A stretch of DNA of 64,000 bases from a virus (taxonomy: Duplodnaviria > Caudoviricetes), in the IMG/VR virus record IMGVR_UViG_3300031867_000001, positions 96,001-160,000 of that record; one strand, 5' to 3'. This document shows, piece by piece, positions 1 to 64,000 of the stretch. The stretch's first letter is position 1, and each line of letters opens with the position of its first letter. The translations under genes were made by a program, and so were the position numbers. The notes below the pieces were generated by a model that was given only the letters and a program-made list of their open reading frames with translations, did no database searches and was not told the DNA's origin.

Positions 1-76
1 TATTGATTCGATAATAACTCTCGACAAGAATCTTTGCGAATGGATCCATTCGTTCAAACTCTTTTGAAATATACAT
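1..76 (-). CDS. Hypothetical protein, 5' part only (runs off the window start)
   Basis: Minus strand: SD AAAGGGAGG, then ATG at 76 and an open frame MYISKEFERMDPFAKILVESYYRIN to the window edge; directly follows the 99-680 gene. Confidence 0.6.
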   Translation of the reverse strand, partial: MYISKEFERMDPFAKILVESYYRIN

Positions 77-98
77 TTACATAGTTCCTCCCTTTATG

Positions 99-680
99 TT
101 ATACTTCTCTGAATTCACATGTGATGATATGACCAACCATATTCACCAGGCGTGTGATTGTTGTAATAGACACAACCAATGAATCATGATCTGCAGTCTG
201 TTGGTACTTCAAAGTGAATTGTGCAACATTATTCGAGATGGTTTGTTTCAATACTTTCGACATATCTTTACGAATCATCTCTGGGGTGATCTTGAAATAC
301 TCAATGACATATTCGTACAACCGATTGAATGTGGGGTTGGCTGTTTTGTACACCCATTCTTCAATCACATCAGACATATCCGGTGTGAATAATGTGATAA
401 CACATGCGATGTTCGGTTGTTTGGCTTGTACTGTCTTAAGCAGTTCCCCAAGTTTTGATTGTGACATTGTATTGGTTGATGAATTCAACATTGTCACGAA
501 TTGATCATTGAGAGATGTTTTGTGAATCACATCTGTCTCAACTGCTTTACAGAATGCAGACATGATGATATCACACGCACATTTCTTGGACGTGTCTATG
601 ATGATATTTTCACTCACCATATCCTTTAAGTGTTGGATGGCGGATGGAGCCATCAATGCTCTTGCTTCTTCAAGTGTCAT
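99..680 (-). CDS. Hypothetical phage protein (~193 aa)
   Basis: ORF track 99..698; the ATG at 680 (MTLEEAR) is preceded by SD AAGGGAG. No recognisable motif. Confidence 0.75.
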   Translation of the reverse strand: MTLEEARALMAPSAIQHLKDMVSENIIIDTSKKCACDIIMSAFCKAVETDVIHKTSLNDQFVTMLNSSTNTMSQSKLGELLKTVQAKQPNIACVITLFTPDMSDVIEEWVYKTANPTFNRLYEYVIEYFKITPEMIRKDMSKVLKQTISNNVAQFTLKYQQTADHDSLVVSITTITRLVNMVGHIITCEFREV

Positions 681-748
681 ATAAAATACTCCCTTCAAAA
701 TATATTCATATGTTTAAACCCATGAATGGGATTACACTGGTAATTAAT

Positions 749-947
749 CCAATTTGAACATTGTGATGAGTTTGCGGTTGTTTGGTCGGAAGTAGCAGCT
801 TCCGTATTTATTTGATTTTAATTATTTGCGATTATTCGCAAATAATGATACTGCCAGTAGTATCCGGAATATAAATTTCTTCCATGAAATATCACTTCCT
901 TTCACACGGAGAATTCCACTCCGTCAATTTCACAATGTTCAAATTGG
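749..947 (-). ncRNA. Candidate structured RNA or structured 5' leader with an 18-bp closing stem and five internal hairpins
   Basis: CCAATTTGAACATTGTGA (749-766) is the exact reverse complement of 930-947. Internal stems: ACGGAG/CTCCGT, ATTTC/GAAAT, GATACT/AGTATC, ATTATTTGCGA/TCGCAAATAAT, CGGAAG/CTTCCG. Lies just downstream of an early-promoter-like motif. Confidence 0.6.
832..885 (-). CDS. 17-aa small ORF MEEIYIPDTTGSIIICE inside the structured RNA
   Basis: ATG 885 to TAA 832, preceded by GAAAGGAAGTGA, the same SD type as the gene starting at 23879 (AAGGAAGTGA). Confidence 0.45.
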   Translation of the reverse strand: MEEIYIPDTTGSIIICE

Positions 948-977
948 TTGATATAAATGTGAAGATACACCCACTTA

Positions 978-1002
978 TACCAAATTAATTATATATTTAT
1001 TT
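978..1002 (-). promoter_or_regulatory. Putative phage early promoter (variant of AAATATATATAATTAATATGRTA)
   Basis: + strand TACCAAATTAATTATATATTTATTT matches the motif at 13462, 48503, 55514 and 62338; intergenic, just after a terminator hairpin. Confidence 0.6.
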
Positions 1003-1015
1003 AAATAGAAATTTA

Positions 1016-1038
1016 ATCGGGGGCTTAAAGCCCCCGAT
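1016..1038. terminator. GC-rich hairpin terminator
   Basis: ATCGGGGGCTT-A-AAGCCCCCGAT, immediately after the stop of the 2347-aa gene. Confidence 0.75.
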
Positions 1039-1043
1039 ATAAA

Positions 1044-4000
1044 TCATAATAATTGAATTGGTTCGTAATTATTGAATGTTACATGAACATACAATTTCCG
1101 ACATGTTTCTGGTATATGGATTCTTACTCCTGTACGAATACATGGAATGATGAATTTTGTCCTACTGATATTGGATATATCTCCTGCAATAGAATCAGAC
1201 AGATACAACATGACGTATTTCTTATAAGACCCAGTTAAGAATACATCAAATTCACCATTTGTATTCTTCGTATAATGGATTCTGATATATTCATTAATCG
1301 GAATGAATGTATCGTCTTTATGTGTCATTGGGAATGTTGGATCTGTTAATATCTCATATCTGTATGCATGGTCATAAATATGAATCATATCTTCAATTGG
1401 CATTTCAGATAAACCAATATCATCGGAAGTTGGATGATACAACTTCATGTCATTGATGGTTGGTACATGATTGAAATCGTTGTAATTTGTTGATGTTACT
1501 TCATTTGAGAGAATTGTATCTAAGATATCATCTTCCAAATCTTGATTGTTTGGATCTGGGACAAACATCTTAGAGTAATTCTGTAATGTGGTATGTTGGT
1601 ATGGATACATATTGAATGTATATTGAATGTTTTGAGAAATGATCATGTGTTGTAATGCTTCTTCATAATTTGCATATACCGATCCATCGTTTGCAACATA
1701 TACTGTATTTGTATTCATCAACAATGTATCACCAAAATCATCAACAAGTTCAATCAGTTCAAAGTTCTTCAATGATGTTAAACCGATCAATTGGAATGAA
1801 CTTGGAGAAAGAATAATGAGATGTTCTGTGTCTTTGATTTGTCTACCATTTACCCAGAATTCATATCTTGTACGAGACAATGGTGTTGGAATATATCCCG
1901 TTACATCAATGAATCCATCTGCTGGAATACGTGATGCAAAGTAACGACATACATGCAAATGATTGGACTTAATCAGTTTGATATTTGGATTGATGGATTG
2001 ATCGATTGTCAAACGTGTTTGAACTGTATTGTTATCCCGCATTGTTGAAATTGGATAACGATATTTAGATGAAGTATTGTAATAATACTCATACGGATTA
2101 TTTACGTTTGAATTGTCAGATTTCATTGTGTCAACGATTGCTCGATTGTATGTTGTATCGAAATCAACCGTTATGATTCCGGATTGTGCAAACTGTATCG
2201 TTGGTTGTAAGATGAATTCATCCGATGGTAAAACATGATGTGGATCCGTGATTTGAATCCATTGTTTGGTAGAACTCATGATATCAACCGAAGATGTTGT
2301 GATATTGATTGTAACCAAACCACCATTACATGAATAACGATGATTGTGGACAACCGTCGTGATATAAGAACCACTGACACTACTTGCCAAAGAAGACTTT
2401 GTAATTGTGATGGTACCGTCACTATTTGTTTTACCAACGAATGTGACATTGGATATATTACCATTGAATCTTCTGGAATCGGGTATTGTGTTTTGTAAAC
2501 AAATCAACGTAATGGTTTCATTTGGTTTGAAATCATTGATTGGTTGATTGATTGTGGTTTCGAATGTTTGTTGTGGTAAACCAACATTGGACATTGAACC
2601 AACAAATGGATTCTTGACGAATAATTTGAATTTGGTATAATCATACGTGGAATTGTTTTGTTTCACAACAATGTCTTTATATCGGACGACCGGTGTGTAT
2701 GGTAACCGTCCACTGTGATGATTGTTTCTGTTAATATAAATGCAATCATCTGTGAATGTCTTATATGGTTTAATGTCATTCTGCAACATGGAGTATGATT
2801 CACCGGAGTCAATATGTTTGCGAATGTAAACGTACTTGTACAAATCATCTTCATGTTGTTTGGATTGGTCAATTGTCAATAATGGTTTGAAACGTACTTT
2901 ACACAATGGCGAATGATCGGGTATGACATTGAAGTATGTTTTATTGTAATAACCCATATAAATCAATATCATGTTAGAATCTGGGAATCCAGATTTTTTC
3001 ATAATTACCAAGAATCTTAATGTGTCTGGAGCTGTGAAGTCATAATCATTGTCATACTTGTAATGTGGATCAATTGATACATATGTTGCATATAACGATG
3101 GGTCAATCCATTCTTTGTGTTCCCAGTCATATAAGAAAATCTGGGTATATGGAACGTCCTTGATTGATGGTTGATATGTGGATGTGACTTGTTGTGCACG
3201 TCCATTCTCGATATAACCCATTGCTGCATCATACGAATCAACATTGTACCACGTTGTCGGATGTTCCTGTTCATCGATATATGATTGCAAACGATAAATG
3301 GTTTCTCGTGTTTCTTTTTGCTTCAACAGATAATTCTCCATTTGTCTGGAATAAATGTCTTTGTCATAATTCGTCGCTTCTGGATCGTTACGTTTGATCA
3401 ATGCTTGTTTATACAATACTTGATATTGATTTAACAATGGAACATATTTTGTATCGATTAAGTCTTGGAAGATACGACGTTCTTCTTTCCAAACATAATG
3501 ATCATTTGGTTCATCACGCAGTATCGGATATTGTTCCGACAATGTTAATGTTGTCCAATTGTGATTGATACAAGTCACATCAATCTGATCATGGAATGAT
3601 GTGTGGTTTACAATCTTATCGTATCCAAGATATTTAAAGTTCCACTTCTTATGTTCATCGTCGATAAATCGATTCTTAACATCTTCGGGGAATAATGCAT
3701 GAAGTCTGGTATAAATGTATTCCGCATTATTCTGAACGAATATTGGATCACCTGGGACGGATAAGTATCCATCTAAATCTTCATCCGAAAATTCAATATT
3801 GTAATTGAAGTTTGGATTGTAGAACGTTCGGTAATCACCATTGTATTCATCCAACAAATTACTCAAATTATCATCCAATACAGTACATTCAATCTCGGAT
3901 GTTAAGAACGTTTCTGCTTCATCAAAGTCGTCAATTGGTAACCACTTTGCATCACGTTCATTGACAACCGCTTCCATCATACCATGCGCTTGTGAATGAT

Positions 4001-7000
4001 CAATGGACGTAACAGTTGCTGGGAATACATATTCTGGATGTGATGTTGGTGATAGATATACGGTTTGACCAACAGTCATTCTACCTTTAATGGAAATAGC
4101 ATCTTTATCCACAGCACCAATATCAACATGCATAACTTGCGATGGTTTAAACAACAATTGTGGTTTATGTGTTTTTGAATAATCTTTCAAAATCAACATA
4201 TTCAACTTCTCGTTGTTTATGGTAATTGCATCATTGGAATTCTGCAACATGGTTTTTGGATTCAATGTCAATTCATTATGCTTATCCAATACCATGAAAT
4301 GATTTGCAACCAACAATTCGTAATTGGTTTCGGTATGTTTTTCATTTGCGGGGACTTTACCCGGAGTTGGAAGTGTGTCTTCATGAGTATTTGAAAAACG
4401 AACAGTTGTGTTTGTTGCAGACGGTAACAATCTGACATCATCCAATGCACATGCAGTTGATGATACACGTTCAAAATTAACTGTGATATCAGATAACAAA
4501 CGAACATATTGTCCCGTCGTATCATATACACGGAATTGACAACCTGTGATTGGAGTTCCATCAAAGAACAAATATTCACATGGTTTTCTGACATCTTTCA
4601 AATACCACAGATGTGCACCGGTTTGACCAACAACTGGTACAAATGTGATATCAATTGTATCACCAAAAGTATCTGATGAATTTGGATTGATGAAGTGTGC
4701 ATCTTTCGTTGCAGTCCAAACAACATATCCCAATTCATGTGCGGTTGATGCACCAAAGTCAATACCAGTGATTTCCGATATTGCATACAAATCATGAACA
4801 TGATTTCGAATTGCATCTACACAATACTCTTCCAATTGCAATAAGTAATTGTTTTCGGTATTGCGTAATGTTCTGACTGCCAACTCATATTCGGGGATTT
4901 TATCCTCTAATATTTCTTTTGTTGCAAGTAAGAAATTACGTGCACGTGCAAATGTATGATTGTACTCGGGCAATATTTGCATATTGTAATCTGTTGATGC
5001 ATGATACAATTCCAGCTGTAAGAATTTGGAATCATACATGGATTGATCCAACCATTTCTTGTATTTGTAATCATTCTTCTTATGATTGATTTCTTTGAAA
5101 TGATTGTATAATCCTTTCACACGATACTGTGTGTTTTCATAATAACCACTGGATCGATATGTGGTTCGGATGGTTGTGGAGAACCAGTTTGCTTGTTGAC
5201 GAACATACTTCTGTTTGGAATTCTTTCCACCATAGAATGAATTACTCTTTACACACTCTTGGGTTGTTGTGTACAAGTTATCCATAATATCATCATATGG
5301 GAAATTGTTTACAATGTAATTATATTCTTCACGCAAATTGGATTGCATGTATAATTCCAAACCATCATAATATGTTTTCAATTCTTGTAATGCATCATTG
5401 ATATCCTTTTTCGCTTGTAAGTATTCGATGGATTGATCGAATGCATGTTTGTAATTCGTCAAGATATAACTCATATGATCACGAACACATGATATGAACT
5501 TTGTAATCATTCGAGCAAAGTTTGGAATATAATACCACCCCGTATTTGCATACGAAGATGTTTGCTTTACCCAGTATCGCATATCCAGTGAAGTCTTTCT
5601 GGTATCGATCAAATAATGATTCTGATCTTCGTCTTTCGAATAAATACATTGTGCAATCCAATAATACACATCCGATTTCGCAATGGTTTTATTATAGAAT
5701 ATGAATGGTAATCCATCATAGAACTTGTACATTTGATCCGTTCTGTAATTGGATTCTGTTTCACTGAATACGGTGGAAGCACGTGTTGCTCCCGTGAAGT
5801 TTGCATAATCGAAATGTTTTGTTTCCAAATATTTTGATAAGTTGTAATCAATATAACGCGGGCTGTAAGTGCGGTTGGTTAATGTTCGATAGAAGTATGA
5901 TTGTAACAGATCCTTACCATTGTTCAACAATCTAAGTGTATAGAATATGAAGTTCAATAAGAACGGAGCTGCTTCCGAATGTTCGTTATATGTATCAATA
6001 TTATATTGCGTCATGTTTGGTGTTGCATATGCGATTTCCGATTCATATTGATCAATCAATTCATATGCATCCAACTTTCGTTTCAATATCTTGGATAACA
6101 AATTAACGACTGTTTCATTATCATATTTACCAAACATCAATTTGGATAACTTCATCAGCTTGTTTTCGACATGCCAATATCGAATGAATCCAGCATGTTT
6201 TTCAACTTCTGTCATGAATCTGTCATAATCCAAAACAACATCTTCTTCAAATTCATCATCCACATTCTTTTCATATGGATTTTCCGTATCAGAATACAAT
6301 ACAAAGAATTTGAATATTTCATCACCATTCAAATTGTCTTCGATATAGAATGTATTACCAATACCATGGAAGTGTTTGATGGTTGGATATGCAAACAACC
6401 ATGATCTGTGTTCACGTGAATATTTCAATGTGATGAAACATTGTTCGGATACATTTCGATTGTACCGGTGTGATGTTGGTGTATCTTCATAGAATTGCTT
6501 GTTAATATCATGCAAATCTCGGAAGTTCATAAATGTTTCATTATCATAGAATGGTGCAGAAACCGTAATTGCAAACTTCTCATAATACAGCATGTAGAAT
6601 TCATCTACAACATATTTGCGGTAATTTTCAAATTGGTCTTCACGCAAATGACCGAATCTGAATAATGCATTCATGAAATTTGTAAACTTCTGTAATGCAT
6701 CTTCATTAAACATTCCCGTCAACATACTTCCAATCGAATATGATATGAAGTATGGTCGTAATGCGGAATGCATTTCTTGCAAGTCTGGCTGTAAATTTGT
6801 TCTATAGGAATCATATGAAGACAAATATGTTGTTGCTTTATTCAATGCAAAATTCAACTTCCGAATGGCTGTATCTTTATACTGCATCAGAATATTTCTG
6901 CAATAACAACAATTGATGATATCTTCAAATCTGGTATCATATTCTCGATCGATACAGATTGGTGGTGTACACTTCTCCATGTATCCTTCTTGAATAAATC

Positions 7001-8087
7001 CAGTGGTAACAATCTTTCGATTGAATCTACCTTCGATCTGATTTCCTTTATCAGTATAAACATCTGAAGAACGAACCAAATCCATGTAGTTGGCAGCTGG
7101 ATAAATGCTATTGATTTCTTGCAAGAACTTGGGAACGTATATGATGATTTCACACTTATCCGTTCCTGCTTGTTTGACTTGATCAAATGTCTTTGTTTGT
7201 GGATGTGCAATTGTGATTCTACCATCTCTGGTAATTGAACCAAAGTTTGGTATGGTTGGAACGCTCGGATATCCAAGTGGATGGATATCTATCACACAAT
7301 GTTTCCATGCAGCACGTTTGATTTCTTGTTTACGTTCACCCAATACGATGTTTGGAATTGAAATATAACCGTCATCTTCATCTGTATACATTGTGATTTG
7401 ACCAAGTGTCAATACGCCTTTTGCGACAAGACAGTCGTCCAGTTTGTATATAATCAATTCCGGATCATATGAACCGGTATATCCAATCTTGAAGATCAAA
7501 CCATGATCGTCAAATCCGATTTTAACATCATGCCAAATCATACCATTCAAAGATACGATAAATGCACATTTCAAAATCTTGGTATATTCCGATAATGTAA
7601 ATTCATCCAATGACAAACAATTATCGTCATCCGTATGATGTACATCATGGAACTTTTGACGAATGAATTCGTCTCGTTCTCCACCAAATCTCAATTGATC
7701 AAAGGGAATATCGACCACGTAATATTTTCCCTTTGAATACAACTTTGTCATGGTGGTTGTATGATACACAATTGCTCGTGTATTCACAAGCATTCTACTC
7801 ATGGATTGACGAATAGAATGCTCGTATGTATCAATCAATGATTCATTGATATCTTCAAATGTATATCCAGATGCATTCATCAATGATAACATCTGTTCAA
7901 AGCCATAAGTATTTCCGACAACCTGGTATGGTTGTTGTACCAGAATATCTGAATCGATATTGATTAAACGCTGTAAACGTTCTTGAACATTTCTCCAGTT
8001 GGTATCATTATAAGAATCCAATCCATCACGGTTTCCCATTAAGTATTGATGAAACTTATAAAACCATTCATTGTAATTAATTTTCAA
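1044..8087 (-). CDS. Very large (2347 aa) probable virion structural protein (tail/baseplate class)
   Basis: Long ORF, TTG start after SD AAGGAG, late-promoter-like motif upstream, aromatic/Asn/Asp-rich with a beta-rich C-terminus. The function is inferred from context only. Confidence 0.6.
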   Translation of the reverse strand: MKINYNEWFYKFHQYLMGNRDGLDSYNDTNWRNVQERLQRLINIDSDILVQQPYQVVGNTYGFEQMLSLMNASGYTFEDINESLIDTYEHSIRQSMSRMLVNTRAIVYHTTTMTKLYSKGKYYVVDIPFDQLRFGGERDEFIRQKFHDVHHTDDDNCLSLDEFTLSEYTKILKCAFIVSLNGMIWHDVKIGFDDHGLIFKIGYTGSYDPELIIYKLDDCLVAKGVLTLGQITMYTDEDDGYISIPNIVLGERKQEIKRAAWKHCVIDIHPLGYPSVPTIPNFGSITRDGRITIAHPQTKTFDQVKQAGTDKCEIIIYVPKFLQEINSIYPAANYMDLVRSSDVYTDKGNQIEGRFNRKIVTTGFIQEGYMEKCTPPICIDREYDTRFEDIINCCYCRNILMQYKDTAIRKLNFALNKATTYLSSYDSYRTNLQPDLQEMHSALRPYFISYSIGSMLTGMFNEDALQKFTNFMNALFRFGHLREDQFENYRKYVVDEFYMLYYEKFAITVSAPFYDNETFMNFRDLHDINKQFYEDTPTSHRYNRNVSEQCFITLKYSREHRSWLFAYPTIKHFHGIGNTFYIEDNLNGDEIFKFFVLYSDTENPYEKNVDDEFEEDVVLDYDRFMTEVEKHAGFIRYWHVENKLMKLSKLMFGKYDNETVVNLLSKILKRKLDAYELIDQYESEIAYATPNMTQYNIDTYNEHSEAAPFLLNFIFYTLRLLNNGKDLLQSYFYRTLTNRTYSPRYIDYNLSKYLETKHFDYANFTGATRASTVFSETESNYRTDQMYKFYDGLPFIFYNKTIAKSDVYYWIAQCIYSKDEDQNHYLIDTRKTSLDMRYWVKQTSSYANTGWYYIPNFARMITKFISCVRDHMSYILTNYKHAFDQSIEYLQAKKDINDALQELKTYYDGLELYMQSNLREEYNYIVNNFPYDDIMDNLYTTTQECVKSNSFYGGKNSKQKYVRQQANWFSTTIRTTYRSSGYYENTQYRVKGLYNHFKEINHKKNDYKYKKWLDQSMYDSKFLQLELYHASTDYNMQILPEYNHTFARARNFLLATKEILEDKIPEYELAVRTLRNTENNYLLQLEEYCVDAIRNHVHDLYAISEITGIDFGASTAHELGYVVWTATKDAHFINPNSSDTFGDTIDITFVPVVGQTGAHLWYLKDVRKPCEYLFFDGTPITGCQFRVYDTTGQYVRLLSDITVNFERVSSTACALDDVRLLPSATNTTVRFSNTHEDTLPTPGKVPANEKHTETNYELLVANHFMVLDKHNELTLNPKTMLQNSNDAITINNEKLNMLILKDYSKTHKPQLLFKPSQVMHVDIGAVDKDAISIKGRMTVGQTVYLSPTSHPEYVFPATVTSIDHSQAHGMMEAVVNERDAKWLPIDDFDEAETFLTSEIECTVLDDNLSNLLDEYNGDYRTFYNPNFNYNIEFSDEDLDGYLSVPGDPIFVQNNAEYIYTRLHALFPEDVKNRFIDDEHKKWNFKYLGYDKIVNHTSFHDQIDVTCINHNWTTLTLSEQYPILRDEPNDHYVWKEERRIFQDLIDTKYVPLLNQYQVLYKQALIKRNDPEATNYDKDIYSRQMENYLLKQKETRETIYRLQSYIDEQEHPTTWYNVDSYDAAMGYIENGRAQQVTSTYQPSIKDVPYTQIFLYDWEHKEWIDPSLYATYVSIDPHYKYDNDYDFTAPDTLRFLVIMKKSGFPDSNMILIYMGYYNKTYFNVIPDHSPLCKVRFKPLLTIDQSKQHEDDLYKYVYIRKHIDSGESYSMLQNDIKPYKTFTDDCIYINRNNHHSGRLPYTPVVRYKDIVVKQNNSTYDYTKFKLFVKNPFVGSMSNVGLPQQTFETTINQPINDFKPNETITLICLQNTIPDSRRFNGNISNVTFVGKTNSDGTITITKSSLASSVSGSYITTVVHNHRYSCNGGLVTINITTSSVDIMSSTKQWIQITDPHHVLPSDEFILQPTIQFAQSGIITVDFDTTYNRAIVDTMKSDNSNVNNPYEYYYNTSSKYRYPISTMRDNNTVQTRLTIDQSINPNIKLIKSNHLHVCRYFASRIPADGFIDVTGYIPTPLSRTRYEFWVNGRQIKDTEHLIILSPSSFQLIGLTSLKNFELIELVDDFGDTLLMNTNTVYVANDGSVYANYEEALQHMIISQNIQYTFNMYPYQHTTLQNYSKMFVPDPNNQDLEDDILDTILSNEVTSTNYNDFNHVPTINDMKLYHPTSDDIGLSEMPIEDMIHIYDHAYRYEILTDPTFPMTHKDDTFIPINEYIRIHYTKNTNGEFDVFLTGSYKKYVMLYLSDSIAGDISNISRTKFIIPCIRTGVRIHIPETCRKLYVHVTFNNYEPIQLL

Positions 8088-8117
8088 AAGAATTCATCTC
8101 CTTGTAAATGAAATGCT

Positions 8118-8129
8118 TACCCAACCGTT
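8118..8129 (-). promoter_or_regulatory. Putative late promoter AACG-N6-TA
   Basis: Minus strand AACG-GTTGGG-TA, between a terminator and the SD of the 2347-aa gene. Confidence 0.6.
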
Positions 8130-8152
8130 TTCTATTATTTTCAAAATGAATA

Positions 8153-8173
8153 TGCCCCGCACGAAGCGGGGCA
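8153..8173. terminator. GC-rich hairpin terminator
   Basis: TGCCCCGC-ACGAA-GCGGGGCA, directly after the RNAP beta stop. Confidence 0.75.
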
Positions 8174-8179
8174 CATCTA

Positions 8180-11100
8180 TTAACTATTTTCCCAAAGATC
8201 TTTTACCTGCCTTTTCAAATTCACAAGTACCTTGTTACCGGCTGCTGTGACAACAACAGACGGCACCATACGTTTCAGAATAGAAGATGGTGCTTGGAAT
8301 ACAGATATCTCTTCATCAGGTGTTGATTCTGCATATGGTTCCAAACCCTCTGGAATAACTTCTGAACAAATCTGTTTCATACAAGAGTAGTTCGTCAGTT
8401 TATCTCCAACGGACATATCATCTTCATGTTCGATATACACTTCAATCAATACATCTGTATTGATACCCTTCAAAGATGGAGTCTTCAATGGTTCTGTTGG
8501 TAATGAGAATAATGTATCCAACTTATATACTGCATTGGATTTATCATATTTATCTAATATCTTACGCTTCTTCTTATTTGCTGTGAAGTAACCGTTTAAG
8601 ATATTATATAAGGATGGAGATAATTTGTCCATAGCTTTGTTGGTATACATTCTGACATCAACAATGGTTCCTGCATGTTTTGCATCAATTGTTCGTTTGA
8701 ATGATTCTTCATCTCCACCAAATGCACGTAAGAAGTTATCGACAGATTTATCACCAGTATTACCAAGTCCAAATACCAATAATGGATCTCCGATTTCAAC
8801 CTCATCACCTACATGAACAATCTTCTCAATATCTTCGGTACAATCCAACTTGATGATTTCGCACATTGTGACTTTGGTTGCAAGACGTTTACTCATCTTA
8901 GTCGTCATAACTCCAGAGTCTTCATATGTGGAATAACAACCCATGAATGCAACCTTTGCAAGTGGTCCAACATTCATTCGGACTTGACCAGTAGAGTCTT
9001 TGGAGAAGAACTTCTCATGATATGCCAATATCTCACCACGTTTAAACTTATCACCAGCTTGATAGTTTGGTGTTAATTTATTATCAACATAGAATCCACC
9101 ACCATCATTGAATGCATACTTATGGTCGATGTTAATGGCTTTCTTCTTACCGGATTTATATTGCACGATCATGTATCCTTCATTCAACTCAATGACTGTT
9201 CCATCTTCTTCAGCCATAACCGAGAATTGTTCAGTTAAGTAAGCCGGGACGATTTCGTCCATACCATTTGAAATCAATACAGGTTGTGCATCAGCGGTTG
9301 ATACCGTATGTGAAGTTTGTGATGTACCAATTGCCGTACGGATTGCATCGTCACGAGATACAGATCCAGGTGTTAACAATTCAGAGAATGATGCCAATTG
9401 TAAGTCATCATAATTTGCATCAATTCCATCCGTTGATGTATATCCACGTACAGATTCAATCTTTGGATCAGCAACCAGCTGTCGTGCAATACCGACATTA
9501 CCACTGTTTGGAGAAGATATTGCCAATTTACCAACCATAGAATCTTCAAAGGAACGGCGTGCTTCCGTATATGCTCGATCATTATTTACACCACGGAATC
9601 CTTTTTTGGATATGGTTTCTCGTGCATGTAATTCAACCATTGGATTCAATGCCGTTAAACATTTGATTGTTTGTGTATCAGTTAATTCTTTCATGATACA
9701 ATTTGGATTGAATTGTAATTTATTTGCACGAGCACGTGAACCAGTTCTGTTGTTGAAATTAGACATTGCAACAGCCAAGTGATAATGGATCATTGCGGGA
9801 ATAATTTCAGAAGAACGAACACGATACAACGCGGCATTATTCTCAGACATTGCCGAATTATCAACCAACAGATTGGATGAATAAATCAACAAACCAATCA
9901 ATGTGTTTGGTAAGTTATAATGATTACATACATCATGTGTGATTGCATCCATAAAGAAGTTGTAATAGGTGATGAATGTTGTCAATTGAGAATATTGTGT
10001 AAAGAACAACTGGTTGAAGATATCAACATATATGGAATTCGATTCCATAATTGGTGTTTCAAATTCTTCGATATTGTATGCTTTTGTATTGATTCGATAT
10101 AATCCATTGAACAATAACTGATTGCCGATTGTGTTTTCAATGGCAATGGCTTTGTCCTTGAAGTTGAATACAATGTAATGTGGATCACGGAATCTTTGAT
10201 CAACGATCTTGTATTTACAATTGGAATTCTTTAATAAAGAATTTAAACCTTCCCATGCACAGATTGCAACACCAAGTGGAACTGTATTACCAATCTTGAT
10301 GGTAGAATACATTGATGTTTTACCCGGTTTGGTTTTGATGTATGCTTGTTGAACATCTGGAGGTAACATCTGTAAGATGGTTTCTGTTATGGTAATACCT
10401 TGACGGGTTAATCCCGTTTCTGTATTAACAATGACTGGTACTTTGTTAATCATACCACAACAGAATTCATTTGCATTTACAGCAACGAATTGCCACATCT
10501 TCAAACATTCATTTCGATTGAATACAATTTCACAATCTTGTTCACGGTTGGTGAATGAATACCAAACCTTTGCATATTCATCATACTCGATTGTGGAGAT
10601 GTAATGTGCATTGGAATTAACCGAAGAACCGGGTTTGATGTATCGATTCTTACCATTTGCATCTTCCAATTTATTCACAGTCTTTAACATTGCCGATACA
10701 TCAACAAGTGACTTTGTATCATATCGAGCAACTGTGATCTTGTTGTAATTGGAAGTAATCATAACGGTTTTTGGATCAATCTTTAAAACAGGAATTGGGA
10801 ATTCTTGCTTATCAATGGAATACCATGTTCCGTTGTAATAGTATCGACCATTCAACATCTTCGGTACGACAATATTCACAGTAGATGTCAATCCAGATTG
10901 TTTGTTCTTTAACGACACTTTCCAGTTGTTTAACATAGAAACACATGTGGAAATATCGGTTACTTCAACATTCGTGACGTAGAATCCATCTGATGGTTTT
11001 GATAATGTCATTAATGTTGCGACAATATCTCGATCCATCAATTTGTCTTCATATTCTTTTGCAATGTTTGTAAATCCAGTTGCACGTAATGCAGGACGGG

Positions 11101-12502
11101 ATGTTGTTGTCAAGTGTAATGGTTTCAGTGCCGATGGTTTTGGTACATCATTCACAGATGTCAATTTATCAAACGTCACGTTGTTCAATTTCAATTGACC
11201 AATTTGATTACGCAACTTTTCTTCACGTGGGTTGGTAATTGTTCGGTTTACGTCCTTGACATCTGGTGCGGACACCGAATTCTCAATCTTCTTGGATGCT
11301 TGTTGAATCAATTGTTTTTCAACCGAATTTGCATCTACTGGTGTGATATCATCTGCCAAATGTTTATAAGAATTCACTGCAGATGTATCTGGATTAATCT
11401 TCTGCATTAATGACGCATTGATGTCAAATGCTTTGGCGGCATACAATTGTTGCTTGTTGGAGACTTTGTTTGTTAAATCTGTATCATCAACTTCATTCAA
11501 TTCCGAATCCGTATTCTTATGATTCATGGAAATCTTTTCAATGGAAGCTTGTAATGATTTCATAACCGACTGATGGGAATTCTGTAAAGATTGGATATCC
11601 ATGTCCTTTTCAGAAATCTTAGTACCATCATTCGATGTCTTCTCAACCGTTTCTTTTTGTTTAACGATTTCATTTGCTGCAACAATGTTTGCATCTTCTT
11701 CTGGGGTTTCTGCCAATTCATTCTTCTCTTCATCCGTTGATACATCTTCTTCTGATTCTTCTTCATTGGATGTATTCACAGCCGCTTCCACACCAAACTT
11801 ATTCAGCATAGAACGAAGACGTTGGGCATCGTTCTTATTGAATTGACGTAAATCAAACTTGTAATCAGCATCACCCGTTTTGAAAATGATTGTATATTCC
11901 AAATGTGGAAGTTTGGATTCGCTCAACAATAAGTATGCACAAACCAATCCATTGATTAAGTCATATTGTAACATATCCAATGTTGGATTTTTATAAATCT
12001 TAACACGCTTTGTGTCTACAACAATGACTTTTCGTTTTAATCCAAATGCAAATGGACGAATGATGTCACCAAATACTTGGAAGAAGTTATCTTTCAAATA
12101 TCCAATACTAAACTGATGTAGTAACTGATTACCTCGTTTCATCAGTTCACTCATACTAACATACAAGTTTTCTGATACTGTAGATGGATATGGATAACGA
12201 AGCATTGTCAATCGTGGTTGCAATGTTTTATTCTGTTGATTTAAATATGCAACCTTTTTCGTATATTCAGATTGTTGAATTAAGTATCTGAATGGACGAC
12301 CACCAATCTTTGTGATCAATCGATACGGTATTGCAAACACTTTGTAATCTGTTTTTGGTTGTGGTATATTGCGAATTAATTCAATATCATATTCAAATGA
12401 ATCGGTCGCTAACATAACCACAACACCTTTCTTCTCCTGTGGAAGACGGAGTCGTTGTGGGATCGGAACATAAGATCCAGCTGAATCCATATTAATAGCC
12501 AA
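8180..12502 (-). CDS. rpoB: Phage multisubunit RNA polymerase beta-like subunit, N-terminal/main part (probably virion RNAP)
   Basis: Beta motifs: NPMVELHARETISKKGFRG (cf. NPLSEITHKRRISALGPGG), SPNSGNVGIARQL (cf. TPEGPNIGL), YSTYEDSGVM (cf. YNFEDS), VGDEVEIGDPL, GDKLTNYSCMKQICSEVIP...APSSILKRM (cf. GDKMAGRHGNKGVIS...NPLGVPSRM). The protein ends before the beta C-terminal region and has a long N-terminal extension. Start taken as TTG 12502 after AAGGAG (track: GTG 12511). Confidence 0.93.
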   Translation of the reverse strand: MAINMDSAGSYVPIPQRLRLPQEKKGVVVMLATDSFEYDIELIRNIPQPKTDYKVFAIPYRLITKIGGRPFRYLIQQSEYTKKVAYLNQQNKTLQPRLTMLRYPYPSTVSENLYVSMSELMKRGNQLLHQFSIGYLKDNFFQVFGDIIRPFAFGLKRKVIVVDTKRVKIYKNPTLDMLQYDLINGLVCAYLLLSESKLPHLEYTIIFKTGDADYKFDLRQFNKNDAQRLRSMLNKFGVEAAVNTSNEEESEEDVSTDEEKNELAETPEEDANIVAANEIVKQKETVEKTSNDGTKISEKDMDIQSLQNSHQSVMKSLQASIEKISMNHKNTDSELNEVDDTDLTNKVSNKQQLYAAKAFDINASLMQKINPDTSAVNSYKHLADDITPVDANSVEKQLIQQASKKIENSVSAPDVKDVNRTITNPREEKLRNQIGQLKLNNVTFDKLTSVNDVPKPSALKPLHLTTTSRPALRATGFTNIAKEYEDKLMDRDIVATLMTLSKPSDGFYVTNVEVTDISTCVSMLNNWKVSLKNKQSGLTSTVNIVVPKMLNGRYYYNGTWYSIDKQEFPIPVLKIDPKTVMITSNYNKITVARYDTKSLVDVSAMLKTVNKLEDANGKNRYIKPGSSVNSNAHYISTIEYDEYAKVWYSFTNREQDCEIVFNRNECLKMWQFVAVNANEFCCGMINKVPVIVNTETGLTRQGITITETILQMLPPDVQQAYIKTKPGKTSMYSTIKIGNTVPLGVAICAWEGLNSLLKNSNCKYKIVDQRFRDPHYIVFNFKDKAIAIENTIGNQLLFNGLYRINTKAYNIEEFETPIMESNSIYVDIFNQLFFTQYSQLTTFITYYNFFMDAITHDVCNHYNLPNTLIGLLIYSSNLLVDNSAMSENNAALYRVRSSEIIPAMIHYHLAVAMSNFNNRTGSRARANKLQFNPNCIMKELTDTQTIKCLTALNPMVELHARETISKKGFRGVNNDRAYTEARRSFEDSMVGKLAISSPNSGNVGIARQLVADPKIESVRGYTSTDGIDANYDDLQLASFSELLTPGSVSRDDAIRTAIGTSQTSHTVSTADAQPVLISNGMDEIVPAYLTEQFSVMAEEDGTVIELNEGYMIVQYKSGKKKAINIDHKYAFNDGGGFYVDNKLTPNYQAGDKFKRGEILAYHEKFFSKDSTGQVRMNVGPLAKVAFMGCYSTYEDSGVMTTKMSKRLATKVTMCEIIKLDCTEDIEKIVHVGDEVEIGDPLLVFGLGNTGDKSVDNFLRAFGGDEESFKRTIDAKHAGTIVDVRMYTNKAMDKLSPSLYNILNGYFTANKKKRKILDKYDKSNAVYKLDTLFSLPTEPLKTPSLKGINTDVLIEVYIEHEDDMSVGDKLTNYSCMKQICSEVIPEGLEPYAESTPDEEISVFQAPSSILKRMVPSVVVTAAGNKVLVNLKRQVKDLWENS

Positions 12503-12539
12503 TATTATCACTCCTTAAAAATGAAAGTGGGGGATTTTT

Positions 12540-12728
12540 ATGTGTGATTATGAAATATGTCCAACATGTGGTGCAACTTTGGATTGTTTTGAAAAGTGTT
12601 CAATATGCAATCCACGTGTTGCTCCAATACCAATTCTTGTACACCCATCCTCAAAAGATGGGGTTATACACAAGTCAGAATCCATTATTCAGAAAGAAGG
12701 TTATGAAAATGATGATGAAAGCAAGTGA
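12540..12728 (+). CDS. Small zinc-ribbon protein
   Basis: CPTCGATLDCFEKCSIC (two CxxC pairs); G-rich SD-like sequence upstream. Confidence 0.55.
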   Translation: MCDYEICPTCGATLDCFEKCSICNPRVAPIPILVHPSSKDGVIHKSESIIQKEGYENDDESK

Positions 12729-12960
12729 CAAACGATTTATATGTATTGATGATATTACCGGAGCACCATCGTCCATGAACACGGTAATCTACAATCCACT
12801 ATTATCAAAAGAACGTAATGAAGAAATATTACACAAAGCAATTCTGTCACAACTATGGGTTGATTTAACGGATGATCAATTGGATGAATTAACATCATAT
12901 GACAAATATCATCTTGATGATTTCATTGAACATTTAAGAAGTATTATCTATAAAAAATAA
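12709..12960 (+). CDS. Hypothetical protein (~83 aa)
   Basis: 3' part of track ORF 12544..12960; ATG 12709 follows AGAAGG; overlaps the end of the previous gene and stops at a terminator. Confidence 0.55.
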   Translation: MMMKASDKRFICIDDITGAPSSMNTVIYNPLLSKERNEEILHKAILSQLWVDLTDDQLDELTSYDKYHLDDFIEHLRSIIYKK

Positions 12961-12967
12961 AAAATAA

Positions 12968-12993
12968 TGTGCGGGGGTTTATACCCCCGCACA
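12968..12993. terminator. Bidirectional hairpin terminator
   Basis: TGTGCGGGGGT-TTAT-ACCCCCGCACA between convergent genes. Confidence 0.8.
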
Positions 12994-13026
12994 CTATCAC
13001 TTCCTTCTGTTCTTGTTGTCTGTTGC

Positions 13027-13389
13027 TTAGCCCAGGCTCTTGACCCAGTCGTAGGTCTCCTTTAAGAAGCCCTCGAAGATCTCCACCTCGCAGTCAGTCA
13101 TGGAGATGCCATAACGATAGTGATCCGGCTGCCAGCGCATGAGCGCAATGAGCGACTGCTCACGAAGCCAGCCGATTGCATCGGTTTCAGGCATCCACTT
13201 CAGGACTTCATTGAACCTCCTGACATCAGATGAGCCCAGGTCACCGTCTCCCTCGGTGGTAGCACATACCTGGAAGCGGTATGCACGGAAAGGTACGAGA
13301 TAACCCTTCTCGCTGTGGTCGATCGTCTCAACCTTGAGACACGGGATTGTGCAGTTCAGCTCGTGCAGTACAGAAATAGCATTAGTCAT
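13027..13389 (-). CDS. Hypothetical early protein (~120 aa)
   Basis: SD AAGGAGGAATT before ATG 13389; GC-richer than flanks; has its own early-promoter-like motif. Confidence 0.75.
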   Translation of the reverse strand: MTNAISVLHELNCTIPCLKVETIDHSEKGYLVPFRAYRFQVCATTEGDGDLGSSDVRRFNEVLKWMPETDAIGWLREQSLIALMRWQPDHYRYGISMTDCEVEIFEGFLKETYDWVKSLG

Positions 13390-13461
13390 TGTCAATTCCT
13401 CCTTAGAATTGTTTATAAAGGTTTATATTTTCTTTGATAAGAGTCAGCTTGCTTATTCCCT

Positions 13462-13488
13462 TATCATATTAATTATATATATTTGAAA
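13462..13488 (-). promoter_or_regulatory. Putative phage early promoter
   Basis: TATCATATTAATTATATATATTTGAAA; 13453-13488 is identical to 55505-55540 (36 bp). Confidence 0.75.
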
Positions 13489-13511
13489 AATCAAAATAAT
13501 AGAAAAAATAC

Positions 13512-13538
13512 ATATGCGGGGGATGGACCCCCGCATAT
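13512..13538. terminator. GC-rich hairpin terminator
   Basis: ATATGCGGGGG-ATGGA-CCCCCGCATAT after the stop of the 13550 gene. Confidence 0.8.
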
Positions 13539-13549
13539 CATCACATATA

Positions 13550-13993
13550 TTACTTCTTCTTGAAGTCATCTGTATGCTGCTTGAGATAGTACTCATCATG
13601 TGCAGCAGTCGTGGAAGTGTACTCCTCACCCTTGCGATCACCCATCTGGATAATACCGGTCTTGGTCTTCTCTTCCTTATGAACCATCTTCAATGTTGCA
13701 GGTGCTGTATTACCATCCGGAGCCGGAAGATTGATTGCACGGCTCTCATCCTGCATGTACTTTGTGATTACATTCGGAAGCTGCTCTGCAAGAGGAGTTA
13801 CATCAAAATCATTGATCTCATCAATGATTCCGAGTTCAGCTTCACAAGACGGAAATCCGGCACGCTTGATGCCCTTCTTCAGCGTCTCGCGAAACGCCGT
13901 CTGAATCTCAGCGGTGTCACCACTCTTGTTGTTGACAGCCTTGTTACTCCACTCACAAATCGCTGCGATGGAATGTCCCTTTGTTGTAATCAT
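13550..13993 (-). CDS. Early protein, possibly a divergent HU/IHF-like DNA-binding protein
   Basis: SD AAGGAGG; strongly biased codons; helical N-half, then INLP...ATLKMVHKEEKTKTG...KGEEYTSTTAAHDEYYLK, loosely like the HU beta-arm. The family call is tentative. Confidence 0.5.
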   Translation of the reverse strand: MITTKGHSIAAICEWSNKAVNNKSGDTAEIQTAFRETLKKGIKRAGFPSCEAELGIIDEINDFDVTPLAEQLPNVITKYMQDESRAINLPAPDGNTAPATLKMVHKEEKTKTGIIQMGDRKGEEYTSTTAAHDEYYLKQHTDDFKKK

Positions 13994-14047
13994 ATCGATT
14001 ACCTCCTTAATGTAAAATTATATGCAAACATCATGTATGATGTTTCA

Positions 14048-14073
14048 TACTCATCAATTATATGTATTTCTAA
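14048..14073 (-). promoter_or_regulatory. Degenerate early-promoter-like motif
   Basis: ...TCAATTATATGTATTTC..., a partial match to the early motif, upstream of the 13993 gene and followed by a 5' hairpin (AAACATCAT/ATGATGTTT). Confidence 0.45.
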
Positions 14074-14111
14074 AATGTAAATTAAATGATAACATTTTTA
14101 ATTTATATGCA

Positions 14112-14309
14112 TTACATTTCAATCAAACCATCAGACACACCAACTGTATCCATTAATGTTTCTTTTGTAATTTCAGTACCATCCATTTGGTTTATCACAA
14201 TCATACCTTTGTTCAGTAGATTGATGATATCTGATTGAGTTGCGGTCATTAAATCACCAACATGTTTGTGATTTGCATCCATAATCGTAATATTATATGT
14301 CATTATCAT
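14112..14309 (-). CDS. Hypothetical protein (65 aa)
   Basis: ORF track; CAGGTGA SD; tight operon-like spacing. Confidence 0.65.
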   Translation of the reverse strand: MIMTYNITIMDANHKHVGDLMTATQSDIINLLNKGMIVINQMDGTEITKETLMDTVGVSDGLIEM

Positions 14310-14331
14310 TCACCTGATTTCTTTTGTTTAT

Positions 14332-14745
14332 TTAATATATGTGATTAAAATAAGATGTTATCATCCCATGTGTAATGGTTAAACCATCAAATGGTAACAT
14401 ATTAATTGATAATATGATGTATGCGTTTGGAACACGATAGTTCATTGATTGAATGAACTTTACTAATAGTTCTATATATTCGGTTCCAAATTTAATAGAT
14501 TCCAAATCAGGAATCCCATCTGATGATGATACTTCATATGGAAATTCAAATAACGAGATGGATTCAATATGTTCTCCCATATAAGCGAATCTCGTTTTGA
14601 TTTCATCAATGATCATATTAGATAATTCATATACAGCTTTTGTTTCTCTTGGGGTATCCGCTAATGTAATACCACGATATGTTTTGTAATAATGCAATAA
14701 TCCGACTGATAATATTTCAATGAATTCTCTGAATGGAATGTTCAT
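14332..14745 (-). CDS. Hypothetical protein (137 aa)
   Basis: ORF track; SD GAGGAGGTG. Confidence 0.75.
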   Translation of the reverse strand: MNIPFREFIEILSVGLLHYYKTYRGITLADTPRETKAVYELSNMIIDEIKTRFAYMGEHIESISLFEFPYEVSSSDGIPDLESIKFGTEYIELLVKFIQSMNYRVPNAYIILSINMLPFDGLTITHGMITSYFNHIY

Positions 14746-14773
14746 ATATCCACCTCCTCTTCCACATAAAATA

Positions 14774-14785
14774 TATAGATTTGTT
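14774..14785 (-). promoter_or_regulatory. Putative late promoter variant AACA-N6-TA
   Basis: Minus strand AACA-AATCTA-TA between a terminator and the SD. Confidence 0.45.
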
Positions 14786-14803
14786 TATTACAAATAATCA
14801 TTA

Positions 14804-14834
14804 TGTTATACGGGGGATCATCCCCCGTATAACA
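14804..14834. terminator. Hairpin terminator
   Basis: TGTTATACGGGGGAT-C-ATCCCCCGTATAACA after the 14847 stop. Confidence 0.8.
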
Positions 14835-14846
14835 AATGTAACGTAA

Positions 14847-15875
14847 TTACCAATCTAACTCGTCATCACCACCACCAGACGATGAAGTATCATTCGTGGT
14901 TGTGGTTGGCTTTGTAACTTTTTTGACATTCTCTTTTGCTTCTGCAGCAGCACGTGAATCATAGTGTGCGATTTGAGCACGCAGATTCTCCATCTTGATA
15001 TTGTACTTCTTCATGTTCTGAACATACTTAGATTCAACCTTCTTCTGACGATTGCTTTCAGGAATCTTCATATATTCATCATATGCTTTCTTAGTCTCTT
15101 CAAATAATGTCTGTGTTGCATAAAAAGCATTTACTTTCTTATCATAATGACTGGTCAGTACATTATTGATGAAAGACACGGGATTGAATTGATCGAACTT
15201 ACCAAAGATCCAATCCAACAATTCATTTGTATCATGAAGCCACTCCTTGGCAGACTTCTTGGTTAACCAAGATGCAACCTTACCGACGGCTGTTCCAATG
15301 AATGTAAGTGATGCATCTTCTTGCATATACATATCTTCCATATAAGACTCTTGCTTGAGCTGAAGCGCTGATTTATTACTCTTGGAATGTTTCCGAATAT
15401 AATCGTCCACTTCCTTCTCAATGTTCTTATTATATGCTTTGATGAATTTAATCGCGGATTCTTTCTGGGAGATACGATTTGGTTTATAAACCAATCCCTT
15501 CTCCGTTGCAGTTGTGGAAGCATAGATTCTTGACAACTCAGCAACCAATACTCGATATCCACATGTGAAGAGAATTGTAAACATGATGTTTCTTTCATTC
15601 TTCTCATGTAAATATTCATTCACCATCTGCTTATAAATGGGACGATGGATTGCATTGAACATGTTATTCAACAAACTACGTTCGTTACTTGGATATCCTT
15701 TCAAGACACTCAAGTTTGCGAGCATCTCCTCAATGCCATGATACATCTTGGACTTGGTGATGTCACCACGCATCTTGTATTCATCACTACTCTTATTGGA
15801 ATAAATGTGATCAAGTTCCACAGAGAATGCAACGATCTTCTCTTCGTAACTTGCATTTTTATCAAATAAAGGCAT
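14847..15875 (-). CDS. Probable virion head protein (342 aa)
   Basis: SD GGAGGTG; central LKQESYMEDMYMQEDAS cluster matching the putative prohead-protease motif. Confidence 0.6.
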   Translation of the reverse strand: MPLFDKNASYEEKIVAFSVELDHIYSNKSSDEYKMRGDITKSKMYHGIEEMLANLSVLKGYPSNERSLLNNMFNAIHRPIYKQMVNEYLHEKNERNIMFTILFTCGYRVLVAELSRIYASTTATEKGLVYKPNRISQKESAIKFIKAYNKNIEKEVDDYIRKHSKSNKSALQLKQESYMEDMYMQEDASLTFIGTAVGKVASWLTKKSAKEWLHDTNELLDWIFGKFDQFNPVSFINNVLTSHYDKKVNAFYATQTLFEETKKAYDEYMKIPESNRQKKVESKYVQNMKKYNIKMENLRAQIAHYDSRAAAEAKENVKKVTKPTTTTNDTSSSGGGDDELDW

Positions 15876-15896
15876 TACATTTCACCTCCAACATCA

Positions 15897-17804
15897 TTAA
15901 CCGAGTAACTTAAACAGATCTCTCGTCTTTGTACCAGCTGTACTCAATTCAGCAAGCTGCTTCTGTACGGCTGCTAATGAATATACAACATACTCATTAT
16001 GTGTATCAGGAATCATCATCTTCAGAGACTCGCGGTCCTGATCAACAACGATTAATGCCATCATAAACAATTCCTTGCAGAATTTAGCAGCTGTTGAACC
16101 CTTCAGCAGATCGATCTCTGTTTCACTCTTTACCATCTCAACATCATTCTCGGAGATGATTAATGTTGCATTTGGAATTAATCCAGTTCTCGAATTTCCA
16201 GAAATCTGTTTTGCAACAAAGGAATCACCCTTCATATGAGCGAGCTGATACAATCTGCGATACCACTTTCTTTCAGGATTCTTGGAATCAATAGCAGTCT
16301 GCTTCTTCTCTTTAATATTAAAGACAAGATCCTTGAAGAACTTCAACTCACCAGCCTTATACTTAATCTTTCTGGTAAGTTCGTTCATTTCCTTGATGGG
16401 GAATTTAGCAACATCCGGAAGAGTAGAAGACTTGATGAGTCTGCAATTAACCTTAACACCACACAGGAACTCAATCGGATATTCCGTAACATCACCGTCA
16501 GGATTCTGTACACGAAGCTGAACCTTCATGAGATAAGGCTTCATGGTATTAAGCTTACGGATTTTCGTTTCATCCATAATCTCAGGAGCATGTGCCATTC
16601 TCTCACGAGCATCCTTATTCTTTTCCATCTGATAACGATGAAGCTGCCAATTCTTCTCGGTGTCTTTCATAGCCGCTTCCGCAGACAACTTTCTGCGGCG
16701 ATTGTATACTTCATTATCATATGTTGAGTCTTCGATGTCAGCAACGTCCTTTAGTGCCTTTGTTGCATCTGCCTGATTCTTTACTCTCTTATTACCAACA
16801 TCACCGACATAAGATGGAGCACCATTAATATCAGCAAGATCACGATTAAGCTTATCGAGCTCTCGCATTACTTTATTACCTTCAATAGCACCCTTACGGA
16901 TCTTAACACCTAAATCAGCAAGCTGTCTGCGATGCATTAAAATGTCGCGTTGCTCTTTTGCTTCAGCACGACGTTCCTGTGCTTGGTCGCGCTCTTCTTG
17001 TCTTTGAGCACGTCCTTCTTGTGCTTGAGCACGGGCATCTTGGTGTTGAGCACGCTGTTCAGCCGCGTCTTCATATTGACGACGACGATCTTCATTTTGC
17101 TGATTACGTTCAACCTTCTCATTCAGAACTGCATCTGCAACTTGACGATATCTTGCATACCTTTGACGTTCATCTGCTTCTCTTGATGGAGTTCTGTTTG
17201 GGTTATAAATTCTCGACCATTGATCCCATGTAATAATTTCAGGAAGATCTGGTGTATCTGCTTCTGCAAAGAAATGATCAAACTCTCCCAACTCACCATA
17301 CGAAACATGCTCGTTGATGATTTCTGCTTCATCATCTTCGATAGATATTACATCAAATTCAAACACGGTACTTCCATCAATCGATGTGATTTCGTTATGA
17401 CAAGCATCATGAGCAAATGAAATATCAGTATACTCCAAATACTTGGAAGTATTTGTCATATATTTACTCAAGAATCTACCATCTTCTGCATCTTTATGAC
17501 TGATGATTGGATTCATTGAGATTGCAACCTCCAACTGTGATGCATACAGCTGTTCCAGCAGACTACAAGTTGCTTCTGCAAAATCCAATTGAACAGAGTC
17601 TGAAACAAATACCGGAAATTCATAAACGTTCTTGGAAGCCATTCCGATAATGGATTTATTACCCTTATGACCCTTTAAGAACTTCTTAGCTGATTTGCCA
17701 TATAGATCTTTACCATTTTTAACTGTCGTCGCAATGACTTCCGCATCTGGTGGATTGATACCAACAAGCTGCATATATTTATTGTCATCATACTTACCGG
17801 CCAT
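15897..17804 (-). CDS. Probable virion head protein with a coiled-coil insert (~635 aa)
   Basis: SD AAGGAG; FDHFFAEAD motif followed by heptad repeats RAQHQDA-RAQAQEG-RAQRQEE-RDQAQER. Confidence 0.6.
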   Translation of the reverse strand: MAGKYDDNKYMQLVGINPPDAEVIATTVKNGKDLYGKSAKKFLKGHKGNKSIIGMASKNVYEFPVFVSDSVQLDFAEATCSLLEQLYASQLEVAISMNPIISHKDAEDGRFLSKYMTNTSKYLEYTDISFAHDACHNEITSIDGSTVFEFDVISIEDDEAEIINEHVSYGELGEFDHFFAEADTPDLPEIITWDQWSRIYNPNRTPSREADERQRYARYRQVADAVLNEKVERNQQNEDRRRQYEDAAEQRAQHQDARAQAQEGRAQRQEERDQAQERRAEAKEQRDILMHRRQLADLGVKIRKGAIEGNKVMRELDKLNRDLADINGAPSYVGDVGNKRVKNQADATKALKDVADIEDSTYDNEVYNRRRKLSAEAAMKDTEKNWQLHRYQMEKNKDARERMAHAPEIMDETKIRKLNTMKPYLMKVQLRVQNPDGDVTEYPIEFLCGVKVNCRLIKSSTLPDVAKFPIKEMNELTRKIKYKAGELKFFKDLVFNIKEKKQTAIDSKNPERKWYRRLYQLAHMKGDSFVAKQISGNSRTGLIPNATLIISENDVEMVKSETEIDLLKGSTAAKFCKELFMMALIVVDQDRESLKMMIPDTHNEYVVYSLAAVQKQLAELSTAGTKTRDLFKLLG

Positions 17805-17907
17805 TGTGATATTCACTCCTTAATTTGATATATTCGAAATTGTATTATAACCTCGGAGACCAATCGGTTATATTGAATAATTCCGTTATGATTGAGTCCC
17901 ACGTGTA

Positions 17908-18486
17908 TTATACGCCCTTATATAGTTTCATAGACTTTTCCAATTCCTTGGGGATTTTATCCATGAATGTAATAGTGACTTCCGTTCTTGGAGTTTTGGA
18001 ATAATACTTATGTGATTCCAAGTCACATACGATACAGTCATCAATCATGACACCTTTATGACCACGCTTCTTATTACCGACAATACTATCCATAATACTC
18101 TTTTCGAAATTATCCAAATCTCCACATCTTGTCCACGGACGTATGATTTTCATTTCAGCCAACATCTTTTGTGTTTTCGTAAATGAAGTTGGTGTATGTA
18201 CAAATAAATCAATCTTCATTTTACATGGTTTATCGATCCATAAACCACCAAGCTTCGGTGCAACTTCTCGAGAAAAGAATGCTGTATTTTTAGCAGCTCC
18301 AGGAACGTAGATTCTGTAACCAGATAACCGAGGACGTTGAGATGGTTTTGGTTCACGATTGATTGTAAACTTAACAGTTCTCCAACTGATCTTAGAAACA
18401 TAACCAACTGCACGCGCAACATTACACAGAACGGAGTCGGAAAGTTCCGACTCCATTTGTTTTACATTTTCATGATTGATGTCCAT
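17908..18486 (-). CDS. rusA: RusA-family Holliday junction resolvase
   Basis: EPKPSQRPR, DLDNFEKSIMDSI, DDCIVCD and KYYSKTPRTEVTI match the RusA signatures (DxDNxxKxxxD...DD). Start after GGAG at 18486 or 18492. Confidence 0.85.
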   Translation of the reverse strand: MDINHENVKQMESELSDSVLCNVARAVGYVSKISWRTVKFTINREPKPSQRPRLSGYRIYVPGAAKNTAFFSREVAPKLGGLWIDKPCKMKIDLFVHTPTSFTKTQKMLAEMKIIRPWTRCGDLDNFEKSIMDSIVGNKKRGHKGVMIDDCIVCDLESHKYYSKTPRTEVTITFMDKIPKELEKSMKLYKGV

Positions 18487-18505
18487 TATCATCTCTCCAA
18501 TTTGA

Positions 18506-19777
18506 TTAGTTTGCATAAATTCTGTAATCAATCAGAATTTCGAAATTGTCTTCAAGTGGAATGGAATTGAATGTATAATATGTGATGAGCTTGATTCGTT
18601 GTGCTTCGGAATTTGTTAATGCAGCGATTGATGGATCGGAAGTATCATTTAAATATGTCATGAACTTATTGGTTTCATATTGATACTCGCCACTCTGATT
18701 ATAGAATGCATTTACTTCAATATTGGTTTCCTTTGAGAATTCAGTCTTCAATGCATCATAGTCAAGTGTTGACGGACTGATGATGTATGTTGAGCAAGCA
18801 TTGTAGAATGCATTCAGATTCGGTTGAGATACAGTAAATGTCTCATGGAATGCTTCATCAAATGTTGCAAGAATTGTGGATGCATAAGATTTGATTCTTG
18901 TTGCTGCATCACTGGGTCTGTTATCATCATAAATGAGTGTGATCATTTCCACGACAATTTTCTGATAAAGTGTTTCCAACACATCACGAGTTCCAAGTGT
19001 TGTATCAAATGCAACCAATCCAAGTTCATTCAGCATTGCTGTTTCTGTATTACCAGCTGCTTCAAAATATGCTTTACAATCAGATTCATCGATTGATAAT
19101 TTGCACTCTGCATATGTCTCAATACGATTTGTCTTGGGTTGACCGTTCGTTGCATTTGGACCCAAATCGGCAGTCTGTACTGGATCGATATAATTCCACT
19201 TCTGTCCATCTACCCACCAAGAATGATAGATGTGTGGAAGTGCATCAAATTTCTTAATATAGTAAGACTTGATAGATGATGAAGTAGAACGATATATACC
19301 ACAATACTTATCCGCAATAGTTGGATCAATTGAAGAAGCGACTTGCTGGAACGGAATTGGTGAACGAAGATTGATGAATGAATAATTCGTATTCTTAGTT
19401 GTGATGGAATCTTCTGCACCACCACCATTACCAACCATAAAACCGCGAATGAAGAAGTTCTCAGCAATGTCAGATTCCATTGCAGTATACTGTGTTGGTG
19501 ATACACCAATACCCATCAATTCATTTAAATCGGGCATTGCCAAATTTGTATCACGACCACGATTGTCCGTATGAGCAGTTGTATGATAGGAATCCAGATA
19601 TAGATTAAAGATCTTCATCAAGATTGTTTGCATTCCAGAAATCGAAATGACATTATCACCTTCATCCCAAAATGAAACTTCGTTTGTGTTTTTATTTCTG
19701 CGATAAATTGTGATATGACCATGTAAACCACATGCTTTATCATTCAATGTAATCGCATCTTTGATATGCATATCCAT
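18506..19777 (-). CDS. Probable tail/baseplate structural protein (423 aa)
   Basis: G-h-h-x-I..N-x-I N-terminus, FMVGNGG, LNELGLVA and C-terminal IDYRIY pattern seen in phage tail/baseplate proteins; in the fibre operon. Confidence 0.55.
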   Translation of the reverse strand: MDMHIKDAITLNDKACGLHGHITIYRRNKNTNEVSFWDEGDNVISISGMQTILMKIFNLYLDSYHTTAHTDNRGRDTNLAMPDLNELMGIGVSPTQYTAMESDIAENFFIRGFMVGNGGGAEDSITTKNTNYSFINLRSPIPFQQVASSIDPTIADKYCGIYRSTSSSIKSYYIKKFDALPHIYHSWWVDGQKWNYIDPVQTADLGPNATNGQPKTNRIETYAECKLSIDESDCKAYFEAAGNTETAMLNELGLVAFDTTLGTRDVLETLYQKIVVEMITLIYDDNRPSDAATRIKSYASTILATFDEAFHETFTVSQPNLNAFYNACSTYIISPSTLDYDALKTEFSKETNIEVNAFYNQSGEYQYETNKFMTYLNDTSDPSIAALTNSEAQRIKLITYYTFNSIPLEDNFEILIDYRIYAN

Positions 19778-19793
19778 GATTTATAATCCTCCA

Positions 19794-20837
19794 TTATAAT
19801 AAAATTTTACCTGCTTTACCAATTGCACCATCTGTCCATATACATCTTAATTGAATATCTTCCACTGGGAATCTACCAATATGATTGTCTGTATAATGAA
19901 TATCCTCTACCAAGAATATTGCATTCACTGTCATATTATCGGATGGAGCACGATCCATTGTTTCAGCAGACTCACCATAATGTTTTGTCATTTCATCAAC
20001 AAATGGTGGTTTTGTGATATCCCATGCAGGTGGTTGATGATTTGCGTATGTAGCAAACATGATTAATTCATTCGGTCGAATATGATGTCTTGGTGGGTTC
20101 TCCATTCCACAATAATAAAACCAATTGATTTCTGATAACACATCTGCTTTATTCTTTGGAACAGACGTGTGTTCAGATACACCTTTTTTCGAACGGGCAA
20201 TGATTCTATGGGTTGCCAATGTGTAAATATGTTGAACAACATCAAAGTTTGTTCGAATGGTTGTTTGTGAATCATGTGGCACAATCGTCCAATTATCAAT
20301 TCCTTTTAATGAAACCAAATCAGTTGGATCTGATGGTGTGTCATGTTGTGGCATTTTGATCCACCATCCATTGTTGACTTGATGTGCATACTTTACACCA
20401 TCAACAGTTGTTTCTTCGACGATGGTATACCACTTGTTCAAATCTTTCTTCTTGATTTGTTTGCTATCAGGCCACTTTGTTACAACATTATTATTGATCG
20501 AATAAAAAATGGCATTCTGGTTACATATTTGAACCATATACTTTGACGCAGGTACTTTTGGGTTTGGTCCACCAATTGCGGAAATACCATATTCTGGGTA
20601 TTTTCCGCTTTCTTCTTCGTTGGATGTTTCGGATGGGGTGTTATCCCCATCCGATGGTTGTTCATCTGATGATTGTGATGAATTAATCGTCTTCAAATCA
20701 CCAATCCACAATCCTGTTTCTGTCAATTTTAAATGAGCTGATTCAACTGCATCTAATGTTAATTGTAAATTCTTATCAACAGAATATCCCAATCCATCTG
20801 ATACATTAAATGCAATGTATGTTAATTCCTCTGACAT
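19794..20837 (-). CDS. Tail-fibre-associated protein with an SH3b-like cell-wall-binding insert
   Basis: KYMVQI...WYTIVEETTVDGVKYAHQVNNGWWIKM resembles the YTIVEE...GW SH3b domains of Bacillota lysins; flanked by Pro/acidic linkers. Confidence 0.5.
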   Translation of the reverse strand: MSEELTYIAFNVSDGLGYSVDKNLQLTLDAVESAHLKLTETGLWIGDLKTINSSQSSDEQPSDGDNTPSETSNEEESGKYPEYGISAIGGPNPKVPASKYMVQICNQNAIFYSINNNVVTKWPDSKQIKKKDLNKWYTIVEETTVDGVKYAHQVNNGWWIKMPQHDTPSDPTDLVSLKGIDNWTIVPHDSQTTIRTNFDVVQHIYTLATHRIIARSKKGVSEHTSVPKNKADVLSEINWFYYCGMENPPRHHIRPNELIMFATYANHQPPAWDITKPPFVDEMTKHYGESAETMDRAPSDNMTVNAIFLVEDIHYTDNHIGRFPVEDIQLRCIWTDGAIGKAGKILL

Positions 20838-20839
20838 TA

Positions 20840-21241
20840 TTAACCACCAACCTTATCGAGAATTGCATGGATAAGATTTAATGTATTAACTCCTTCATTC
20901 GTTGGTTCTGGATCACCTGATTGAATTCTGGATACTGCTGAATTACATCTGACCCATTCGATTGGTCCATATGTTGAAGCTGGGTTTGCTTTAATTGTAT
21001 TACCTGCATAATACACGCCCCAACCCGCATCTTCCGAAACTTTCGGAATGGCAATCAGTTGTCCAGCATCATTAAATTGTAAACCATTATTATCTTTACC
21101 GGATAATTTTAATGCAAATCCATGTTTTATTGTCGGTTCTTCACCTTCAACTTCTGATGGGATTGACATCTCTTTGCATTCGATTGTTTGTGGATTATAT
21201 CGGAGATTGATATCGTACCGAACATTCCCACGAATTTCCAT
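20840..21241 (-). CDS. Small tail-fibre-associated protein
   Basis: ORF track, coupled to neighbours; LKLSGKDNNGLQFNDAGQL fibre-type repeat. Confidence 0.55.
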   Translation of the reverse strand: MEIRGNVRYDINLRYNPQTIECKEMSIPSEVEGEEPTIKHGFALKLSGKDNNGLQFNDAGQLIAIPKVSEDAGWGVYYAGNTIKANPASTYGPIEWVRCNSAVSRIQSGDPEPTNEGVNTLNLIHAILDKVGG

Positions 21242-21771
21242 TAAAAATCATCTCCTCCACCTAAAAGCAATGCAACTTCTTCGATTCTATCATTTGCATC
21301 TACTTTCGTAATGATGTAATAATTGAACTTGTTATCAGCCACAGGAACTCGCAGAAAATCTCCAGGTAGTATCTTATCCAAGTTTTTTTCATCTGCTGGA
21401 GCACCATCGTTACCTCTGAATGTATCGGATGGATTTTTACCACGTAAATGGGTTCCATACATATCATCCGCAGTCCATGTTCTGTGAGTAATTCCGTTGC
21501 AAGAAACACGTGTTCTGTTCTTTCCCTCTTGATCTAAATCCCATTGAGAACGATATCCAACTCTGACACCACCATGAATCTGGGGAGTGTCAAGTTGTTT
21601 ACCAACTGACGCTGGATCTCCTTCTGAATATAAACCATCTTCTTCAACGGTGATTGTATTATGTTCATCAGTAGAAATCTTCACATTCAATCGATGTTTT
21701 GTCTTCCCATCTTCTTCAAATGTTTCTATTTCTAATAAATTTGGATCAATGTTCAATAACACTTTTGCCAT
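21241..21771 (-). CDS. Small tail-fibre-associated protein
   Basis: SD GAGG; LNVKISTDEHNTITVEEDGLY fibre-type repeat; TAATG coupling to the next gene. Confidence 0.55.
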   Translation of the reverse strand: MAKVLLNIDPNLLEIETFEEDGKTKHRLNVKISTDEHNTITVEEDGLYSEGDPASVGKQLDTPQIHGGVRVGYRSQWDLDQEGKNRTRVSCNGITHRTWTADDMYGTHLRGKNPSDTFRGNDGAPADEKNLDKILPGDFLRVPVADNKFNYYIITKVDANDRIEEVALLLGGGDDF

Positions 21772-21788
21772 GACTTAATACCTCATGC

Positions 21789-23879
21789 TTATGAACCACT
21801 GCTGGTGTCCGTATCATCCAACTCGGTTGTTGTGATATATAATCCAGGACCTAAGTGAACATATGTAACACTCTTTGGTTCTTCCTGTGAACTGGATGCA
21901 GATGGATTATAAAAGATAGATCCACCTTCTGAATCATCTATCTTTAATGCATTTAATCCACCACCACCAGCACCGCCAGTGGTTTCGAGCTTACCTTCAT
22001 CACTGATATAGACACTTTCACCACAATTGATTGTGATACGATTATGTCCATCATTCTTTAATCCATCACCAAGCCGGACATTGACTTTACCTTGGTTTGC
22101 CATTTGTGTTCCATCTTGTGGAACATTCGTTGAACGAATCTCCAAGAATCTACCAACATTCACCATCAAACCACCAGACCAATTAAACGCTTCTGGGTCG
22201 GTTGGATCAAAGATTAAATCATCAACTTCTGGATCCATTCCAAACTGTTGCATGAATCTTTCACGCGATGGTGTAACTGTACCAGAATCACTGTGGTTAA
22301 ATAAGGTCAATCCAGACAATGGTACGTAATTCTTCTTACCACCAATTGCATTGGTAATGCCTTTGAATAAGTTAATACCAAGATAAGTTGGTGTATTCAA
22401 GAAACCACGATGTCCACGTGCTGATGGAGCAGTCACTTTGTCTGGAGTGACGATAGACCAGTTGTTGATCAATTCAGATGATTTCATATCAGCACTACCA
22501 TATTTGGAATATGGCATTACGCATAATGAATAATCCGTCTGTAAGAATACGCCACCCTTACGTGATTCTGTTTCTGTGAACAACTTCTCATGTCCACTGG
22601 GTGTGACAATATACGACATTCCGTCGGTTGGTTGTCCATATTGTGGATCCAAGTCAAATTGATATTGATCCACATTTGACATGACATTGATTGGTGATGC
22701 CGAATCTCCATTTTGTGTATTTGCAAAATCAAGACTCAATTCTGTATCATCATATTTTCCATTTGTCAAGTTCAAATGTGTTTCTTTGTTTGTAATACCC
22801 CAAGTCGTATATTGCATGATGGATTTGAATTTGATTACACAAATATCTCCATCATATGATACTTGTCCAATTGCGGGTTGACGGAACATGAATTCGTGTT
22901 TGAATCTAATGTCATCTTCCAATTGATGATCCGATGAACGGATGTATGGATTGAAATAACATACAATCGTATCACTATTTCGGAACTTTGGTATTGAAAT
23001 AATATCGGCGATGTAATGTAAACCATAATCCCGTTCATTAATGTATATATGTGCTTGGGTAGATGTTGTTGTTCCACCTCCAGCTAAGAATCCAGAATAC
23101 CAACCAGATCCAGAGTCATCAGGGAAACCATTTGTTCCATGTGGCATGATATAATCATTAATGGATCCAGTGTAGTAAATTCCGAAGAAAACATATGTTT
23201 TACCGCCCAAACGAGACTGATCAATTCTCAATCCGGATACCGTATCACTGATACCATTATCCAAATACAACACTGTCTCATCTGGATGTATATGCACTTT
23301 TAAAGTACCACCATCAACTTCATTCTGTGAATATGTTAATGAACGATCGGTCTTACCAACAACATTGATGATTTTATACTTCATTTCCATCTTTGATTCA
23401 TCGGCGTTGTATCGGAAGTATCCAATATATGATCTATAATCATATTGATCAAGTGCTTCACTATCAATACCATGTCTTGCAAAGAATGGTGTGTTTTCAT
23501 ATGCACGATCATTTGGATCAATAACAAGTCTTACTGCGTCTTCTAATGTATCAAATATTCTTAATAAATGACCATAGAATTCTGCTTCTGTTCTGTCAAT
23601 AACCCAATTCTGGATTTCTTCATATGAAACATTATCCACATTTGACAAACCAACATCACTTGCATCAAGTGTCAATATACCCGTTCTTCCATTCACAGAA
23701 TTGACATATCTTGCAAGTTGATTATTGATGGATTCCCACAAATGTTCTAATACAACATCCAATGATTGACCGGATGCATCATCGGTAATAGATACAGTAT
23801 CCGTCTTTGGATAAATATCCGTGAGCGTTAATTCAGAATTGACGAGTTCTTCCTCTTTCAATTGAACTTTATTCTGCAT
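21789..23879 (-). CDS. Tail fibre-like protein (696 aa)
   Basis: VNSVNGRTGILTLDASDVGLSNVDNVS (common phage fibre repeat) and LGDGLKNDGHNRITINCGESVYISDEGKL shaft-like repeats. Confidence 0.65.
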   Translation of the reverse strand: MQNKVQLKEEELVNSELTLTDIYPKTDTVSITDDASGQSLDVVLEHLWESINNQLARYVNSVNGRTGILTLDASDVGLSNVDNVSYEEIQNWVIDRTEAEFYGHLLRIFDTLEDAVRLVIDPNDRAYENTPFFARHGIDSEALDQYDYRSYIGYFRYNADESKMEMKYKIINVVGKTDRSLTYSQNEVDGGTLKVHIHPDETVLYLDNGISDTVSGLRIDQSRLGGKTYVFFGIYYTGSINDYIMPHGTNGFPDDSGSGWYSGFLAGGGTTTSTQAHIYINERDYGLHYIADIISIPKFRNSDTIVCYFNPYIRSSDHQLEDDIRFKHEFMFRQPAIGQVSYDGDICVIKFKSIMQYTTWGITNKETHLNLTNGKYDDTELSLDFANTQNGDSASPINVMSNVDQYQFDLDPQYGQPTDGMSYIVTPSGHEKLFTETESRKGGVFLQTDYSLCVMPYSKYGSADMKSSELINNWSIVTPDKVTAPSARGHRGFLNTPTYLGINLFKGITNAIGGKKNYVPLSGLTLFNHSDSGTVTPSRERFMQQFGMDPEVDDLIFDPTDPEAFNWSGGLMVNVGRFLEIRSTNVPQDGTQMANQGKVNVRLGDGLKNDGHNRITINCGESVYISDEGKLETTGGAGGGGLNALKIDDSEGGSIFYNPSASSSQEEPKSVTYVHLGPGLYITTTELDDTDTSSGS

Positions 23880-23915
23880 ACGACATTCACTTCCTTATAT
23901 GAATTTATTATTAAA

Positions 23916-23927
23916 AACGAAAACATA
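23916..23927 (+). promoter_or_regulatory. Putative late promoter AACG-N6-TA
   Basis: AACG-AAAACA-TA upstream of the baseplate wedge gene. Confidence 0.6.
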
Positions 23928-23930
23928 ATG

Positions 23931-24009
23931 TTCCCGTTCCATGTTCAACTACTAATACAGTAGTTGGAGAGTGGCTTATAACTCGGTATTTTCACCATTA
24001 TGACGGGAA
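23931..24009 (+). promoter_or_regulatory. Structured 5' leader (multibranch) of the baseplate wedge gene
   Basis: TTCCCGT/ACGGGAA closing stem enclosing CAACTACT/AGTAGTTG, GAGT/ACTC and GGT/ACC hairpins. Confidence 0.4.
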
Positions 24010-24041
24010 TAAATTACGTTAAACAAAGGAGCGTGTCATTA

Positions 24042-27000
24042 ATGGCTGATGTTATTTTAAATAATTACTCAGATGATTCTAAGATCAAACGATACATTCA
24101 ACAAGAATTGATGCCTCGAGTATTCCATGACATACCATTGAATGCTTTGAACACCGGTGCATTCTCAATTATTAATGAATACATTTCCCAAGCAACTGAG
24201 CAGATGGCGTTTACATCATCATTCTATTTCAATGAAAACTTCATCACAAAAGCCGTATTACCAGAATCCATTTATGCAGAAGCAGCAATCTTCAATATCG
24301 GATATGCATTTGCAACACCATCATCTACTAATATCTTATTGGAATTAAAGCTGTCGGATCTGTTTGCTATTACACAGAATTCCGAAAATAAGAATGAGAA
24401 GACGGGATTGTATGAATTCATATTGGATAAGAATACATTAATCAATATGAAAGATGGTCAGACGTATTCGTTAGACTACGATATCTCTTTCCAATATATG
24501 AGTCCAGAAACTGCTTCTGATACAAGAAACGGTTCATGGATTGTGCAGTATCTGAATGATGAACCGAATTCTATTTCAATCAATAAGAACAAATTCATTT
24601 CATATCGTGTAACGGATAACTGGTTGTGTTTATTTGTAAAAGCATCTGAATATACACGTACAACCAAAACCGTTATCAACAATATGACGAATGGTGTACC
24701 AAATGCTGATACTGTGATCAATTGCAATGATCACATTTGTGGATTTGATGTTGTATATGTTGAACCATCAACCAAGTATGGTGAATCGGATAAACGAATT
24801 CCAATTCGTACAGATCATATCTTACCAATTCATGCAACTGTCAATGACAAACTTCCATATGTTCATTACATCATGGACAATACACAAACAATCCGATTGA
24901 TGTGGCAACTTCAGGGCAATCGAGCATTTATTCCAAAATCAAACTCTCGATATGAAATCACAGTTTATACATGTCATGGTAAGAGTGCAAACTTTACCGA
25001 AGCACCAGATGAACAACCGAATGTTGTTACTGCATCGAATCGATACAAGAATAATGCAAATGTTATGAAAGCCGCTTTCATTATTTCTGGATCAATGGGT
25101 GGAACCGATATTGGTACTGCTGAACATGTCCGTAGAAAAACCATTGAAGCGTATAACACAGCAAATGTGATTTCAACCGATCATGACATTGAAGAATGGT
25201 TTAAGACTTTTTATTTCGATCATATCTTATTCCCGTTCTTCTTTAAACGTAGAGATGATCCATGGGGTAGAATCTGGAGTGGATTCTTAGCATTGACGGA
25301 TTCCAACAATGAAGTGTATCGAACAAATACATTACATGGTCATGTCACATATGAAGCATTGTATTCCAACAATAACAACAATGTTTCCAGCAATGAAATC
25401 ATCATTCCCCCAGGTTGGGTTTGGACATATGGTAAAGATTCCACGAACTTGTATAAAGTTTATCCGTATACAAAGAATGGATTACGTGTTGTTGAAACGG
25501 CAAAAACGTTAACTTCCGTTGATGCAAAGTTCGTATTTGCAAATCCATTTGGCGTTCGGATTCAGAAGCAACCATTTGCGATTGGTTATTTCAATCCATG
25601 GATCAATGAGTCATTGACCACTTCCCGTGTTCCAAGCAATAATACATATATTGAAGACGTATCACAAATTTACCATGCAACACCACTCACAGTCAATATC
25701 AAACGTACATATCGTGACGATAAATATCACATCTCATTCTGGTTGGATATTTCACAATTGTCAATGAATGATGGTTCAAAGTGGATTCAAAATATGCGTA
25801 GCATTGCCGTATCACCAATCATCAATGAAGCATTGTTGAGTTACTTCAAAATGCCATCTGATTTGTATGCAAACCAAATTCCCATGTTGGCTTTACAAGC
25901 AGACGAACAATGGGTTCCTTTCAATCCACGTGAAACATATGTTTGTGTTCGTGAACGAAATCTGCGAGATGATGGAACATGGAATTTGAGTGATATATGG
26001 ATTCAAGACAATAGTATCAGTGGCGAACCAAAACGAATCTCCATTGACATTATGAACAATAATGGAATTTATGGTAAAGAGAATATCTGGAATAACATGG
26101 ATATTCTTGAACCAGTCTATGCAACTGGAGATGTTACAATCTCTTGTGATGGTTTACCGAGTGATGATGTTGTATCATTCGTGCGAGAAGGTATGAATGA
26201 TTATTACATCATGCAAATTAAAAAGGATTTAAAGATCGCTGATACAAATGGTACATTGAGACCTGCGAGAATTAATCGTATCAAATACACCGTATCTTCT
26301 CAGAATAAAACTGAACGAACCAAATATGGTGAAGAATCATTATATCAGATTGGTGGAACGTCTGAGAATGTTGCATTGAATGTTCGATATGAATATATCT
26401 TCATTGATGTTGCGAATTCAGAGGTTGGTGTTATCCAAAGAAACTATGTCGTTGTTAATGCGGCAAACGTGTACATTCCGTATCCGGACGATGGTGCTCC
26501 GGAAGAAGTAGATGGTATGTGGGTATTCACCATTCCCGTACATGAAACAACTGCCGGTGTTCCTGAAGAAACAATCATTGTATATGCGGATATGAAACCA
26601 TCACCACAATCTTCAAGCATTGATTATTACAGAATTCCATTCAGTGCAATCAATGGTCAGACACCTTTCTTCTATGTCAGAAACAAAACGCTCGATTTGT
26701 CTAAGAATAATTTAAGAGTTGTATTGCATGCATATATGAATGGTGGAGAAACTGGATATGTTGAAATGTATCCGGTTAAACGTGACGAAGATGGAACATA
26801 CTTGTTTGAAACGGATCTGTGTCCAACAAACGAATTGGTTGATGTTGATAATAGAATCCACATTGCATCGGTTGACTACAATGGTGGTAGCTGGAAACCA
26901 ACAACCGAAGGAAGTGTTGTGAATATTGATGCAAGTGATCCGAAGTTACGTATCTCGGTTTTGTTTAAATCCAAAACAAATCCAGATGCTCCTTCTGTCA

Positions 27001-28370
27001 TCAATGATGATCCGGCTTACACTGGATACTATATGAATGATGAATTTGAATTTGATAAGTTCTCTTTGATTCAAGAGTTAAAGGAGATGCGTAGTGTTGT
27101 AAACTTTGCAGAAGATTCAACACCATCATTCGATCAATATAAAGCCCGTGAAGCATTGATCAGTTGGAATGGTCCAAATACAAATCATGTTACATGGTAT
27201 GATATCAATAAGATTGCAGAAAAGCAAGCGATATCCAAGGTTCATTTAACCGAAGATGAAAGATATCAATTAAGAGCCATGAGTAATGCATTTGTTGAAA
27301 ATGGATATATCACCGCTTTGGAAACCATGCGTGATTTGTTATCATTGTCCGATAACATTGATCCATACAAGACATATCGTAAAATGTATATTGGAACATT
27401 AAACAAGTTCGTATTGAATGAAGACTTTATCGAGTTATTTACGTATACGGACAGTAATGTTCAACAGGTATGGGAACACAATGGTGTATATTATACCAAC
27501 AGCTCATTCCGTGATAAATTGATTCCTGTAGAAAATAAATATTACATGGTCAAAGATGATGTAGATGGATACAGAAATCTGAAGTTTGTAATATGGAGTG
27601 AGACATATAAAGACTATGTGGATGTCAGTGACAAAGTTGTGATGTGGACACAAGTATGTGAAATGTTATCAAACTACACAAAGGACTTAGATGCATTATA
27701 TGAATATGCTGGTGTATCATTAGTTGGAGAAGTTGAAATTCAATTAATGCCATTTGTCGAATATTCATTAATGAATTCGGATAAGTTTGAAGACTTTGTT
27801 GCAACATTCACACAAGTTCACAAAGCCATTGAACCAGTCATCTTTAAACGATTGGAAGGTAACAACTATCTTGATTGTAAGTTGTTGGCAACATATGGCA
27901 AACCACATACGTACTGTTCTGACTTGCAGTATCAGTTGTCAAGCAATGCTTTCTGGCCCGATCTGAATATTCAAATCTCGTTTAATGTGAAGCTGTATAA
28001 TAAGGCTTTGACATCGAATACGATCAGTGAGTTAAAGATCATGATCAAAGCATATTTCAATAGATTGACAACTGTTCATACTCCATTGGATTTATTGAGT
28101 ATGAATAACAACATTTATGTTTCTCATTTGATTCAACAGATGGAAGCACATTCCAATGTTGCATATTTGAAGTTCAATGGATGGTATACCAATCAGAAGA
28201 ATGATCCATATGGAAATTATATGGATTCCAATACACAAGCAATCATCCAGAAATGGAAACGTTTGGAAGATATGCCAACTGATGAGTTGACACGTTTTGT
28301 TCCAGAAATGTTTGTATTGGAAGATCGCAATATTGATATTAACGTTTTGGACGATAATACTTTAGCATGA
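24042..28370 (+). CDS. Baseplate wedge protein (T4 gp6/baseplate J-like)
   Basis: NENFITKAVLPESIYAEAAIFNI and GGTDIGTAEHVRRKTIEAYNTANVISTDHD match gp6-type motifs (ESFxxTA..SS; GGxDxE..IR...RAVTxxD). ATG 24042 after AAGGAG. Confidence 0.8.
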   Translation: MADVILNNYSDDSKIKRYIQQELMPRVFHDIPLNALNTGAFSIINEYISQATEQMAFTSSFYFNENFITKAVLPESIYAEAAIFNIGYAFATPSSTNILLELKLSDLFAITQNSENKNEKTGLYEFILDKNTLINMKDGQTYSLDYDISFQYMSPETASDTRNGSWIVQYLNDEPNSISINKNKFISYRVTDNWLCLFVKASEYTRTTKTVINNMTNGVPNADTVINCNDHICGFDVVYVEPSTKYGESDKRIPIRTDHILPIHATVNDKLPYVHYIMDNTQTIRLMWQLQGNRAFIPKSNSRYEITVYTCHGKSANFTEAPDEQPNVVTASNRYKNNANVMKAAFIISGSMGGTDIGTAEHVRRKTIEAYNTANVISTDHDIEEWFKTFYFDHILFPFFFKRRDDPWGRIWSGFLALTDSNNEVYRTNTLHGHVTYEALYSNNNNNVSSNEIIIPPGWVWTYGKDSTNLYKVYPYTKNGLRVVETAKTLTSVDAKFVFANPFGVRIQKQPFAIGYFNPWINESLTTSRVPSNNTYIEDVSQIYHATPLTVNIKRTYRDDKYHISFWLDISQLSMNDGSKWIQNMRSIAVSPIINEALLSYFKMPSDLYANQIPMLALQADEQWVPFNPRETYVCVRERNLRDDGTWNLSDIWIQDNSISGEPKRISIDIMNNNGIYGKENIWNNMDILEPVYATGDVTISCDGLPSDDVVSFVREGMNDYYIMQIKKDLKIADTNGTLRPARINRIKYTVSSQNKTERTKYGEESLYQIGGTSENVALNVRYEYIFIDVANSEVGVIQRNYVVVNAANVYIPYPDDGAPEEVDGMWVFTIPVHETTAGVPEETIIVYADMKPSPQSSSIDYYRIPFSAINGQTPFFYVRNKTLDLSKNNLRVVLHAYMNGGETGYVEMYPVKRDEDGTYLFETDLCPTNELVDVDNRIHIASVDYNGGSWKPTTEGSVVNIDASDPKLRISVLFKSKTNPDAPSVINDDPAYTGYYMNDEFEFDKFSLIQELKEMRSVVNFAEDSTPSFDQYKAREALISWNGPNTNHVTWYDINKIAEKQAISKVHLTEDERYQLRAMSNAFVENGYITALETMRDLLSLSDNIDPYKTYRKMYIGTLNKFVLNEDFIELFTYTDSNVQQVWEHNGVYYTNSSFRDKLIPVENKYYMVKDDVDGYRNLKFVIWSETYKDYVDVSDKVVMWTQVCEMLSNYTKDLDALYEYAGVSLVGEVEIQLMPFVEYSLMNSDKFEDFVATFTQVHKAIEPVIFKRLEGNNYLDCKLLATYGKPHTYCSDLQYQLSSNAFWPDLNIQISFNVKLYNKALTSNTISELKIMIKAYFNRLTTVHTPLDLLSMNNNIYVSHLIQQMEAHSNVAYLKFNGWYTNQKNDPYGNYMDSNTQAIIQKWKRLEDMPTDELTRFVPEMFVLEDRNIDINVLDDNTLA

Positions 28371-28377
28371 TGATATG

Positions 28378-28401
28378 ATCCCCGCCCATATGGGCGGGGA
28401 T
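28378..28401. terminator. Bidirectional terminator, perfect palindrome
   Basis: ATCCCCGCCCATATGGGCGGGGAT between convergent genes; the core is repeated at 60982-61001. Confidence 0.8.
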
Positions 28402-28412
28402 TCATTATCACA

Positions 28413-31400
28413 TTATCCTCGTGCTAAACGAGTAACTTGTTCTGGTATTGCATTAACCGATTCATCAACTGGCTTTTGTGGTGTTACGATTGTTCCTTCT
28501 GGATTGGATTTCATTGAATCGAGCTTCTTGGAAATGTCTTCAAGCAATTGCTCAACCTTTTCTGCTCGAACATTGAATGTGATCTTCTCCAGATCTTCAA
28601 TCGTATACGCCTTATCATTGTTCTGACCAGCGACAATGTATTGGTTCACAATTTGAGATTGTGGTTCACTGTCATAGTTATCGTAGAACTGTTGAATTGC
28701 TCCTTCATTGATTGGTGGAATATCACCACTACCAAGCACTCTCGCAGCCCATTCCGTTACTGAGCTTGCTTGTCCATCACTCCAACCATAGTTCGATTGT
28801 GCATACGATGTTGAAGTATTCGATTGTTTATTGCTCTTGGGTTTTGAACTCGGTTGTGTGTTTGTTTGTTTTACGCCACCAAATTTAGAAGCATACCACA
28901 TTGAGAATTCTTGACTGTTGTAACCGCCATTGTACTCGGTTCTGTAATAATCTGCCATACGTTGATTTGTAAGATAAGCGTCCCACCAACCAGTCGGATT
29001 CTTACCATAACGAGTTTTAGCGGACCATTCAGAAGCATGTGAATCAAAGAACTTTCTCCACTGTGCTTTCTGTCTGGAATCAACTGCAGAATCATATGCG
29101 GTGTAATAATTCTCATCGGTTGTACCAGGAACAATTGTCGACGATTCTTCTTCCTCACTCGTATCATCAAATGAAGACGAACCACTGTAGGATGATGTTG
29201 ATGTTTGTGCATATGCACCAGCACTATTTGCCATTTGTCTTGCAAACAGACCCATCAATGTTTCTGCATCACCAGTAACAAATGATTGTTTACCATAGTT
29301 ACCCTTGAGATAGTTCTTGAGTTTATGACCAGATGTTGTATCACCAACTTCAATTGCACCCATCAACGAATTACCGATGCTTCCAATACCAGCAGCAATT
29401 TCGTCCATGACTTCTTCTGCAGTACCCTTGATGATTTGAACACTCTTCTTCTTACCGTTATACAGAACTTGGAATTCTTGTCCAGCTGTATCGAATACAG
29501 AACCCAAGAATCCAGTTCCACCTTCAAACAGTGAAGAACCCATGTCTTGAAGTGTCTGTGCAACTCCATCTTCACCAATTTCAGATGCTTCTTTAATTGC
29601 ACCACCAACACCTTCAGAAATAGAATTCAAACCTTCCTTAGCACCATCCAACCAGGTAGAGATAACATCACCAATTGTGGTTGCATTATTCTTTAACAAA
29701 TCATACAATCCAGCTCCAATTGTTCCGTTAACACCAACCGTTGTATCGATTGCTGTGGTTACAGCATTCTTTGTTGCATCACTAAGAATGATTTTCGTTC
29801 CTGTCTTAAGCAGATTGGATATCATTCCACTCAATGGGTTGTGACCAGTTAATGTTCCTACAACTGTATCAATTGCCTTACCGCCCAATTTAGAATCGAC
29901 AAAGTCTGTAACTCCATGTCTTGCTGTATCTGCAACTGCTTCAACTGTATCTGCGATTGCAGAACCCTTATTCATCAAACCAACTGCAATTGTTCCAACA
30001 CCTGGAGCAAGCTGATTTAATGCGGCTTCGAATGCTGCTTCCAATACAGGAGATGCAGTAAGATCCAATTTAGCAGAATCCAACAACGAACGAACACGTG
30101 GACCAATTTGTCCAGCAGTAGATCCACCACCATATGATGAACCACCACCAACAGCAAGTCCATTCTGCACCATCCAGTTGTATACATCTGCTGCAGTACC
30201 GACGTATTTGCCAAGACCCTTAGGCGTTTGCCATCCTTCAGGTACAAGTGCACCACCAACATAGTGAACACTACCTTCAATGAGATCCCGATCAATGATT
30301 GGTCCAATTGGATCACCAACATTACCAGTGGCTTCATGTCCAGCCAATGTCTTAAGCGCATTTGCATAACCAGACAGGTTATTACTGATACGACCTCTAC
30401 TACGAGAAGGTTCTTGACTGAAGTATGCTTGTGAGATATAGTTAAGCTGTTCCGACAATGTAGAACCGTATTCAGTGGATTCAGTTCCACCAGACTTCGG
30501 AATCCAGTTCATAATACCAACGGCACGTTGACCATTATGATCAGTGGTTACCTTAGTAAGACTCTTTTGACCAGTCAGCTTCTTAGCATTATCCTCCCAG
30601 ATACCAGTTGCCATAATCAATGCTTGTTGAGCAGGACTCATGCCAGCTTGCTGTGCTGCAGTAAAGTATTCACGAATTCCTTCCTTGTCCTTATACTTAT
30701 CCCACGTTCCGTTGTAGTATGGTGAAAGTGTTGACATGTCAATTGCACCTTGTGCTGCACCAGAAGAAACAGCTCCACCAGTAGTCGTACCAGTAGTCGT
30801 ACCAGTAGTCGTACCAGTAGACGATGCATTTGTAATGTCATATGATGAAGTACCAGCTCCACCAGCACCAACATAACGGATTGCACGAGTGTAATAGCCA
30901 TGACCGTTAATCTCACCCTTGTTGTTCTTGGTGGCTGTAAATGCATCTGTGCCATTATTGAGCATTTCATTAACAGCAGCAAGTGCACGAGCCATACCAC
31001 CTTCCCAACCATAGGAGAAGCCATAGACCTTATTGTTTTCAACACCAGATACAATCTCACCATGGTGGTTTCCACCTTTATAGATGATTGCAATATCACC
31101 ACCTTGGAGTGATGAAAGTTCTGGATTATCAATAAATTGCCAATCCGGTGAGATATTACCAGATGCGTCTTTAATTCCCTTAGCGGAATTAAACGAAGCA
31201 GAGTTCATACCTTCAGAGTTGTAACCCATTGCATCAATGACAGAATCACACAGTCCCGTACAGTCAGGACGTTCACTGAATGTCTGACCATTGATTGTGA
31301 GCTGATGTGTTTTACCGCTTTGATTGTAATCTCCATCCTTACCAACAACTCCGACCGCTTCATATGCTTTAACAACTGTCGGGACGGTTCCAAGTACGGT

Positions 31401-34400
31401 TCCACCATTTCCACGGTAAGAACCACCGCCTCCCCATCCACCAGCAGATTCAGCAGTATCCATTTGAAGTGCATGTAACAGATTGGATGCAAGATTAATA
31501 GCACCGCCAATGAATGTACCAGTTGTTGGATCATATGTACCATACAACTGAGCAGCATTCTCAGCAATTCTATCACCAGTCTCAGCAGCAGATTCCATAT
31601 CAAGATCAAGAACTTTATACTTACCAACATCAACGATGTATTCGAGTTTGTGTTTGTTCCATCTTTCCAGATATTCAGATGGAGATTGGTTACCTTGAGG
31701 ATTCTTGGCACTCCACTGTTTGAATGCTTCACGTTCAACTTCACGAAGTTCAGTGGTGGTAAGACGTTTCTTGATTTCCTTATACGTAGATTCAAGTTCT
31801 GCCTTCTTCGAAATGGATTCCGCATCATCATCATCGAAATTGAATATGTCAAGGAGTCCACCAGCGGTTTCTCTCAACTCATCGAACAGATCTGACAATC
31901 TATCATCGAATGGTGAATCACCGGATCCATACAGACCCATCAATGCACCAGATGCAATATCATTTGCAGAACGTCTTTCGATTCTTCCAGTCAATGGATT
32001 GGAAGTATATGCAATTCCATTCTTTGTACCAAGTACATTCACGTAGTGTGGAGATGTGGATCGTGTTCCAAATCCACTACCGGATCCAATGACTGTGATT
32101 GGATTGTTTGGTGTTGCACGATGCAACGATGTAGTTGTAACACCACCAGGTGTATACCCAATACCCATCGCACTTGCGGTATTAAGGAACCCAGATACAG
32201 ATGTTCCACGTTTGGTAGAATAATTGCCGGACGCATACATTGCCGAAGTCAACGAACGTGGATCAACACGTGAACCAGTTCTACGTGATGCAGCATCAGC
32301 AAGTGCGATTGGACCACATCCATGTTTTGCCATGTTGAGATATGTTCCATACGAACCTTGATCACCTGAACCATATGTTCCATCCAGATTCATTCCATTT
32401 GTTGGCATTCTGTCTGGCAGTGTTGTCTCAGTCGTATTGGGTTCAGTTTTCTTCTTAGTAGGATTATCCAGACCCATCATCATCAATGTACCGTTGACGG
32501 TATTATCGATACCCTTGTCGATAATCTCCAATCCAGACAATGATAACTTTTCACCAGTTTTCTCAAGTGCATTGTTTCCGGTAAAGTGTGCTACTAATGA
32601 ACCGATTCCTTCAATGACAGTACCAATCGCATGTAAATTATGTCCAAAGCCCATCTCAATCGCACCAAGAATGGATTGAATTAAACCAATACCAGTCTTG
32701 AGCTGTTGAACGAATGTGCCAACAAAGAATTTAGCAGCAGACATCTGAATCTTGATGAGAGGCTCCATCAATTCCCAGAACGGTTGTGCAATATCAAATA
32801 TCATATCCGTAACGACTGTTACAAGATTACCCAATGCTTCACCGATCTCTTCTGCGTATGGTAACATTTCATCCATGAATGGTTCAAACTGACTAAAGAA
32901 CTGATCAGCCAATTCACCATACTTTTCAAAGTAATCACTTAATGCATCAAGAATTGGTTCAAGAATCTTGACAATTGCTTCAAGTCCCTTGGTGATATTT
33001 GCAATAACCGATCCAAGCATCTTTGCAAGACCACGTACAATCTTTGCAACCATTGTTGCGAGTGATGTTAATGTCTTGGAAATTGCATTGATCAATGGTT
33101 TCAGTGTCTTTGTCAGATCCTTGATCAAATCATTGATTGGTTTCAGACCCTTTGTCAATGCTTTGGAGATTAAATCGAGCAATGTCTTGGTTGCAGCCAT
33201 GGATGCAATCACTGTCAACAGTATCTTTGTGATACCCATTAATGCAGAACGGATACCTTTTCCAATCAGCGAAATTGCACCAATTCCGGTTGCAGCAGCT
33301 GCGGCTCCTGCACCTGCTTCAGCACCTACAGTCGTTGCGCCAGCTTGTACTGTACCACCAACAGTTGTTGTGGCATTTGCCGGAATAGGTGTTGGTGGCG
33401 GTGTTGGTGTGCTATTTGCCATGTAGAATCCTTCTGCGCCAGTTGTTGTAAATGTCGTTCCACCAGGTTGCATTTGTGGAGTACCAATACCAGTGTTTTG
33501 TGTTTTAACAGTTGATGGTTGTTCTTTGGCTTTATTATCAACTGATTGTTTTACTTCCCCCACTGCCTCAACAACCTCTTCAATACTACCCTCTATTGAA
33601 GAAATATGTTCTTCCAATGTTTCGTCGTTTTCCTCATCTTTTTCATCCATCTTGTTAACGATACTGGTCTTTGTTGATTGAATACCTTCAACAACTTGAA
33701 CCAATAAGCCATTGATATTTTGAACGTCCTCCCTGATATTAGCCGTATCTTCTTTTACTTGGACGGATGTTTCTAACTCACCAATTCCTTCAGATTCTCC
33801 TGGATGAAAGAAGTTGGAAACTTTACCCTTGATGTCAGATATCTTATTCTTGGCTTTGGAATACAAACCATGTGTTGCAACATCGAGTAATTGACCAGCT
33901 CCTTCTTTGATCATTTGTCCACCGGCTTTAACATCCTTAACACCACTGGACAATCCCTTCTTGATCAATGCCAATGCGGGTTTGAATAATACACCAAGTA
34001 TTCTGGTGACTGGAGCGAGTAATGTTGTTATAGGAGCGAATAATGTTTTTGCACCACTGAACAAACGAGACACAATACTCTTCGGTTTTTCCTCTTCTTT
34101 CTTGGAACCAAGTGTTTTACCAATCTTGGAAACCAAATCACGAGCACGTGTCTTGTAATCAGCATTCTTAAACGAATTGGAGAGTTGGTTTAAGACATTA
34201 TTATCTTCAGCAATGTCTTGGTCTGATACAGCAGCTGTCATACCGGTCTGGAACATCATCATGTCCATGAGAGAATCATTGACATTGAATTTAGTTCCAC
34301 CAGTTATGTCTCCGCCATTTGTATAACTAATTCCATCTGGTAGTTGGGGAGGGTCGTCTGACGATGAATCACCACCACCATCAGATGCATTTTGTTGAGC

Positions 34401-36479
34401 ATGTGAACCACCGCTACGTTTCTTGACGGTGAATCTTTGCACAGGACGTTGATGATTGACTGGAGCTGCTTGAATTGGCATGTCAACAACAGTTGTTTGG
34501 ATAGATCCAGTCTTCAGAATCGAAAGAATATCAGCCAATGAATCAGTGACGGATTTTTGATAAGCCATCATGGTTTTGTTTGGTTTGAACAATGTTGTGT
34601 TTTCTGTTTTGATTGTGGTTTTACCACTTAAGATACCATATGCATTTTCAATATCATTTTTAAATTGCTCATTCGTATCACCATATTCATTTGGATTTAA
34701 TTTCCGTTCCAATTCGTCAATAAGCTTCTTAAGCTGTTTCTCTTCATCACGTTCTTCCTTGGTTCTCTTTCGTTGTGATGCAAGTTCATCAATACGATAT
34801 TGTGCTGCATTCAATTGATTCATCAAACCGATTCGTTCTTTATCAGAGAAGAACTCATCAAATGCATCTTGCATTTTGCCATTATGTGCAGTTCCGAGAT
34901 TCTGGATATTGGAAGTATTCTGGGCATGCTGGGTTAACATTGTCACTTGCTTTCCCAATGCTTCATTGATTGATGCAATGAACTCGGTTAATCCACCACC
35001 ACCAAGTGTTGAATTACCAGACGCAATAAGGACCATGAAATATTGGTCTACTAAGGAAGCCCAATACGACAAGTTTCCACCATTTGTTTTTTGTAAGAAT
35101 TTCGCAACATTGGATTTGATATCATCGCGATATGTTTTACTACGAACAATGTTTTCGGTCATTCGTTTTAAACCATTATTCTGTAACCATATCGTTGATC
35201 CAGCAACAACCAATCGTCCGATTGTATCCAACTCTGTATTGTCAATATCAAGTCTGGTTAACAATTCATTTCGAACTCCGCGGTTGACAACACCACTACC
35301 CATCGACTGATAAGATGATCGAACGACTTGCTTGAAGTCATTGACTTGAATACCTGAAGACAACGTACCCATTTGTGTGACATGATAATTCTTACCAGTT
35401 AATGCTCCAGCAATTACTCTCAAATATTCTGGGATAACAGTCACAATGGATTGACGTGTCATGTTGTCGAATATTGCACGTTCTTTGTTAAACGTGTTTT
35501 TTGCCATATATTTGTAATCGATATTACCTTCTCCAGCATTGATATCAAACTCGATTAAATCGGATAACTTATTAAATACTTTAGAATCAAATATGCTGGC
35601 AATGGATCTGGATATCATATTACCAATTCCACGATTCAATTCTTGACCAAGTTCATCAATCGATCTACCACCGAATTTTGCAATACCTCTATTTTTCAAA
35701 TCACCGAGTGGAGTGATATCAATAAGACCACTGATCAATTGTGCGGGTGAAACTTGCTCTTTAACCAAATCGGCTATTTGAACACCTGTTGACAACAATG
35801 ATTCGTCAATCATTTTCTTGAAACCTTCTGAGAAAGATTTCAATGTGAATCTACCTTCATCATTCAACATCGAATCATATTGATTCACTGCTTCTTGATT
35901 TTGTTGAATACCCAGTGATTGTAATTTGATTAATGCATCTAATTTACCATCGATCTTGGTTAACGTATCATTCGTTGTTCTGAGTGCGGCAGTAATCAAA
36001 TTTGTTTGATTAACGATTGTCGTTTTGATTTCGGAAATGTTCATAATGGACGTTTCAGCTTGCTTACCAGCAATCTTATACATCGCATTGACTTGTCCTT
36101 TGGCAATGTTACGAATTTCCTCTGTATCTTGTTTTACCTTTGTAACAGATTCTTCTTCGCCATTATCATCATTGACTAATTTGAATCCGGCATCAAAATC
36201 GGATTCAGAATCATCATTATCGAAATCATACTCACTTGTCGAATCAGCACTACTATAGAACCAATCGACAAATTTCTTCATACCATTCTTTCGTAAATCG
36301 GTAAATACTTCTTTAGCAGTATTCTTACCACCATTGAGTTGATTACCAAGCTCTTGAGCATCTGTCTTCAGTTGACTGATGTTTTCAACATATGGAGATG
36401 CTTGCAGTTTAAATACTTCTCCAACAATCTTTGCAGTTTGCATTGCAAAATTACGATTGTTTTTGTTTTTATTTGGCAT
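28413..36479 (-). CDS. Tape-measure-like tail protein with C39-like peptidase, NlpC/P60-like endopeptidase and phage-tail-lysozyme-like domains (2688 aa)
   Basis: Long helical region with amphipathic repeats; GCGPIALA...HYVNVLG...SNP (C39-like); RPDCTGLC...GDIAI...HHGEIV (NlpC/P60-like); AGMSPAQQALIMATGIWED...GIMNW...LSEQLNYI (tail-lysozyme-like). Confidence 0.75.
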   Translation of the reverse strand: MPNKNKNNRNFAMQTAKIVGEVFKLQASPYVENISQLKTDAQELGNQLNGGKNTAKEVFTDLRKNGMKKFVDWFYSSADSTSEYDFDNDDSESDFDAGFKLVNDDNGEEESVTKVKQDTEEIRNIAKGQVNAMYKIAGKQAETSIMNISEIKTTIVNQTNLITAALRTTNDTLTKIDGKLDALIKLQSLGIQQNQEAVNQYDSMLNDEGRFTLKSFSEGFKKMIDESLLSTGVQIADLVKEQVSPAQLISGLIDITPLGDLKNRGIAKFGGRSIDELGQELNRGIGNMISRSIASIFDSKVFNKLSDLIEFDINAGEGNIDYKYMAKNTFNKERAIFDNMTRQSIVTVIPEYLRVIAGALTGKNYHVTQMGTLSSGIQVNDFKQVVRSSYQSMGSGVVNRGVRNELLTRLDIDNTELDTIGRLVVAGSTIWLQNNGLKRMTENIVRSKTYRDDIKSNVAKFLQKTNGGNLSYWASLVDQYFMVLIASGNSTLGGGGLTEFIASINEALGKQVTMLTQHAQNTSNIQNLGTAHNGKMQDAFDEFFSDKERIGLMNQLNAAQYRIDELASQRKRTKEERDEEKQLKKLIDELERKLNPNEYGDTNEQFKNDIENAYGILSGKTTIKTENTTLFKPNKTMMAYQKSVTDSLADILSILKTGSIQTTVVDMPIQAAPVNHQRPVQRFTVKKRSGGSHAQQNASDGGGDSSSDDPPQLPDGISYTNGGDITGGTKFNVNDSLMDMMMFQTGMTAAVSDQDIAEDNNVLNQLSNSFKNADYKTRARDLVSKIGKTLGSKKEEEKPKSIVSRLFSGAKTLFAPITTLLAPVTRILGVLFKPALALIKKGLSSGVKDVKAGGQMIKEGAGQLLDVATHGLYSKAKNKISDIKGKVSNFFHPGESEGIGELETSVQVKEDTANIREDVQNINGLLVQVVEGIQSTKTSIVNKMDEKDEENDETLEEHISSIEGSIEEVVEAVGEVKQSVDNKAKEQPSTVKTQNTGIGTPQMQPGGTTFTTTGAEGFYMANSTPTPPPTPIPANATTTVGGTVQAGATTVGAEAGAGAAAAATGIGAISLIGKGIRSALMGITKILLTVIASMAATKTLLDLISKALTKGLKPINDLIKDLTKTLKPLINAISKTLTSLATMVAKIVRGLAKMLGSVIANITKGLEAIVKILEPILDALSDYFEKYGELADQFFSQFEPFMDEMLPYAEEIGEALGNLVTVVTDMIFDIAQPFWELMEPLIKIQMSAAKFFVGTFVQQLKTGIGLIQSILGAIEMGFGHNLHAIGTVIEGIGSLVAHFTGNNALEKTGEKLSLSGLEIIDKGIDNTVNGTLMMMGLDNPTKKKTEPNTTETTLPDRMPTNGMNLDGTYGSGDQGSYGTYLNMAKHGCGPIALADAASRRTGSRVDPRSLTSAMYASGNYSTKRGTSVSGFLNTASAMGIGYTPGGVTTTSLHRATPNNPITVIGSGSGFGTRSTSPHYVNVLGTKNGIAYTSNPLTGRIERRSANDIASGALMGLYGSGDSPFDDRLSDLFDELRETAGGLLDIFNFDDDDAESISKKAELESTYKEIKKRLTTTELREVEREAFKQWSAKNPQGNQSPSEYLERWNKHKLEYIVDVGKYKVLDLDMESAAETGDRIAENAAQLYGTYDPTTGTFIGGAINLASNLLHALQMDTAESAGGWGGGGSYRGNGGTVLGTVPTVVKAYEAVGVVGKDGDYNQSGKTHQLTINGQTFSERPDCTGLCDSVIDAMGYNSEGMNSASFNSAKGIKDASGNISPDWQFIDNPELSSLQGGDIAIIYKGGNHHGEIVSGVENNKVYGFSYGWEGGMARALAAVNEMLNNGTDAFTATKNNKGEINGHGYYTRAIRYVGAGGAGTSSYDITNASSTGTTTGTTTGTTTGGAVSSGAAQGAIDMSTLSPYYNGTWDKYKDKEGIREYFTAAQQAGMSPAQQALIMATGIWEDNAKKLTGQKSLTKVTTDHNGQRAVGIMNWIPKSGGTESTEYGSTLSEQLNYISQAYFSQEPSRSRGRISNNLSGYANALKTLAGHEATGNVGDPIGPIIDRDLIEGSVHYVGGALVPEGWQTPKGLGKYVGTAADVYNWMVQNGLAVGGGSSYGGGSTAGQIGPRVRSLLDSAKLDLTASPVLEAAFEAALNQLAPGVGTIAVGLMNKGSAIADTVEAVADTARHGVTDFVDSKLGGKAIDTVVGTLTGHNPLSGMISNLLKTGTKIILSDATKNAVTTAIDTTVGVNGTIGAGLYDLLKNNATTIGDVISTWLDGAKEGLNSISEGVGGAIKEASEIGEDGVAQTLQDMGSSLFEGGTGFLGSVFDTAGQEFQVLYNGKKKSVQIIKGTAEEVMDEIAAGIGSIGNSLMGAIEVGDTTSGHKLKNYLKGNYGKQSFVTGDAETLMGLFARQMANSAGAYAQTSTSSYSGSSSFDDTSEEEESSTIVPGTTDENYYTAYDSAVDSRQKAQWRKFFDSHASEWSAKTRYGKNPTGWWDAYLTNQRMADYYRTEYNGGYNSQEFSMWYASKFGGVKQTNTQPSSKPKSNKQSNTSTSYAQSNYGWSDGQASSVTEWAARVLGSGDIPPINEGAIQQFYDNYDSEPQSQIVNQYIVAGQNNDKAYTIEDLEKITFNVRAEKVEQLLEDISKKLDSMKSNPEGTIVTPQKPVDESVNAIPEQVTRLARG
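30777..30820. repeat. 12-bp tandem repeat (ACCAGTAGTCGT x3.7) encoding a TTTG linker
   Basis: Directly visible; lies between the NlpC/P60-like and lysozyme-like domains. Confidence 0.9.
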
Positions 36480-36501
36480 TTGTTTACACCACCTTTATGA
36501 A

Positions 36502-36529
36502 GTATGGTGGTGGTATACCACCACCATAC
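36502..36529. promoter_or_regulatory. Perfect 28-bp palindrome between co-directional genes (attenuator or translational control?)
   Basis: GTATGGTGGTGGTATACCACCACCATAC; its arm is complementary to the downstream SD GGTGGT. Confidence 0.55.
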
Positions 36530-36543
36530 GTCTCATTATACAT

Positions 36544-37305
36544 TTAAAAGAATTGAACAAGTTCAGCCACTTCATCCAAATGAAATGTGGATGTCCATTT
36601 ATCAATCAATTCATTTCGTTGTGATTCAGCATTGGACCAATCATCAATCTTCAGTTGAATCTCTTTGAATGCTCCACCGACATTCACCATATTCTTCAAT
36701 TGATTATATAATGTCATTTGAACATCCAATCGAGCCAACTTCATAAATGATTCCACACAGGAGTACGGAATCGTTTCTCCACTTGGATCGTGATCACATT
36801 TTACAACAAATTGAATCCATCCATCTTTTGGGAAATTAAATAATTGCACCTTATTAAATCCCAACCATTTGGATGTTGGTACAGCACCAGTCAATCCAGC
36901 ATACTTATTAATTGCAGCACCAGTCTGTGTTGCATTCATAATGTCTTGTGGATAATATGAACCGAAACCAACGAATGGAGAAGTTGTTGTAAATGCATTC
37001 ATTGTTGATTCTGCATTTGTTAATTTATCCGGAGCAACATATGCATCTGCATACTGGACATGAGTTGTTGTTAAAGATTCCGGTAGATAGAAAATACCAA
37101 CTCTACCACTCATCTCGTCTGGAGATCTTAAATTCTTATACTGTTCATATCCTTCTTTGATATGGGGTTTAAAACGTGAAAACGTTCTGATGGATGTTTC
37201 CAAGATATTGGATATAATATTCTCAGTTGAATCATTGAATGGTAATGCAATTGTATTCAATCCCAATGTCAATTTCAAATCATGAACAACTTCCGAAATA
37301 TTCAT
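36544..37305 (-). CDS. Probable neck/head-tail adaptor protein (T4 gp13-like)
   Basis: Size and position, N-terminal 'LKLTLG' and C-terminal KLARLDVQMTLYNQLKNMVNVGGAFKEIQLKIDDWSNAESQRNELI resembling the gp13-family C-terminus. Confidence 0.55.
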   Translation of the reverse strand: MNISEVVHDLKLTLGLNTIALPFNDSTENIISNILETSIRTFSRFKPHIKEGYEQYKNLRSPDEMSGRVGIFYLPESLTTTHVQYADAYVAPDKLTNAESTMNAFTTTSPFVGFGSYYPQDIMNATQTGAAINKYAGLTGAVPTSKWLGFNKVQLFNFPKDGWIQFVVKCDHDPSGETIPYSCVESFMKLARLDVQMTLYNQLKNMVNVGGAFKEIQLKIDDWSNAESQRNELIDKWTSTFHLDEVAELVQFF

Positions 37306-37316
37306 ACGACTTCACC

Positions 37317-37859
37317 TCAAATGCTTTTATGCATAACCGGAGTAGTTTTATCTGAATAAGCAGAAGTAATGCTCGAAGGTACTGCTTTACCTTGTGTAAT
37401 CCACAGATAAATTTGCATATCATCATGGAATACTTTACCGATCTTACGATATTGACGATCGGTGATAATCAACATTGCTTTTGCTTCCGTATCGATCAAA
37501 TCGTCCAAGTCTTGCATTTTATCTTGTAAGCGTTTTGTCAGCTGTAAGAACGTACGATTGATGTTTTGGAATTCTCCAAGTGAAATAGTCTGACGATAGT
37601 TCGTTGTATCAGAAAACATCTTGTTGTAAAAGGCTTCAGTTGATGCAGCAACTTTACCACGATATGTATCTTCATCATCGTTCTTGTATTTCATATATCC
37701 ATCCAAGTAATCAATCATTTCAGTCAACATCTTCTCATAGTATAAGATGGAATATTTTCCATATTTATCATAAGAAGTATTTGTCTGTTTAAATCCATCT
37801 TGAACATCCACAAACAGATCTTGATTGTTCGAGATGAATTGTTTAATATGCATATCCAT
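37317..37859 (-). CDS. Hypothetical helical protein (~180 aa)
   Basis: ATG 37859 overlaps the upstream stop (TAATG) after AGGAGG; begins MDMHIK. Confidence 0.7.
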   Translation of the reverse strand: MDMHIKQFISNNQDLFVDVQDGFKQTNTSYDKYGKYSILYYEKMLTEMIDYLDGYMKYKNDDEDTYRGKVAASTEAFYNKMFSDTTNYRQTISLGEFQNINRTFLQLTKRLQDKMQDLDDLIDTEAKAMLIITDRQYRKIGKVFHDDMQIYLWITQGKAVPSSITSAYSDKTTPVMHKSI

Positions 37860-39847
37860 TAATATACACCTCCTGGAGATAAGATTGCTTTCCACATTCT
37901 ATCATTATGATTGATTGGTTTAATCTGAAGAATTCTGGTTAACAACCGATTCAAATCAGTTTGCATCTGTACCAGATACTGACGAGTGTGAGGTACGATG
38001 TAACGTTCGTCCTTGGTATCAATACATGTGATATAGAAATCTACCAATTCCAATTTCGCACATGTATAAGAAGCCAACATAGCTTGATCGTTAGCGTCCT
38101 TAATTGCATTAATCTCGACGGTAATGTATGCCACCACGTCTCGAGGAATTGGCTTTAACTTCTTAGGACGTTTGAACAATCCTTCTTGAATGTATTCATC
38201 ATATACATCATCAACATATGATTCATTAACATCCCCAACGAGTTTACCTTGCTTCTTCATTTCTTCAATATCTTCATCACTAAATACAACGATAGATCTC
38301 ATGTAGTATTTAAGCTCAGTGGTGATTGAAGTAATGGATTTAATGAAGTATTCGAAATACTCACGCCACAAACGTTCATCGAATTCTTCATTCTTACGAT
38401 TTTGCTTATTCCATGCTTTAAAAGCTTTAATACCAGCTGATATGATTTTTGATTCATTTTCAATACTTGCTTGATTTGCAGCAAGAATCGTTCTTATCAC
38501 AGAATTGGAAGATTTTGTATAAATTGTATAATTACTCGGTTCCTTTCTTGCATTCTTGAGAACCGTCTTTTGCTGCTCAATACAAGACTTATACTTATCA
38601 CAAACCTCTTTAAGCACCTGGGTATGCTGTTTAATTTTGTTAGCATCATTCGATGCATTATCCATTGCCAAGAACTTCCAAGCTTCTTTCAAACGGTTGA
38701 ATTCAGCATCTTTGAGTGGTGCACTTGGCATATCTTTTAAGACACCAATCGCTTTATTAGCATCAATGGCTTTATTGATTGACTTGGTTCTATTGTTGAT
38801 CTCCATCTTTTCGAAATTAGAGATAATGATCAAGAATGTACGACGGAACCACTGCTTGATCTTCTCCCAAGTACTTTCAAGCTTGGATTCCTTATTTGCA
38901 TCAGATGCTTGACCAGTTTCCATATAATATTTCATTTCATTAGGATCCATTGATGCATAAACCAGATCAAGCTCTTGATACAACTCATTCAGCTCATTGA
39001 TATTGATACCAAACTCGTTGAAGATTGCATACTCGGTCATTGTTGAAGAATCTTCAGTTGGAGTAGTTTCACTTTCTCCAGATTCAATCTCACCATCTTC
39101 ATCGAATGTATCAACATCACCACATTCACCACATTCATCGATATCATCAATGTCGTCGTTCTTGGATTCGAAATCTTCATCATCGATATCTTTCGCTTTG
39201 GATTCACCATCACCAAATCCATCATCAATGTCATTCACCGTCAGAGTGTCACTGGGTTCAACACTATTGATATTCTTGATTTCATCATCAATACCACGTA
39301 TTGCTTTACGGAACTTCAAAGACAACTTACCAGAATCCTTAGCGTCGATATAAGAACCGATTAAGTCATTGATGTTATCATCATTACCATGATCGATCAC
39401 ATCTTTTGTGAAGTTAATACCGTTCTGAATATCTGTTTCGTCAGTACCGAAACGCCCTTCATGGTTCATTGCACCAACAACAGGACCCATTGAATATTTC
39501 AATACGGCAGGTCGATCAAACCCTCTGTTGGTCATACCCGTCATTGGGAGTTTTGTCATTGCAATATAATCACATGTGTTTTTAACGGTATTTGCATCAT
39601 CGAATAATGTACCGGTTGCAATTGCATCAACAACCGCATTTTCAACAACCATGTCCATATCATTCGGAAGCATCAATTCAATTGTATTGTCTGTTCCGAA
39701 CAACCGAGGAACATCACCATCATATTCGTGAATAATGAATTCCTTATCTTTTACGATATCAGGAAACACAATTGTTAATGCTTGATTGAGAGTGGATACG
39801 TTTCGATTATGAATCGAAACTTGTACCAGATCTTTCAACAGACTCAT
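37859..39847 (-). CDS. Probable internal head protein (662 aa)
   Basis: Acidic linker with MTEYAIFNEF, YYMET and VNESYVDDVYDEYIQEG motifs. Confidence 0.6.
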   Translation of the reverse strand: MSLLKDLVQVSIHNRNVSTLNQALTIVFPDIVKDKEFIIHEYDGDVPRLFGTDNTIELMLPNDMDMVVENAVVDAIATGTLFDDANTVKNTCDYIAMTKLPMTGMTNRGFDRPAVLKYSMGPVVGAMNHEGRFGTDETDIQNGINFTKDVIDHGNDDNINDLIGSYIDAKDSGKLSLKFRKAIRGIDDEIKNINSVEPSDTLTVNDIDDGFGDGESKAKDIDDEDFESKNDDIDDIDECGECGDVDTFDEDGEIESGESETTPTEDSSTMTEYAIFNEFGININELNELYQELDLVYASMDPNEMKYYMETGQASDANKESKLESTWEKIKQWFRRTFLIIISNFEKMEINNRTKSINKAIDANKAIGVLKDMPSAPLKDAEFNRLKEAWKFLAMDNASNDANKIKQHTQVLKEVCDKYKSCIEQQKTVLKNARKEPSNYTIYTKSSNSVIRTILAANQASIENESKIISAGIKAFKAWNKQNRKNEEFDERLWREYFEYFIKSITSITTELKYYMRSIVVFSDEDIEEMKKQGKLVGDVNESYVDDVYDEYIQEGLFKRPKKLKPIPRDVVAYITVEINAIKDANDQAMLASYTCAKLELVDFYITCIDTKDERYIVPHTRQYLVQMQTDLNRLLTRILQIKPINHNDRMWKAILSPGGVY

Positions 39848-39886
39848 TTTTTACTCAACTCACTTTCTTATTATTAGGAGGATTTT

Positions 39887-40369
39887 ATGGAAATCACAAA
39901 TCTAATTGAATGTATTCTGATTGTTGCAGTTCAAGTTATTTGCACAATCATCATTTGCTTATTCGTCAATATCAAATATGAAGTTTTAAAGCAATTAATG
40001 AAATTGGATCGTAATGATATGTTTGATTCATTCAAAAGCACAAATGCATTGATCAATACAAATACTGAAGAGTTGAACCAGTTATCGGAGAGTTTAAAGG
40101 TGTATACCAGTACATTACTTGAGAAAGCATCTAATGATAATACACATGGAAAACTACCAACACCTGAAGAAGAAAAACAAATTACAGAAACAATCAAAGA
40201 CTTGATTGCAACCGAAGTTGCATTAGCATCAAGTTTACGTTCTCCACATAAAGATTCCTTAAAGGATATTGTGTTTAAAACAGTTGATACATATCCAGAC
40301 ATTGATATTGAATACATATGTAGAAAAGTTGTCTCGATTATTGAATTATACACAAAAGGACTTTCATAA
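39887..40369 (+). CDS. Membrane-anchored protein (N-terminal TM helix plus coiled coil)
   Basis: SD AGGAGG; LIECILIVAVQVICTIIICLFV hydrophobic segment. Confidence 0.7.
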   Translation: MEITNLIECILIVAVQVICTIIICLFVNIKYEVLKQLMKLDRNDMFDSFKSTNALINTNTEELNQLSESLKVYTSTLLEKASNDNTHGKLPTPEEEKQITETIKDLIATEVALASSLRSPHKDSLKDIVFKTVDTYPDIDIEYICRKVVSIIELYTKGLS

Positions 40370-40381
40370 AAACAAATGGAT

Positions 40382-40403
40382 TACCGGGGCATATGCCCCG
40401 GTA
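40382..40403. terminator. Bidirectional terminator, perfect palindrome
   Basis: TACCGGGGCATATGCCCCGGTA between convergent genes. Confidence 0.8.
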
Positions 40404-40437
40404 TCCACTTATAATACTCACATTTTTACAGATTCGA

Positions 40438-42585
40438 TTACGGAGTGTTGCCGCCGTCAGTACCGGAACCATCATTCTCAGTAGCGTCAGTGGTAGTAAC
40501 CAGACCCGCCTTGGAATCAGGAACGAGAACAGTATTCTTGAATACGATTCTACCCTGGATGCCCTGGATAGCAATGGTCTTGTACTGTGCAGAAGTAGTT
40601 ACATATACTGCTGCACCACCCGGATTAGCTGCATCTGCATATGCTGCATTCTCAGGAGAGTTCGTCAGGTGACGAGCGAATCTGAGGTGCTTGTAAGAGA
40701 TGTGGAACTTATCCATCGGGTAAGCCACGATGTGGTAGAAGTACTCACGAGATACATCGGTCTCCTCAGTATTCTCCTGATATGCTGGAATGGTGGTGTA
40801 TGCATCAATTCTGTTAGAAGCAACTACACGTACCGGAGTCTCGAAGTCAGTCATAACGCCGAAGCTGTGGTTCATCTGAACACCACCGATCTCGGTGCTC
40901 TTCTGTACAGTCCAAGTTACGAACTTCTGAATCAGACGGATAGCCTTCGGGTTACCGTATACAACGAAACCAAGGTTCTCCAGCTTGCCTCTGTCACAGA
41001 GCTCATAGATCAGAGATGCGAGAGAGTTGTGAATTGCATTGGTTCTGTACTCCCAAGGATCACCAGCAAAGTTCGGAGACAGTGCGGTCGGATCCATATC
41101 AACATACTCAGTATGAGTGTAGGACTCCAGAGCCCATACGTCGGAATCATAACCGTCGTACTTATCAAACTCCTCATCGAGGAACTCGAGAATGGATTCG
41201 TCCTCGAACATCTCCTGAGCAGTTACGAGCTCCTGAACGAGTCTGTTGTAGAGGTTGAAGTTCAGAGAAGCGTTAGCCTCAGCAAAGTCCTCAACAGTGA
41301 ACGGAAGCTGGAAGCGGCAACCATCAGAAATGAGGAACTTACGGATTTCCGGATACTCACGGAAACCGATGGTTCTCATGTTGGTCTCGTTGGACATACG
41401 ACCATTGATGTAGATACCATCAATCGTGCCGCAAGAAGATGCAGTTACATAACCCTTTACAAAGTCAACGATACCACTCAGTCTGTCTGCAATACCAGTA
41501 ACAGTCTTGCCAGTAGGAAGACCAGTAGCCTCATCGATAATAGCAAGCTTCATATCCTCAGTGATACCACCGTTCAGGAATACACCACCGTTCTGGATAT
41601 CAATTGCGATACCGCCGCCAGGGAGCTTAACCTTAGTACCAGTAGAACCACTCTCTTCGCGAGTGTAGTAAGTACCAGCTACGAACGTCTCAGGTGCAGG
41701 AGTACCCTTATCATCTGCATAGTAACCAGTAGGCCAACCTGCCGGCTCAGTATCAAGAGTTACTGCGGTGTAGGTGTAAGTAGGATCGCCACCCTCAGCG
41801 ATGTGAACGAACTGGATGTTGAAATCGTAAGAAAGACGAGCTCTGAGATTCTCCTGACGATTGAGAGTCATGGGGTTGCCATTGTCATCAAGCAGCCAAG
41901 TGAAGATGTCGAACTTCTTGTTCGGGGAGTTCTTGATAACATCAAGAGAGAGCATTGCCTCATTGATTCTGTAACCCTTACCAGCGTTCCACAGCTTCTT
42001 CCACAGCGGCTTACCATCAGTATCCTTCTTGAAGTAGATAGCCGGAGTCTCATACTCTTCATTGGTCTGGTTGTTTACCAGATACTTGGTGAAGATTCTC
42101 TGTTCAATGTTGGTAGAAGATGCAGTCTGTACCGGAATAATCTCCTTACCCAGGAATCTGATGTACTGCTTAACCAGTGCCGGGAAGTCCAGAGTAGACA
42201 GCGGGAGATAGTTGGAAACGTTATAAGACTCTTGTACCACGAAGGACTTTACAGAAGAATCCCATGCAGAATCGAGCTGATCTGCAACCTGCTCCATATG
42301 CATTCTCTCTGCATCTGTCTCAGCAGGATAAGAACGAAGCTCCTCAAGAATCGGATCAAGCAGAGTAGTCTTATACTCAGTCATGATCTCGGGGTTCTCA
42401 AGCATTCTCTTAGCATCAGCCATTACGTTGACGCCGTATGTATGCTTAAGATCACCAACGGTCTGCTCAAACCGAGAATCGAAATTATCACGGAGACCTC
42501 TGAGTTCATTATCAGCCAGGCTGTTGATCATTGCCTGCTGTTCCTGGAACCAAGTTCCATGTGTAGCATTACGTGAAAAAGCCAT
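40438..42585 (-). CDS. Major capsid protein precursor
   Basis: 715 aa; strongly biased high-expression codons; last gene of the protease/scaffold block; helical propeptide ending at FVVQE-S; FVVYGNPKAIRLI and C-terminal QGIQGRIVF typical of HK97-fold jumbo-phage capsids. Confidence 0.85.
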   Translation of the reverse strand: MAFSRNATHGTWFQEQQAMINSLADNELRGLRDNFDSRFEQTVGDLKHTYGVNVMADAKRMLENPEIMTEYKTTLLDPILEELRSYPAETDAERMHMEQVADQLDSAWDSSVKSFVVQESYNVSNYLPLSTLDFPALVKQYIRFLGKEIIPVQTASSTNIEQRIFTKYLVNNQTNEEYETPAIYFKKDTDGKPLWKKLWNAGKGYRINEAMLSLDVIKNSPNKKFDIFTWLLDDNGNPMTLNRQENLRARLSYDFNIQFVHIAEGGDPTYTYTAVTLDTEPAGWPTGYYADDKGTPAPETFVAGTYYTREESGSTGTKVKLPGGGIAIDIQNGGVFLNGGITEDMKLAIIDEATGLPTGKTVTGIADRLSGIVDFVKGYVTASSCGTIDGIYINGRMSNETNMRTIGFREYPEIRKFLISDGCRFQLPFTVEDFAEANASLNFNLYNRLVQELVTAQEMFEDESILEFLDEEFDKYDGYDSDVWALESYTHTEYVDMDPTALSPNFAGDPWEYRTNAIHNSLASLIYELCDRGKLENLGFVVYGNPKAIRLIQKFVTWTVQKSTEIGGVQMNHSFGVMTDFETPVRVVASNRIDAYTTIPAYQENTEETDVSREYFYHIVAYPMDKFHISYKHLRFARHLTNSPENAAYADAANPGGAAVYVTTSAQYKTIAIQGIQGRIVFKNTVLVPDSKAGLVTTTDATENDGSGTDGGNTP

Positions 42586-42602
42586 TAAAAATCGCTCCTT
42601 TT

Positions 42603-43211
42603 TTAATTATTTTCTTCATATTGTTTTAGGTTTGTATCAATGCTTTGTAGAAGAAGTGTATACAAAGCATCTACTTTTTGGAAGAACATGATGTTCTCAC
42701 CATACTTGGCATCAACAAATTTATTCAACATATAATCTTGACATTTCTCAAGAGTATTCCGTAAACGAGATACAGGTGTATCATTTAATTTGATGATGTC
42801 ATATGACAATACAGGATTGATCTTATTCAAATTCTCCAATATATTCTCAATCTCAGAATTACGCTCAATCATTTGTTGATATAACTTGTGATTCAGAACC
42901 GCATTTGCTTTATCGGATAATTTGGTATCATTTGCATTGTCATCGTTTGTTTGATCGTCCGATGATGAATCATCACCACCATCGAGTTGATCATCTTGTT
43001 GAGTTGTATCCCCATTTGATGAATCATCAAATGAACCAAGATCCAATGATGAATCATCAGCAGGTGGTGGTTCATCCATTCCATCTGGTGGAGCTGACTG
43101 CTCAGGTGCTGTATCAACACCTTGGTCTGGAGGAGTGTCAGTTCCACCATCGAATGGCTCAACCAAATCCCCATCAGCTTCCATAACCATCAGGAACAGA
43201 TCAGATGCCAT
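42603..43211 (-). CDS. Probable prohead scaffold/core protein
   Basis: Very acidic disordered N-half after MVMEA, helical C-half; directly upstream of the capsid gene; GGAGG SD. Confidence 0.55.
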   Translation of the reverse strand: MASDLFLMVMEADGDLVEPFDGGTDTPPDQGVDTAPEQSAPPDGMDEPPPADDSSLDLGSFDDSSNGDTTQQDDQLDGGDDSSSDDQTNDDNANDTKLSDKANAVLNHKLYQQMIERNSEIENILENLNKINPVLSYDIIKLNDTPVSRLRNTLEKCQDYMLNKFVDAKYGENIMFFQKVDALYTLLLQSIDTNLKQYEENN

Positions 43212-43225
43212 CGCAGTCACCTCCG

Positions 43226-45958
43226 TTAATTTACATTTTTGGCTTTAATAATCGGAGACTTTGTAACAGCAGCCGCTTGATTCTGCATCTTAACACGTAA
43301 ACGCATTAAACGATACTTCTCTTGCAATGCCGCTTTCTTTTGTTCTGGAGTACGAGCATAAGATGCTTTGTGATCCAGCTTTTCAATCCGATCATTAAGG
43401 ATTTCGATCTCAGTGACAAATTCTTCTTGGACTTCTTTACGAAGACGAGTATTTGCATCATACTCACGTTTGCCGAGTGCAACTGTTGCCATGAATCCCA
43501 TGTATGGATTCAATGCATATGCAATTGCAACCGCACCAAGTTTCATAGCCCACCGAGACGCTGTGAACACGCTGCTTCGATATGATGGAGAGTCAAGTAA
43601 TTCTTGCTTGACCTTATCATCATCTTGCTTGATCAAGTTGTCGACAAACTGGGTTAACCATGTTTTTGCACGATCAAACGGTCTGACAACAGCTTTACCA
43701 ATCGAAACACCAGCGTTCAATTGTTTCTTGGCTTCTTGTTGTTTAGCCAATGATTTACGATCAACATCCATTGCCGTTGTCAATAGATCCGGTTTTGGAC
43801 GATTGTTCGTATTGGCATCTTCCTTGACAAATAGGGGCTCTTCATTATATAAAAAAGAAAATACTTCTTGAATGGTTTTACCGGTGGAAAAGGTAGAATC
43901 ATCGTTTTTCGTATCTTCAGATTTTACATTTGATGAAGTATTTGTGGCAGAAGGTGTGCCATTATTATTACTGTTTGATGGGGTATTATTGATGCCTCCT
44001 TTAATCGTAGAATTCTTGATATCGTGAGAATTCTTGCGAATGGTTTTGTTTTCAGACATATCATTCGTTGTTCGATTAAAGGAATTATTGTAAGTAATGT
44101 TATAAACAATTTGTCCGTGCTTGTGCGGTTTCGATGGATCAACGGGATCAACATCCGCATCTTTACCAAATGCATCGTCCATGTCTTTACCGTCTTGACC
44201 AAATACATTTGCACGGGTTTCAACCGAATCCGCCAATTCATCAATTGGATTCTCGGGGATTCCATCCGGAACCGGTGCGTCTTCAACTTCCGTTTCAGCA
44301 TCCGAAGAATCACCGGGTGAATCTACTTGCATGCGGGTTTTCATATAATTGGGCAATTCACCATTCACCGCGGGTTTTACTTCTTGAATGAATTGTAATA
44401 CTTCAAGTGGTGAATATCCTTCATTGTAGAATCGATCTCCCAATGTATTGATTTCTTGATGGACGACATCCAAGAATTCTTCACACAGATGCATTTCCGA
44501 AATTGTCATGTCGGTACGTTTATCAATATAATTGTAAACATACTCGGTGACATCCGTCATGTTTTGTACGTCGTTATTCACCGTTTGATCAATTGGCTTT
44601 TTAGCCGCTTGATCATATGGATTGGATTTACGGGAGTTTGCATTCAACCGAGCACGGATGCTTTTGACAAAGTTGTCTTCATTCTTCCATTCATTCTCAC
44701 GAACGGATTGTGGCATGACATTATAAAGAATATCAAAATAGATCCGAGAATCAAAGATGTTAAACAAAATCAACAGCTCATGATTCTTGACGTATGCATT
44801 TGGATCCGATGCAAGACGCAATGTCAGAAAGTCTTCCAAGAATTGAAGCGTTCCTTCTTTGTCTGTTTTGAATACAGTAAACAGATCGTAATTCTTGAAA
44901 CGCTTCGCTCCATTGTTTTGTTTCATAATGGACGCATACGAATCGGTGTATTTCTTCAAGGCTTTGTCATCAAACACACGATTTGTGAATTTCTTGGGAT
45001 TGTCAAATACACGTGCCAGTATCACAGGCAACACCATGCAAGTATAATCATCAGGATTGATTTTATTTGCATTTGTATTAATGAATTCTTCAATGTCTTC
45101 GACAGTGTCACATGTTTTCAATCCAGCCAACAAACGTGTGATTGCAGCAGTGAATTGTTTTGAGATTTGCCACTTCTTGGAATCTTCATGATATCGAATG
45201 TGTGGTGGATTTGTTTCTTCAAAAAAATTAATCTCCGCACGTTCGATCAAATATGATTCGGCAACCACCGAATTACCATCATCACCATTATCACCACGAT
45301 CATCAACAACGATTTCAATATCGGTTCGATCTTTTGATTTCTTGATTCTTTCAATCTCAATTTCCGGTTTCAATACATTTGGTGCATTGATATATTCCGA
45401 ATGTAAAACACCTTTGACATATGTGGAAACATCAAACAGTTTGTATCCTTCATCACCAGTCAACATGTTCACAATATTCTCACCAAGTTCATTCAATGAA
45501 ATTGGTTCGGAAAATGTATTGATTACATTTGCATACTTGGATGGAGTTGTGAACAGTTCCAATGAATAGATTCCTTCAAAGAGTTCTTCAATACCACTTT
45601 TATGTTCACTCATAAATTGCAGCATCTTATATCCAACGAATGAATCAATCAATGATTGGGTTTCTGGTTCTAAAGAAAACTCATTATCTGTATCCGCATC
45701 TTCTGATGTAATTTCATCCAATGCTTTATGAATTTCTTGTAAAGCATCTTCAATTTTGGATGTATCATCAATCCATGTTGGATCAATCGATTCCATCCAT
45801 TTTAAGATACCAAGCATTGTTGGTTCTATTTCCACATCATCTTCATCCAGCATTGGAAAGTTCTTTGTTTTATATTCAGATTGAAAGAAAGCATTTAACG
45901 ATTCAACACATTTTGCAAAATTTGTAAAATATGTATTCTTTACTGTAATTTGAATCAT
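43226..45958 (-). CDS. Probable internal head protein (910 aa)
   Basis: Lies between protease and scaffold; several hydrophobic-X-X-E motifs (VVAES, FFEET, FIQEV, FVKED); hydrophobic hairpin near the C-terminus. Confidence 0.6.
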   Translation of the reverse strand: MIQITVKNTYFTNFAKCVESLNAFFQSEYKTKNFPMLDEDDVEIEPTMLGILKWMESIDPTWIDDTSKIEDALQEIHKALDEITSEDADTDNEFSLEPETQSLIDSFVGYKMLQFMSEHKSGIEELFEGIYSLELFTTPSKYANVINTFSEPISLNELGENIVNMLTGDEGYKLFDVSTYVKGVLHSEYINAPNVLKPEIEIERIKKSKDRTDIEIVVDDRGDNGDDGNSVVAESYLIERAEINFFEETNPPHIRYHEDSKKWQISKQFTAAITRLLAGLKTCDTVEDIEEFINTNANKINPDDYTCMVLPVILARVFDNPKKFTNRVFDDKALKKYTDSYASIMKQNNGAKRFKNYDLFTVFKTDKEGTLQFLEDFLTLRLASDPNAYVKNHELLILFNIFDSRIYFDILYNVMPQSVRENEWKNEDNFVKSIRARLNANSRKSNPYDQAAKKPIDQTVNNDVQNMTDVTEYVYNYIDKRTDMTISEMHLCEEFLDVVHQEINTLGDRFYNEGYSPLEVLQFIQEVKPAVNGELPNYMKTRMQVDSPGDSSDAETEVEDAPVPDGIPENPIDELADSVETRANVFGQDGKDMDDAFGKDADVDPVDPSKPHKHGQIVYNITYNNSFNRTTNDMSENKTIRKNSHDIKNSTIKGGINNTPSNSNNNGTPSATNTSSNVKSEDTKNDDSTFSTGKTIQEVFSFLYNEEPLFVKEDANTNNRPKPDLLTTAMDVDRKSLAKQQEAKKQLNAGVSIGKAVVRPFDRAKTWLTQFVDNLIKQDDDKVKQELLDSPSYRSSVFTASRWAMKLGAVAIAYALNPYMGFMATVALGKREYDANTRLRKEVQEEFVTEIEILNDRIEKLDHKASYARTPEQKKAALQEKYRLMRLRVKMQNQAAAVTKSPIIKAKNVN

Positions 45959-45963
45959 TCGTA

Positions 45964-46842
45964 TTAGCTCCTTCCACGCAGAATATTCATTGCCTCTCTG
46001 TAAGTATCTCCCTTCAACGGAACAGCGATTCTGGAACGATCATGAGAATCAATAATGATATTACCATTTGCAATACCAGTGATCTCGTCCATAGAAATCT
46101 CAAAGGATTCCATAATGACGTTCATACCCTCATCCTTGTCTGCACAATACTGAGCCAACTCCTGTAAGAATACAACACGTCCATATCCATTCTCATCACC
46201 TTCAAGATTCATCTGATATGACTCATTGAAACTACGTGGAGTGATGTCTGCATTCGCATCATGATGAGACGGGAAGTTCACACAGTCGAATGTGATAACC
46301 TTATTGACTCTGATGTTGGGAGAATTCGGACGTGCATTCGGAATCATATTTCCAAGTAAACGAACAGAATACGATGGTACGGCACCCTGATCAAGAATCA
46401 ATGAGGCAACATACTTACCAGCATCATTTGTTGCTTGTGTGGTGATATGACCCTTGTAACGATCACCCTCCAGTCGGGGTTTGGAAATGTATGAACAAAT
46501 GTTCAATGGCTTTGGGATTGTCATACGGATGTCACTCAATTGCTCCCCTTTATTTAGAGGCGATGGATGATCCAGCTCTTGACCCCATTTGTTCTGTCTT
46601 AAGAGAGTCTGGATTCTTTCATCATTGTCGATACATGAAACAAGGTTTTGTGCATCATATCGACGTCCCATTCTGTTATAACAATTGAATGTCTGGAGTG
46701 TTGCATCAAATTCAACAATCGGTGTACCAAATGCGGATTGACGAACCGTGTATCCACCGGGTTTCAGTTCAGAAGACTGTGGAGACTCTTGGATGAAACA
46801 CGCTGTTTCGTACTGATTCGTTTGAGTACTCTTTAACGGCAT
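45964..46842 (-). CDS. Prohead core protease (T4 gp21-like serine protease)
   Basis: NRMGRRY, GQELDHP (His), PSYSVRLLG (Ser) and ITFDCVNFPSH (Asp) match gp21-family motifs. Confidence 0.9.
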   Translation of the reverse strand: MPLKSTQTNQYETACFIQESPQSSELKPGGYTVRQSAFGTPIVEFDATLQTFNCYNRMGRRYDAQNLVSCIDNDERIQTLLRQNKWGQELDHPSPLNKGEQLSDIRMTIPKPLNICSYISKPRLEGDRYKGHITTQATNDAGKYVASLILDQGAVPSYSVRLLGNMIPNARPNSPNIRVNKVITFDCVNFPSHHDANADITPRSFNESYQMNLEGDENGYGRVVFLQELAQYCADKDEGMNVIMESFEISMDEITGIANGNIIIDSHDRSRIAVPLKGDTYREAMNILRGRS

Positions 46843-46896
46843 ACTATACCATTCCTTTCGTAATTAATGTATTCATTGAATATATATGATCAATGT

Positions 46897-46908
46897 TAAT
46901 GATTCGTT
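46897..46908 (-). promoter_or_regulatory. Putative late promoter AACG-N6-TA
   Basis: Minus strand AACG-AATCAT-TA at the head of the capsid operon. Confidence 0.6.
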
Positions 46909-46924
46909 TTCACAAGAAAAAAGA

Positions 46925-46945
46925 ACCCCGCTTGTGATGCGGGGT
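46925..46945 (-). terminator. Intrinsic terminator
   Basis: ACCCCGC/GCGGGGT stem followed by a U-rich tract on the minus strand. Confidence 0.75.
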
Positions 46946-47075
46946 CCTTTGCCAGTTATGATAGTTTTTCAGCTTCAATGTTCTTGCGAACTTGATGAAT
47001 ATTTCGATATTGGTCATAATAACATTCTCCATTTCTCCGGGACACTTTTAGGGGGTCCCGGGTTCCCTATCTTGG

Positions 47076-47582
47076 TTACTCATCTGGAGTAATTTGATCT
47101 TGCTCGTTTTTATGTAATACACCTGTCTGTACCATATCCTGAAAAAGTCTCTCATAGAATGTGCGTTTTTCTGGGGTTATGTTATGGATATCACTTACAA
47201 GAATGCGAGTGATTCCATCATTACCGTTACACAACTGGAAAACGTCTAATACTTTTGAAATGTTTTCAGAACAAATTACTGTACAATGCACAGTAATACA
47301 TTTGTAACCATTTTCAACAACGATGTTGCTATCATCCAGATAATAGCGTTGTTTGTCTAACGCTATTGTGTCAAATGCCTTCTTATATTTTCTAATATAG
47401 GCTTTGCATACTGCGTTTCGCAGCAACCTTCGGATCGTGGTATAATACACGTATTTTCTCCCGTTGTCATCATAGATAGACAGTGCATTTCCTCTTTCAC
47501 AAACGATTTTCTCTTCGAGCAAATCGGGTTCATTACCTTCGAATTTAGCGTCGATGAATGTGATCGTGAGCTTTCTTTCCAT
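47076..47582 (-). CDS. Hypothetical early protein (168 aa)
   Basis: SD AAGGAGGAATT; downstream of the MYG1-like gene. Confidence 0.75.
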   Translation of the reverse strand: MERKLTITFIDAKFEGNEPDLLEEKIVCERGNALSIYDDNGRKYVYYTTIRRLLRNAVCKAYIRKYKKAFDTIALDKQRYYLDDSNIVVENGYKCITVHCTVICSENISKVLDVFQLCNGNDGITRILVSDIHNITPEKRTFYERLFQDMVQTGVLHKNEQDQITPDE

Positions 47583-47616
47583 ACTAATTCCTCCTTAAAG
47601 GTGTGAGATGCCGCTG

Positions 47617-48006
47617 TTACGCGGCATCTCTATTGTTTAATACTTCATTGGCGAGTTCGATCGCACGGTCGATGGAGTCGACCGTGATCATGGTCCGCCA
47701 GTTAACCATGAAGGTTACACCTTCGGGCTTGGTGGTGAGCCACTCTGCAGGGAAGAGACCCTTGCCCTGGGGAATCTGAAGATTCCACGTTCCAGGATCA
47801 CGTCCAGGGAACACGACCGCGATGACATCATCACGCTTCTTCATATAACCCTGCCAAGGCACGAACTTTGTCAGGATCATAACACCATTGCGTACTTCAA
47901 CGGTGTCAAGTACTTCGTCCACGTTAAGACGCGCTTCGTCCTTGCGGATGATACGATCTACGAGTGGCTGAAGCCATTCGAGAGCCTCGAAGAATGCTTC
48001 ACCCAT
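47617..48006 (-). CDS. MYG1 (UPF0160) family nuclease, C-terminal part
   Basis: EAFFEALE...FVPWQ...VVFP...WNLQ...FPAEW...GVTF...AIELA matches the MYG1 C-half; in a different frame from the N-half; possible own ATG at 48006. Confidence 0.7.
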   Translation of the reverse strand: MGEAFFEALEWLQPLVDRIIRKDEARLNVDEVLDTVEVRNGVMILTKFVPWQGYMKKRDDVIAVVFPGRDPGTWNLQIPQGKGLFPAEWLTTKPEGVTFMVNWRTMITVDSIDRAIELANEVLNNRDAA

Positions 48007-48445
48007 GGGTGAAGTCTTCCTCATCCCAATTGGGAGCAAACGATCTGATCGCTGCTCCAAGCGGAGTCCACTTGACTCCAGTGTCATGCAGGTCAACTGC
48101 ATGTACCAGTTCAGTCAGCCCCGCATAGTCCTTGGTGCGACCGAATGTCTCCCACATCCGACCGACAGCTGCCTTTACAGCAGCAGGGTCGGACTCTGTG
48201 TTGTATACGTCCTGGTGGTGGTCAAAAAGCCACCTTTCGGGATCGTACACTTTGCCGACATCTGCGATCACGACGCCGTTCTCAGGACCGGCGGTATTGA
48301 GACTGGGGTTGTTTAACCGAACCACCTCAACGTCGGGAAACTCGTGACGAATGATCGCCACAGTCAGAAGATCATCCAAGTGGAATACACCACCGTGAAC
48401 GATAACTTTGCGGATGCTACCTACAGACTCATTGAAAATAGACAT
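47999..48445 (-). CDS. MYG1 (UPF0160) family DHH-type nuclease, N-terminal part
   Basis: VHGGVFHLDD, DVGKVYDP..FDHHQ, VDLHDTG and FAPNWDE are MYG1 signatures; SD AAGGAGGAG. Confidence 0.85.
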   Translation of the reverse strand: MSIFNESVGSIRKVIVHGGVFHLDDLLTVAIIRHEFPDVEVVRLNNPSLNTAGPENGVVIADVGKVYDPERWLFDHHQDVYNTESDPAAVKAAVGRMWETFGRTKDYAGLTELVHAVDLHDTGVKWTPLGAAIRSFAPNWDEEDFTHG

Positions 48446-48502
48446 GAGATCTCCTCCTTAAGAATGATTAGGTTTTTCGGAAAGGTTTGAAATTTCTTTC
48501 TA

Positions 48503-48529
48503 TACCATATTAATTATATATATTTCAAA
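48503..48529 (-). promoter_or_regulatory. Putative phage early promoter
   Basis: TACCATATTAATTATATATATTTCAAA, 25/27 identical to 13462-13488. Confidence 0.75.
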
Positions 48530-48550
48530 TTTTAATATAATAAATTTAAG

Positions 48551-48572
48551 GATGGGGGCATATGCCCCCATC
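48551..48572. terminator. Terminator, perfect palindrome
   Basis: GATGGGGGCATATGCCCCCATC after the 48578 stop. Confidence 0.8.
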
Positions 48573-48577
48573 ACATA

Positions 48578-49804
48578 TCATTGTTTTACTTGATTGATTT
48601 TCATCAGAATGAATGTTGCTAATAAACAAATATAAGCACGTGTGTATTCATCTTTACATTTGTACTTCTTTGAGAATGGAGCAACGACTGGTTTACCGGC
48701 AATTGCACGATCAACCGCTGTTGGGAAGTTTGTGATTCTACCAATATACTTTGAAGAATTGATATCTTTGATTTCATTTCCTTCTTTGGTAATGAATACA
48801 TACAGAATCAAATCCAATATATTGGAGATGTCTTCTTTCTCAACACGTTGTGCCAATTCAAACAATTCGTTTTGTTTCACATTCTTCTGTTGAGCAATGG
48901 CTTTGTACAACCGACCATTGTTATGGTAATCCCGATCTCCTTGACGAATCATACGCAATAATGTATTACGTATACCAGATGTGGATTTTGTTTCAACATA
49001 TTCGGTATCATCTCCACTCTTGATATCATCACCGATTTTATTACCATTATCCAAATTATCATGGTAACGTTGTGCCAACAAACGCATGTTCTGATTGAAT
49101 GATGTACGAACACGATTCAAGAAATTGAATAATGTCGTTGGAGTCATATCCAGTGATAAAGATGAACGGAAGAATGCAAAACAAGAATCAACCGTACCAC
49201 CAATCCAATTGATTACATTTTCACTTTTAACCAAGTTCCATGTATGGTCCAATTGCATGTACGTATATGTCATGACCGGGACGGACGGTTCTGCTTTTTG
49301 GAAATATTTATTAAAGATCAATGCATAAATTGTCAATCCAAGTTGTTGACGTGCCGAATCACGTAATTGGCGATTACCGGACATGTCGGAATAATATAAC
49401 GCAATTGCATGAATGATGTTGGATGGTGTTTGTGTGATTGTTTTAAAGTCAGCAGATGAACTGACAAACTTACCCATCTCTTTTACGATTTGTGTGATCT
49501 CGCTCTTTGTAAAGCCAAACAATTCAAAGATGTGATCAACATACTTTCTTGGATAGATAACACGTTTCGTTGGAAACTCACGTGCAAGCATTTCTGCATT
49601 TGCATCCAAAAAATCAACACCATATTTGATGTATTCATTTCGATTTTTTGGTACTGATAATACATCAATGATTGGATCGATTAATTTCGTCTTTAAGAAC
49701 AATGATGCTTCTGTTGGTTTAGAATTGTTTCCTTCCATAATCATGGCGAACAATTCCGATTGCTCTTCATAAATATCAACACCATCTGATTCCATAAAAA
49801 ACAT
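48578..49804 (-). CDS. Helical protein (~408 aa), probably virion-packaged
   Basis: ORF track; N-terminal FFMES and IMEG motifs; same operon as the RNAP beta C-part. Confidence 0.65.
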   Translation of the reverse strand: MFFMESDGVDIYEEQSELFAMIMEGNNSKPTEASLFLKTKLIDPIIDVLSVPKNRNEYIKYGVDFLDANAEMLAREFPTKRVIYPRKYVDHIFELFGFTKSEITQIVKEMGKFVSSSADFKTITQTPSNIIHAIALYYSDMSGNRQLRDSARQQLGLTIYALIFNKYFQKAEPSVPVMTYTYMQLDHTWNLVKSENVINWIGGTVDSCFAFFRSSLSLDMTPTTLFNFLNRVRTSFNQNMRLLAQRYHDNLDNGNKIGDDIKSGDDTEYVETKSTSGIRNTLLRMIRQGDRDYHNNGRLYKAIAQQKNVKQNELFELAQRVEKEDISNILDLILYVFITKEGNEIKDINSSKYIGRITNFPTAVDRAIAGKPVVAPFSKKYKCKDEYTRAYICLLATFILMKINQVKQ

Positions 49805-49819
49805 TTGTGAAATCACCTC

Positions 49820-50392
49820 TTACTGGTTATTGTTATTATGCTTCTTTCTGTTACGACGATTACGTCTGATGTTGTTGATGGTATCTTCTTTGGTTGATGA
49901 TGCTTCATCGGCGGTTGTTTCATTCTCAACAGTGGTGGTTGTTTCAACAACTTCATCAGAAACGGCTACAACAATATCATCATTTGTAACACTTTCATCA
50001 ACAATTACTTCATCATTCGATACTTCTTCCACCATCGTTGTTTCTTCTTCCGCAGGTTCAGGTGTTTCAGTATGTACAACCGGTTCGGGAACGATTGTTT
50101 TTGTTTCAACAACCGGAACGTTTTCCTTCGGAATTGGTTTGATAACAACCTTCTCCATCTTAGGAACGTTGATATTGAGTCTATTAGCAGCCTCTTTCTC
50201 TTCAAGCTCAATCTTTGCAAACTCACACACATTCTTTGTTGTGATTTGTAAACCAGATTCACAATCAAACACACGAAATACACGATATGCCAAAATACGT
50301 TGAATCAGCGCAATATCGGCTTCACGATTATAAACCGGAGCAAGTGCGTTAATACCCGGAACTCTACCTCTACCCGTAACATTTATCTTCAT
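49820..50392 (-). CDS. Hypothetical protein with a low-complexity acidic body and a basic tail
   Basis: SD AAAGGAG; E/V/T-rich region; C-terminal RRNRRNRKKH. Confidence 0.7.
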   Translation of the reverse strand: MKINVTGRGRVPGINALAPVYNREADIALIQRILAYRVFRVFDCESGLQITTKNVCEFAKIELEEKEAANRLNINVPKMEKVVIKPIPKENVPVVETKTIVPEPVVHTETPEPAEEETTMVEEVSNDEVIVDESVTNDDIVVAVSDEVVETTTTVENETTADEASSTKEDTINNIRRNRRNRKKHNNNNQ

Positions 50393-50421
50393 ATAAAATC
50401 TCTCCTTTTATAATATAATGA

Positions 50422-51171
50422 TTAATCATCATGCATTGCAGCACGAATCTTATCGACACTGTAATACGATGGGGATACAATATCGGTTTTGAAACCCATC
50501 AACTTGAAATACAAATCTGCTTGTAACAAAGATGGTTTATCAAATTGATTCGTCTTGATATCGCTTAACTTAACCGATCCAGTTGACGAAATCTCTTCCA
50601 ACATATTATCATACTCAGCAACATTATCTGCACGAGCTCCACATATTTCAGATAATACATTGGTTGCACCCATACCTGCAAGCAACTCATTCTCAATTGC
50701 AGTCATTGTACCAGCCTTGGAATCGCCACGCAATTGACCGGATTCTTCATCACGTTTTTTATCGTCCAAAGCCAAACCAGTCTTCTTGGAAACGAGCTGT
50801 TGTACACGTTTGATATTTAAGTATCCAACCAGTACGGGTTGTTTTGTACGAACTGGACGATTTGGATCGGATGATAAATGTGGAATATAAACGTATTCGT
50901 ACAATGGAATGTTCAAGAACTTAGCGGCTTTATCAATGTTCTCATATTTCAATACACGAGAACCATCACCAAATTCTTCAATATCCAAACGAAAGTTTGA
51001 TTTATCATCTGCCAAGAACTTTGTAATCCAATTCGTGAATTGAACGTCCGACATGGATGCAAACATTGCTTGATATTTCTTTGCATTAATTCCAGTCGGG
51101 TCCATCAAATTCATTGTTTGAATGACTTTGAATTCGATCTTCTTTCGTTTTTCTTTGATATCTGTAGCCAA
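50422..51171 (-). CDS. rpoB: Phage RNA polymerase beta-like subunit, C-terminal part
   Basis: PVLVGYLNIKRVQQLVSKK...SGQLRGDSKAGTMTAIENELLAGMGATNVLSEICGARADN aligns with VTVGYMYMLKLNHLVDDK...[43 protein letters not shown]; it supplies the region missing from 8180-12502. Confidence 0.88.
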   Translation of the reverse strand: MATDIKEKRKKIEFKVIQTMNLMDPTGINAKKYQAMFASMSDVQFTNWITKFLADDKSNFRLDIEEFGDGSRVLKYENIDKAAKFLNIPLYEYVYIPHLSSDPNRPVRTKQPVLVGYLNIKRVQQLVSKKTGLALDDKKRDEESGQLRGDSKAGTMTAIENELLAGMGATNVLSEICGARADNVAEYDNMLEEISSTGSVKLSDIKTNQFDKPSLLQADLYFKLMGFKTDIVSPSYYSVDKIRAAMHDD

Positions 51172-51214
51172 TGAAGTTTCCTCCTTTCATATCAATGAAT
51201 TTTACATGGAGGAT

Positions 51215-52873
51215 TTAGTCCTCCATGTAATCTCCGAATACATTTTCGTATGAATAATATTCCGACATAAATTCTTCGAAACATTCATGGACATATTTCT
51301 TTACAAAATCATGTCTCATTTGCGTCGACTCATTCGGTTTGGTATCTTTTAATATTCTCATTCTATATTTAAATTCTTTTTCAAGATCTTTCTTTGCTTT
51401 ATCATATTTTTCTTTGTATTGAACAAGTTTGTCATTAGAAGATATGAAATTCTTCACTTCGTCAAAAAGATTTAAGTTTTGTTTTAATTTTTCCAATGTA
51501 TCAGAATACTTTTCTCGAGTATACTCAGACAATTCCTCAAATTCTGTATCAAAGCTTTCATATTTACTAATTAAAATTCGATTGAAGGCCCTGAGCTTAT
51601 AAAGACTCGACTTTCTGACTTCTGCATAAGATTTAATCTCTTTTAAGATATCATTTATTTTTGACATAGCTTTATTGATTTCAGCCGTGCCTTCTTCTAT
51701 GTAATGTTTAAGCCAAGAGCGATTTGGGTTTTCTTCAAGATCCTTTTTATCACTGTCCACACGTTTTTTGTAAAATTCGATATCATGTTCAGCATTATCT
51801 TTATCATGCATTAAATCTTCGAGACGTTCTATATTTTCTAACAACTCATCATTCACGGACGCACGTTCGTTCCGAATCAATTTATCAATCGAATCATAAA
51901 AATTCCCATATGTATTGATGACAGATTTTAAGTATTGATAAAGTTGTTTTCCGGATTTAATTTTTACAACCGCTTCTTTAAATTTATCAATAAATTTTAA
52001 GCTTTGTATTATTTTATAATTCTGCTTAATTTCGTAATCAATTGACATTCTACCCATTTCCATCGATTTCTGCATATCGACATACCATCTTTCGATTTCT
52101 TTGCTGGTAACACCACGTGTTGCACCAGAACGTTTTACCGCACGTTTTCTACCAGCATACTTTGTACGTACTCTGGCGGTTTTAGCTGCATGAAGATCGG
52201 CTTCAATTTCTTCCGGATTTTTCTTTGGACCCCCTCCACCAATACCAAAAAATCCAGTTTGACCAGGCATCATATATGATCCATCATCATGTGTATTAAT
52301 ATTCTTACCGGAATCGATAGCTTGACGAATATGTTTAATTCCTCTTTCGTTTGGATCCTCACCACGTTGCCAATGATCGCTTTGACCAGTTACGTCAAAT
52401 TTATTATGTCCTTTTTCATGTTGAAGTGTTAATACCCGTTCGGTTTGATGTTTATTTCTATTTTCAATATTAATCGATTTTGCATACGGGCTGTATTGGG
52501 ATCCCTCGGCATTGTTGATATTAAACTTTACTCTGTGACCTTCAGCATCGGATTTGATGGTGTTGGTTTTTGGATCAAAATCTTGCATGATTAAAAAATT
52601 ACGCAATGCACGTGCTTTCTTTGCAGCAGCTGGAGATTTTGCATTAACATCACCCCAGTTATGTTTCTTCATGTATGCATCAATCTCGTCTGCTTTCTTA
52701 CGACGAACGGTTGCCTCCATGAACATATCAAACATTTCCGAAACATATTCGTCCAAAGCATCATTACCATATCCAGCGTATTCCAACATCATGTCTGCTT
52801 TATCCAAACATGAAAGCATTGCTTCTACAACATTATCTTCTGATTGTTGCATTAACATATCTAATTCATACAT
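51215..52873 (-). CDS. Probable head protein with a zincin (HExxH) domain and coiled coil
   Basis: LQHEKGH plus PEEIEADLHA; acidic Met/Tyr-rich propeptide ending MFMEA; AT-rich coiled-coil C-half. Confidence 0.65.
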   Translation of the reverse strand: MYELDMLMQQSEDNVVEAMLSCLDKADMMLEYAGYGNDALDEYVSEMFDMFMEATVRRKKADEIDAYMKKHNWGDVNAKSPAAAKKARALRNFLIMQDFDPKTNTIKSDAEGHRVKFNINNAEGSQYSPYAKSINIENRNKHQTERVLTLQHEKGHNKFDVTGQSDHWQRGEDPNERGIKHIRQAIDSGKNINTHDDGSYMMPGQTGFFGIGGGGPKKNPEEIEADLHAAKTARVRTKYAGRKRAVKRSGATRGVTSKEIERWYVDMQKSMEMGRMSIDYEIKQNYKIIQSLKFIDKFKEAVVKIKSGKQLYQYLKSVINTYGNFYDSIDKLIRNERASVNDELLENIERLEDLMHDKDNAEHDIEFYKKRVDSDKKDLEENPNRSWLKHYIEEGTAEINKAMSKINDILKEIKSYAEVRKSSLYKLRAFNRILISKYESFDTEFEELSEYTREKYSDTLEKLKQNLNLFDEVKNFISSNDKLVQYKEKYDKAKKDLEKEFKYRMRILKDTKPNESTQMRHDFVKKYVHECFEEFMSEYYSYENVFGDYMED

Positions 52874-52887
52874 AAAACATCGTCCTT

Positions 52888-53364
52888 TCAAATATAATGT
52901 TTCCGCATATATAAACGATTCAATTGATCATATGTAATACCAATTACAACTTGATTGGATTCCGATCCATATGTCAAACGATCGGTTCCAGTAATCATAA
53001 TGACCAATGCATTTGTATGCGGATCTGTTGAATCGATTGATACATCAACCGTTATCCCAGTCAATTGTAAACGATTACATTGATCATTGATTTTTGTTTT
53101 GATTCTATCAATATTTGATTTATCATCTGCATACTCATGTAAGTATGATTCAATATCAATACCCAATTCCGGAATGGACGGATACTGACCCGGTTTCATC
53201 ATTAATAATGTTAATATGATATTCACACACATTTCAAATGATGATAATACTTTTGGTTTATGTAAATCATTTAATTCCAAAGGCGTATCATATCCGATTG
53301 TTTGAAACTTGGATGGGTATCGCTTCTCAACTTCTGCCAATGCAATTCCTTTAATGTCCAACAT
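52888..53364 (-). CDS. Baseplate wedge subunit, T4 gp25/gpW-like
   Basis: ILTLLMMKPGQYPSIPELGIDIESYLHE matches the gp25 signature (LL.T..GER...PEFG....YLFE). Confidence 0.75.
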   Translation of the reverse strand: MLDIKGIALAEVEKRYPSKFQTIGYDTPLELNDLHKPKVLSSFEMCVNIILTLLMMKPGQYPSIPELGIDIESYLHEYADDKSNIDRIKTKINDQCNRLQLTGITVDVSIDSTDPHTNALVIMITGTDRLTYGSESNQVVIGITYDQLNRLYMRKHYI

Positions 53365-53379
53365 ACAAAATCACCACCT

Positions 53380-54126
53380 TTATTCTGGTCGGTTTGTATT
53401 TGACTTCACATATGATGCAATAAACTCCTCATAGTTTTTATCAACGATTTTGATGTAATTGATTCCATTCGTATTGGTTTCTGCACGCATACGTTTATCC
53501 TTCAAGAATTCAATCTCACGAGAATGCTCCATTCTACCAGACGTATTATCACTCTCTTTGATTTCTACCTCCAATGACAATGATGGAATGTAGAAATCCG
53601 GAATGTAAAGATGTGTCGAACCGTCTTGCCACTTGTACCAATAATTGTTTGGTGATGGTGCAATGATATCATCTGGAGACCAATCCAATGATTTCAATTG
53701 ATTCAAGAAATCCGCTTCATATGAACCAATCACACGGAATTTATGTTTTTCATCCCACACATAATCACGTGCTTGTGGATGATTGTATATCATCTTACGT
53801 TGCATATCCGCATCATTCAACAAATGTTCTTTTCCATACTTATTCTTCATCCGAGTTTTCATCATGGTAACGTATGCTTCCTTGCAATGTGGATCATCAC
53901 AAAGTCGTTCATACTTCAATGTCTCGCGATTGAAATGAACTGGATTCTTTCGGCATTGTGTACACAACCGACCCATGTCTTTATGGACAAATAATGAATA
54001 TGCATATTCCAATGGTTCACATTCATCTGGAATCATGTCATTGTGTTTACCTGCAACATGATTACAGTATTTATGTTTATCATTGAAGGATCGATCACAG
54101 AACAAACACTTTACTGCTCGAGCCAT
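53380..54126 (-). CDS. Zn-finger plus PD-(D/E)XK (TnsA/T4 gp4-like) endonuclease
   Basis: CLFC...HVAGKH (C2H2), CTQC...CDDPHC, GSYEADF, HLYIPDFYIPSLSLEVEIKE; SD AAGGAG before ATG 54126. Confidence 0.75.
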   Translation of the reverse strand: MARAVKCLFCDRSFNDKHKYCNHVAGKHNDMIPDECEPLEYAYSLFVHKDMGRLCTQCRKNPVHFNRETLKYERLCDDPHCKEAYVTMMKTRMKNKYGKEHLLNDADMQRKMIYNHPQARDYVWDEKHKFRVIGSYEADFLNQLKSLDWSPDDIIAPSPNNYWYKWQDGSTHLYIPDFYIPSLSLEVEIKESDNTSGRMEHSREIEFLKDKRMRAETNTNGINYIKIVDKNYEEFIASYVKSNTNRPE

Positions 54127-54190
54127 AAAAATAACTCCTTCCTTATTTAATATACACTTAAAGTGTTTATGATTTCCGTTGGACAAAAAA

Positions 54191-54202
54191 TAAACAATCG
54201 TT
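54191..54202 (-). promoter_or_regulatory. Putative late promoter AACG-N6-TA
   Basis: Minus strand AACG-ATTGTT-TA heading the 54126-48578 operon. Confidence 0.55.
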
Positions 54203-54243
54203 TATATCCAAACATTATTCATATACATAAAAAAATACAAACT

Positions 54244-54271
54244 TGGAAGCCGGGGATATCCCCGGCTTCCA
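54244..54271. terminator. Terminator, perfect 28-bp palindrome
   Basis: TGGAAGCCGGGGATATCCCCGGCTTCCA after the 54286 stop. Confidence 0.8.
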
Positions 54272-54285
54272 TTCATGCTAATGGT

Positions 54286-54687
54286 TTACTTTGAATTGAA
54301 ATATTCTGCGTATTTTTGACGCAGTTCTTCAATCATTGCCTCTCTTTCGTTTTCCAGTTGCTTCTTACGCTGGTTTGCAGCCTCTTCTTTCTCCGCAATC
54401 ATTCGGTGCATTGCGAAACGCTGCTCCAGAGTATAGCGCTTGTAGATCTTGCGATACGCTTCGCCGTCCTTGAAATGGACAACGATCTCGTCCATTTCAA
54501 TTTCGCCATATGCGTACTTCTTGAAGAATCTGACATGGATATCATCTCTATAGACAGCCATTCCATCGTAGGTGTAGCCGTCATCCAACAGCTGTCTGCA
54601 ATACGGAATCATTCCGTGCAGGTCGCCGGTTTTACGCTCAGCATACACCCTAATCTGAGCGATTGCATCGTATTTGTTTTCCATCAT
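54286..54687 (-). CDS. Hypothetical early protein (~133 aa)
   Basis: SD AAGGAGGAATT before ATG 54687; C-terminal coiled coil. Confidence 0.75.
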   Translation of the reverse strand: MMENKYDAIAQIRVYAERKTGDLHGMIPYCRQLLDDGYTYDGMAVYRDDIHVRFFKKYAYGEIEMDEIVVHFKDGEAYRKIYKRYTLEQRFAMHRMIAEKEEAANQRKKQLENEREAMIEELRQKYAEYFNSK

Positions 54688-54709
54688 GATAAATTCCTCC
54701 TTAAAAAAT

Positions 54710-54731
54710 ACCCCCGCCACATGGCGGGGGT
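54710..54731 (-). terminator. Intrinsic terminator-like hairpin between two early genes
   Basis: ACCCCCGCCA-CA-TGGCGGGGGT followed on the minus strand by ATTTTTT and then the next SD. Confidence 0.7.
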
Positions 54732-54742
54732 GCAGTGTGTTC

Positions 54743-55396
54743 TTAGTACGACATCACTCTCGCGAGCTTGGCGAACTTCTCCTTGTTGTAGTCCTTTACA
54801 AGGAGCTCATACTCCTTGAAGACCTTGTTGGAAGAGCTATAGCGAACCAACTTTCCGTCGTACGCATATACGGTAATTCCCCCAATAGAACTGAGGGTGA
54901 TCTTGAGTTCATTACCGTCACAGCAACGACCCTTGATACGGAGGTCACCGAATTCAGCTTCTGCGGAGTTGATGGTCGCACCCTGTGCAACAATCTCACG
55001 AACGATAGCAGTCATGACCACCATCTTGTTAGTGATCGACTCTTTCATACAGAACTCGACAATTGCTCCGGTCACATCTTCAGTGCTCATACCATAAAGA
55101 GCTCTCCGCGCAGCTCTCTCGGCTTCGCGTCTGATCTCTTCTGCACGTCTTGCGGCATCGCGCTCAGCCTGACGGCGAGCTGCAGCACGCTCTGCTTCGC
55201 GGCGGATCTCTGCAGCGCGGCGAGAGGTGTAGTCCTCATCAGCTGCTGCTGCGACTGCTGCAGCACCCAACAGCCCGCCAATGATCATTGCTGCGCCGAT
55301 TGCAGCGTCATTGTCAGTGTTGTTGTTTCTACGTACAGGTGTTGCATTGGAGAAACCTCCATAGATTTTCTCCGAATCGTTAAACTTAATGCTCAT
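54743..55396 (-). CDS. Early membrane-associated protein with a charged helical repeat (~217 aa)
   Basis: AAIGAAMIIGGLLGAAAVAAAA hydrophobic segment, then RRA(A/E)EIRREAERAA twice; GC-rich. Confidence 0.75.
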   Translation of the reverse strand: MSIKFNDSEKIYGGFSNATPVRRNNNTDNDAAIGAAMIIGGLLGAAAVAAAADEDYTSRRAAEIRREAERAAARRQAERDAARRAEEIRREAERAARRALYGMSTEDVTGAIVEFCMKESITNKMVVMTAIVREIVAQGATINSAEAEFGDLRIKGRCCDGNELKITLSSIGGITVYAYDGKLVRYSSSNKVFKEYELLVKDYNKEKFAKLARVMSY

Positions 55397-55513
55397 AGCA
55401 TCCTCACTTTCTCTGGGATAGTCCCAGGTCATGTCTCATCATAAGGAAGCATACATTAATTGCAAGATTTTGCTTCCATGATAATAAGGTTACGAGACGT
55501 TTGGTTATTCCCT

Positions 55514-55540
55514 TATCATATTAATTATATATATTTGAAA
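55514..55540 (-). promoter_or_regulatory. Putative phage early promoter
   Basis: Identical to 13462-13488. Confidence 0.75.
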
Positions 55541-55579
55541 TTTCGAAATAATAGAATCGACATACATTATTAGTTATCA

Positions 55580-55591
55580 AACGAGATTTTA
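55580..55591 (+). promoter_or_regulatory. Putative late promoter AACG-N6-TA
   Basis: AACG-AGATTT-TA upstream of the 55657 gene. Confidence 0.6.
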
Positions 55592-55656
55592 ACTTTGTTG
55601 ATTATACATTTAATATGTAATCAACTTTGAAATTCATATGTTAAGGAGTAAAGTTT

Positions 55657-58600
55657 ATGGATAATAAGAACGATGTAAAATTCATTTACAACAATGGATT
55701 CCGTGAAACTTGTGAATCTATGTTAAAAACATACGATCACAGTTTAAATGAATTAAGAAATGTTGTAACTGGAAAAACCGTAGCACCTGACGAGTATGCA
55801 GTATGTAATCGCGAATATAAGTTCAGATACATCAGTCCAAACAACATTGCAGAATACGCTTCATTGTTAATCAAAGTTTTGTTCAACCATTTGATTTCAG
55901 TAAATGTAACTGACATTGAGAAGTTCTCTGTTGAATGTGCTTGCAGATTCGTTGGTGAAAATGATTGTGATGGATTCAAATGGGATAATATCTATGAGGA
56001 TTCTGGATATACCCGACATGATATTGGTTTGAGAGAATTGATTGTGTATTGTCAGAATGAGTTCTTCTCCAATATCGTAGTAAGCAAGTATGAGATGGAT
56101 GAACGTCGTAATCACATCAAGAAGGATTATGATAAGATTAATGGCATTCACTTGTCTGCAAACATCAGACGTATGATCGATGCAATTCCGAGACTTATGG
56201 AGAAGACGGACTTTGTCAACATGGGTAATGACGAGAGACTCGTCGTTACAACATTCATCGAGAACTTTGTGATGTTTGCAATCAATCTGACATTGTCCAG
56301 TGTTGTATCCATGATCATGTATTGTGTTCCCAGAAGTACTTACAATACTGCATTGAGACATCATGACTTGAAGGTTGATAATAATTCATTGCTGGATGAT
56401 GAATACTTCAAAGAGAGTGTTGATGAATCAACTCACAAGCCGGTATATGTGATCTTCACCGATACCAAGAGTATTGTTGCAAACCCAATCAAGAAAGTCA
56501 CCAAGAGCGATTTCAATCATGCGTCATTTGCATTTGATCCATCATTTGAAACCGTTTATACATTCAATCGTAAAGGTGACTCTGGATTCACCATTGAAGA
56601 CTTCTCAACGAACTTATTCCAACAGATGGATTGTTCTGTATTTGTTGCATTTGTTTCTGATTCCGATTACAGGAAAATGAAGAAATATGTAAAGTATATT
56701 GAGAAGAACCAGATGTTTACAAAATATGATTGGGGTGTTGTTCGTGCAATGTTGTTCAACAAAGACACCGAGTCTTCTGATTTCCGTGGTGTTTGTTCCA
56801 CATTCGTAAACAACATCTTCAAAGTCATTGGTAAGAATTATACCGAGAAAGACAGCCCCAATCAAGAAGAGTTGAGAAGTTCAATCAATACAAACAAGGA
56901 TCAATTCAATGAAATCTACAATGGTCCTGTTGCAGATATGACCAAGGATTCCATTGTCGAGAAAACACATGACTTTGCAAAATACAAGAAGAGTCATTCT
57001 ATTTCCGAATATGTAACTGAATGCTGCTTACTGAAAACAAACAACATCGTATTCAATAACAAGCTTCCGTTCAATATCAACATGAGAAACATTGTTCTTC
57101 AGGATATGCATCCAAACTTCAAGGATACTGTTACGGCTGTGAAATTCATTATGAACGATAGTCGTTCTCCGGTAAACCAGATGATTATCAAGTATGGATC
57201 ATATAATGTTGGTAATCAAATCAATCCCGACATGATTGTTCGGATGTTTATCGGACAACCGTGTTCAACATTTGACAACTTCTCCAATTATCAAAACTTC
57301 TACAACGATACGGATTTCCATTCCGATGTCAATTGGCTTGATAAAATCACATTTGGTGACCCATATCAAGACGGCAATTACCGAACCGATGCCGTTGGTA
57401 ATAACCACAGACATCCAGTTGTTATGACCTTGAGAACACTGTATCAGATGTATGGTGATCATTTGTGTAAAACCAACCAAGACTTGGCTGACAATATCGA
57501 GCGTGTTGGTAATGCAATGATTGGTATTGCTCAAGTATACAAAGATTGTGGAATCAGAAACTGGGAACTCGTCCGTGACATTCTTGCAGTATTTGGTGAA
57601 ATCATGACCAAGTGTATCATTCGTTTGTACAATAACCACATGACTGTGATTGTTGCATCTGACAATATGGATGACACTATGATTCCTGGATATATGTATG
57701 AAGAATACTTTGTCGAAGATGGTGAAAGTGGTAAACCCACTGTAACTGTTGCAAATGCAAATTCTGCATCGAACCAAGGCAAGTCCACTGGTAAGCAGAT
57801 TCTTGCAAAAGGTAAAGAATTCTTAAAGCAGATGATTCATAAATTCTCCGGTTGGGTTACGGATGGATTGGCAAAGGTTCCACAGAAGTTTGTGGATGCA
57901 CATAAAGCCGAACTGGATTGGGTTTCTAAACATTCCGATTTGAACAATAAGATCGCGGCATCCATTTGTAACGACTTTAATCCGCATGTCGAGAACTGGC
58001 CTCTGTACAAGATACCGATTCAAGATATCAAAGCTGCGGCTAATAAGATTCCTACAATTGTTGCAGAATTAAAGAATTCCAATGATCCTATTGATATGAC
58101 TTCCGTTAAGAAGAGATTCTATAACGCAATTGGCTCAGAGAGTGGTTTGTCCAATATCGAAGTGAATGGACATGAAGGTTCTAAAGAAAATAAGAATATG
58201 TCTGCTGAAGAAAAGGCAGTAACGAACTGGATCTTGTATTCGAATGTAAATCCAACCAATACCACAACAAATCAATTGACTGCTGATAACTGGACTGATT
58301 TGATTAAAAACATTTCCGAATCTCCTAAAGCAGTTAAGGAAGCAATTGATGCAATTTCCAATGGATTTAAGAAAGCTTCTGAAGACATCAATAAAGAACT
58401 CAGTGCTCTTAAAGAAAGCAAACCAGATGGAGACGCTACAACCGAATATGCTTTCGATGATATTTCCGAATATGATTATTACGCTGAAGCAGATAATCAG
58501 ACACCACAAGGACAAAACTCTGGTAATGATGCTGATGCTAAGATCAAGAAACTCACTACAATTTTCAATGGTTTGACTGATCTGTCTAAAGTATTTGGTT

Positions 58601-58821
58601 CCAGTGTTGCTAAGGTTTTGAACGAGAAGTTCTATAGAACTTGCTATAACTTGTACAGAGATATGGTAACTGCATATCAGCAAAGCAATGGTAAATTCAA
58701 TGATCAGCAGCCTGAGAAGAAGGAAGAACCAACAAAGGATCAAGCTGCTGATGAATCAGCTGCAACAAATAATGTGAATACTAATCAAGCTACTGGTGAG
58801 ACCAATCCTGAAACTAAATAA
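55657..58821 (+). CDS. Probable internal head polyprotein with a permuted papain-like (YiiX/YebB-type) domain
   Basis: IKKVTKSDFNHASFAFD...KYDW...GVCSTFV (His before Cys); domain bounded by YFKES and YVTEC; further YFVED and YYAEA motifs. Confidence 0.7.
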   Translation: MDNKNDVKFIYNNGFRETCESMLKTYDHSLNELRNVVTGKTVAPDEYAVCNREYKFRYISPNNIAEYASLLIKVLFNHLISVNVTDIEKFSVECACRFVGENDCDGFKWDNIYEDSGYTRHDIGLRELIVYCQNEFFSNIVVSKYEMDERRNHIKKDYDKINGIHLSANIRRMIDAIPRLMEKTDFVNMGNDERLVVTTFIENFVMFAINLTLSSVVSMIMYCVPRSTYNTALRHHDLKVDNNSLLDDEYFKESVDESTHKPVYVIFTDTKSIVANPIKKVTKSDFNHASFAFDPSFETVYTFNRKGDSGFTIEDFSTNLFQQMDCSVFVAFVSDSDYRKMKKYVKYIEKNQMFTKYDWGVVRAMLFNKDTESSDFRGVCSTFVNNIFKVIGKNYTEKDSPNQEELRSSINTNKDQFNEIYNGPVADMTKDSIVEKTHDFAKYKKSHSISEYVTECCLLKTNNIVFNNKLPFNINMRNIVLQDMHPNFKDTVTAVKFIMNDSRSPVNQMIIKYGSYNVGNQINPDMIVRMFIGQPCSTFDNFSNYQNFYNDTDFHSDVNWLDKITFGDPYQDGNYRTDAVGNNHRHPVVMTLRTLYQMYGDHLCKTNQDLADNIERVGNAMIGIAQVYKDCGIRNWELVRDILAVFGEIMTKCIIRLYNNHMTVIVASDNMDDTMIPGYMYEEYFVEDGESGKPTVTVANANSASNQGKSTGKQILAKGKEFLKQMIHKFSGWVTDGLAKVPQKFVDAHKAELDWVSKHSDLNNKIAASICNDFNPHVENWPLYKIPIQDIKAAANKIPTIVAELKNSNDPIDMTSVKKRFYNAIGSESGLSNIEVNGHEGSKENKNMSAEEKAVTNWILYSNVNPTNTTTNQLTADNWTDLIKNISESPKAVKEAIDAISNGFKKASEDINKELSALKESKPDGDATTEYAFDDISEYDYYAEADNQTPQGQNSGNDADAKIKKLTTIFNGLTDLSKVFGSSVAKVLNEKFYRTCYNLYRDMVTAYQQSNGKFNDQQPEKKEEPTKDQAADESAATNNVNTNQATGETNPETK

Positions 58822-58836
58822 GGAGGTATATGAATA

Positions 58837-60960
58837 ATGGCTTATGTTAAACATACACGAGAAGAGATCGAAAAAGTTATTAACGAATCTCCTGATATGA
58901 TTACTGCATTAGAAGCAGTTGGTGCAATGTATGGTATTCCATCAACACACATTATTGCTCAACCCGGATTAAAATCGATCCGGGTTGAATGTGATAACAT
59001 CATTGCTCCACCAGATGCAAAACCAAACACCAAAGCAATTGTATGTGCAATTGGTGCAGTACTTGATCAGATCTCTCAAAGAATCAATGATAAGTTGGAT
59101 CATTACCAAACAAACGTTTCAACAAAAGGTCAGATCGATGATAAGGTATCTCAAACTTCCAATCCAGCCAAGGGTACAGTCATTGCACATCATACGTTGA
59201 GTGATGGTAGTGAAATCATTGTATATGATTCCGGTTTGGTAGATATGCCACATACAGATGAAGCACGTGCAAAGGTCGCCGAGCTTCGTGCAAATGGCGG
59301 TATTCCACAGATCAACATTTTCAATGATTCAAAAGAATATACAAAAGAACCATACTTCACGAACGACTACAACATTGGATTGACCGATATTGAAAAGTCT
59401 CAGTTGTATGGAAATGATCCAATCCCAACCGACCATGCAAAAGAGTTGGATGAATGTGACATGCACATGGAAATGTTCGTTCAATATAACGAAACCGATT
59501 ATCTTGGATATGATATCTTCCAGGAGATGGGATTTGACTTTATTGAAAGAACAGAGTCATTTGTTTCAGAGGCTTCCAATCATAAGAAGATCAACGTCAG
59601 TGATTTCAAACATTCTAAGTTTGATAATAAAGAAATCACCAAGGCTATTCAGTGTTTCAATGAAGCACGTCTTGAACAGAAGAACAAAGGCAAGGGTAAG
59701 TTCGATATTAAGACATTCATCGATAATCCAAAATACAAAGAAGGTGTGAATCATCTGCAGAAACAGTTTGATTGTCAGCTCTCTGTATATTGGCACACTG
59801 ATAGTGAAAATCCAGATGCAACTACTGTGTTCACATCATGCTATGATATGATTGCACAGAAGATGACTGTATCTAAGACCAAGGGTTTCCAACTTGCTGG
59901 TTTACCGATCCAGGTTCATATTCTCAATAATGCAATTGATGAAGAGATGAGTCTTGATACAAATATAAAGTTATTTGGTCAATTCATGTGTGCAACCTTG
60001 TGTCATGAAATCTTCCATAACATTGCAAATGCTTTAAGATTGAATAATGGAATCTTTACGTTTACACTTGATTCTGCTATGAGTCTTGCTGCATCTACCA
60101 ATAGTGCAAAACGTAAACGTGAAGTATTCGATCATTACGTTGCAACTTTGAGAGATGGTAAGAATGATCCAATCTCCAAGATTCAAAGAAAACGACTTGT
60201 CTCTGCACTTTGTAAAGCATCTGCATTGGCAGAGAACAACAAGGCTTTGATGAATCTGAAGAGTTCTGTGACTGTTAATCCAAATGCAGAACAAGAGATC
60301 GACAAATTGATCAATGCATATTCCCAGAAGTATCAAGAATTAAACACCATTCACACCAAGATGATGAAGAAGGGTAAGAAGTACAACAAGGGTCGTGCAA
60401 CGGCAATGACTGTGATTGGTATCATCTTATTGATCACAATCATTGGTTTGCCGATTGGTATCATCATGCTTGCAAACACCGGTGATATCGAATATGAATA
60501 TATGAAGGAATACGAGAAGTACATGAGAACTCCAAACAAGGAAGAGTACTATTGTGATCTGTTTGCTGGTATGTACAATCTTCCAATCTCGTTCACATAT
60601 GGATATGAAAAACGGAATTACACAGCAAATATGGTTTCACCCGAGAAGCTTCAGCAGTTGAAGGATCTGGAAGGAAAGGTTCGTAACTTGAAGCAGTCTA
60701 AATATCCGACAGAAAGTGAACGCAATTATGCGGGATTCTTAATTGCAAAAAATATTCTGGAAGGAAAGACTGCTGTATCCAAGGAAGTTCGTGAGTATTG
60801 CCAATGGGTTGTTGCAAACTATTCGAACATCGCTGATACGGATATTGCTGCGAACTATCGTTCTCATGTATTCAATCCTAAGGAAGCAGAAGATTTGGAT
60901 ACCCATCTCCAGAATCTGATCAACAACAATCAAATCAACATTACCGAATACGCTATTTGA
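58837..60960 (+). CDS. Probable head protein with a membrane-associated zincin metallopeptidase domain (M48/M56-like)
   Basis: LCHEIFHN, hydrophobic AMTVIGIILLITIIGLPIGIIMLA, KEEYYCDLFAGMY, later YP..SER; SD AAGGAGG. Confidence 0.7.
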   Translation: MAYVKHTREEIEKVINESPDMITALEAVGAMYGIPSTHIIAQPGLKSIRVECDNIIAPPDAKPNTKAIVCAIGAVLDQISQRINDKLDHYQTNVSTKGQIDDKVSQTSNPAKGTVIAHHTLSDGSEIIVYDSGLVDMPHTDEARAKVAELRANGGIPQINIFNDSKEYTKEPYFTNDYNIGLTDIEKSQLYGNDPIPTDHAKELDECDMHMEMFVQYNETDYLGYDIFQEMGFDFIERTESFVSEASNHKKINVSDFKHSKFDNKEITKAIQCFNEARLEQKNKGKGKFDIKTFIDNPKYKEGVNHLQKQFDCQLSVYWHTDSENPDATTVFTSCYDMIAQKMTVSKTKGFQLAGLPIQVHILNNAIDEEMSLDTNIKLFGQFMCATLCHEIFHNIANALRLNNGIFTFTLDSAMSLAASTNSAKRKREVFDHYVATLRDGKNDPISKIQRKRLVSALCKASALAENNKALMNLKSSVTVNPNAEQEIDKLINAYSQKYQELNTIHTKMMKKGKKYNKGRATAMTVIGIILLITIIGLPIGIIMLANTGDIEYEYMKEYEKYMRTPNKEEYYCDLFAGMYNLPISFTYGYEKRNYTANMVSPEKLQQLKDLEGKVRNLKQSKYPTESERNYAGFLIAKNILEGKTAVSKEVREYCQWVVANYSNIADTDIAANYRSHVFNPKEAEDLDTHLQNLINNNQINITEYAI

Positions 60961-60981
60961 TTAAAAAATAACATCGTGATT

Positions 60982-61001
60982 CCCCGCCCATATGGGCGGG
61001 G
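60982..61001. terminator. Bidirectional terminator, perfect palindrome
   Basis: CCCCGCCCATATGGGCGGGG, same as 28380-28399; between convergent genes. Confidence 0.8.
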
Positions 61002-61012
61002 GATACACACAG

Positions 61013-62278
61013 TTATGCGTTCATCATTGCGAGACGTCTCTTACGATTTTCATCGTAATAATCCAAGATGTTCTTAACTTCGATCGGGTCAAGGTATACC
61101 CCAATCATTTTATGGAGTTTCTCCGAAATATCAGATGGTCTGATGATACCAGCAGACCGCTGTAAGTTAATGCAGATTGTTTTCACATCCGTATCTGTGA
61201 TTGTTCCGATTTTCTGCTTCACCTTATACGCATCAAAGATGGTAATCGGATATGGTGTTGCTCGGAAGTGCAAGAACGTCTGTAATATGTTCATTTCCAA
61301 CCGGCACAAGACGTGAGAGATCGCGTCATCGTCATCCGATAAATCGGACTTACGAGACACGATTCTGTCAGACTCACCTGCATTCTTACCAACCTTCAGT
61401 GCCATCTTTCTAATGACATGGAAGTGGGTCGCGTCGAGAATGACATCGCACTTGTCTCTCATGACACGGGAGATGTCACCGATGTTGTAGTCATAGTCGG
61501 GTGCGATATGACGTACAATCACGCAGATGTCATCGTTCTTGATCGGCTGATCACGACGATTCTCATATGCGATGTTGAATACGTCAAAGATATTCACATC
61601 GATGCTTTGTTCTTCACACCACGTGAATGTCTTCTTGATCGAGTTTCTTGTTTCGGACAACTTATCCTGAACAAGTTTCTTGATCATTTCGGGAGGGAGT
61701 GTCACTGTTGACAGATCTGTCGTGGTTGTAACAACATCTTCTTCAACAGCGGGAGTAGTAGTTTCAGTTGCAGCATCATCAGTTACGATTGTAATGATAT
61801 TGCCGTTCTTCGTAAACAGCTTGTCTGTTACTTCGGAATATCTCCTCTTAGATTTGATCATGTAGCATGCGTATTTGCTACATCTGATTCCCTTCTCCTC
61901 ACATTCTTTCAGTGTTTCAGTCACATTGAAATTGTGCTTGATCATGATGCGTGTGATATCCTCGATGGTCTTCACACTGAATGCGTCAACACATGACGGT
62001 GCGTTCGGGGATGCTGGTATTTCTTCAGTTGTGTTGGTTGATGTTGTTACGACAACATCATCATTGTGAATAGGCTGGGACTGTGGTTGAGTCTGGTTCT
62101 GTCCCCAGAAAGACATTACCGTATTGAGGGTCTCAATCGTTTCAGGGTCGATGACGGATAGTACTGTCATCACATCCCGTCCAGAGAGATTGTGTACTTG
62201 AACTGCCTGTTCACAGATTGCCGCCATTTCGTTAATGGATTCTGTCAGTACGTTGATCATTTCCAGCTTTTCGTTCAT
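61013..62278 (-). CDS. Early protein with repeated small helical (HTH-like) domains
   Basis: SD AAGGAGGAATT; own early-promoter motif; Thr-rich linkers separating related helical units. Confidence 0.7.
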   Translation of the reverse strand: MNEKLEMINVLTESINEMAAICEQAVQVHNLSGRDVMTVLSVIDPETIETLNTVMSFWGQNQTQPQSQPIHNDDVVVTTSTNTTEEIPASPNAPSCVDAFSVKTIEDITRIMIKHNFNVTETLKECEEKGIRCSKYACYMIKSKRRYSEVTDKLFTKNGNIITIVTDDAATETTTPAVEEDVVTTTTDLSTVTLPPEMIKKLVQDKLSETRNSIKKTFTWCEEQSIDVNIFDVFNIAYENRRDQPIKNDDICVIVRHIAPDYDYNIGDISRVMRDKCDVILDATHFHVIRKMALKVGKNAGESDRIVSRKSDLSDDDDAISHVLCRLEMNILQTFLHFRATPYPITIFDAYKVKQKIGTITDTDVKTICINLQRSAGIIRPSDISEKLHKMIGVYLDPIEVKNILDYYDENRKRRLAMMNA

Positions 62279-62337
62279 AATAAAATTCCTCCTTGATAAT
62301 AGATAAGAATAGATTTATATAAAGCGATATTGCTTTA

Positions 62338-62365
62338 TATCATAATAATTATATAAATATGCAAA
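62338..62365 (-). promoter_or_regulatory. Putative phage early promoter
   Basis: TATCATAATAATTATATAAATATGCAAA, a variant of the early motif. Confidence 0.65.
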
Positions 62366-62385
62366 AATCGTATTTTCGATTATAT

Positions 62386-62397
62386 GACGTTTCTTTA
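62386..62397 (+). promoter_or_regulatory. Putative late promoter variant GACG-N6-TA
   Basis: GACG-TTTCTT-TA just upstream of the beta' gene SD. Confidence 0.45.
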
Positions 62398-62425
62398 AAT
62401 CTCATATTTAAGGAGGTAATTCACA

Positions 62426-64000
62426 ATGGCTGAACAAGCTACATCCACTAACATCGCTTCCATTCAAGTAGCAGTTGATAGAATCCTCGGAGTGAATGCA
62501 GATGATATCAATAAGACATTCTTGGAAGGCATGTTTGCTGGATATCATGATAAAGCAACAAATCGATTCATGCCGCCAAATTATAAACCAACATCAAAGT
62601 TTATGTTAACAAAAGACAAATATCCATATGTCAAAGAACCAACTGAAACAACTCTCGGTAGATTGATATTAAATCGATATTTGTTGGAACGGACTGGGGC
62701 AATCAAACACATTGGTTATTGGAATAAACCAATTAATTCAAAAGCATTGAATTCATTAAATACCGAAATCAATAACTTGGTTGTTACGGATATTTTGACA
62801 ACAGAAGATTTGGCGAATTATATTGATTCACGAGATCGGTTGGGATTCTGGTGTGCTGCATTCTTATCAGTGTCGATTACACCTGCACTGTTATTGCCAA
62901 TGCAAAATGTTAATAAACGTAAACAAGAATTATTCAAACAATATCAGAAGGAATTAAACTCTGACAATCCTGTTGAACAGATTATGACTAACAACAAGAT
63001 TGAAGCAGAGTTGATGGATATGGTTCGTGCAAACTTATCTAAAGATACTGGATATGATTTGTATGCTTCCGGAGATGGAAATCTTAATAACAACTATAAG
63101 ACGATCAATGTCATGAGAGGTGCTGTATTCGATAATACAAAACACAAATACTCCATCGTTGATCATTCTTTGATGGAAGGTATTACCAAGAGAGATATTC
63201 CCGCATTTGCAAACTCCGTTGTTGCTGCAGCATATCCTTCTGCGGTTGGTACTGCTGATGCTGGATACTTGTCTAAAATCATCATGGCTTTATTACAGTC
63301 AGAAAGTATTGATCCAAATCCGGAGAGTGATTGTGGTACTGAATCAACAATTCCAGTCACTGTTACGAACAGAAATAAACAGTACTTGTTATTCAGATAC
63401 ATCAAAGAAGGTAAGGGTAAAAAATTAACCACGCTTCATAACATTGATTCTTATGTCGGAAAGACCATTCGATTGTATTCTCCACAGTGTTGCTGTAATG
63501 ATCCAATCTGTGGAAAGTGTGCTGGTAGAGTCTTCTACAATCTTGGTGTTACAAGAATTGGATTACTTTCATCTCAGATCACACAGAAGATGTTGAATAT
63601 CAAACTGAAATCAAAACATGACTTATCACAGAATGCAGGTATTGTACCACATGAGATGACATTCATGCATCCATCTCAATTGTATGAAGTAACAAAGGAT
63701 GGTTATTTAAAAACGAATGCGAACTTAAAGTTGTTCTTACCTAAGTTTGCAGAAGACTTCGCCAATTATTCTCGTGAAGTAACCACGATTAAGTGTCTTG
63801 GTATTATGCCAGCTAAGTTCTATGATAAGAATGGAAATGAAGTGCAATCAACTTTAATGATTACACCAACAATGTTGGATTTCAACATCTATACAGAACC
63901 ACAAGAAACAAAAGACTACATTGTGATGAGTTATGAACCCGGAGCAACTATTACATCATTAAGTATGCAGAAGAATGTTAAGAATGTTGAATTCTTCATC
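62426..64000 (+). CDS. rpoC: Phage RNA polymerase beta'-like subunit, C-terminal part (runs off the window end; not in the ORF track)
   Basis: AAGGAGG then ATG 62426; translated by hand: TTLGRLILN, HSLMEG, GTADAGYLSK (bridge helix, cf. TANSGYLTR), DCGT, IRLYSPQCCCNDPICGKCAG (Zn site), IGLLSSQITQKMLNIKLKSKH (trigger loop). Confidence 0.92.
   Translation, partial: MAEQATSTNIASIQVAVDRILGVNADDINKTFLEGMFAGYHDKATNRFMPPNYKPTSKFMLTKDKYPYVKEPTETTLGRLILNRYLLERTGAIKHIGYWNKPINSKALNSLNTEINNLVVTDILTTEDLANYIDSRDRLGFWCAAFLSVSITPALLLPMQNVNKRKQELFKQYQKELNSDNPVEQIMTNNKIEAELMDMVRANLSKDTGYDLYASGDGNLNNNYKTINVMRGAVFDNTKHKYSIVDHSLMEGITKRDIPAFANSVVAAAYPSAVGTADAGYLSKIIMALLQSESIDPNPESDCGTESTIPVTVTNRNKQYLLFRYIKEGKGKKLTTLHNIDSYVGKTIRLYSPQCCCNDPICGKCAGRVFYNLGVTRIGLLSSQITQKMLNIKLKSKHDLSQNAGIVPHEMTFMHPSQLYEVTKDGYLKTNANLKLFLPKFAEDFANYSREVTTIKCLGIMPAKFYDKNGNEVQSTLMITPTMLDFNIYTEPQETKDYIVMSYEPGATITSLSMQKNVKNVEFFI

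Follow-up and report, generated by a model that had tools for sequence, protein, structure and literature searches.

A putative family of early micropeptide genes on end-clamped mini-mRNAs in an AR9-like jumbo phage from the cattle gut

The longest intergenic gap in a 64,000-nt stretch of phage DNA (hereafter the window; it covers bases 96001-160000 of a virus record that is 250,503 bp long and has terminal repeats) holds a long exact inverted repeat, raising the question of what this element does. Using a simple ORF model, the gap was located at 699-1043 (345 nt, the runner-up being 230 nt). As the first-pass annotation had reported, the 18-nt arms of the repeat (749-766 and 930-947) are 100% complementary; they enclose 163 nt. 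The minus strand of 745-951 folded at -67.6 kcal/mol with the five hairpins described earlier inside the closing stem, well beyond dinucleotide-shuffled controls (z = -8.0 versus 200 shuffles). Since the plus strand of the same region folded nearly as stably (z = -7.2), energy alone is no guide to the strand. An Rfam scan over positions 1-2000 yielded best scores of 15-24 bits against gathering scores of 37-98, which is chance level, and no match spanned the element, agreeing with the earlier remark that it belongs to no known family. Positions 749-947 represent one copy, copy A, of a probable early micro-gene family with seven copies in this uncultured, AR9-like cattle-gut jumbo phage.

Seven copies of the element, referred to as the cassette, were identified in the phage's own genome by BLAST and an nhmmer profile, at 96.8 (A), 76.8 (B), 182.7 (C), 180.0 (E), 67.5 (D), 66.7 (G), and 32.7 kb (F). 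Five copies were found in a sister phage, IMGVR_UViG_2061766007_000342 (258 kb), the sole other IMG/VR genome found to carry the cassette; these are g1 to g4 and H, the ortholog of F. A scan with the peptide-coding pattern brought further copies on seven rumen-type metagenome contigs, five of which add new variants (L027 is identical to copy E over the 357 nt compared, and L029 shares the sequence of L026). One additional metagenome match, L024, sits inside an ordinary gene and was discarded as a false positive. DNA runs containing the stretch were mostly labelled bovine gut metagenome. A virion protein of the phage has 32% identity to those of AR9/PBS1 and Staphylococcus jumbo phages and, judged by this sequence, the phage is a distant AR9/PBS1 relative.

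Outside this circle the cassette was not recovered. Megablast and blastn against 50,697 phage records returned no match to the region, tblastn against the INPHARED phage collection (which includes AR9) no match to the 20-aa peptide, and phmmer against PDB sequences no peptide match; the AR9 genome lacks the cassette (best E = 0.29). Among 185,579 prokaryote genomes, the peptide-coding pattern matched only a Methanogenium MAG, which was treated as a chance match because about 0.5 chance matches are expected by our own estimate from the information content of the pattern. Larger proteins carrying the peptide motif were not found in this phage. No description of the cassette family was found in Rfam, phage records, or the literature searched, and it is both a new RNA-plus-peptide family and a novel arrangement of known parts.

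The features of copy A all lie on the minus strand and are given in the direction of the ORF. Directly after the end of the upstream 2347-aa gene at 1044, an 11-bp perfect inverted repeat (1016-1038) forms a GC-rich hairpin that is the probable terminator of this gene; copies C, F, H, and g4 have equivalent hairpins ahead of their promoters. The early promoter core ATATATAATTAATTTG follows at 981-996, recognised from a genome-wide motif census and its match to the AR9 early consensus. Folding of 660-981 placed a hairpin at the 5′ terminus of the predicted primary transcript (950-981), at the position of which copies B and E carry a stronger GC hairpin. The closing helix, P1, was defined by inverted repeat, fold, and covariation, its 5′ arm covering 930-947 and its 3′ arm 749-766. 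Within it, the P2 hairpin (906-924; stem ACGGAG/CUCCGU, loop UGGAAUU) is invariant in five copies of the own genome and is followed by an extended Shine-Dalgarno (SD) site, AAAGGAAGUGAU, at 891-902, which the copy alignment gives as AAAGGAGGUGAU in most copies.

The ORF itself runs from 885 to 832 and encodes, in 17 codons closed by UAA, the peptide MEEIYIPDTTGSIIICE; AAAGGAAGTGAT lies 10 nt upstream, and the AUG falls in a hairpin loop of the minimum-free-energy fold, so that the reading, SD site, and looped start noted earlier are all present. Inside the ORF, P4 (847-864) pairs the Asp-Thr codons with the Ser-Ile codons in most copies, not all. P5 (821-846) is an inverted repeat whose loop holds the stop codon; over 16 copies its pairing amounts to 96%. 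An A-rich tract (805-820) then leads into the P6 hairpin (787-804), tract and hairpin being conserved in most copies. Read on the plus strand, the bases of P6 and the A-tract form a conserved intrinsic terminator antisense to the ORF. A conserved, single-stranded C/A-rich linker (767-786; alignment columns 205-225) ends in ...AACUCA ahead of the 3′ arm of P1. Downstream lies a co-oriented 193-aa gene (99-680) which, from the ORF list, Pfam, and its sister-phage ortholog, has no Pfam match and is not functionally tied to the cassette; Pfam was likewise uninformative on ten neighbouring proteins.

An early-promoter-like motif had been placed about 30 nt before the element, and this position was borne out: the motif lies at 996-981 of the minus strand, and its predicted +1 G, at 981, is 34 nt ahead of the 5′ arm. 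In AR9, the early-promoter consensus AAATATATATTAT-(6N)-G+1 was mapped experimentally and assigned to the injected virion RNA polymerase (PMC5312081). The motif found here, AAATATATATAAT-TAATAT-G, has approximately 25 sites genome-wide and differs in its AAATATATATAAT part from AAATATATATTAT-(6N)-G by one base; the promoter of copy A has two mismatches to the AR9 consensus, both in the upstream part. Such a motif stands directly before five of the seven own-genome cassettes. Copies D, G, and g1 are without a canonical early promoter, and g2, which follows g1 with no promoter between them, is therefore probably co-transcribed with it. P1 begins at +1 or +2 in C, F, H, g3, and g4, while in A, B, and E the 5′-terminal hairpin comes first.

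RNA of the cassette is present in public libraries. Three bovine-gut metatranscriptome runs contained contigs of 151-166 nt without any mismatch to copy A (window 764-914, 770-935, and 761-926); the runs represent three study codes, possibly of one campaign, and the contigs are unstranded, have no true ends, and carry no levels. The 2.8-kb flank of copy A gave one 198-nt contig only in the same runs. RNA contigs of copies B and E were also found, and one contig of an E-like copy crosses both P1 arms, indicating that not all molecules are cut at P1. As the contigs carry A-specific sequence, copy number is no explanation for them, and DNA carry-over would cover the flanks too. We take this as moderate evidence that cassette RNA is far more abundant than that of its neighbours; the data being contigs rather than reads, no more than a hint can be drawn from the bare flanks or from contigs ending at 761-770. 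With an AR9-like early promoter, covarying structure, and contigs in RNA libraries, the functional early RNA postulated in the first-pass annotation is supported.

Selection on the ORF was analysed in ten YIPD-type copies over 15 aligned codons. The consensus peptide is MGEIYIPDTxGSIIICE, of which copy A (MEEIYIPDTTGSIIICE) and the others are close variants. Of the 15 columns for each codon position, five vary at position 1, three at position 2, and 14 at position 3. Differing codon pairs in frame were synonymous in 250 cases and nonsynonymous in 102, versus 45/320 and 53/313 in the other frames. All four proline codons are used among the copies, and the divergent F-type peptide MGEIITGEEIFLG is identical in F and H, whose ORFs differ only at five third codon positions and by a TAA-to-TGA stop replacement. 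With start, SD site, and stop conserved and one frame showing the synonymous excess, the ORF is, by its codon pattern, protein-coding and under strong purifying selection. For this reason, the mini-mRNA option is favoured among those first put forward. The encoded peptide is acidic and 13-20 aa long over the family, and two beta-prone hydrophobic runs flanking a D-T-x-G turn suggest a likely beta-hairpin.

A type I toxin-antitoxin-like system, in which an mRNA locked by 5′-3′ pairing would be countered by a short antisense RNA ending at the internal antisense-strand terminator, is the least probable of the alternatives weighed. The long-range 5′-3′ pairing of P1 recalls a hok-type fold-back, P6 with its T-run would supply the conserved terminator, and a hydrophobic 21-aa ORF occurs in the +1 frame of copy C. 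This frame is not conserved, however (45 synonymous versus 320 nonsynonymous differences), whereas the conserved one encodes an acidic peptide of insufficient length to cross a membrane. Moreover, an antisense promoter was looked for and not found, the SD site is not consistently sequestered (the accessibility of the cassette's own SD site ranges from 0.07 to 0.80 between copies), and the phage is lytic, with copies under early promoters.

For the RNA structure, 18 copies were compared, of which 15 sequences aligned in register were used for the P1 pairing test. In short, all share a common plan. In the 5′ part, the terminator of the previous gene is followed by the promoter motif, the P1 5′ arm (in some copies behind a 5′ hairpin), and AAAUUGA. 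The middle part comprises P2 (loop UGGAAWU), AAAGGAGGUGAU, which we take to be complementary over about 12 nt to the 3′ end of Firmicute 16S rRNA, the start codon, an ORF of 13-20 codons, and P5 with the stop codon in its loop. The 3′ part consists of the A-rich tract, P6, a C/A-rich linker ending in AAC(G/U)(U/C)AUCA, and the P1 3′ arm. Arms were anchored at their inner ends, replacing arm finding by RNAduplex and an all-against-all helix matrix, which were too noisy in AT-rich sequence.

Following this alignment, P1 was 86% paired, versus 28-41% when the partners were slid by 1-3 columns. Double changes occurred at 17 of 20 pairs, a value reached by 0 of 500 shuffles, and within the helix a clean double substitution, G-C to A-U, separates the orthologs D and g2. 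P1, P2, and P5 were recovered independently by RNAalifold, with compensatory changes in 18 of 25 pairs. The arms comprise at least seven unrelated sequences, and every 5′ arm pairs with its own 3′ arm. Over the family, P1 ranges from 13 to 26 bp and joins the 5′ end, or a stretch shortly behind it, to a segment about 160 nt downstream; in register, D, E, G, g1, g2, g3, and L022 have at least 22-24 bp, compared with 18 bp for A and 13 bp for B. P2 is 91% paired, with double changes at five of six pairs. In P5, many G-C to G-U changes were seen which would be mismatches on the opposite strand; these wobbles fit the sense strand only and thereby support an RNA structure on the ORF strand.

P1 taken by itself gives no signal for the folding strand, as G-U pairs and A-C mismatches are about equally common (12 versus 14), and this leaves room for a role of P1 at the DNA level. 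A selfish palindromic, MITE-like DNA, or a cruciform or recombination site, spreading among promoters with fold and ORF incidental, would account for that balance as well as for the similar folding of both strands, the dispersed copies present in one sister phage and absent from the other, and a palindrome that in G-type copies reaches a promoter-like box (24-bp complementarity extending into a TATAAT-like box that may precede the start of the RNA). The first-pass annotation had named dispersed copies with target-site duplications as the mark of a MITE. Dispersed copies were indeed found, but the cassettes are flanked by direct repeats of 0-3 nt only, without target-site duplications. Furthermore, the arms, with at least seven sequences, do not constitute a conserved transposase site, and it is complementarity that is conserved instead; homology among the copies continues past the arms into the promoter and 3′ flank; and the coding selection on the ORF, the opposite of what neutral DNA would show, and the sense-strand wobbles in P5 both run against this explanation. 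Differing arms, missing target-site duplications, and similarity beyond the arms indicate a gene family, and the MITE-like reading is accordingly very improbable. A search for a reverse transcriptase (RVT_1) returned no match in the 250-kb phage genome, which further disfavours it. A retron msr-msd was rejected for the same lack of RVT_1 and because the genes after the copies are mutually unrelated.

These genes comprise that of the 193-aa protein, a tiny acidic ORF, and those of proteins of 450 aa, 68 aa (hydrophobic), 72 aa (basic), and 152 aa. Immediately behind copy D, as behind its orthologs g2 and L028, comes a strong terminator instead of a gene. In the sister phage, the ortholog of the 193-aa gene (73% identity) has kept the promoter and has no cassette; the orthologs of the genes behind A and C both have an early promoter with a short, cassette-free hairpin leader. 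The reverse was also seen, the gene behind g4 having a cassette-free promoter in the own genome (window 62356), so that the two phages differ in cassette presence at three orthologous promoters. From this presence and absence and the unrelated neighbours, the cassette appears to be a facultative module that sits between +1 and the leader in a range of early genes.

The first-pass annotation had proposed, as one option, a leader peptide controlling the 680 gene. More generally, a cis-acting leader would set the output of the downstream gene when translation of, or stalling on, the peptide remodels the RNA, with P1 and a U/A-rich tract as leaky terminator or attenuator. Five of seven copies have, 30-100 nt downstream, a gene equipped with an SD site of its own, sequence conservation as in this peptide is typical of arrest peptides, the stop codon is within the P5 loop, UUAUUUAU follows P1 in B and E, and, as a weak hint, the copy A RNA contigs of all three runs end at 761-770, inside the 3′ arm. 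Nevertheless, this option is distinctly unlikely: copy D and its orthologs have only a terminator downstream, the genes behind the others are unrelated, the same genes in the sister phage use the same promoter without a cassette and vice versa, and no conserved alternative pairing masks the downstream SD site. For the gene at 680 in particular, the cassette-free ortholog behind the same promoter speaks against the proposal.

The conservation of the P2 loop and the linkers suggests that the RNA has a role beyond coding. P2 is found nowhere outside cassettes, and in g3 its stem has been wholly replaced with the loop retained. Seven GGA motifs had been counted on the minus strand of copy A and taken as a possible sign of a CsrA/RsmA sponge. 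Reading the folded sequence directly confirmed the count; outside the P2 loop, however, the GGAs lie in the SD site, codons, or stems. Under the broader form of this alternative, RNA would be the main product: made early and abundantly, it would act as a decoy or sponge for a nuclease or RNA-binding protein of the host, such as CsrA, RNase III, or a different factor that binds double strands or hairpins, and the ORF would mainly load ribosomes and stabilise the RNA. The survival of the UGGAAWU loop upon stem replacement and its confinement to cassettes, conserved linkers and junctions, the high copy number, and the presence of cassette RNA in libraries from which the flanks are absent all accord with this. 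A CsrA dimer would, moreover, suit a loop GGA and an SD GGA about 17 nt apart. Against it stand the strong purifying selection on the peptide, needless for an ORF that merely loads ribosomes, the P2 loop with GAA instead of GGA in three of 18 copies (G, g4, and L023), and the single conserved loop GGA per RNA compared with the many of CsrB-type sponges. As the main function, a sponge is therefore unlikely, and the CsrA/RsmA version in particular is not supported; given the conserved P2 loop, a sponge or decoy is possible as a second function.

On the most probable reading, the cassette is an early micropeptide gene amplified for dosage and carried on a mini-mRNA with clamped ends. In this scheme, a promoter of the virion-RNA-polymerase type would transcribe the unit, and the RNA would fold into a multi-branched structure closed by P1. 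The ORF would be translated into the acidic peptide, presumably the trans-acting product, at high dose right after infection; a need for such a dose would account for the large number of copies placed behind early promoters. The role of P1 would be that of an end-clamp, hiding both RNA ends from exonucleases and insulating the module. RNase J1 requires a free 5′ end and 3′ exonucleases require a single-stranded tail, so an RNA with paired termini should be long-lived. Strong SD elements act as 5′ stabilisers in Bacillus. Over evolutionary time, the cassette would shift between early promoters as a facultative module.

P1 would probably also be cut by host RNase III. An abundant RNA with helices of 18-26 bp is an expected target of this enzyme, and P1 spans about two double-stranded turns in the seven copies with 22-24 bp or more. 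Searches for dsrm and Ribonucleas_3_3 showed both to be absent from the phage genome; with no RNase III or dsRBD gene in the phage, it is the host enzyme that would act. Cleavage would free a mini-mRNA of about 185 nt with paired ends and leave the downstream message with an exposed 5′ end, which fits the finding of RNA contigs on the cassette and not on the gene at 680. B. subtilis RNase III cleaves long-range (>100 nt) intramolecular duplexes (PMC11780869), and early mRNAs of phage SP82 are classic RNase III substrates, as cited in PMC4838370. Excision by RNase III from P1 is, from these considerations, plausible.

An extension of the end-clamped mini-mRNA reading to a hitherto undescribed class of clamped micro-genes is offered tentatively, as a possibility with less than even prospects. 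Such genes would be mobile, promoter-proximal modules in which the helix makes a translated loop of about 160 nt resistant to exonucleases and may also return the stop codon near the ribosome-binding site. Transcribed in many copies by the injected virion RNA polymerase, they would fill the cell within minutes with an acidic beta-hairpin peptide of 17 residues, whose effect would be to neutralise a host target present in abundance, and the P2 loop would give the RNA a second, protein-binding role.

Several known systems share parts of this arrangement. In T4-type phages, PeSL cassettes, units of a promoter-early and a stem-loop, flank small ORFs and mediate modular shuffling (PMC2839356, PMC4122927). 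Like them, the cassettes described here are repeated promoter-proximal stem-loop units with very small ORFs, present or absent at otherwise syntenic early loci of close relatives. PeSLs, in contrast, are direct repeats bracketing variable cargo and their stem-loop is a terminator, whereas the cassette has one conserved micropeptide as cargo and a long-range clamp helix of freely varying sequence. There is no sequence relationship either, and phage lineage and RNA polymerase differ.

RNase III sites in SP82/SPO1 and T7 and in B. subtilis mRNAs and scRNA (PMC4838370, PMC11780869, PMC1935012) resemble P1 in being long helices in Firmicute-type early phage RNA, or duplexes over more than 100 nt, and the strong SD site just downstream in the cassette could be a 5′ stabiliser after cleavage. 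The known sites are simple intergenic hairpins, whereas the cassette is a clamp around a translated micro-gene and its cleavage is predicted; the 18-bp helix of copy A is, in addition, of borderline length. With RNAIII/hld, SgrS/SgrT, and SR1/SR1P, the cassette shares a short, highly structured transcript and a peptide of fewer than 50 residues, and with hok and aapA1 mRNAs the pairing of 5′ and 3′ ends. It differs from these dual-function RNAs and hok in that its peptide is acidic and not membrane-active, it has no known base-pairing target or antisense partner, it is multi-copy in a lytic jumbo phage, and its SD site is not consistently locked. AR9 early units are alike in their near-identical promoter consensus and G start, and AR9 early transcripts have 5′ UTRs of up to 491 nt for which an unexplained shared motif was reported (PMC5312081). 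Unlike the present phage, AR9 gave no cassette match, and the early leaders inspected were mostly about 40 nt.

The early programmes of jumbo phages are poorly understood, and peptides of fewer than 20 residues are invisible to gene callers. Encoding the same 17-residue product five to seven times per genome under the first promoters active after injection would signal a dose-critical function in host takeover or anti-defence, and we know of no description of such a function for a peptide of this kind. The translated loop with its variable helix of 13-26 bp may be a natural stable, insulated, and portable expression unit for Firmicute-type hosts, a design that may serve synthetic biology as well as the understanding of how RNase III, RNase J, and 5′ stabilisers determine the fate of phage mRNA. 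Gain and loss of the cassette at otherwise identical early promoters provide a clean example of module movement in giant phage genomes. Many cassette-free early leaders also start with a hairpin at +1, and P1 may thus be the same 5′-protective device with a micro-gene in its loop.

The early-promoter motif AAATATATATAAT-TAATAT-G was found genome-wide, at window positions 996, 13480, 48521, 55532, 55602 and 62356 and at about 20 further sites. It differs by one base from the consensus of the AR9 virion RNA polymerase, and it has two upstream variants, TTGAAATTTGAAAT... and TTTTTTATATTT.... Early leaders lacking the cassette (a 13-20-codon ORF within an RNA closed by the long-range helix P1) frequently carry a hairpin directly at +1, as at window ~62315-62340 (minus strand); the sister-phage ortholog of this promoter (L012/L023) bears cassette g4. 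The +1 hairpins of cassette-free leaders may be the same 5′-protective device as P1, or a remnant of it.

Among the other copies, copy C (L003:1448-1647, at 182.7 kb in the genome) uses GTG as its in-frame start. An ATG located 2 nt upstream of this GTG begins a hydrophobic 21-aa ORF in the +1 frame (MWKKFIFLILMVVLLFANNRK), a frame that the other copies do not conserve. In the G-type copies, represented by copy G (L004:644-881) and by those on L022, L025 and L026, a complementarity of 24 bp extends into a TATAAT-like box just upstream, and therefore either the RNA starts farther upstream than expected or the palindrome is partly a DNA-only feature. Copies F (L006:1500-1661) and H (L009:2354-2514, its ortholog in the sister phage) form a divergent subfamily, in which P1, the inner hairpin P2 and the SD site are as in the other copies, the peptide is 13 aa long (MGEIITGEEIFLG), and both P5, the hairpin whose loop otherwise holds the stop codon, and P6 are missing. 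The two phages both conserve this subfamily and differ in it by synonymous changes only.

On the strand opposite the ORF, the inner hairpin P6 followed by a T-run constitutes a textbook intrinsic terminator (window 787-820, plus strand), which is kept in most cassette copies. An antisense promoter serving the terminator at window 787-820 was looked for and none was found.

Further features lie in the regions flanking copy A (window 749-947, minus strand). Within the upstream 2347-aa gene, metatranscriptome run X22 yielded a single RNA contig of 198 nt (window 2431-2628), the remainder of the gene being without coverage; this contig may represent an internal or antisense transcript. The GC hairpin at the end of this gene (window 1016-1045) occurs a second time at genome positions 88818-88851, with 93-96% identity. 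Downstream, at window 660-730 (minus strand), the fold of the predicted primary transcript places the start region of the 193-aa gene, including its AUG, within a hairpin of its own. This gene is separated from the cassette by a small CCCAU/AUGGG hairpin with UUU directly after it.

Follow-up and report, generated by a model that had tools for sequence, protein, structure and literature searches.

A window of 64,000 nucleotides from the genome of an uncultured phage (IMGVR_UViG_3300031867_000001:96001-160000; coordinates are counted from its first base) encodes a protein of 2688 aa, termed P0001, in which a domain resembling a cysteine peptidase lies between two copies of a short Gly-rich motif. 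This raises the question of whether the protein is a virion polyprotein that cuts itself apart, as the original prediction proposed. From the sequence, we put the probability at roughly 0.6 that P0001 is a tape-measure-like polyprotein with a built-in C39-type endopeptidase that cuts it at G-x-G-D.

The gene and two regions of its product are located as follows.

28413-36479, minus strand: gene of the 2688-aa tape-measure-like virion protein P0001 (open reading frame, PHROG profiles, homologues)
34680-36479, minus strand: N-terminal domain conserved in the family, aa 1-600 (phmmer matches in most homologues)
32490-34208, minus strand: tape-measure-like helical and hydrophobic region, aa 758-1330 (PHROG 6090, 1204, and 1272; hydropathy)

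P0001 can be classed as tape-measure-like on profile similarity and its hydrophobic region, and would reside in the tail lumen. The PHROGs that match aa 758-1330, with E values of 3.4e-10 to 1.4e-7, are 6090 and 1272 (tape measure) and 1204 (tail protein), and the only strongly hydrophobic segments in a hydropathy scan were aa 813-839 and 1078-1104. Only three Cys residues are present in the protein, one (C1388) in the GCGP of the C39-type domain and two (C1740 and C1744) in the active-site motif of an NlpC/P60-like domain. The genes around P0001 in the 250.5-kb genome are mostly unannotated; those upstream include genes for a virion structural protein, the major head protein, and, 9.5 kb away, a prohead-protease homologue (45964-46842; phrog_3014, E 2e-13). 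The P0001 gene adjoins head genes and not a recognisable tail module, and no sheath family was found in the whole phage genome.

The tetrapeptide GSGD occurs in P0001 at aa 1370, 1518, and 2583, within the following pentapeptides.

32361-32375, minus strand: site 1, Y-G-S-G-D, aa 1369-1373, immediately ahead of the invariant Gln1374, TATGGTTCAGGTGAT
31917-31931, minus strand: site 2, Y-G-S-G-D, aa 1517-1521, at the C-terminal end of the peptidase, TATGGATCCGGTGAT
28722-28736, minus strand: site 3, L-G-S-G-D, aa 2582-2586, 105 aa from the C-terminus, CTTGGTAGTGGTGAT

These are the three copies named in the original prediction, and the sequence bears out its remark that their Ser codons differ (TCA, TCC, and AGT for sites 1 to 3, respectively). 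From composition, 0.147 copies of GSGD would be expected in P0001 (Poisson P ~5e-4 for three); the protein is 10.7% Gly and contains 38 G-x-G. Across 197 greedily chosen ORFs (76.5 k residues), three copies were found against approximately 1.06 expected, all of them in P0001 and none in the major head protein or any other ORF of the genome. The relaxed motif was not enriched outside P0001 (10 found against 6.5 expected genome-wide, 4 within P0001). The residue that follows the motif Asp varies (Q, S, and I). In the GxGD intramembrane aspartyl proteases of the presenilin/prepilin peptidase type, GxGD sits within a transmembrane helix and its partner, a YD motif, in the helix next to it; this identity was rejected, as the three motifs of P0001 lie in polar linkers away from the hydrophobic segments at aa 813-839 and 1078-1104.

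More than 200 homologues, 2200 to 3750 aa in length, were identified on contigs of up to ~300 kb. No cultured relative was present in 50,697 phage records, and a literature search found no proteomic data on the family. When aa 1-620 of P0001 served as the query, every protein returned also had the C39 domain and the motif, and no homologue lacking the protease was found. Positional tallies were made on 201 full-length representatives, whereas those of GCGP and of the motif adjoining the domain cover 228 representatives and the first round covered 108 to 109 homologues. The original prediction had suggested that the motif is kept at the protein level and that its conservation at the domain borders be examined in homologues. 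Among the full-length relatives, G-x-G-D was found upstream of the C39 domain (within 62 aa) in 165 of 201, as YGxGD at the C-terminal end of the domain in 194, and at 90 to 150 aa from the C-terminus in 182, with all three positions occupied in 155. GSGD was counted 509 times in these proteins (32 expected) and 280 times in 109 first-round proteins (17 expected), in which the other 11 orderings of G, G, S, and D occurred 10 to 44 times each, although such counts are not independent events because the homologues are phylogenetically related.

The three positions differ in how strictly the motif is kept. Directly upstream of the domain, GSGN (99/228) outnumbered GSGD (39/228). At site 2, every one of the 108 first-round homologues had G[LI]YGSG, the Asp being replaced by Asn in five and by Pro in three. 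At site 3, 76 of 109 proteins had GSGD 99 to 133 aa from the C-terminus (78 had a copy in their last 200 aa), and most of the remainder carried GNGD, GQGD, GAGD, GGGD, or ASGD. In the alignment, G, G, and D of site 3 were invariant against a mean column identity of 26%, and the spacing to the following IPPI(D/N) block varied by 0 to 30 aa, so that by alignment the motif is an invariant island within an otherwise variable linker. The variable residue changes in concert within one protein, as in P0227, with four GNGD and no GSGD, and in P0172, with three GAGD. Distant lineages also bracket a C39-like domain with recurring G-x-G tags of their own: the giant protein P0239 has five GGRG (0.155 expected), G(R/H)GR..GRG(S/T) stands on either side of the domain in P0240 and again 570 aa downstream, and P0237 has two GHGSGE. 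These comparisons give the conserved core as G-x-G-D, with x mostly Ser, following a hydrophobic residue or Tyr, and not as YGSGD itself.

The domain between sites 1 and 2 and its candidate catalytic codons are placed as follows.

31926-32372, minus strand: C39-type papain-fold cysteine peptidase domain, aa 1370-1518 (AF2, Foldseek, VIA, alignment)
32358-32360, minus strand: candidate catalytic codon, Gln1374
32316-32318, minus strand: candidate catalytic codon, Cys1388
32046-32048, minus strand: candidate catalytic codon, His1478
31998-32000, minus strand: candidate catalytic codon, Asn1494

Membership in C39 or C39-like families refers here to MEROPS clan CA and to Pfam PF03412, PF13529, and PF11814. 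In its AF2 model (pLDDT 83.7), the domain is a complete C39-type papain fold, for which Foldseek returned PCAT1, ComA, and LahT with E values of 5e-6 to 9e-4 (PCAT1, 5.5e-6; ComA PEP, 1.1e-5). In VIA, the ComA PEP structure 5xe8 matched with a Z of 15.9 (rmsd 2.2 Å, 127 aa). The structural alignment to ComA, PCAT1, and LahT spans model residues 21 to 170, corresponding to aa 1370-1519, and so runs from the first Gly of site 1 to the Ser of site 2, in keeping with the earlier description of a C39-like domain bracketed exactly by the motif. Alignment A1, of 36 diverse homologues, shows no variation at Gln1374, Cys1388, His1478, or Asn1494, Gln and Cys being 14 residues apart, and all 228 representatives have GCGP; the enzyme looks active by sequence. 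Pfam support came mainly through the homologues, with Peptidase_C39_2 matching 22 of 36 at E values up to 1 (best, 8.8e-8) and Peptidase_C39 matching 8 of 36; P0001 itself matched only the C39-like DUF3335, scoring 17 bits where the cut-off is 25 (E 0.004). A bacteriocin-processing PCAT/AMS transporter was rejected as an identity, given that the domain is in mid-protein and P0001 has no ABC transporter domain.

The near-invariance of site 2 is partly structural, because L-Y-G belongs canonically to the last strand of a C39 fold and because one subfamily has a second, paralogous C39 copy at the N-terminus in which GLYGxG is kept, followed by R, P, I, or D. In the model, L-Y-G of P0001 ends the last beta-strand and S-G-D opens a low-confidence linker, and with the domain folded, a protease cleft would have difficulty reaching the P-side residues of site 2.

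Downstream of the C39 domain, the following features were delimited.

30858-31412, minus strand: NlpC/P60/CHAP-fold cysteine peptidase domain, aa 1690-1874, with Cys1740, His1806, and Glu1808 (AF2 model of aa 1690-2200)
30153-30698, minus strand: lysozyme-like domain, phi29 gp13 tail-lysozyme type, aa 1928-2109 (fold comparison)
28416-28724, minus strand: predicted acidic C-terminal piece of 103 aa, aa 2586-2688, DIPPIN...IPEQVTRLARG (fragment sizes, conserved end)

The two-enzyme module of the original prediction is supported by the predicted folds, which make it an NlpC/P60-like peptidase plus a phi29-gp13-like lysozyme. For the former (model residues 1 to 185), VIA gave a Z of 9.3 to 10.0 to 2vpm, 6ist, 8xud, and 3h41, the matches comprising trypanothione synthetase-amidase (2vpm), the CHAP endolysin LysIME-EF1, MepS, and an NlpC/P60 protein (3h41). 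Cys1740, His1806, and Glu1808 are invariant in alignment A3, and Pfam gave no significant match to this domain alone. The lysozyme-like domain matched the phi29 tail cell-wall-degrading enzyme at a middling level (3csq, Z 8.8 over 139 aa; 3csr, Z 8.2), where a Z of ~8 can reflect a common arrangement, with weak Foldseek rows to MltC, MltE, and Slt. Pfam did not match this region in P0001, and the homologue P0005 had a sub-threshold match to PF18013 (E 1e-5, 26.2 bits against a cut-off of 28.2). Other homologues add M23, amidase_2, CHAP, and SH3 domains. The extreme C-terminus, ...QVTRLxxG, is kept in relatives.

That the C39-like domain might instead be a third wall peptidase of a tail-tip lysis module, acting on host peptidoglycan with G-x-G-D as hinges, docking elements, or the like, is suggested by its position directly upstream of the two wall-degrading domains and by the further lytic domains of the homologues. 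PeiR, a pseudomurein endoisopeptidase, ties with ComA PEP as the best structural match (both Z 15.9, VIA), and therefore the fold fits a wall peptidase as well as it does a processing protease; the GLYGxG end belongs to the C39 domain itself, and mycobacteriophage endolysins reportedly have C39-like N-terminal peptidase domains. This role alone would not account for the recurrence of one tetrapeptide in variable linkers at two places beyond the domain, for the concerted changes of x inside a single protein, or for the recurring G-x-G tags of their own with which distant lineages surround their C39-like domains; moreover, the Pfam matches go to Peptidase_C39_2 and Peptidase_C39, and the nearest sequence-like folds are Gly-Gly endopeptidases. 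We consider it unlikely; the two roles are not mutually exclusive. Slightly less probable is that G-x-G-D is not cut at all and is conserved as a turn, as a hinge, or for binding (to a tail chaperone or the tube lumen, for example), thereby allowing bulky globular domains to be packed among extended stretches of tape measure. Gly-rich tetrapeptides are typical of linkers, P0001 is rich in Gly and G-x-G, and site 2 is in part a structural strand plus turn, but an ordinary linker would not hold G, G, and D invariant across proteins of 25 to 40% identity with varying surroundings, nor would one ordering of its four residues exceed the remaining eleven 16-fold.

There is only a slim chance that another agent cuts at G-x-G-D, be it the prohead protease, a host protease, or Asp- or Ser-driven self-cleavage, and that the C39 domain has its target elsewhere, such as a host protein after ejection. 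The prohead-protease gene and the neighbouring head genes would fit such a course, as would the C39-like toxin Cpe1, an example of such a domain that has host proteins as targets. The tape measures of T5 and lambda are also processed without an embedded protease, and for lambda we know of no protease responsible. However, GSGD is missing from the major head protein and all other ORFs, the relaxed motif is at background outside P0001, every family member retains a C39 domain with intact Cys, and the unconstrained residue after Asp misfits Asp-Pro-type chemistry; a host enzyme would in addition need to be conserved across the hosts of >140 sequence clusters. Self-processing by the embedded C39 domain is thus the reading that we favor. 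Sequence and fold agree with the original prediction as regards the motifs and their conservation, the C39-type fold, and the intact catalytic residues, with site 2 counting in part as structure; that cleavage takes place, with the C39 domain as its enzyme and at the bond proposed below, when it would occur, and that P0001 sits in the tail lumen, is what we infer from them.

Known C39 enzymes offer both likeness and difference. The double-glycine domains of PCAT/AMS ABC transporters (ComA PEP, 3k8u/5xe8; PCAT1, 4ry2/6v9z; LahT150, 6mpz) have the same papain-like fold throughout the domain (Z 14.3 to 15.9, rmsd 2.2 to 2.6 Å, 126 to 133 residues aligned, 18 to 21% identity) and a Gln/Cys/His/Asp(Asn) arrangement, with Asn for Asp in P0001. 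Tiny residues mark the cut in their substrates, as they do at the presumed site here. However, they are transporter fused and cut the leader of a secreted peptide, an amphipathic leader ending in GG, GA, or GS, whereas the P0001 domain lies mid-length in a 2688-aa phage protein without a transporter and its presumed site, G-x-G-D, has Asp on the prime side. The Cpe1 and CdiA-CT (StbD-type) toxins (9l5u, 8ssk, and 8ssm) are stand-alone C39-like folds outside transporters (Z 12.7 to 13.6). Cpe1 (9l5u) cleaves folded GyrB and ParE at LHAGG|KF (PMC12136450), and therefore the fold can process large proteins and not only leader peptides. Unlike these interbacterial toxins, which have immunity proteins and act on host topoisomerases, the P0001 domain has its carrier protein as best candidate substrate. 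Of the PeiR/PeiW/PeiP pseudomurein endoisopeptidases of methanogen (pro)viruses, PeiR aligns over 134 residues and stems from a virus-derived wall-lysis context, but it has 13% identity to the P0001 domain, cuts an isopeptide bond of pseudomurein, and lacks a flanking recurring motif.

The positions of sites 1 and 3 correspond to those of tape-measure maturation in T5 and lambda, where cuts fall past the hydrophobic stretch, ahead of the muralytic part, and ~100 aa from the C-terminus (PMC10038345). In T5, pb2 is cut after R1127, at a point past the hydrophobic stretch and ahead of the muralytic domain, by a protease that the paper does not name, and the lambda tape measure is likewise processed (gpH to H*) (PMC10038345). 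In contrast to pb2 and gpH, which have neither a protease domain nor a repeated site motif, the P0001 family has the enzyme and three to four site copies built in. The same logic, a long precursor in which a protease flanked by its own sites frees the modules, is seen in MARTX toxins (CPD), RNA-virus polyproteins (3C/Mpro/PLpro), and polyvalent phage and plasmid proteins with MPTase domains, for which autoprocessing is only predicted (Iyer et al. 2017; PMC5512222). Those use a zincin, CPD, or chymotrypsin-like enzyme, whereas P0001 has a C39-type cysteine peptidase, its carrier is a tape-measure-like tail protein, and only four blocks are delimited, without separation of the enzyme domains from each other.

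In the mechanism proposed, the C39-type peptidase would cut the precursor at hydrophobic/Tyr-G-x-G-D sites, with the bond that follows the second Gly (G|D) the most likely one on the analogy of double-glycine peptidases, perhaps in cis at its own flanks and perhaps in trans between copies lying side by side in the tail. The products would be a tape-measure body ending just past the hydrophobic stretch (aa 1-1372, 149 kDa), a free peptidase (aa 1373-1520, 15 kDa, pI 10), an undivided wall-degrading module with the NlpC/P60-like peptidase and phi29-gp13-like lysozyme (aa 1521-2585, 113 kDa), and the acidic C-terminal piece (aa 2586-2688, 12 kDa), with a conserved end that is probably its anchor in the tail tip. 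As in a polyprotein, the protease embedded in P0001 has a motif on either side that is found again where other modules meet and that relatives have conserved. Because the G-x-G-D that frames its C39-type protease recurs at the same places in >200 relatives, P0001 is probably cut into four pieces, much as a viral polyprotein is.

The tape-measure-like protein P0001 (2688 aa, encoded by the minus-strand ORF 28413..36479) contains three copies of GSGD, at residues 1370, 1518 and 2583, which are located as follows.

32361-32375, minus strand: site 1, YGSGD, Ser codon TCA
31917-31931, minus strand: site 2, YGSGD, Ser codon TCC
28722-28736, minus strand: site 3, LGSGD, Ser codon AGT

The motifs, coordinates and three differing Ser codons had been correctly read in the original prediction, which proposed a self-processing tail polyprotein. 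As the Ser codons differ, the GSGD repeat is one of protein sequence, maintained at that level, and not one of DNA. From the composition of P0001, 0.147 copies would be expected (Poisson P ~5e-4), and across the 197 ORFs of the genome approximately one is expected and three were seen, all within P0001. A GGGD at aa 701-704 (34366-34377, minus strand), in the acidic linker SDGGGDSSSDD, fits the relaxed motif and is missing in the homologues P0002 and P0004, which are 95 to 97% identical; it is probably not a fourth site and was left out of the count. An identity as a GxGD aspartyl protease was rejected because none of the motifs of P0001 lies within a membrane segment.

The virus record is complete, at 250,503 bp with direct terminal repeats, and its source is an uncultured jumbo phage. 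In addition to several virion structural proteins, the window encodes the following.

8180-12511: multisubunit RNA polymerase piece
17908-18531, minus strand: RusA-like resolvase (E 3e-24)
40438-42585: major head protein
45964-46842: prohead protease
50422-51171, minus strand: multisubunit RNA polymerase piece, extra beta-subunit piece (E 3e-43)
53380-54186, minus strand: endonuclease (E 2e-41)

The resolvase, the endonuclease and the beta-subunit piece are interleaved among the structural genes. The genes around P0001 are too divergent for a tail module to be defined, and the sheath profile PF04984 had no match anywhere in the genome. Residues 758 to 1330 of P0001 match PHROG tape-measure and tail families (E 3.4e-10 to 1.4e-7) and include two strongly hydrophobic segments. 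We infer the tape-measure-like label with help from the conserved extreme C terminus, ...QVTRLxxG. This end (aa 2677-2688; 28416-28450, minus strand), of the form ...IPxQVTRL(A/S)xG, is kept in otherwise divergent relatives, including P0133, P0151, P0182 and P0185, and by analogy with other tape measures it may plug into the tail tip.

Pfam returned for P0001 itself a single sub-threshold C39-like match (DUF3335, 17 bits). Among 36 diverse homologous domains, however, Peptidase_C39_2 was matched by 22 (best E 8.8e-8) and Peptidase_C39 by 8, and Gln1374, Cys1388 (GCGP), His1478 (HYVNV) and Asn1494 (SNP) are invariant in their alignment; GCGP was present in 228/228 representatives checked. P0001 contains only three cysteines, all within predicted active-site motifs: Cys1388 in the GCGP of the C39 domain, and Cys1740 and Cys1744 in the NlpC/P60-like motif RPDCTGLC. 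An AlphaFold2 model of the C39 domain built from the homologue alignment (pLDDT 83.7) gave as top Foldseek matches the peptidase domains of PCAT1, ComA and LahT150 and the toxin Cpe1 (E 5e-6 to 9e-4). Using VIA-align, the model matched the ComA peptidase domain with a Z of 15.9 (rmsd 2.2 Å, 127 residues). That alignment covers aa 1370-1519, the entire intermotif segment, so the earlier description of a domain bracketed exactly by the motifs is literally true. Two points call for caution: the L-Y-G of site 2 forms the canonical final beta-strand of the C39 fold, and PeiR, a pseudomurein endoisopeptidase, equals the ComA domain at Z 15.9. A PDB sequence search with the C39-domain profile returned a single match, which was spurious and repeat based, to a lectin. 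When the C39 domain was co-folded with the site 3 segment, the score was 0.18 (mark, 0.32); it was used neither for nor against binding.

If cleavage took place after the second Gly of each site, four products would result.

aa 1-1372: predicted product 1, 149 kDa
aa 1373-1520: predicted product 2, 15 kDa, pI 10
aa 1521-2585: predicted product 3, 113 kDa
aa 2586-2688: predicted product 4, 12 kDa

A second model, of aa 1690-2200, has a pLDDT of 80 and two well-folded domains. Residues 1690 to 1874 are modeled as an NlpC/P60/CHAP fold (Z 9.3 to 10.0 to trypanothione synthetase-amidase 2vpm, LysIME-EF1, MepS and 3h41), with C1740, H1806 and E1808 invariant, while the modeled aa 1928-2109 are similar to the tail lysozyme gp13 of phi29 (3csq, Z 8.8). 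Neither domain of P0001 was detected by Pfam alone, and PDB sequence searches with the NlpC-like and lysozyme-like profiles gave no match; the pairing of NlpC/P60 and lysozyme suggested from the sequence is thus supported by fold, the former more firmly than the latter. Enzyme-richer homologues add M23, amidase_2, CHAP and SH3 domains. In those inspected, such as P0018, no extra G-x-G-D lies between the enzyme domains, indicating that the motif delimits the protein into four blocks and not into single enzymes.

A word-indexed search identified 108 homologues of 1750 to 3770 aa. When 1.84 billion cluster representatives were searched exhaustively with a profile, 141 were found at an E of ≤1e-30, almost all of 2200 to 3700 aa with the C39 domain around residue 1350 to 2100. 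Every protein returned by a search with the N-terminal 620 aa also has the C39 domain and the motif, and no protease-less relative was found by it; P0011, which lacks both, is a different protein and does not provide such a control. When aa 1300-2250 and the C39 domain were used in tblastn searches of 50,697 phage records, no usable match to a cultured relative was obtained, and the domain of a more distant representative, P0239, had no matches beyond faecal contigs lacking annotation and, at 23% identity, an Enterococcus phage. Two homologues, P0112 and P0098, from metagenome contigs (L001, 12958-13596; L002, 13271-13305), stop 38 to 65 aa past site 2 and the C39 domain; both are at contig ends, one with an overlapping downstream frame, and these early stops may reflect either a true gene split or faulty assembly. 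Other short representatives have their starts within the tape-measure region and resemble fragments.

Among the first 109 proteins, GSGD was counted 280 times versus 17 expected, whereas the other eleven orderings of G, G, S and D occur 10 to 44 times each; 201 full-length representatives together have 509 copies versus 32 expected, although homologues are not independent events. The motif is strikingly conserved at the three positions noted in the original prediction: the C39 domain is preceded by a G-x-G-D at a distance of no more than 62 aa in 165/201, the domain ends in YGxGD in 194/201 (YGxG in 200/201), a G-x-G-D lies 90 to 150 aa before the C terminus in 182/201, and all three positions are occupied in 155/201. 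Where the C-terminal site is not GSGD, it is mostly GNGD, GQGD, GAGD, GGGD or ASGD in the same place. In an alignment of 25 site 3 regions, invariant columns are limited to both Gly, the Asp and a single Pro further downstream; mean column identity is 26%, and the IPPI-D/N block, the next to be conserved, follows at a distance that varies by 0 to 30 residues. Invariant residues amid such low identity and variable spacing are characteristic of a short functional linker motif, and on this alignment site 3 is read as such and not as a folded element.

The middle residue x is tolerant of substitution yet changes at all sites together in some proteins: P0227 has four GNGD and no GSGD, and P0172 has three GAGD, while P0229 has two GNGD and one GSGD. 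Distant representatives (E 1e-11 to 1e-19; 2500 to 4750 aa) retain a C39-like domain that includes GCGP and a His and is flanked in these giant proteins by recurring tags other than G-x-G-D. In P0239, GGRG occurs five times versus 0.155 expected (aa 3478, 3685, 3934, 4119 and 4573), with copies immediately on either side of the domain. P0240 carries G(R/H)GR..GRG(S/T) on both sides of the domain and again 570 residues downstream (aa 1874-1880, 2032-2037 and 2606-2612), and P0237 has two copies of GHGSGE (aa 1916 and 2871). The simplest explanation of these sequence patterns would be that each lineage's tag has one common reader, and no candidate other than the embedded peptidase accompanies the tag in every case.

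Self-processing of P0001 by its embedded C39 domain is favored, with a probability of about 0.6. The main competing explanation gives the C39 domain the role of a wall peptidase and the motif some other function. The tie of PeiR for best structural match and the lytic neighborhood of the domain would fit such a role. Furthermore, a subfamily (P0012 to P0017, P0023 and P0121 to P0127) has a second, N-terminal C39-like copy (aa ~590-860) with GCGP intact, which also ends in GL(Y/F)GxG, followed by R, P, I or D (22 copies in the set); the GLYGxG end, retained by this paralogous copy, is intrinsic to the domain. This explanation is opposed by the copies of the motif that lie outside the domain and by the concerted changes of x. 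Were it correct, the finding would reduce to a tail-tip lysin of unusual richness whose conserved linker is left unexplained.

Cleavage of the sites by another protease is suggested by the nearby prohead protease gene, but GSGD is missing from all head proteins. An uncut hinge is hard to square with G, G and D being invariant within otherwise variable linkers. As for substrates in trans, no other ORF of the genome has GSGD, and elsewhere the relaxed motif is at chance level, so the GGGDD found a few residues before the C termini of two small structural-region ORFs (14847-15875, minus strand, aa 334/342; 21241-21771, minus strand, aa 171/176) may be meaningless. An LGAGDTPPIS in an 803-aa protein encoded outside the window (G000:C1:211500-213911, minus strand) resembles LGSGDIPPIN of site 3; the BLAST similarity is nonsignificant (E 0.75).

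The tape measures of lambda and T5 are known to be cut during tail assembly, and to our knowledge no protease is known for this maturation in either phage. The T5 tape measure pb2 is cut after R1127, between a hydrophobic stretch and the muralytic domain, and that of lambda is also processed; the T5 structure paper names no protease (PMC10038345). Site 1 of P0001, ~40 aa past the tape-measure-like region, and site 3, ~105 aa before the end, parallel these positions. The C39-like toxin Cpe1, second in the Foldseek ranking, cleaves folded GyrB and ParE at LHAGG|KF (PMC12136450), showing that C39-type enzymes are able to process large proteins at Gly-rich sites. Autoprocessing has been predicted for giant "polyvalent" phage proteins (PMC5512222), but these have zincin-like MPTase domains without site motifs, in contrast to the C39-type domain and G-x-G-D of P0001. 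Full-text searches of the literature turned up no report of a tape-measure protein with a C39 peptidase or a G-x-G-D motif.

For the wider family, we give roughly even odds to the reading that jumbo phages of the gut and rumen include a large clade, not described so far, with at least 141 clusters at 50% identity and, further out, lineages using tags of their own, and that this clade builds its tape measure as a true polyprotein, in which a G-x-G|D-specific C39-type protease excises itself, frees the ruler from a multienzyme wall-degrading cargo and clips a ~110-aa tip anchor, with protease and site coevolving by lineage. As P0001 itself provides both a plausible enzyme and a clear, conserved site motif, tape-measure cutting becomes directly testable. 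If self-processing is true, this would be the first identified protease of tape-measure maturation and a new, compact pair of site-specific protease and tag, possibly a small protease of 148 residues with a short, defined recognition tag. Double-stranded DNA phages would then apply the polyprotein strategy of RNA viruses to a virion machine, and the C39 family, known for removing leader peptides and for toxins, would gain a role in virus assembly or entry.
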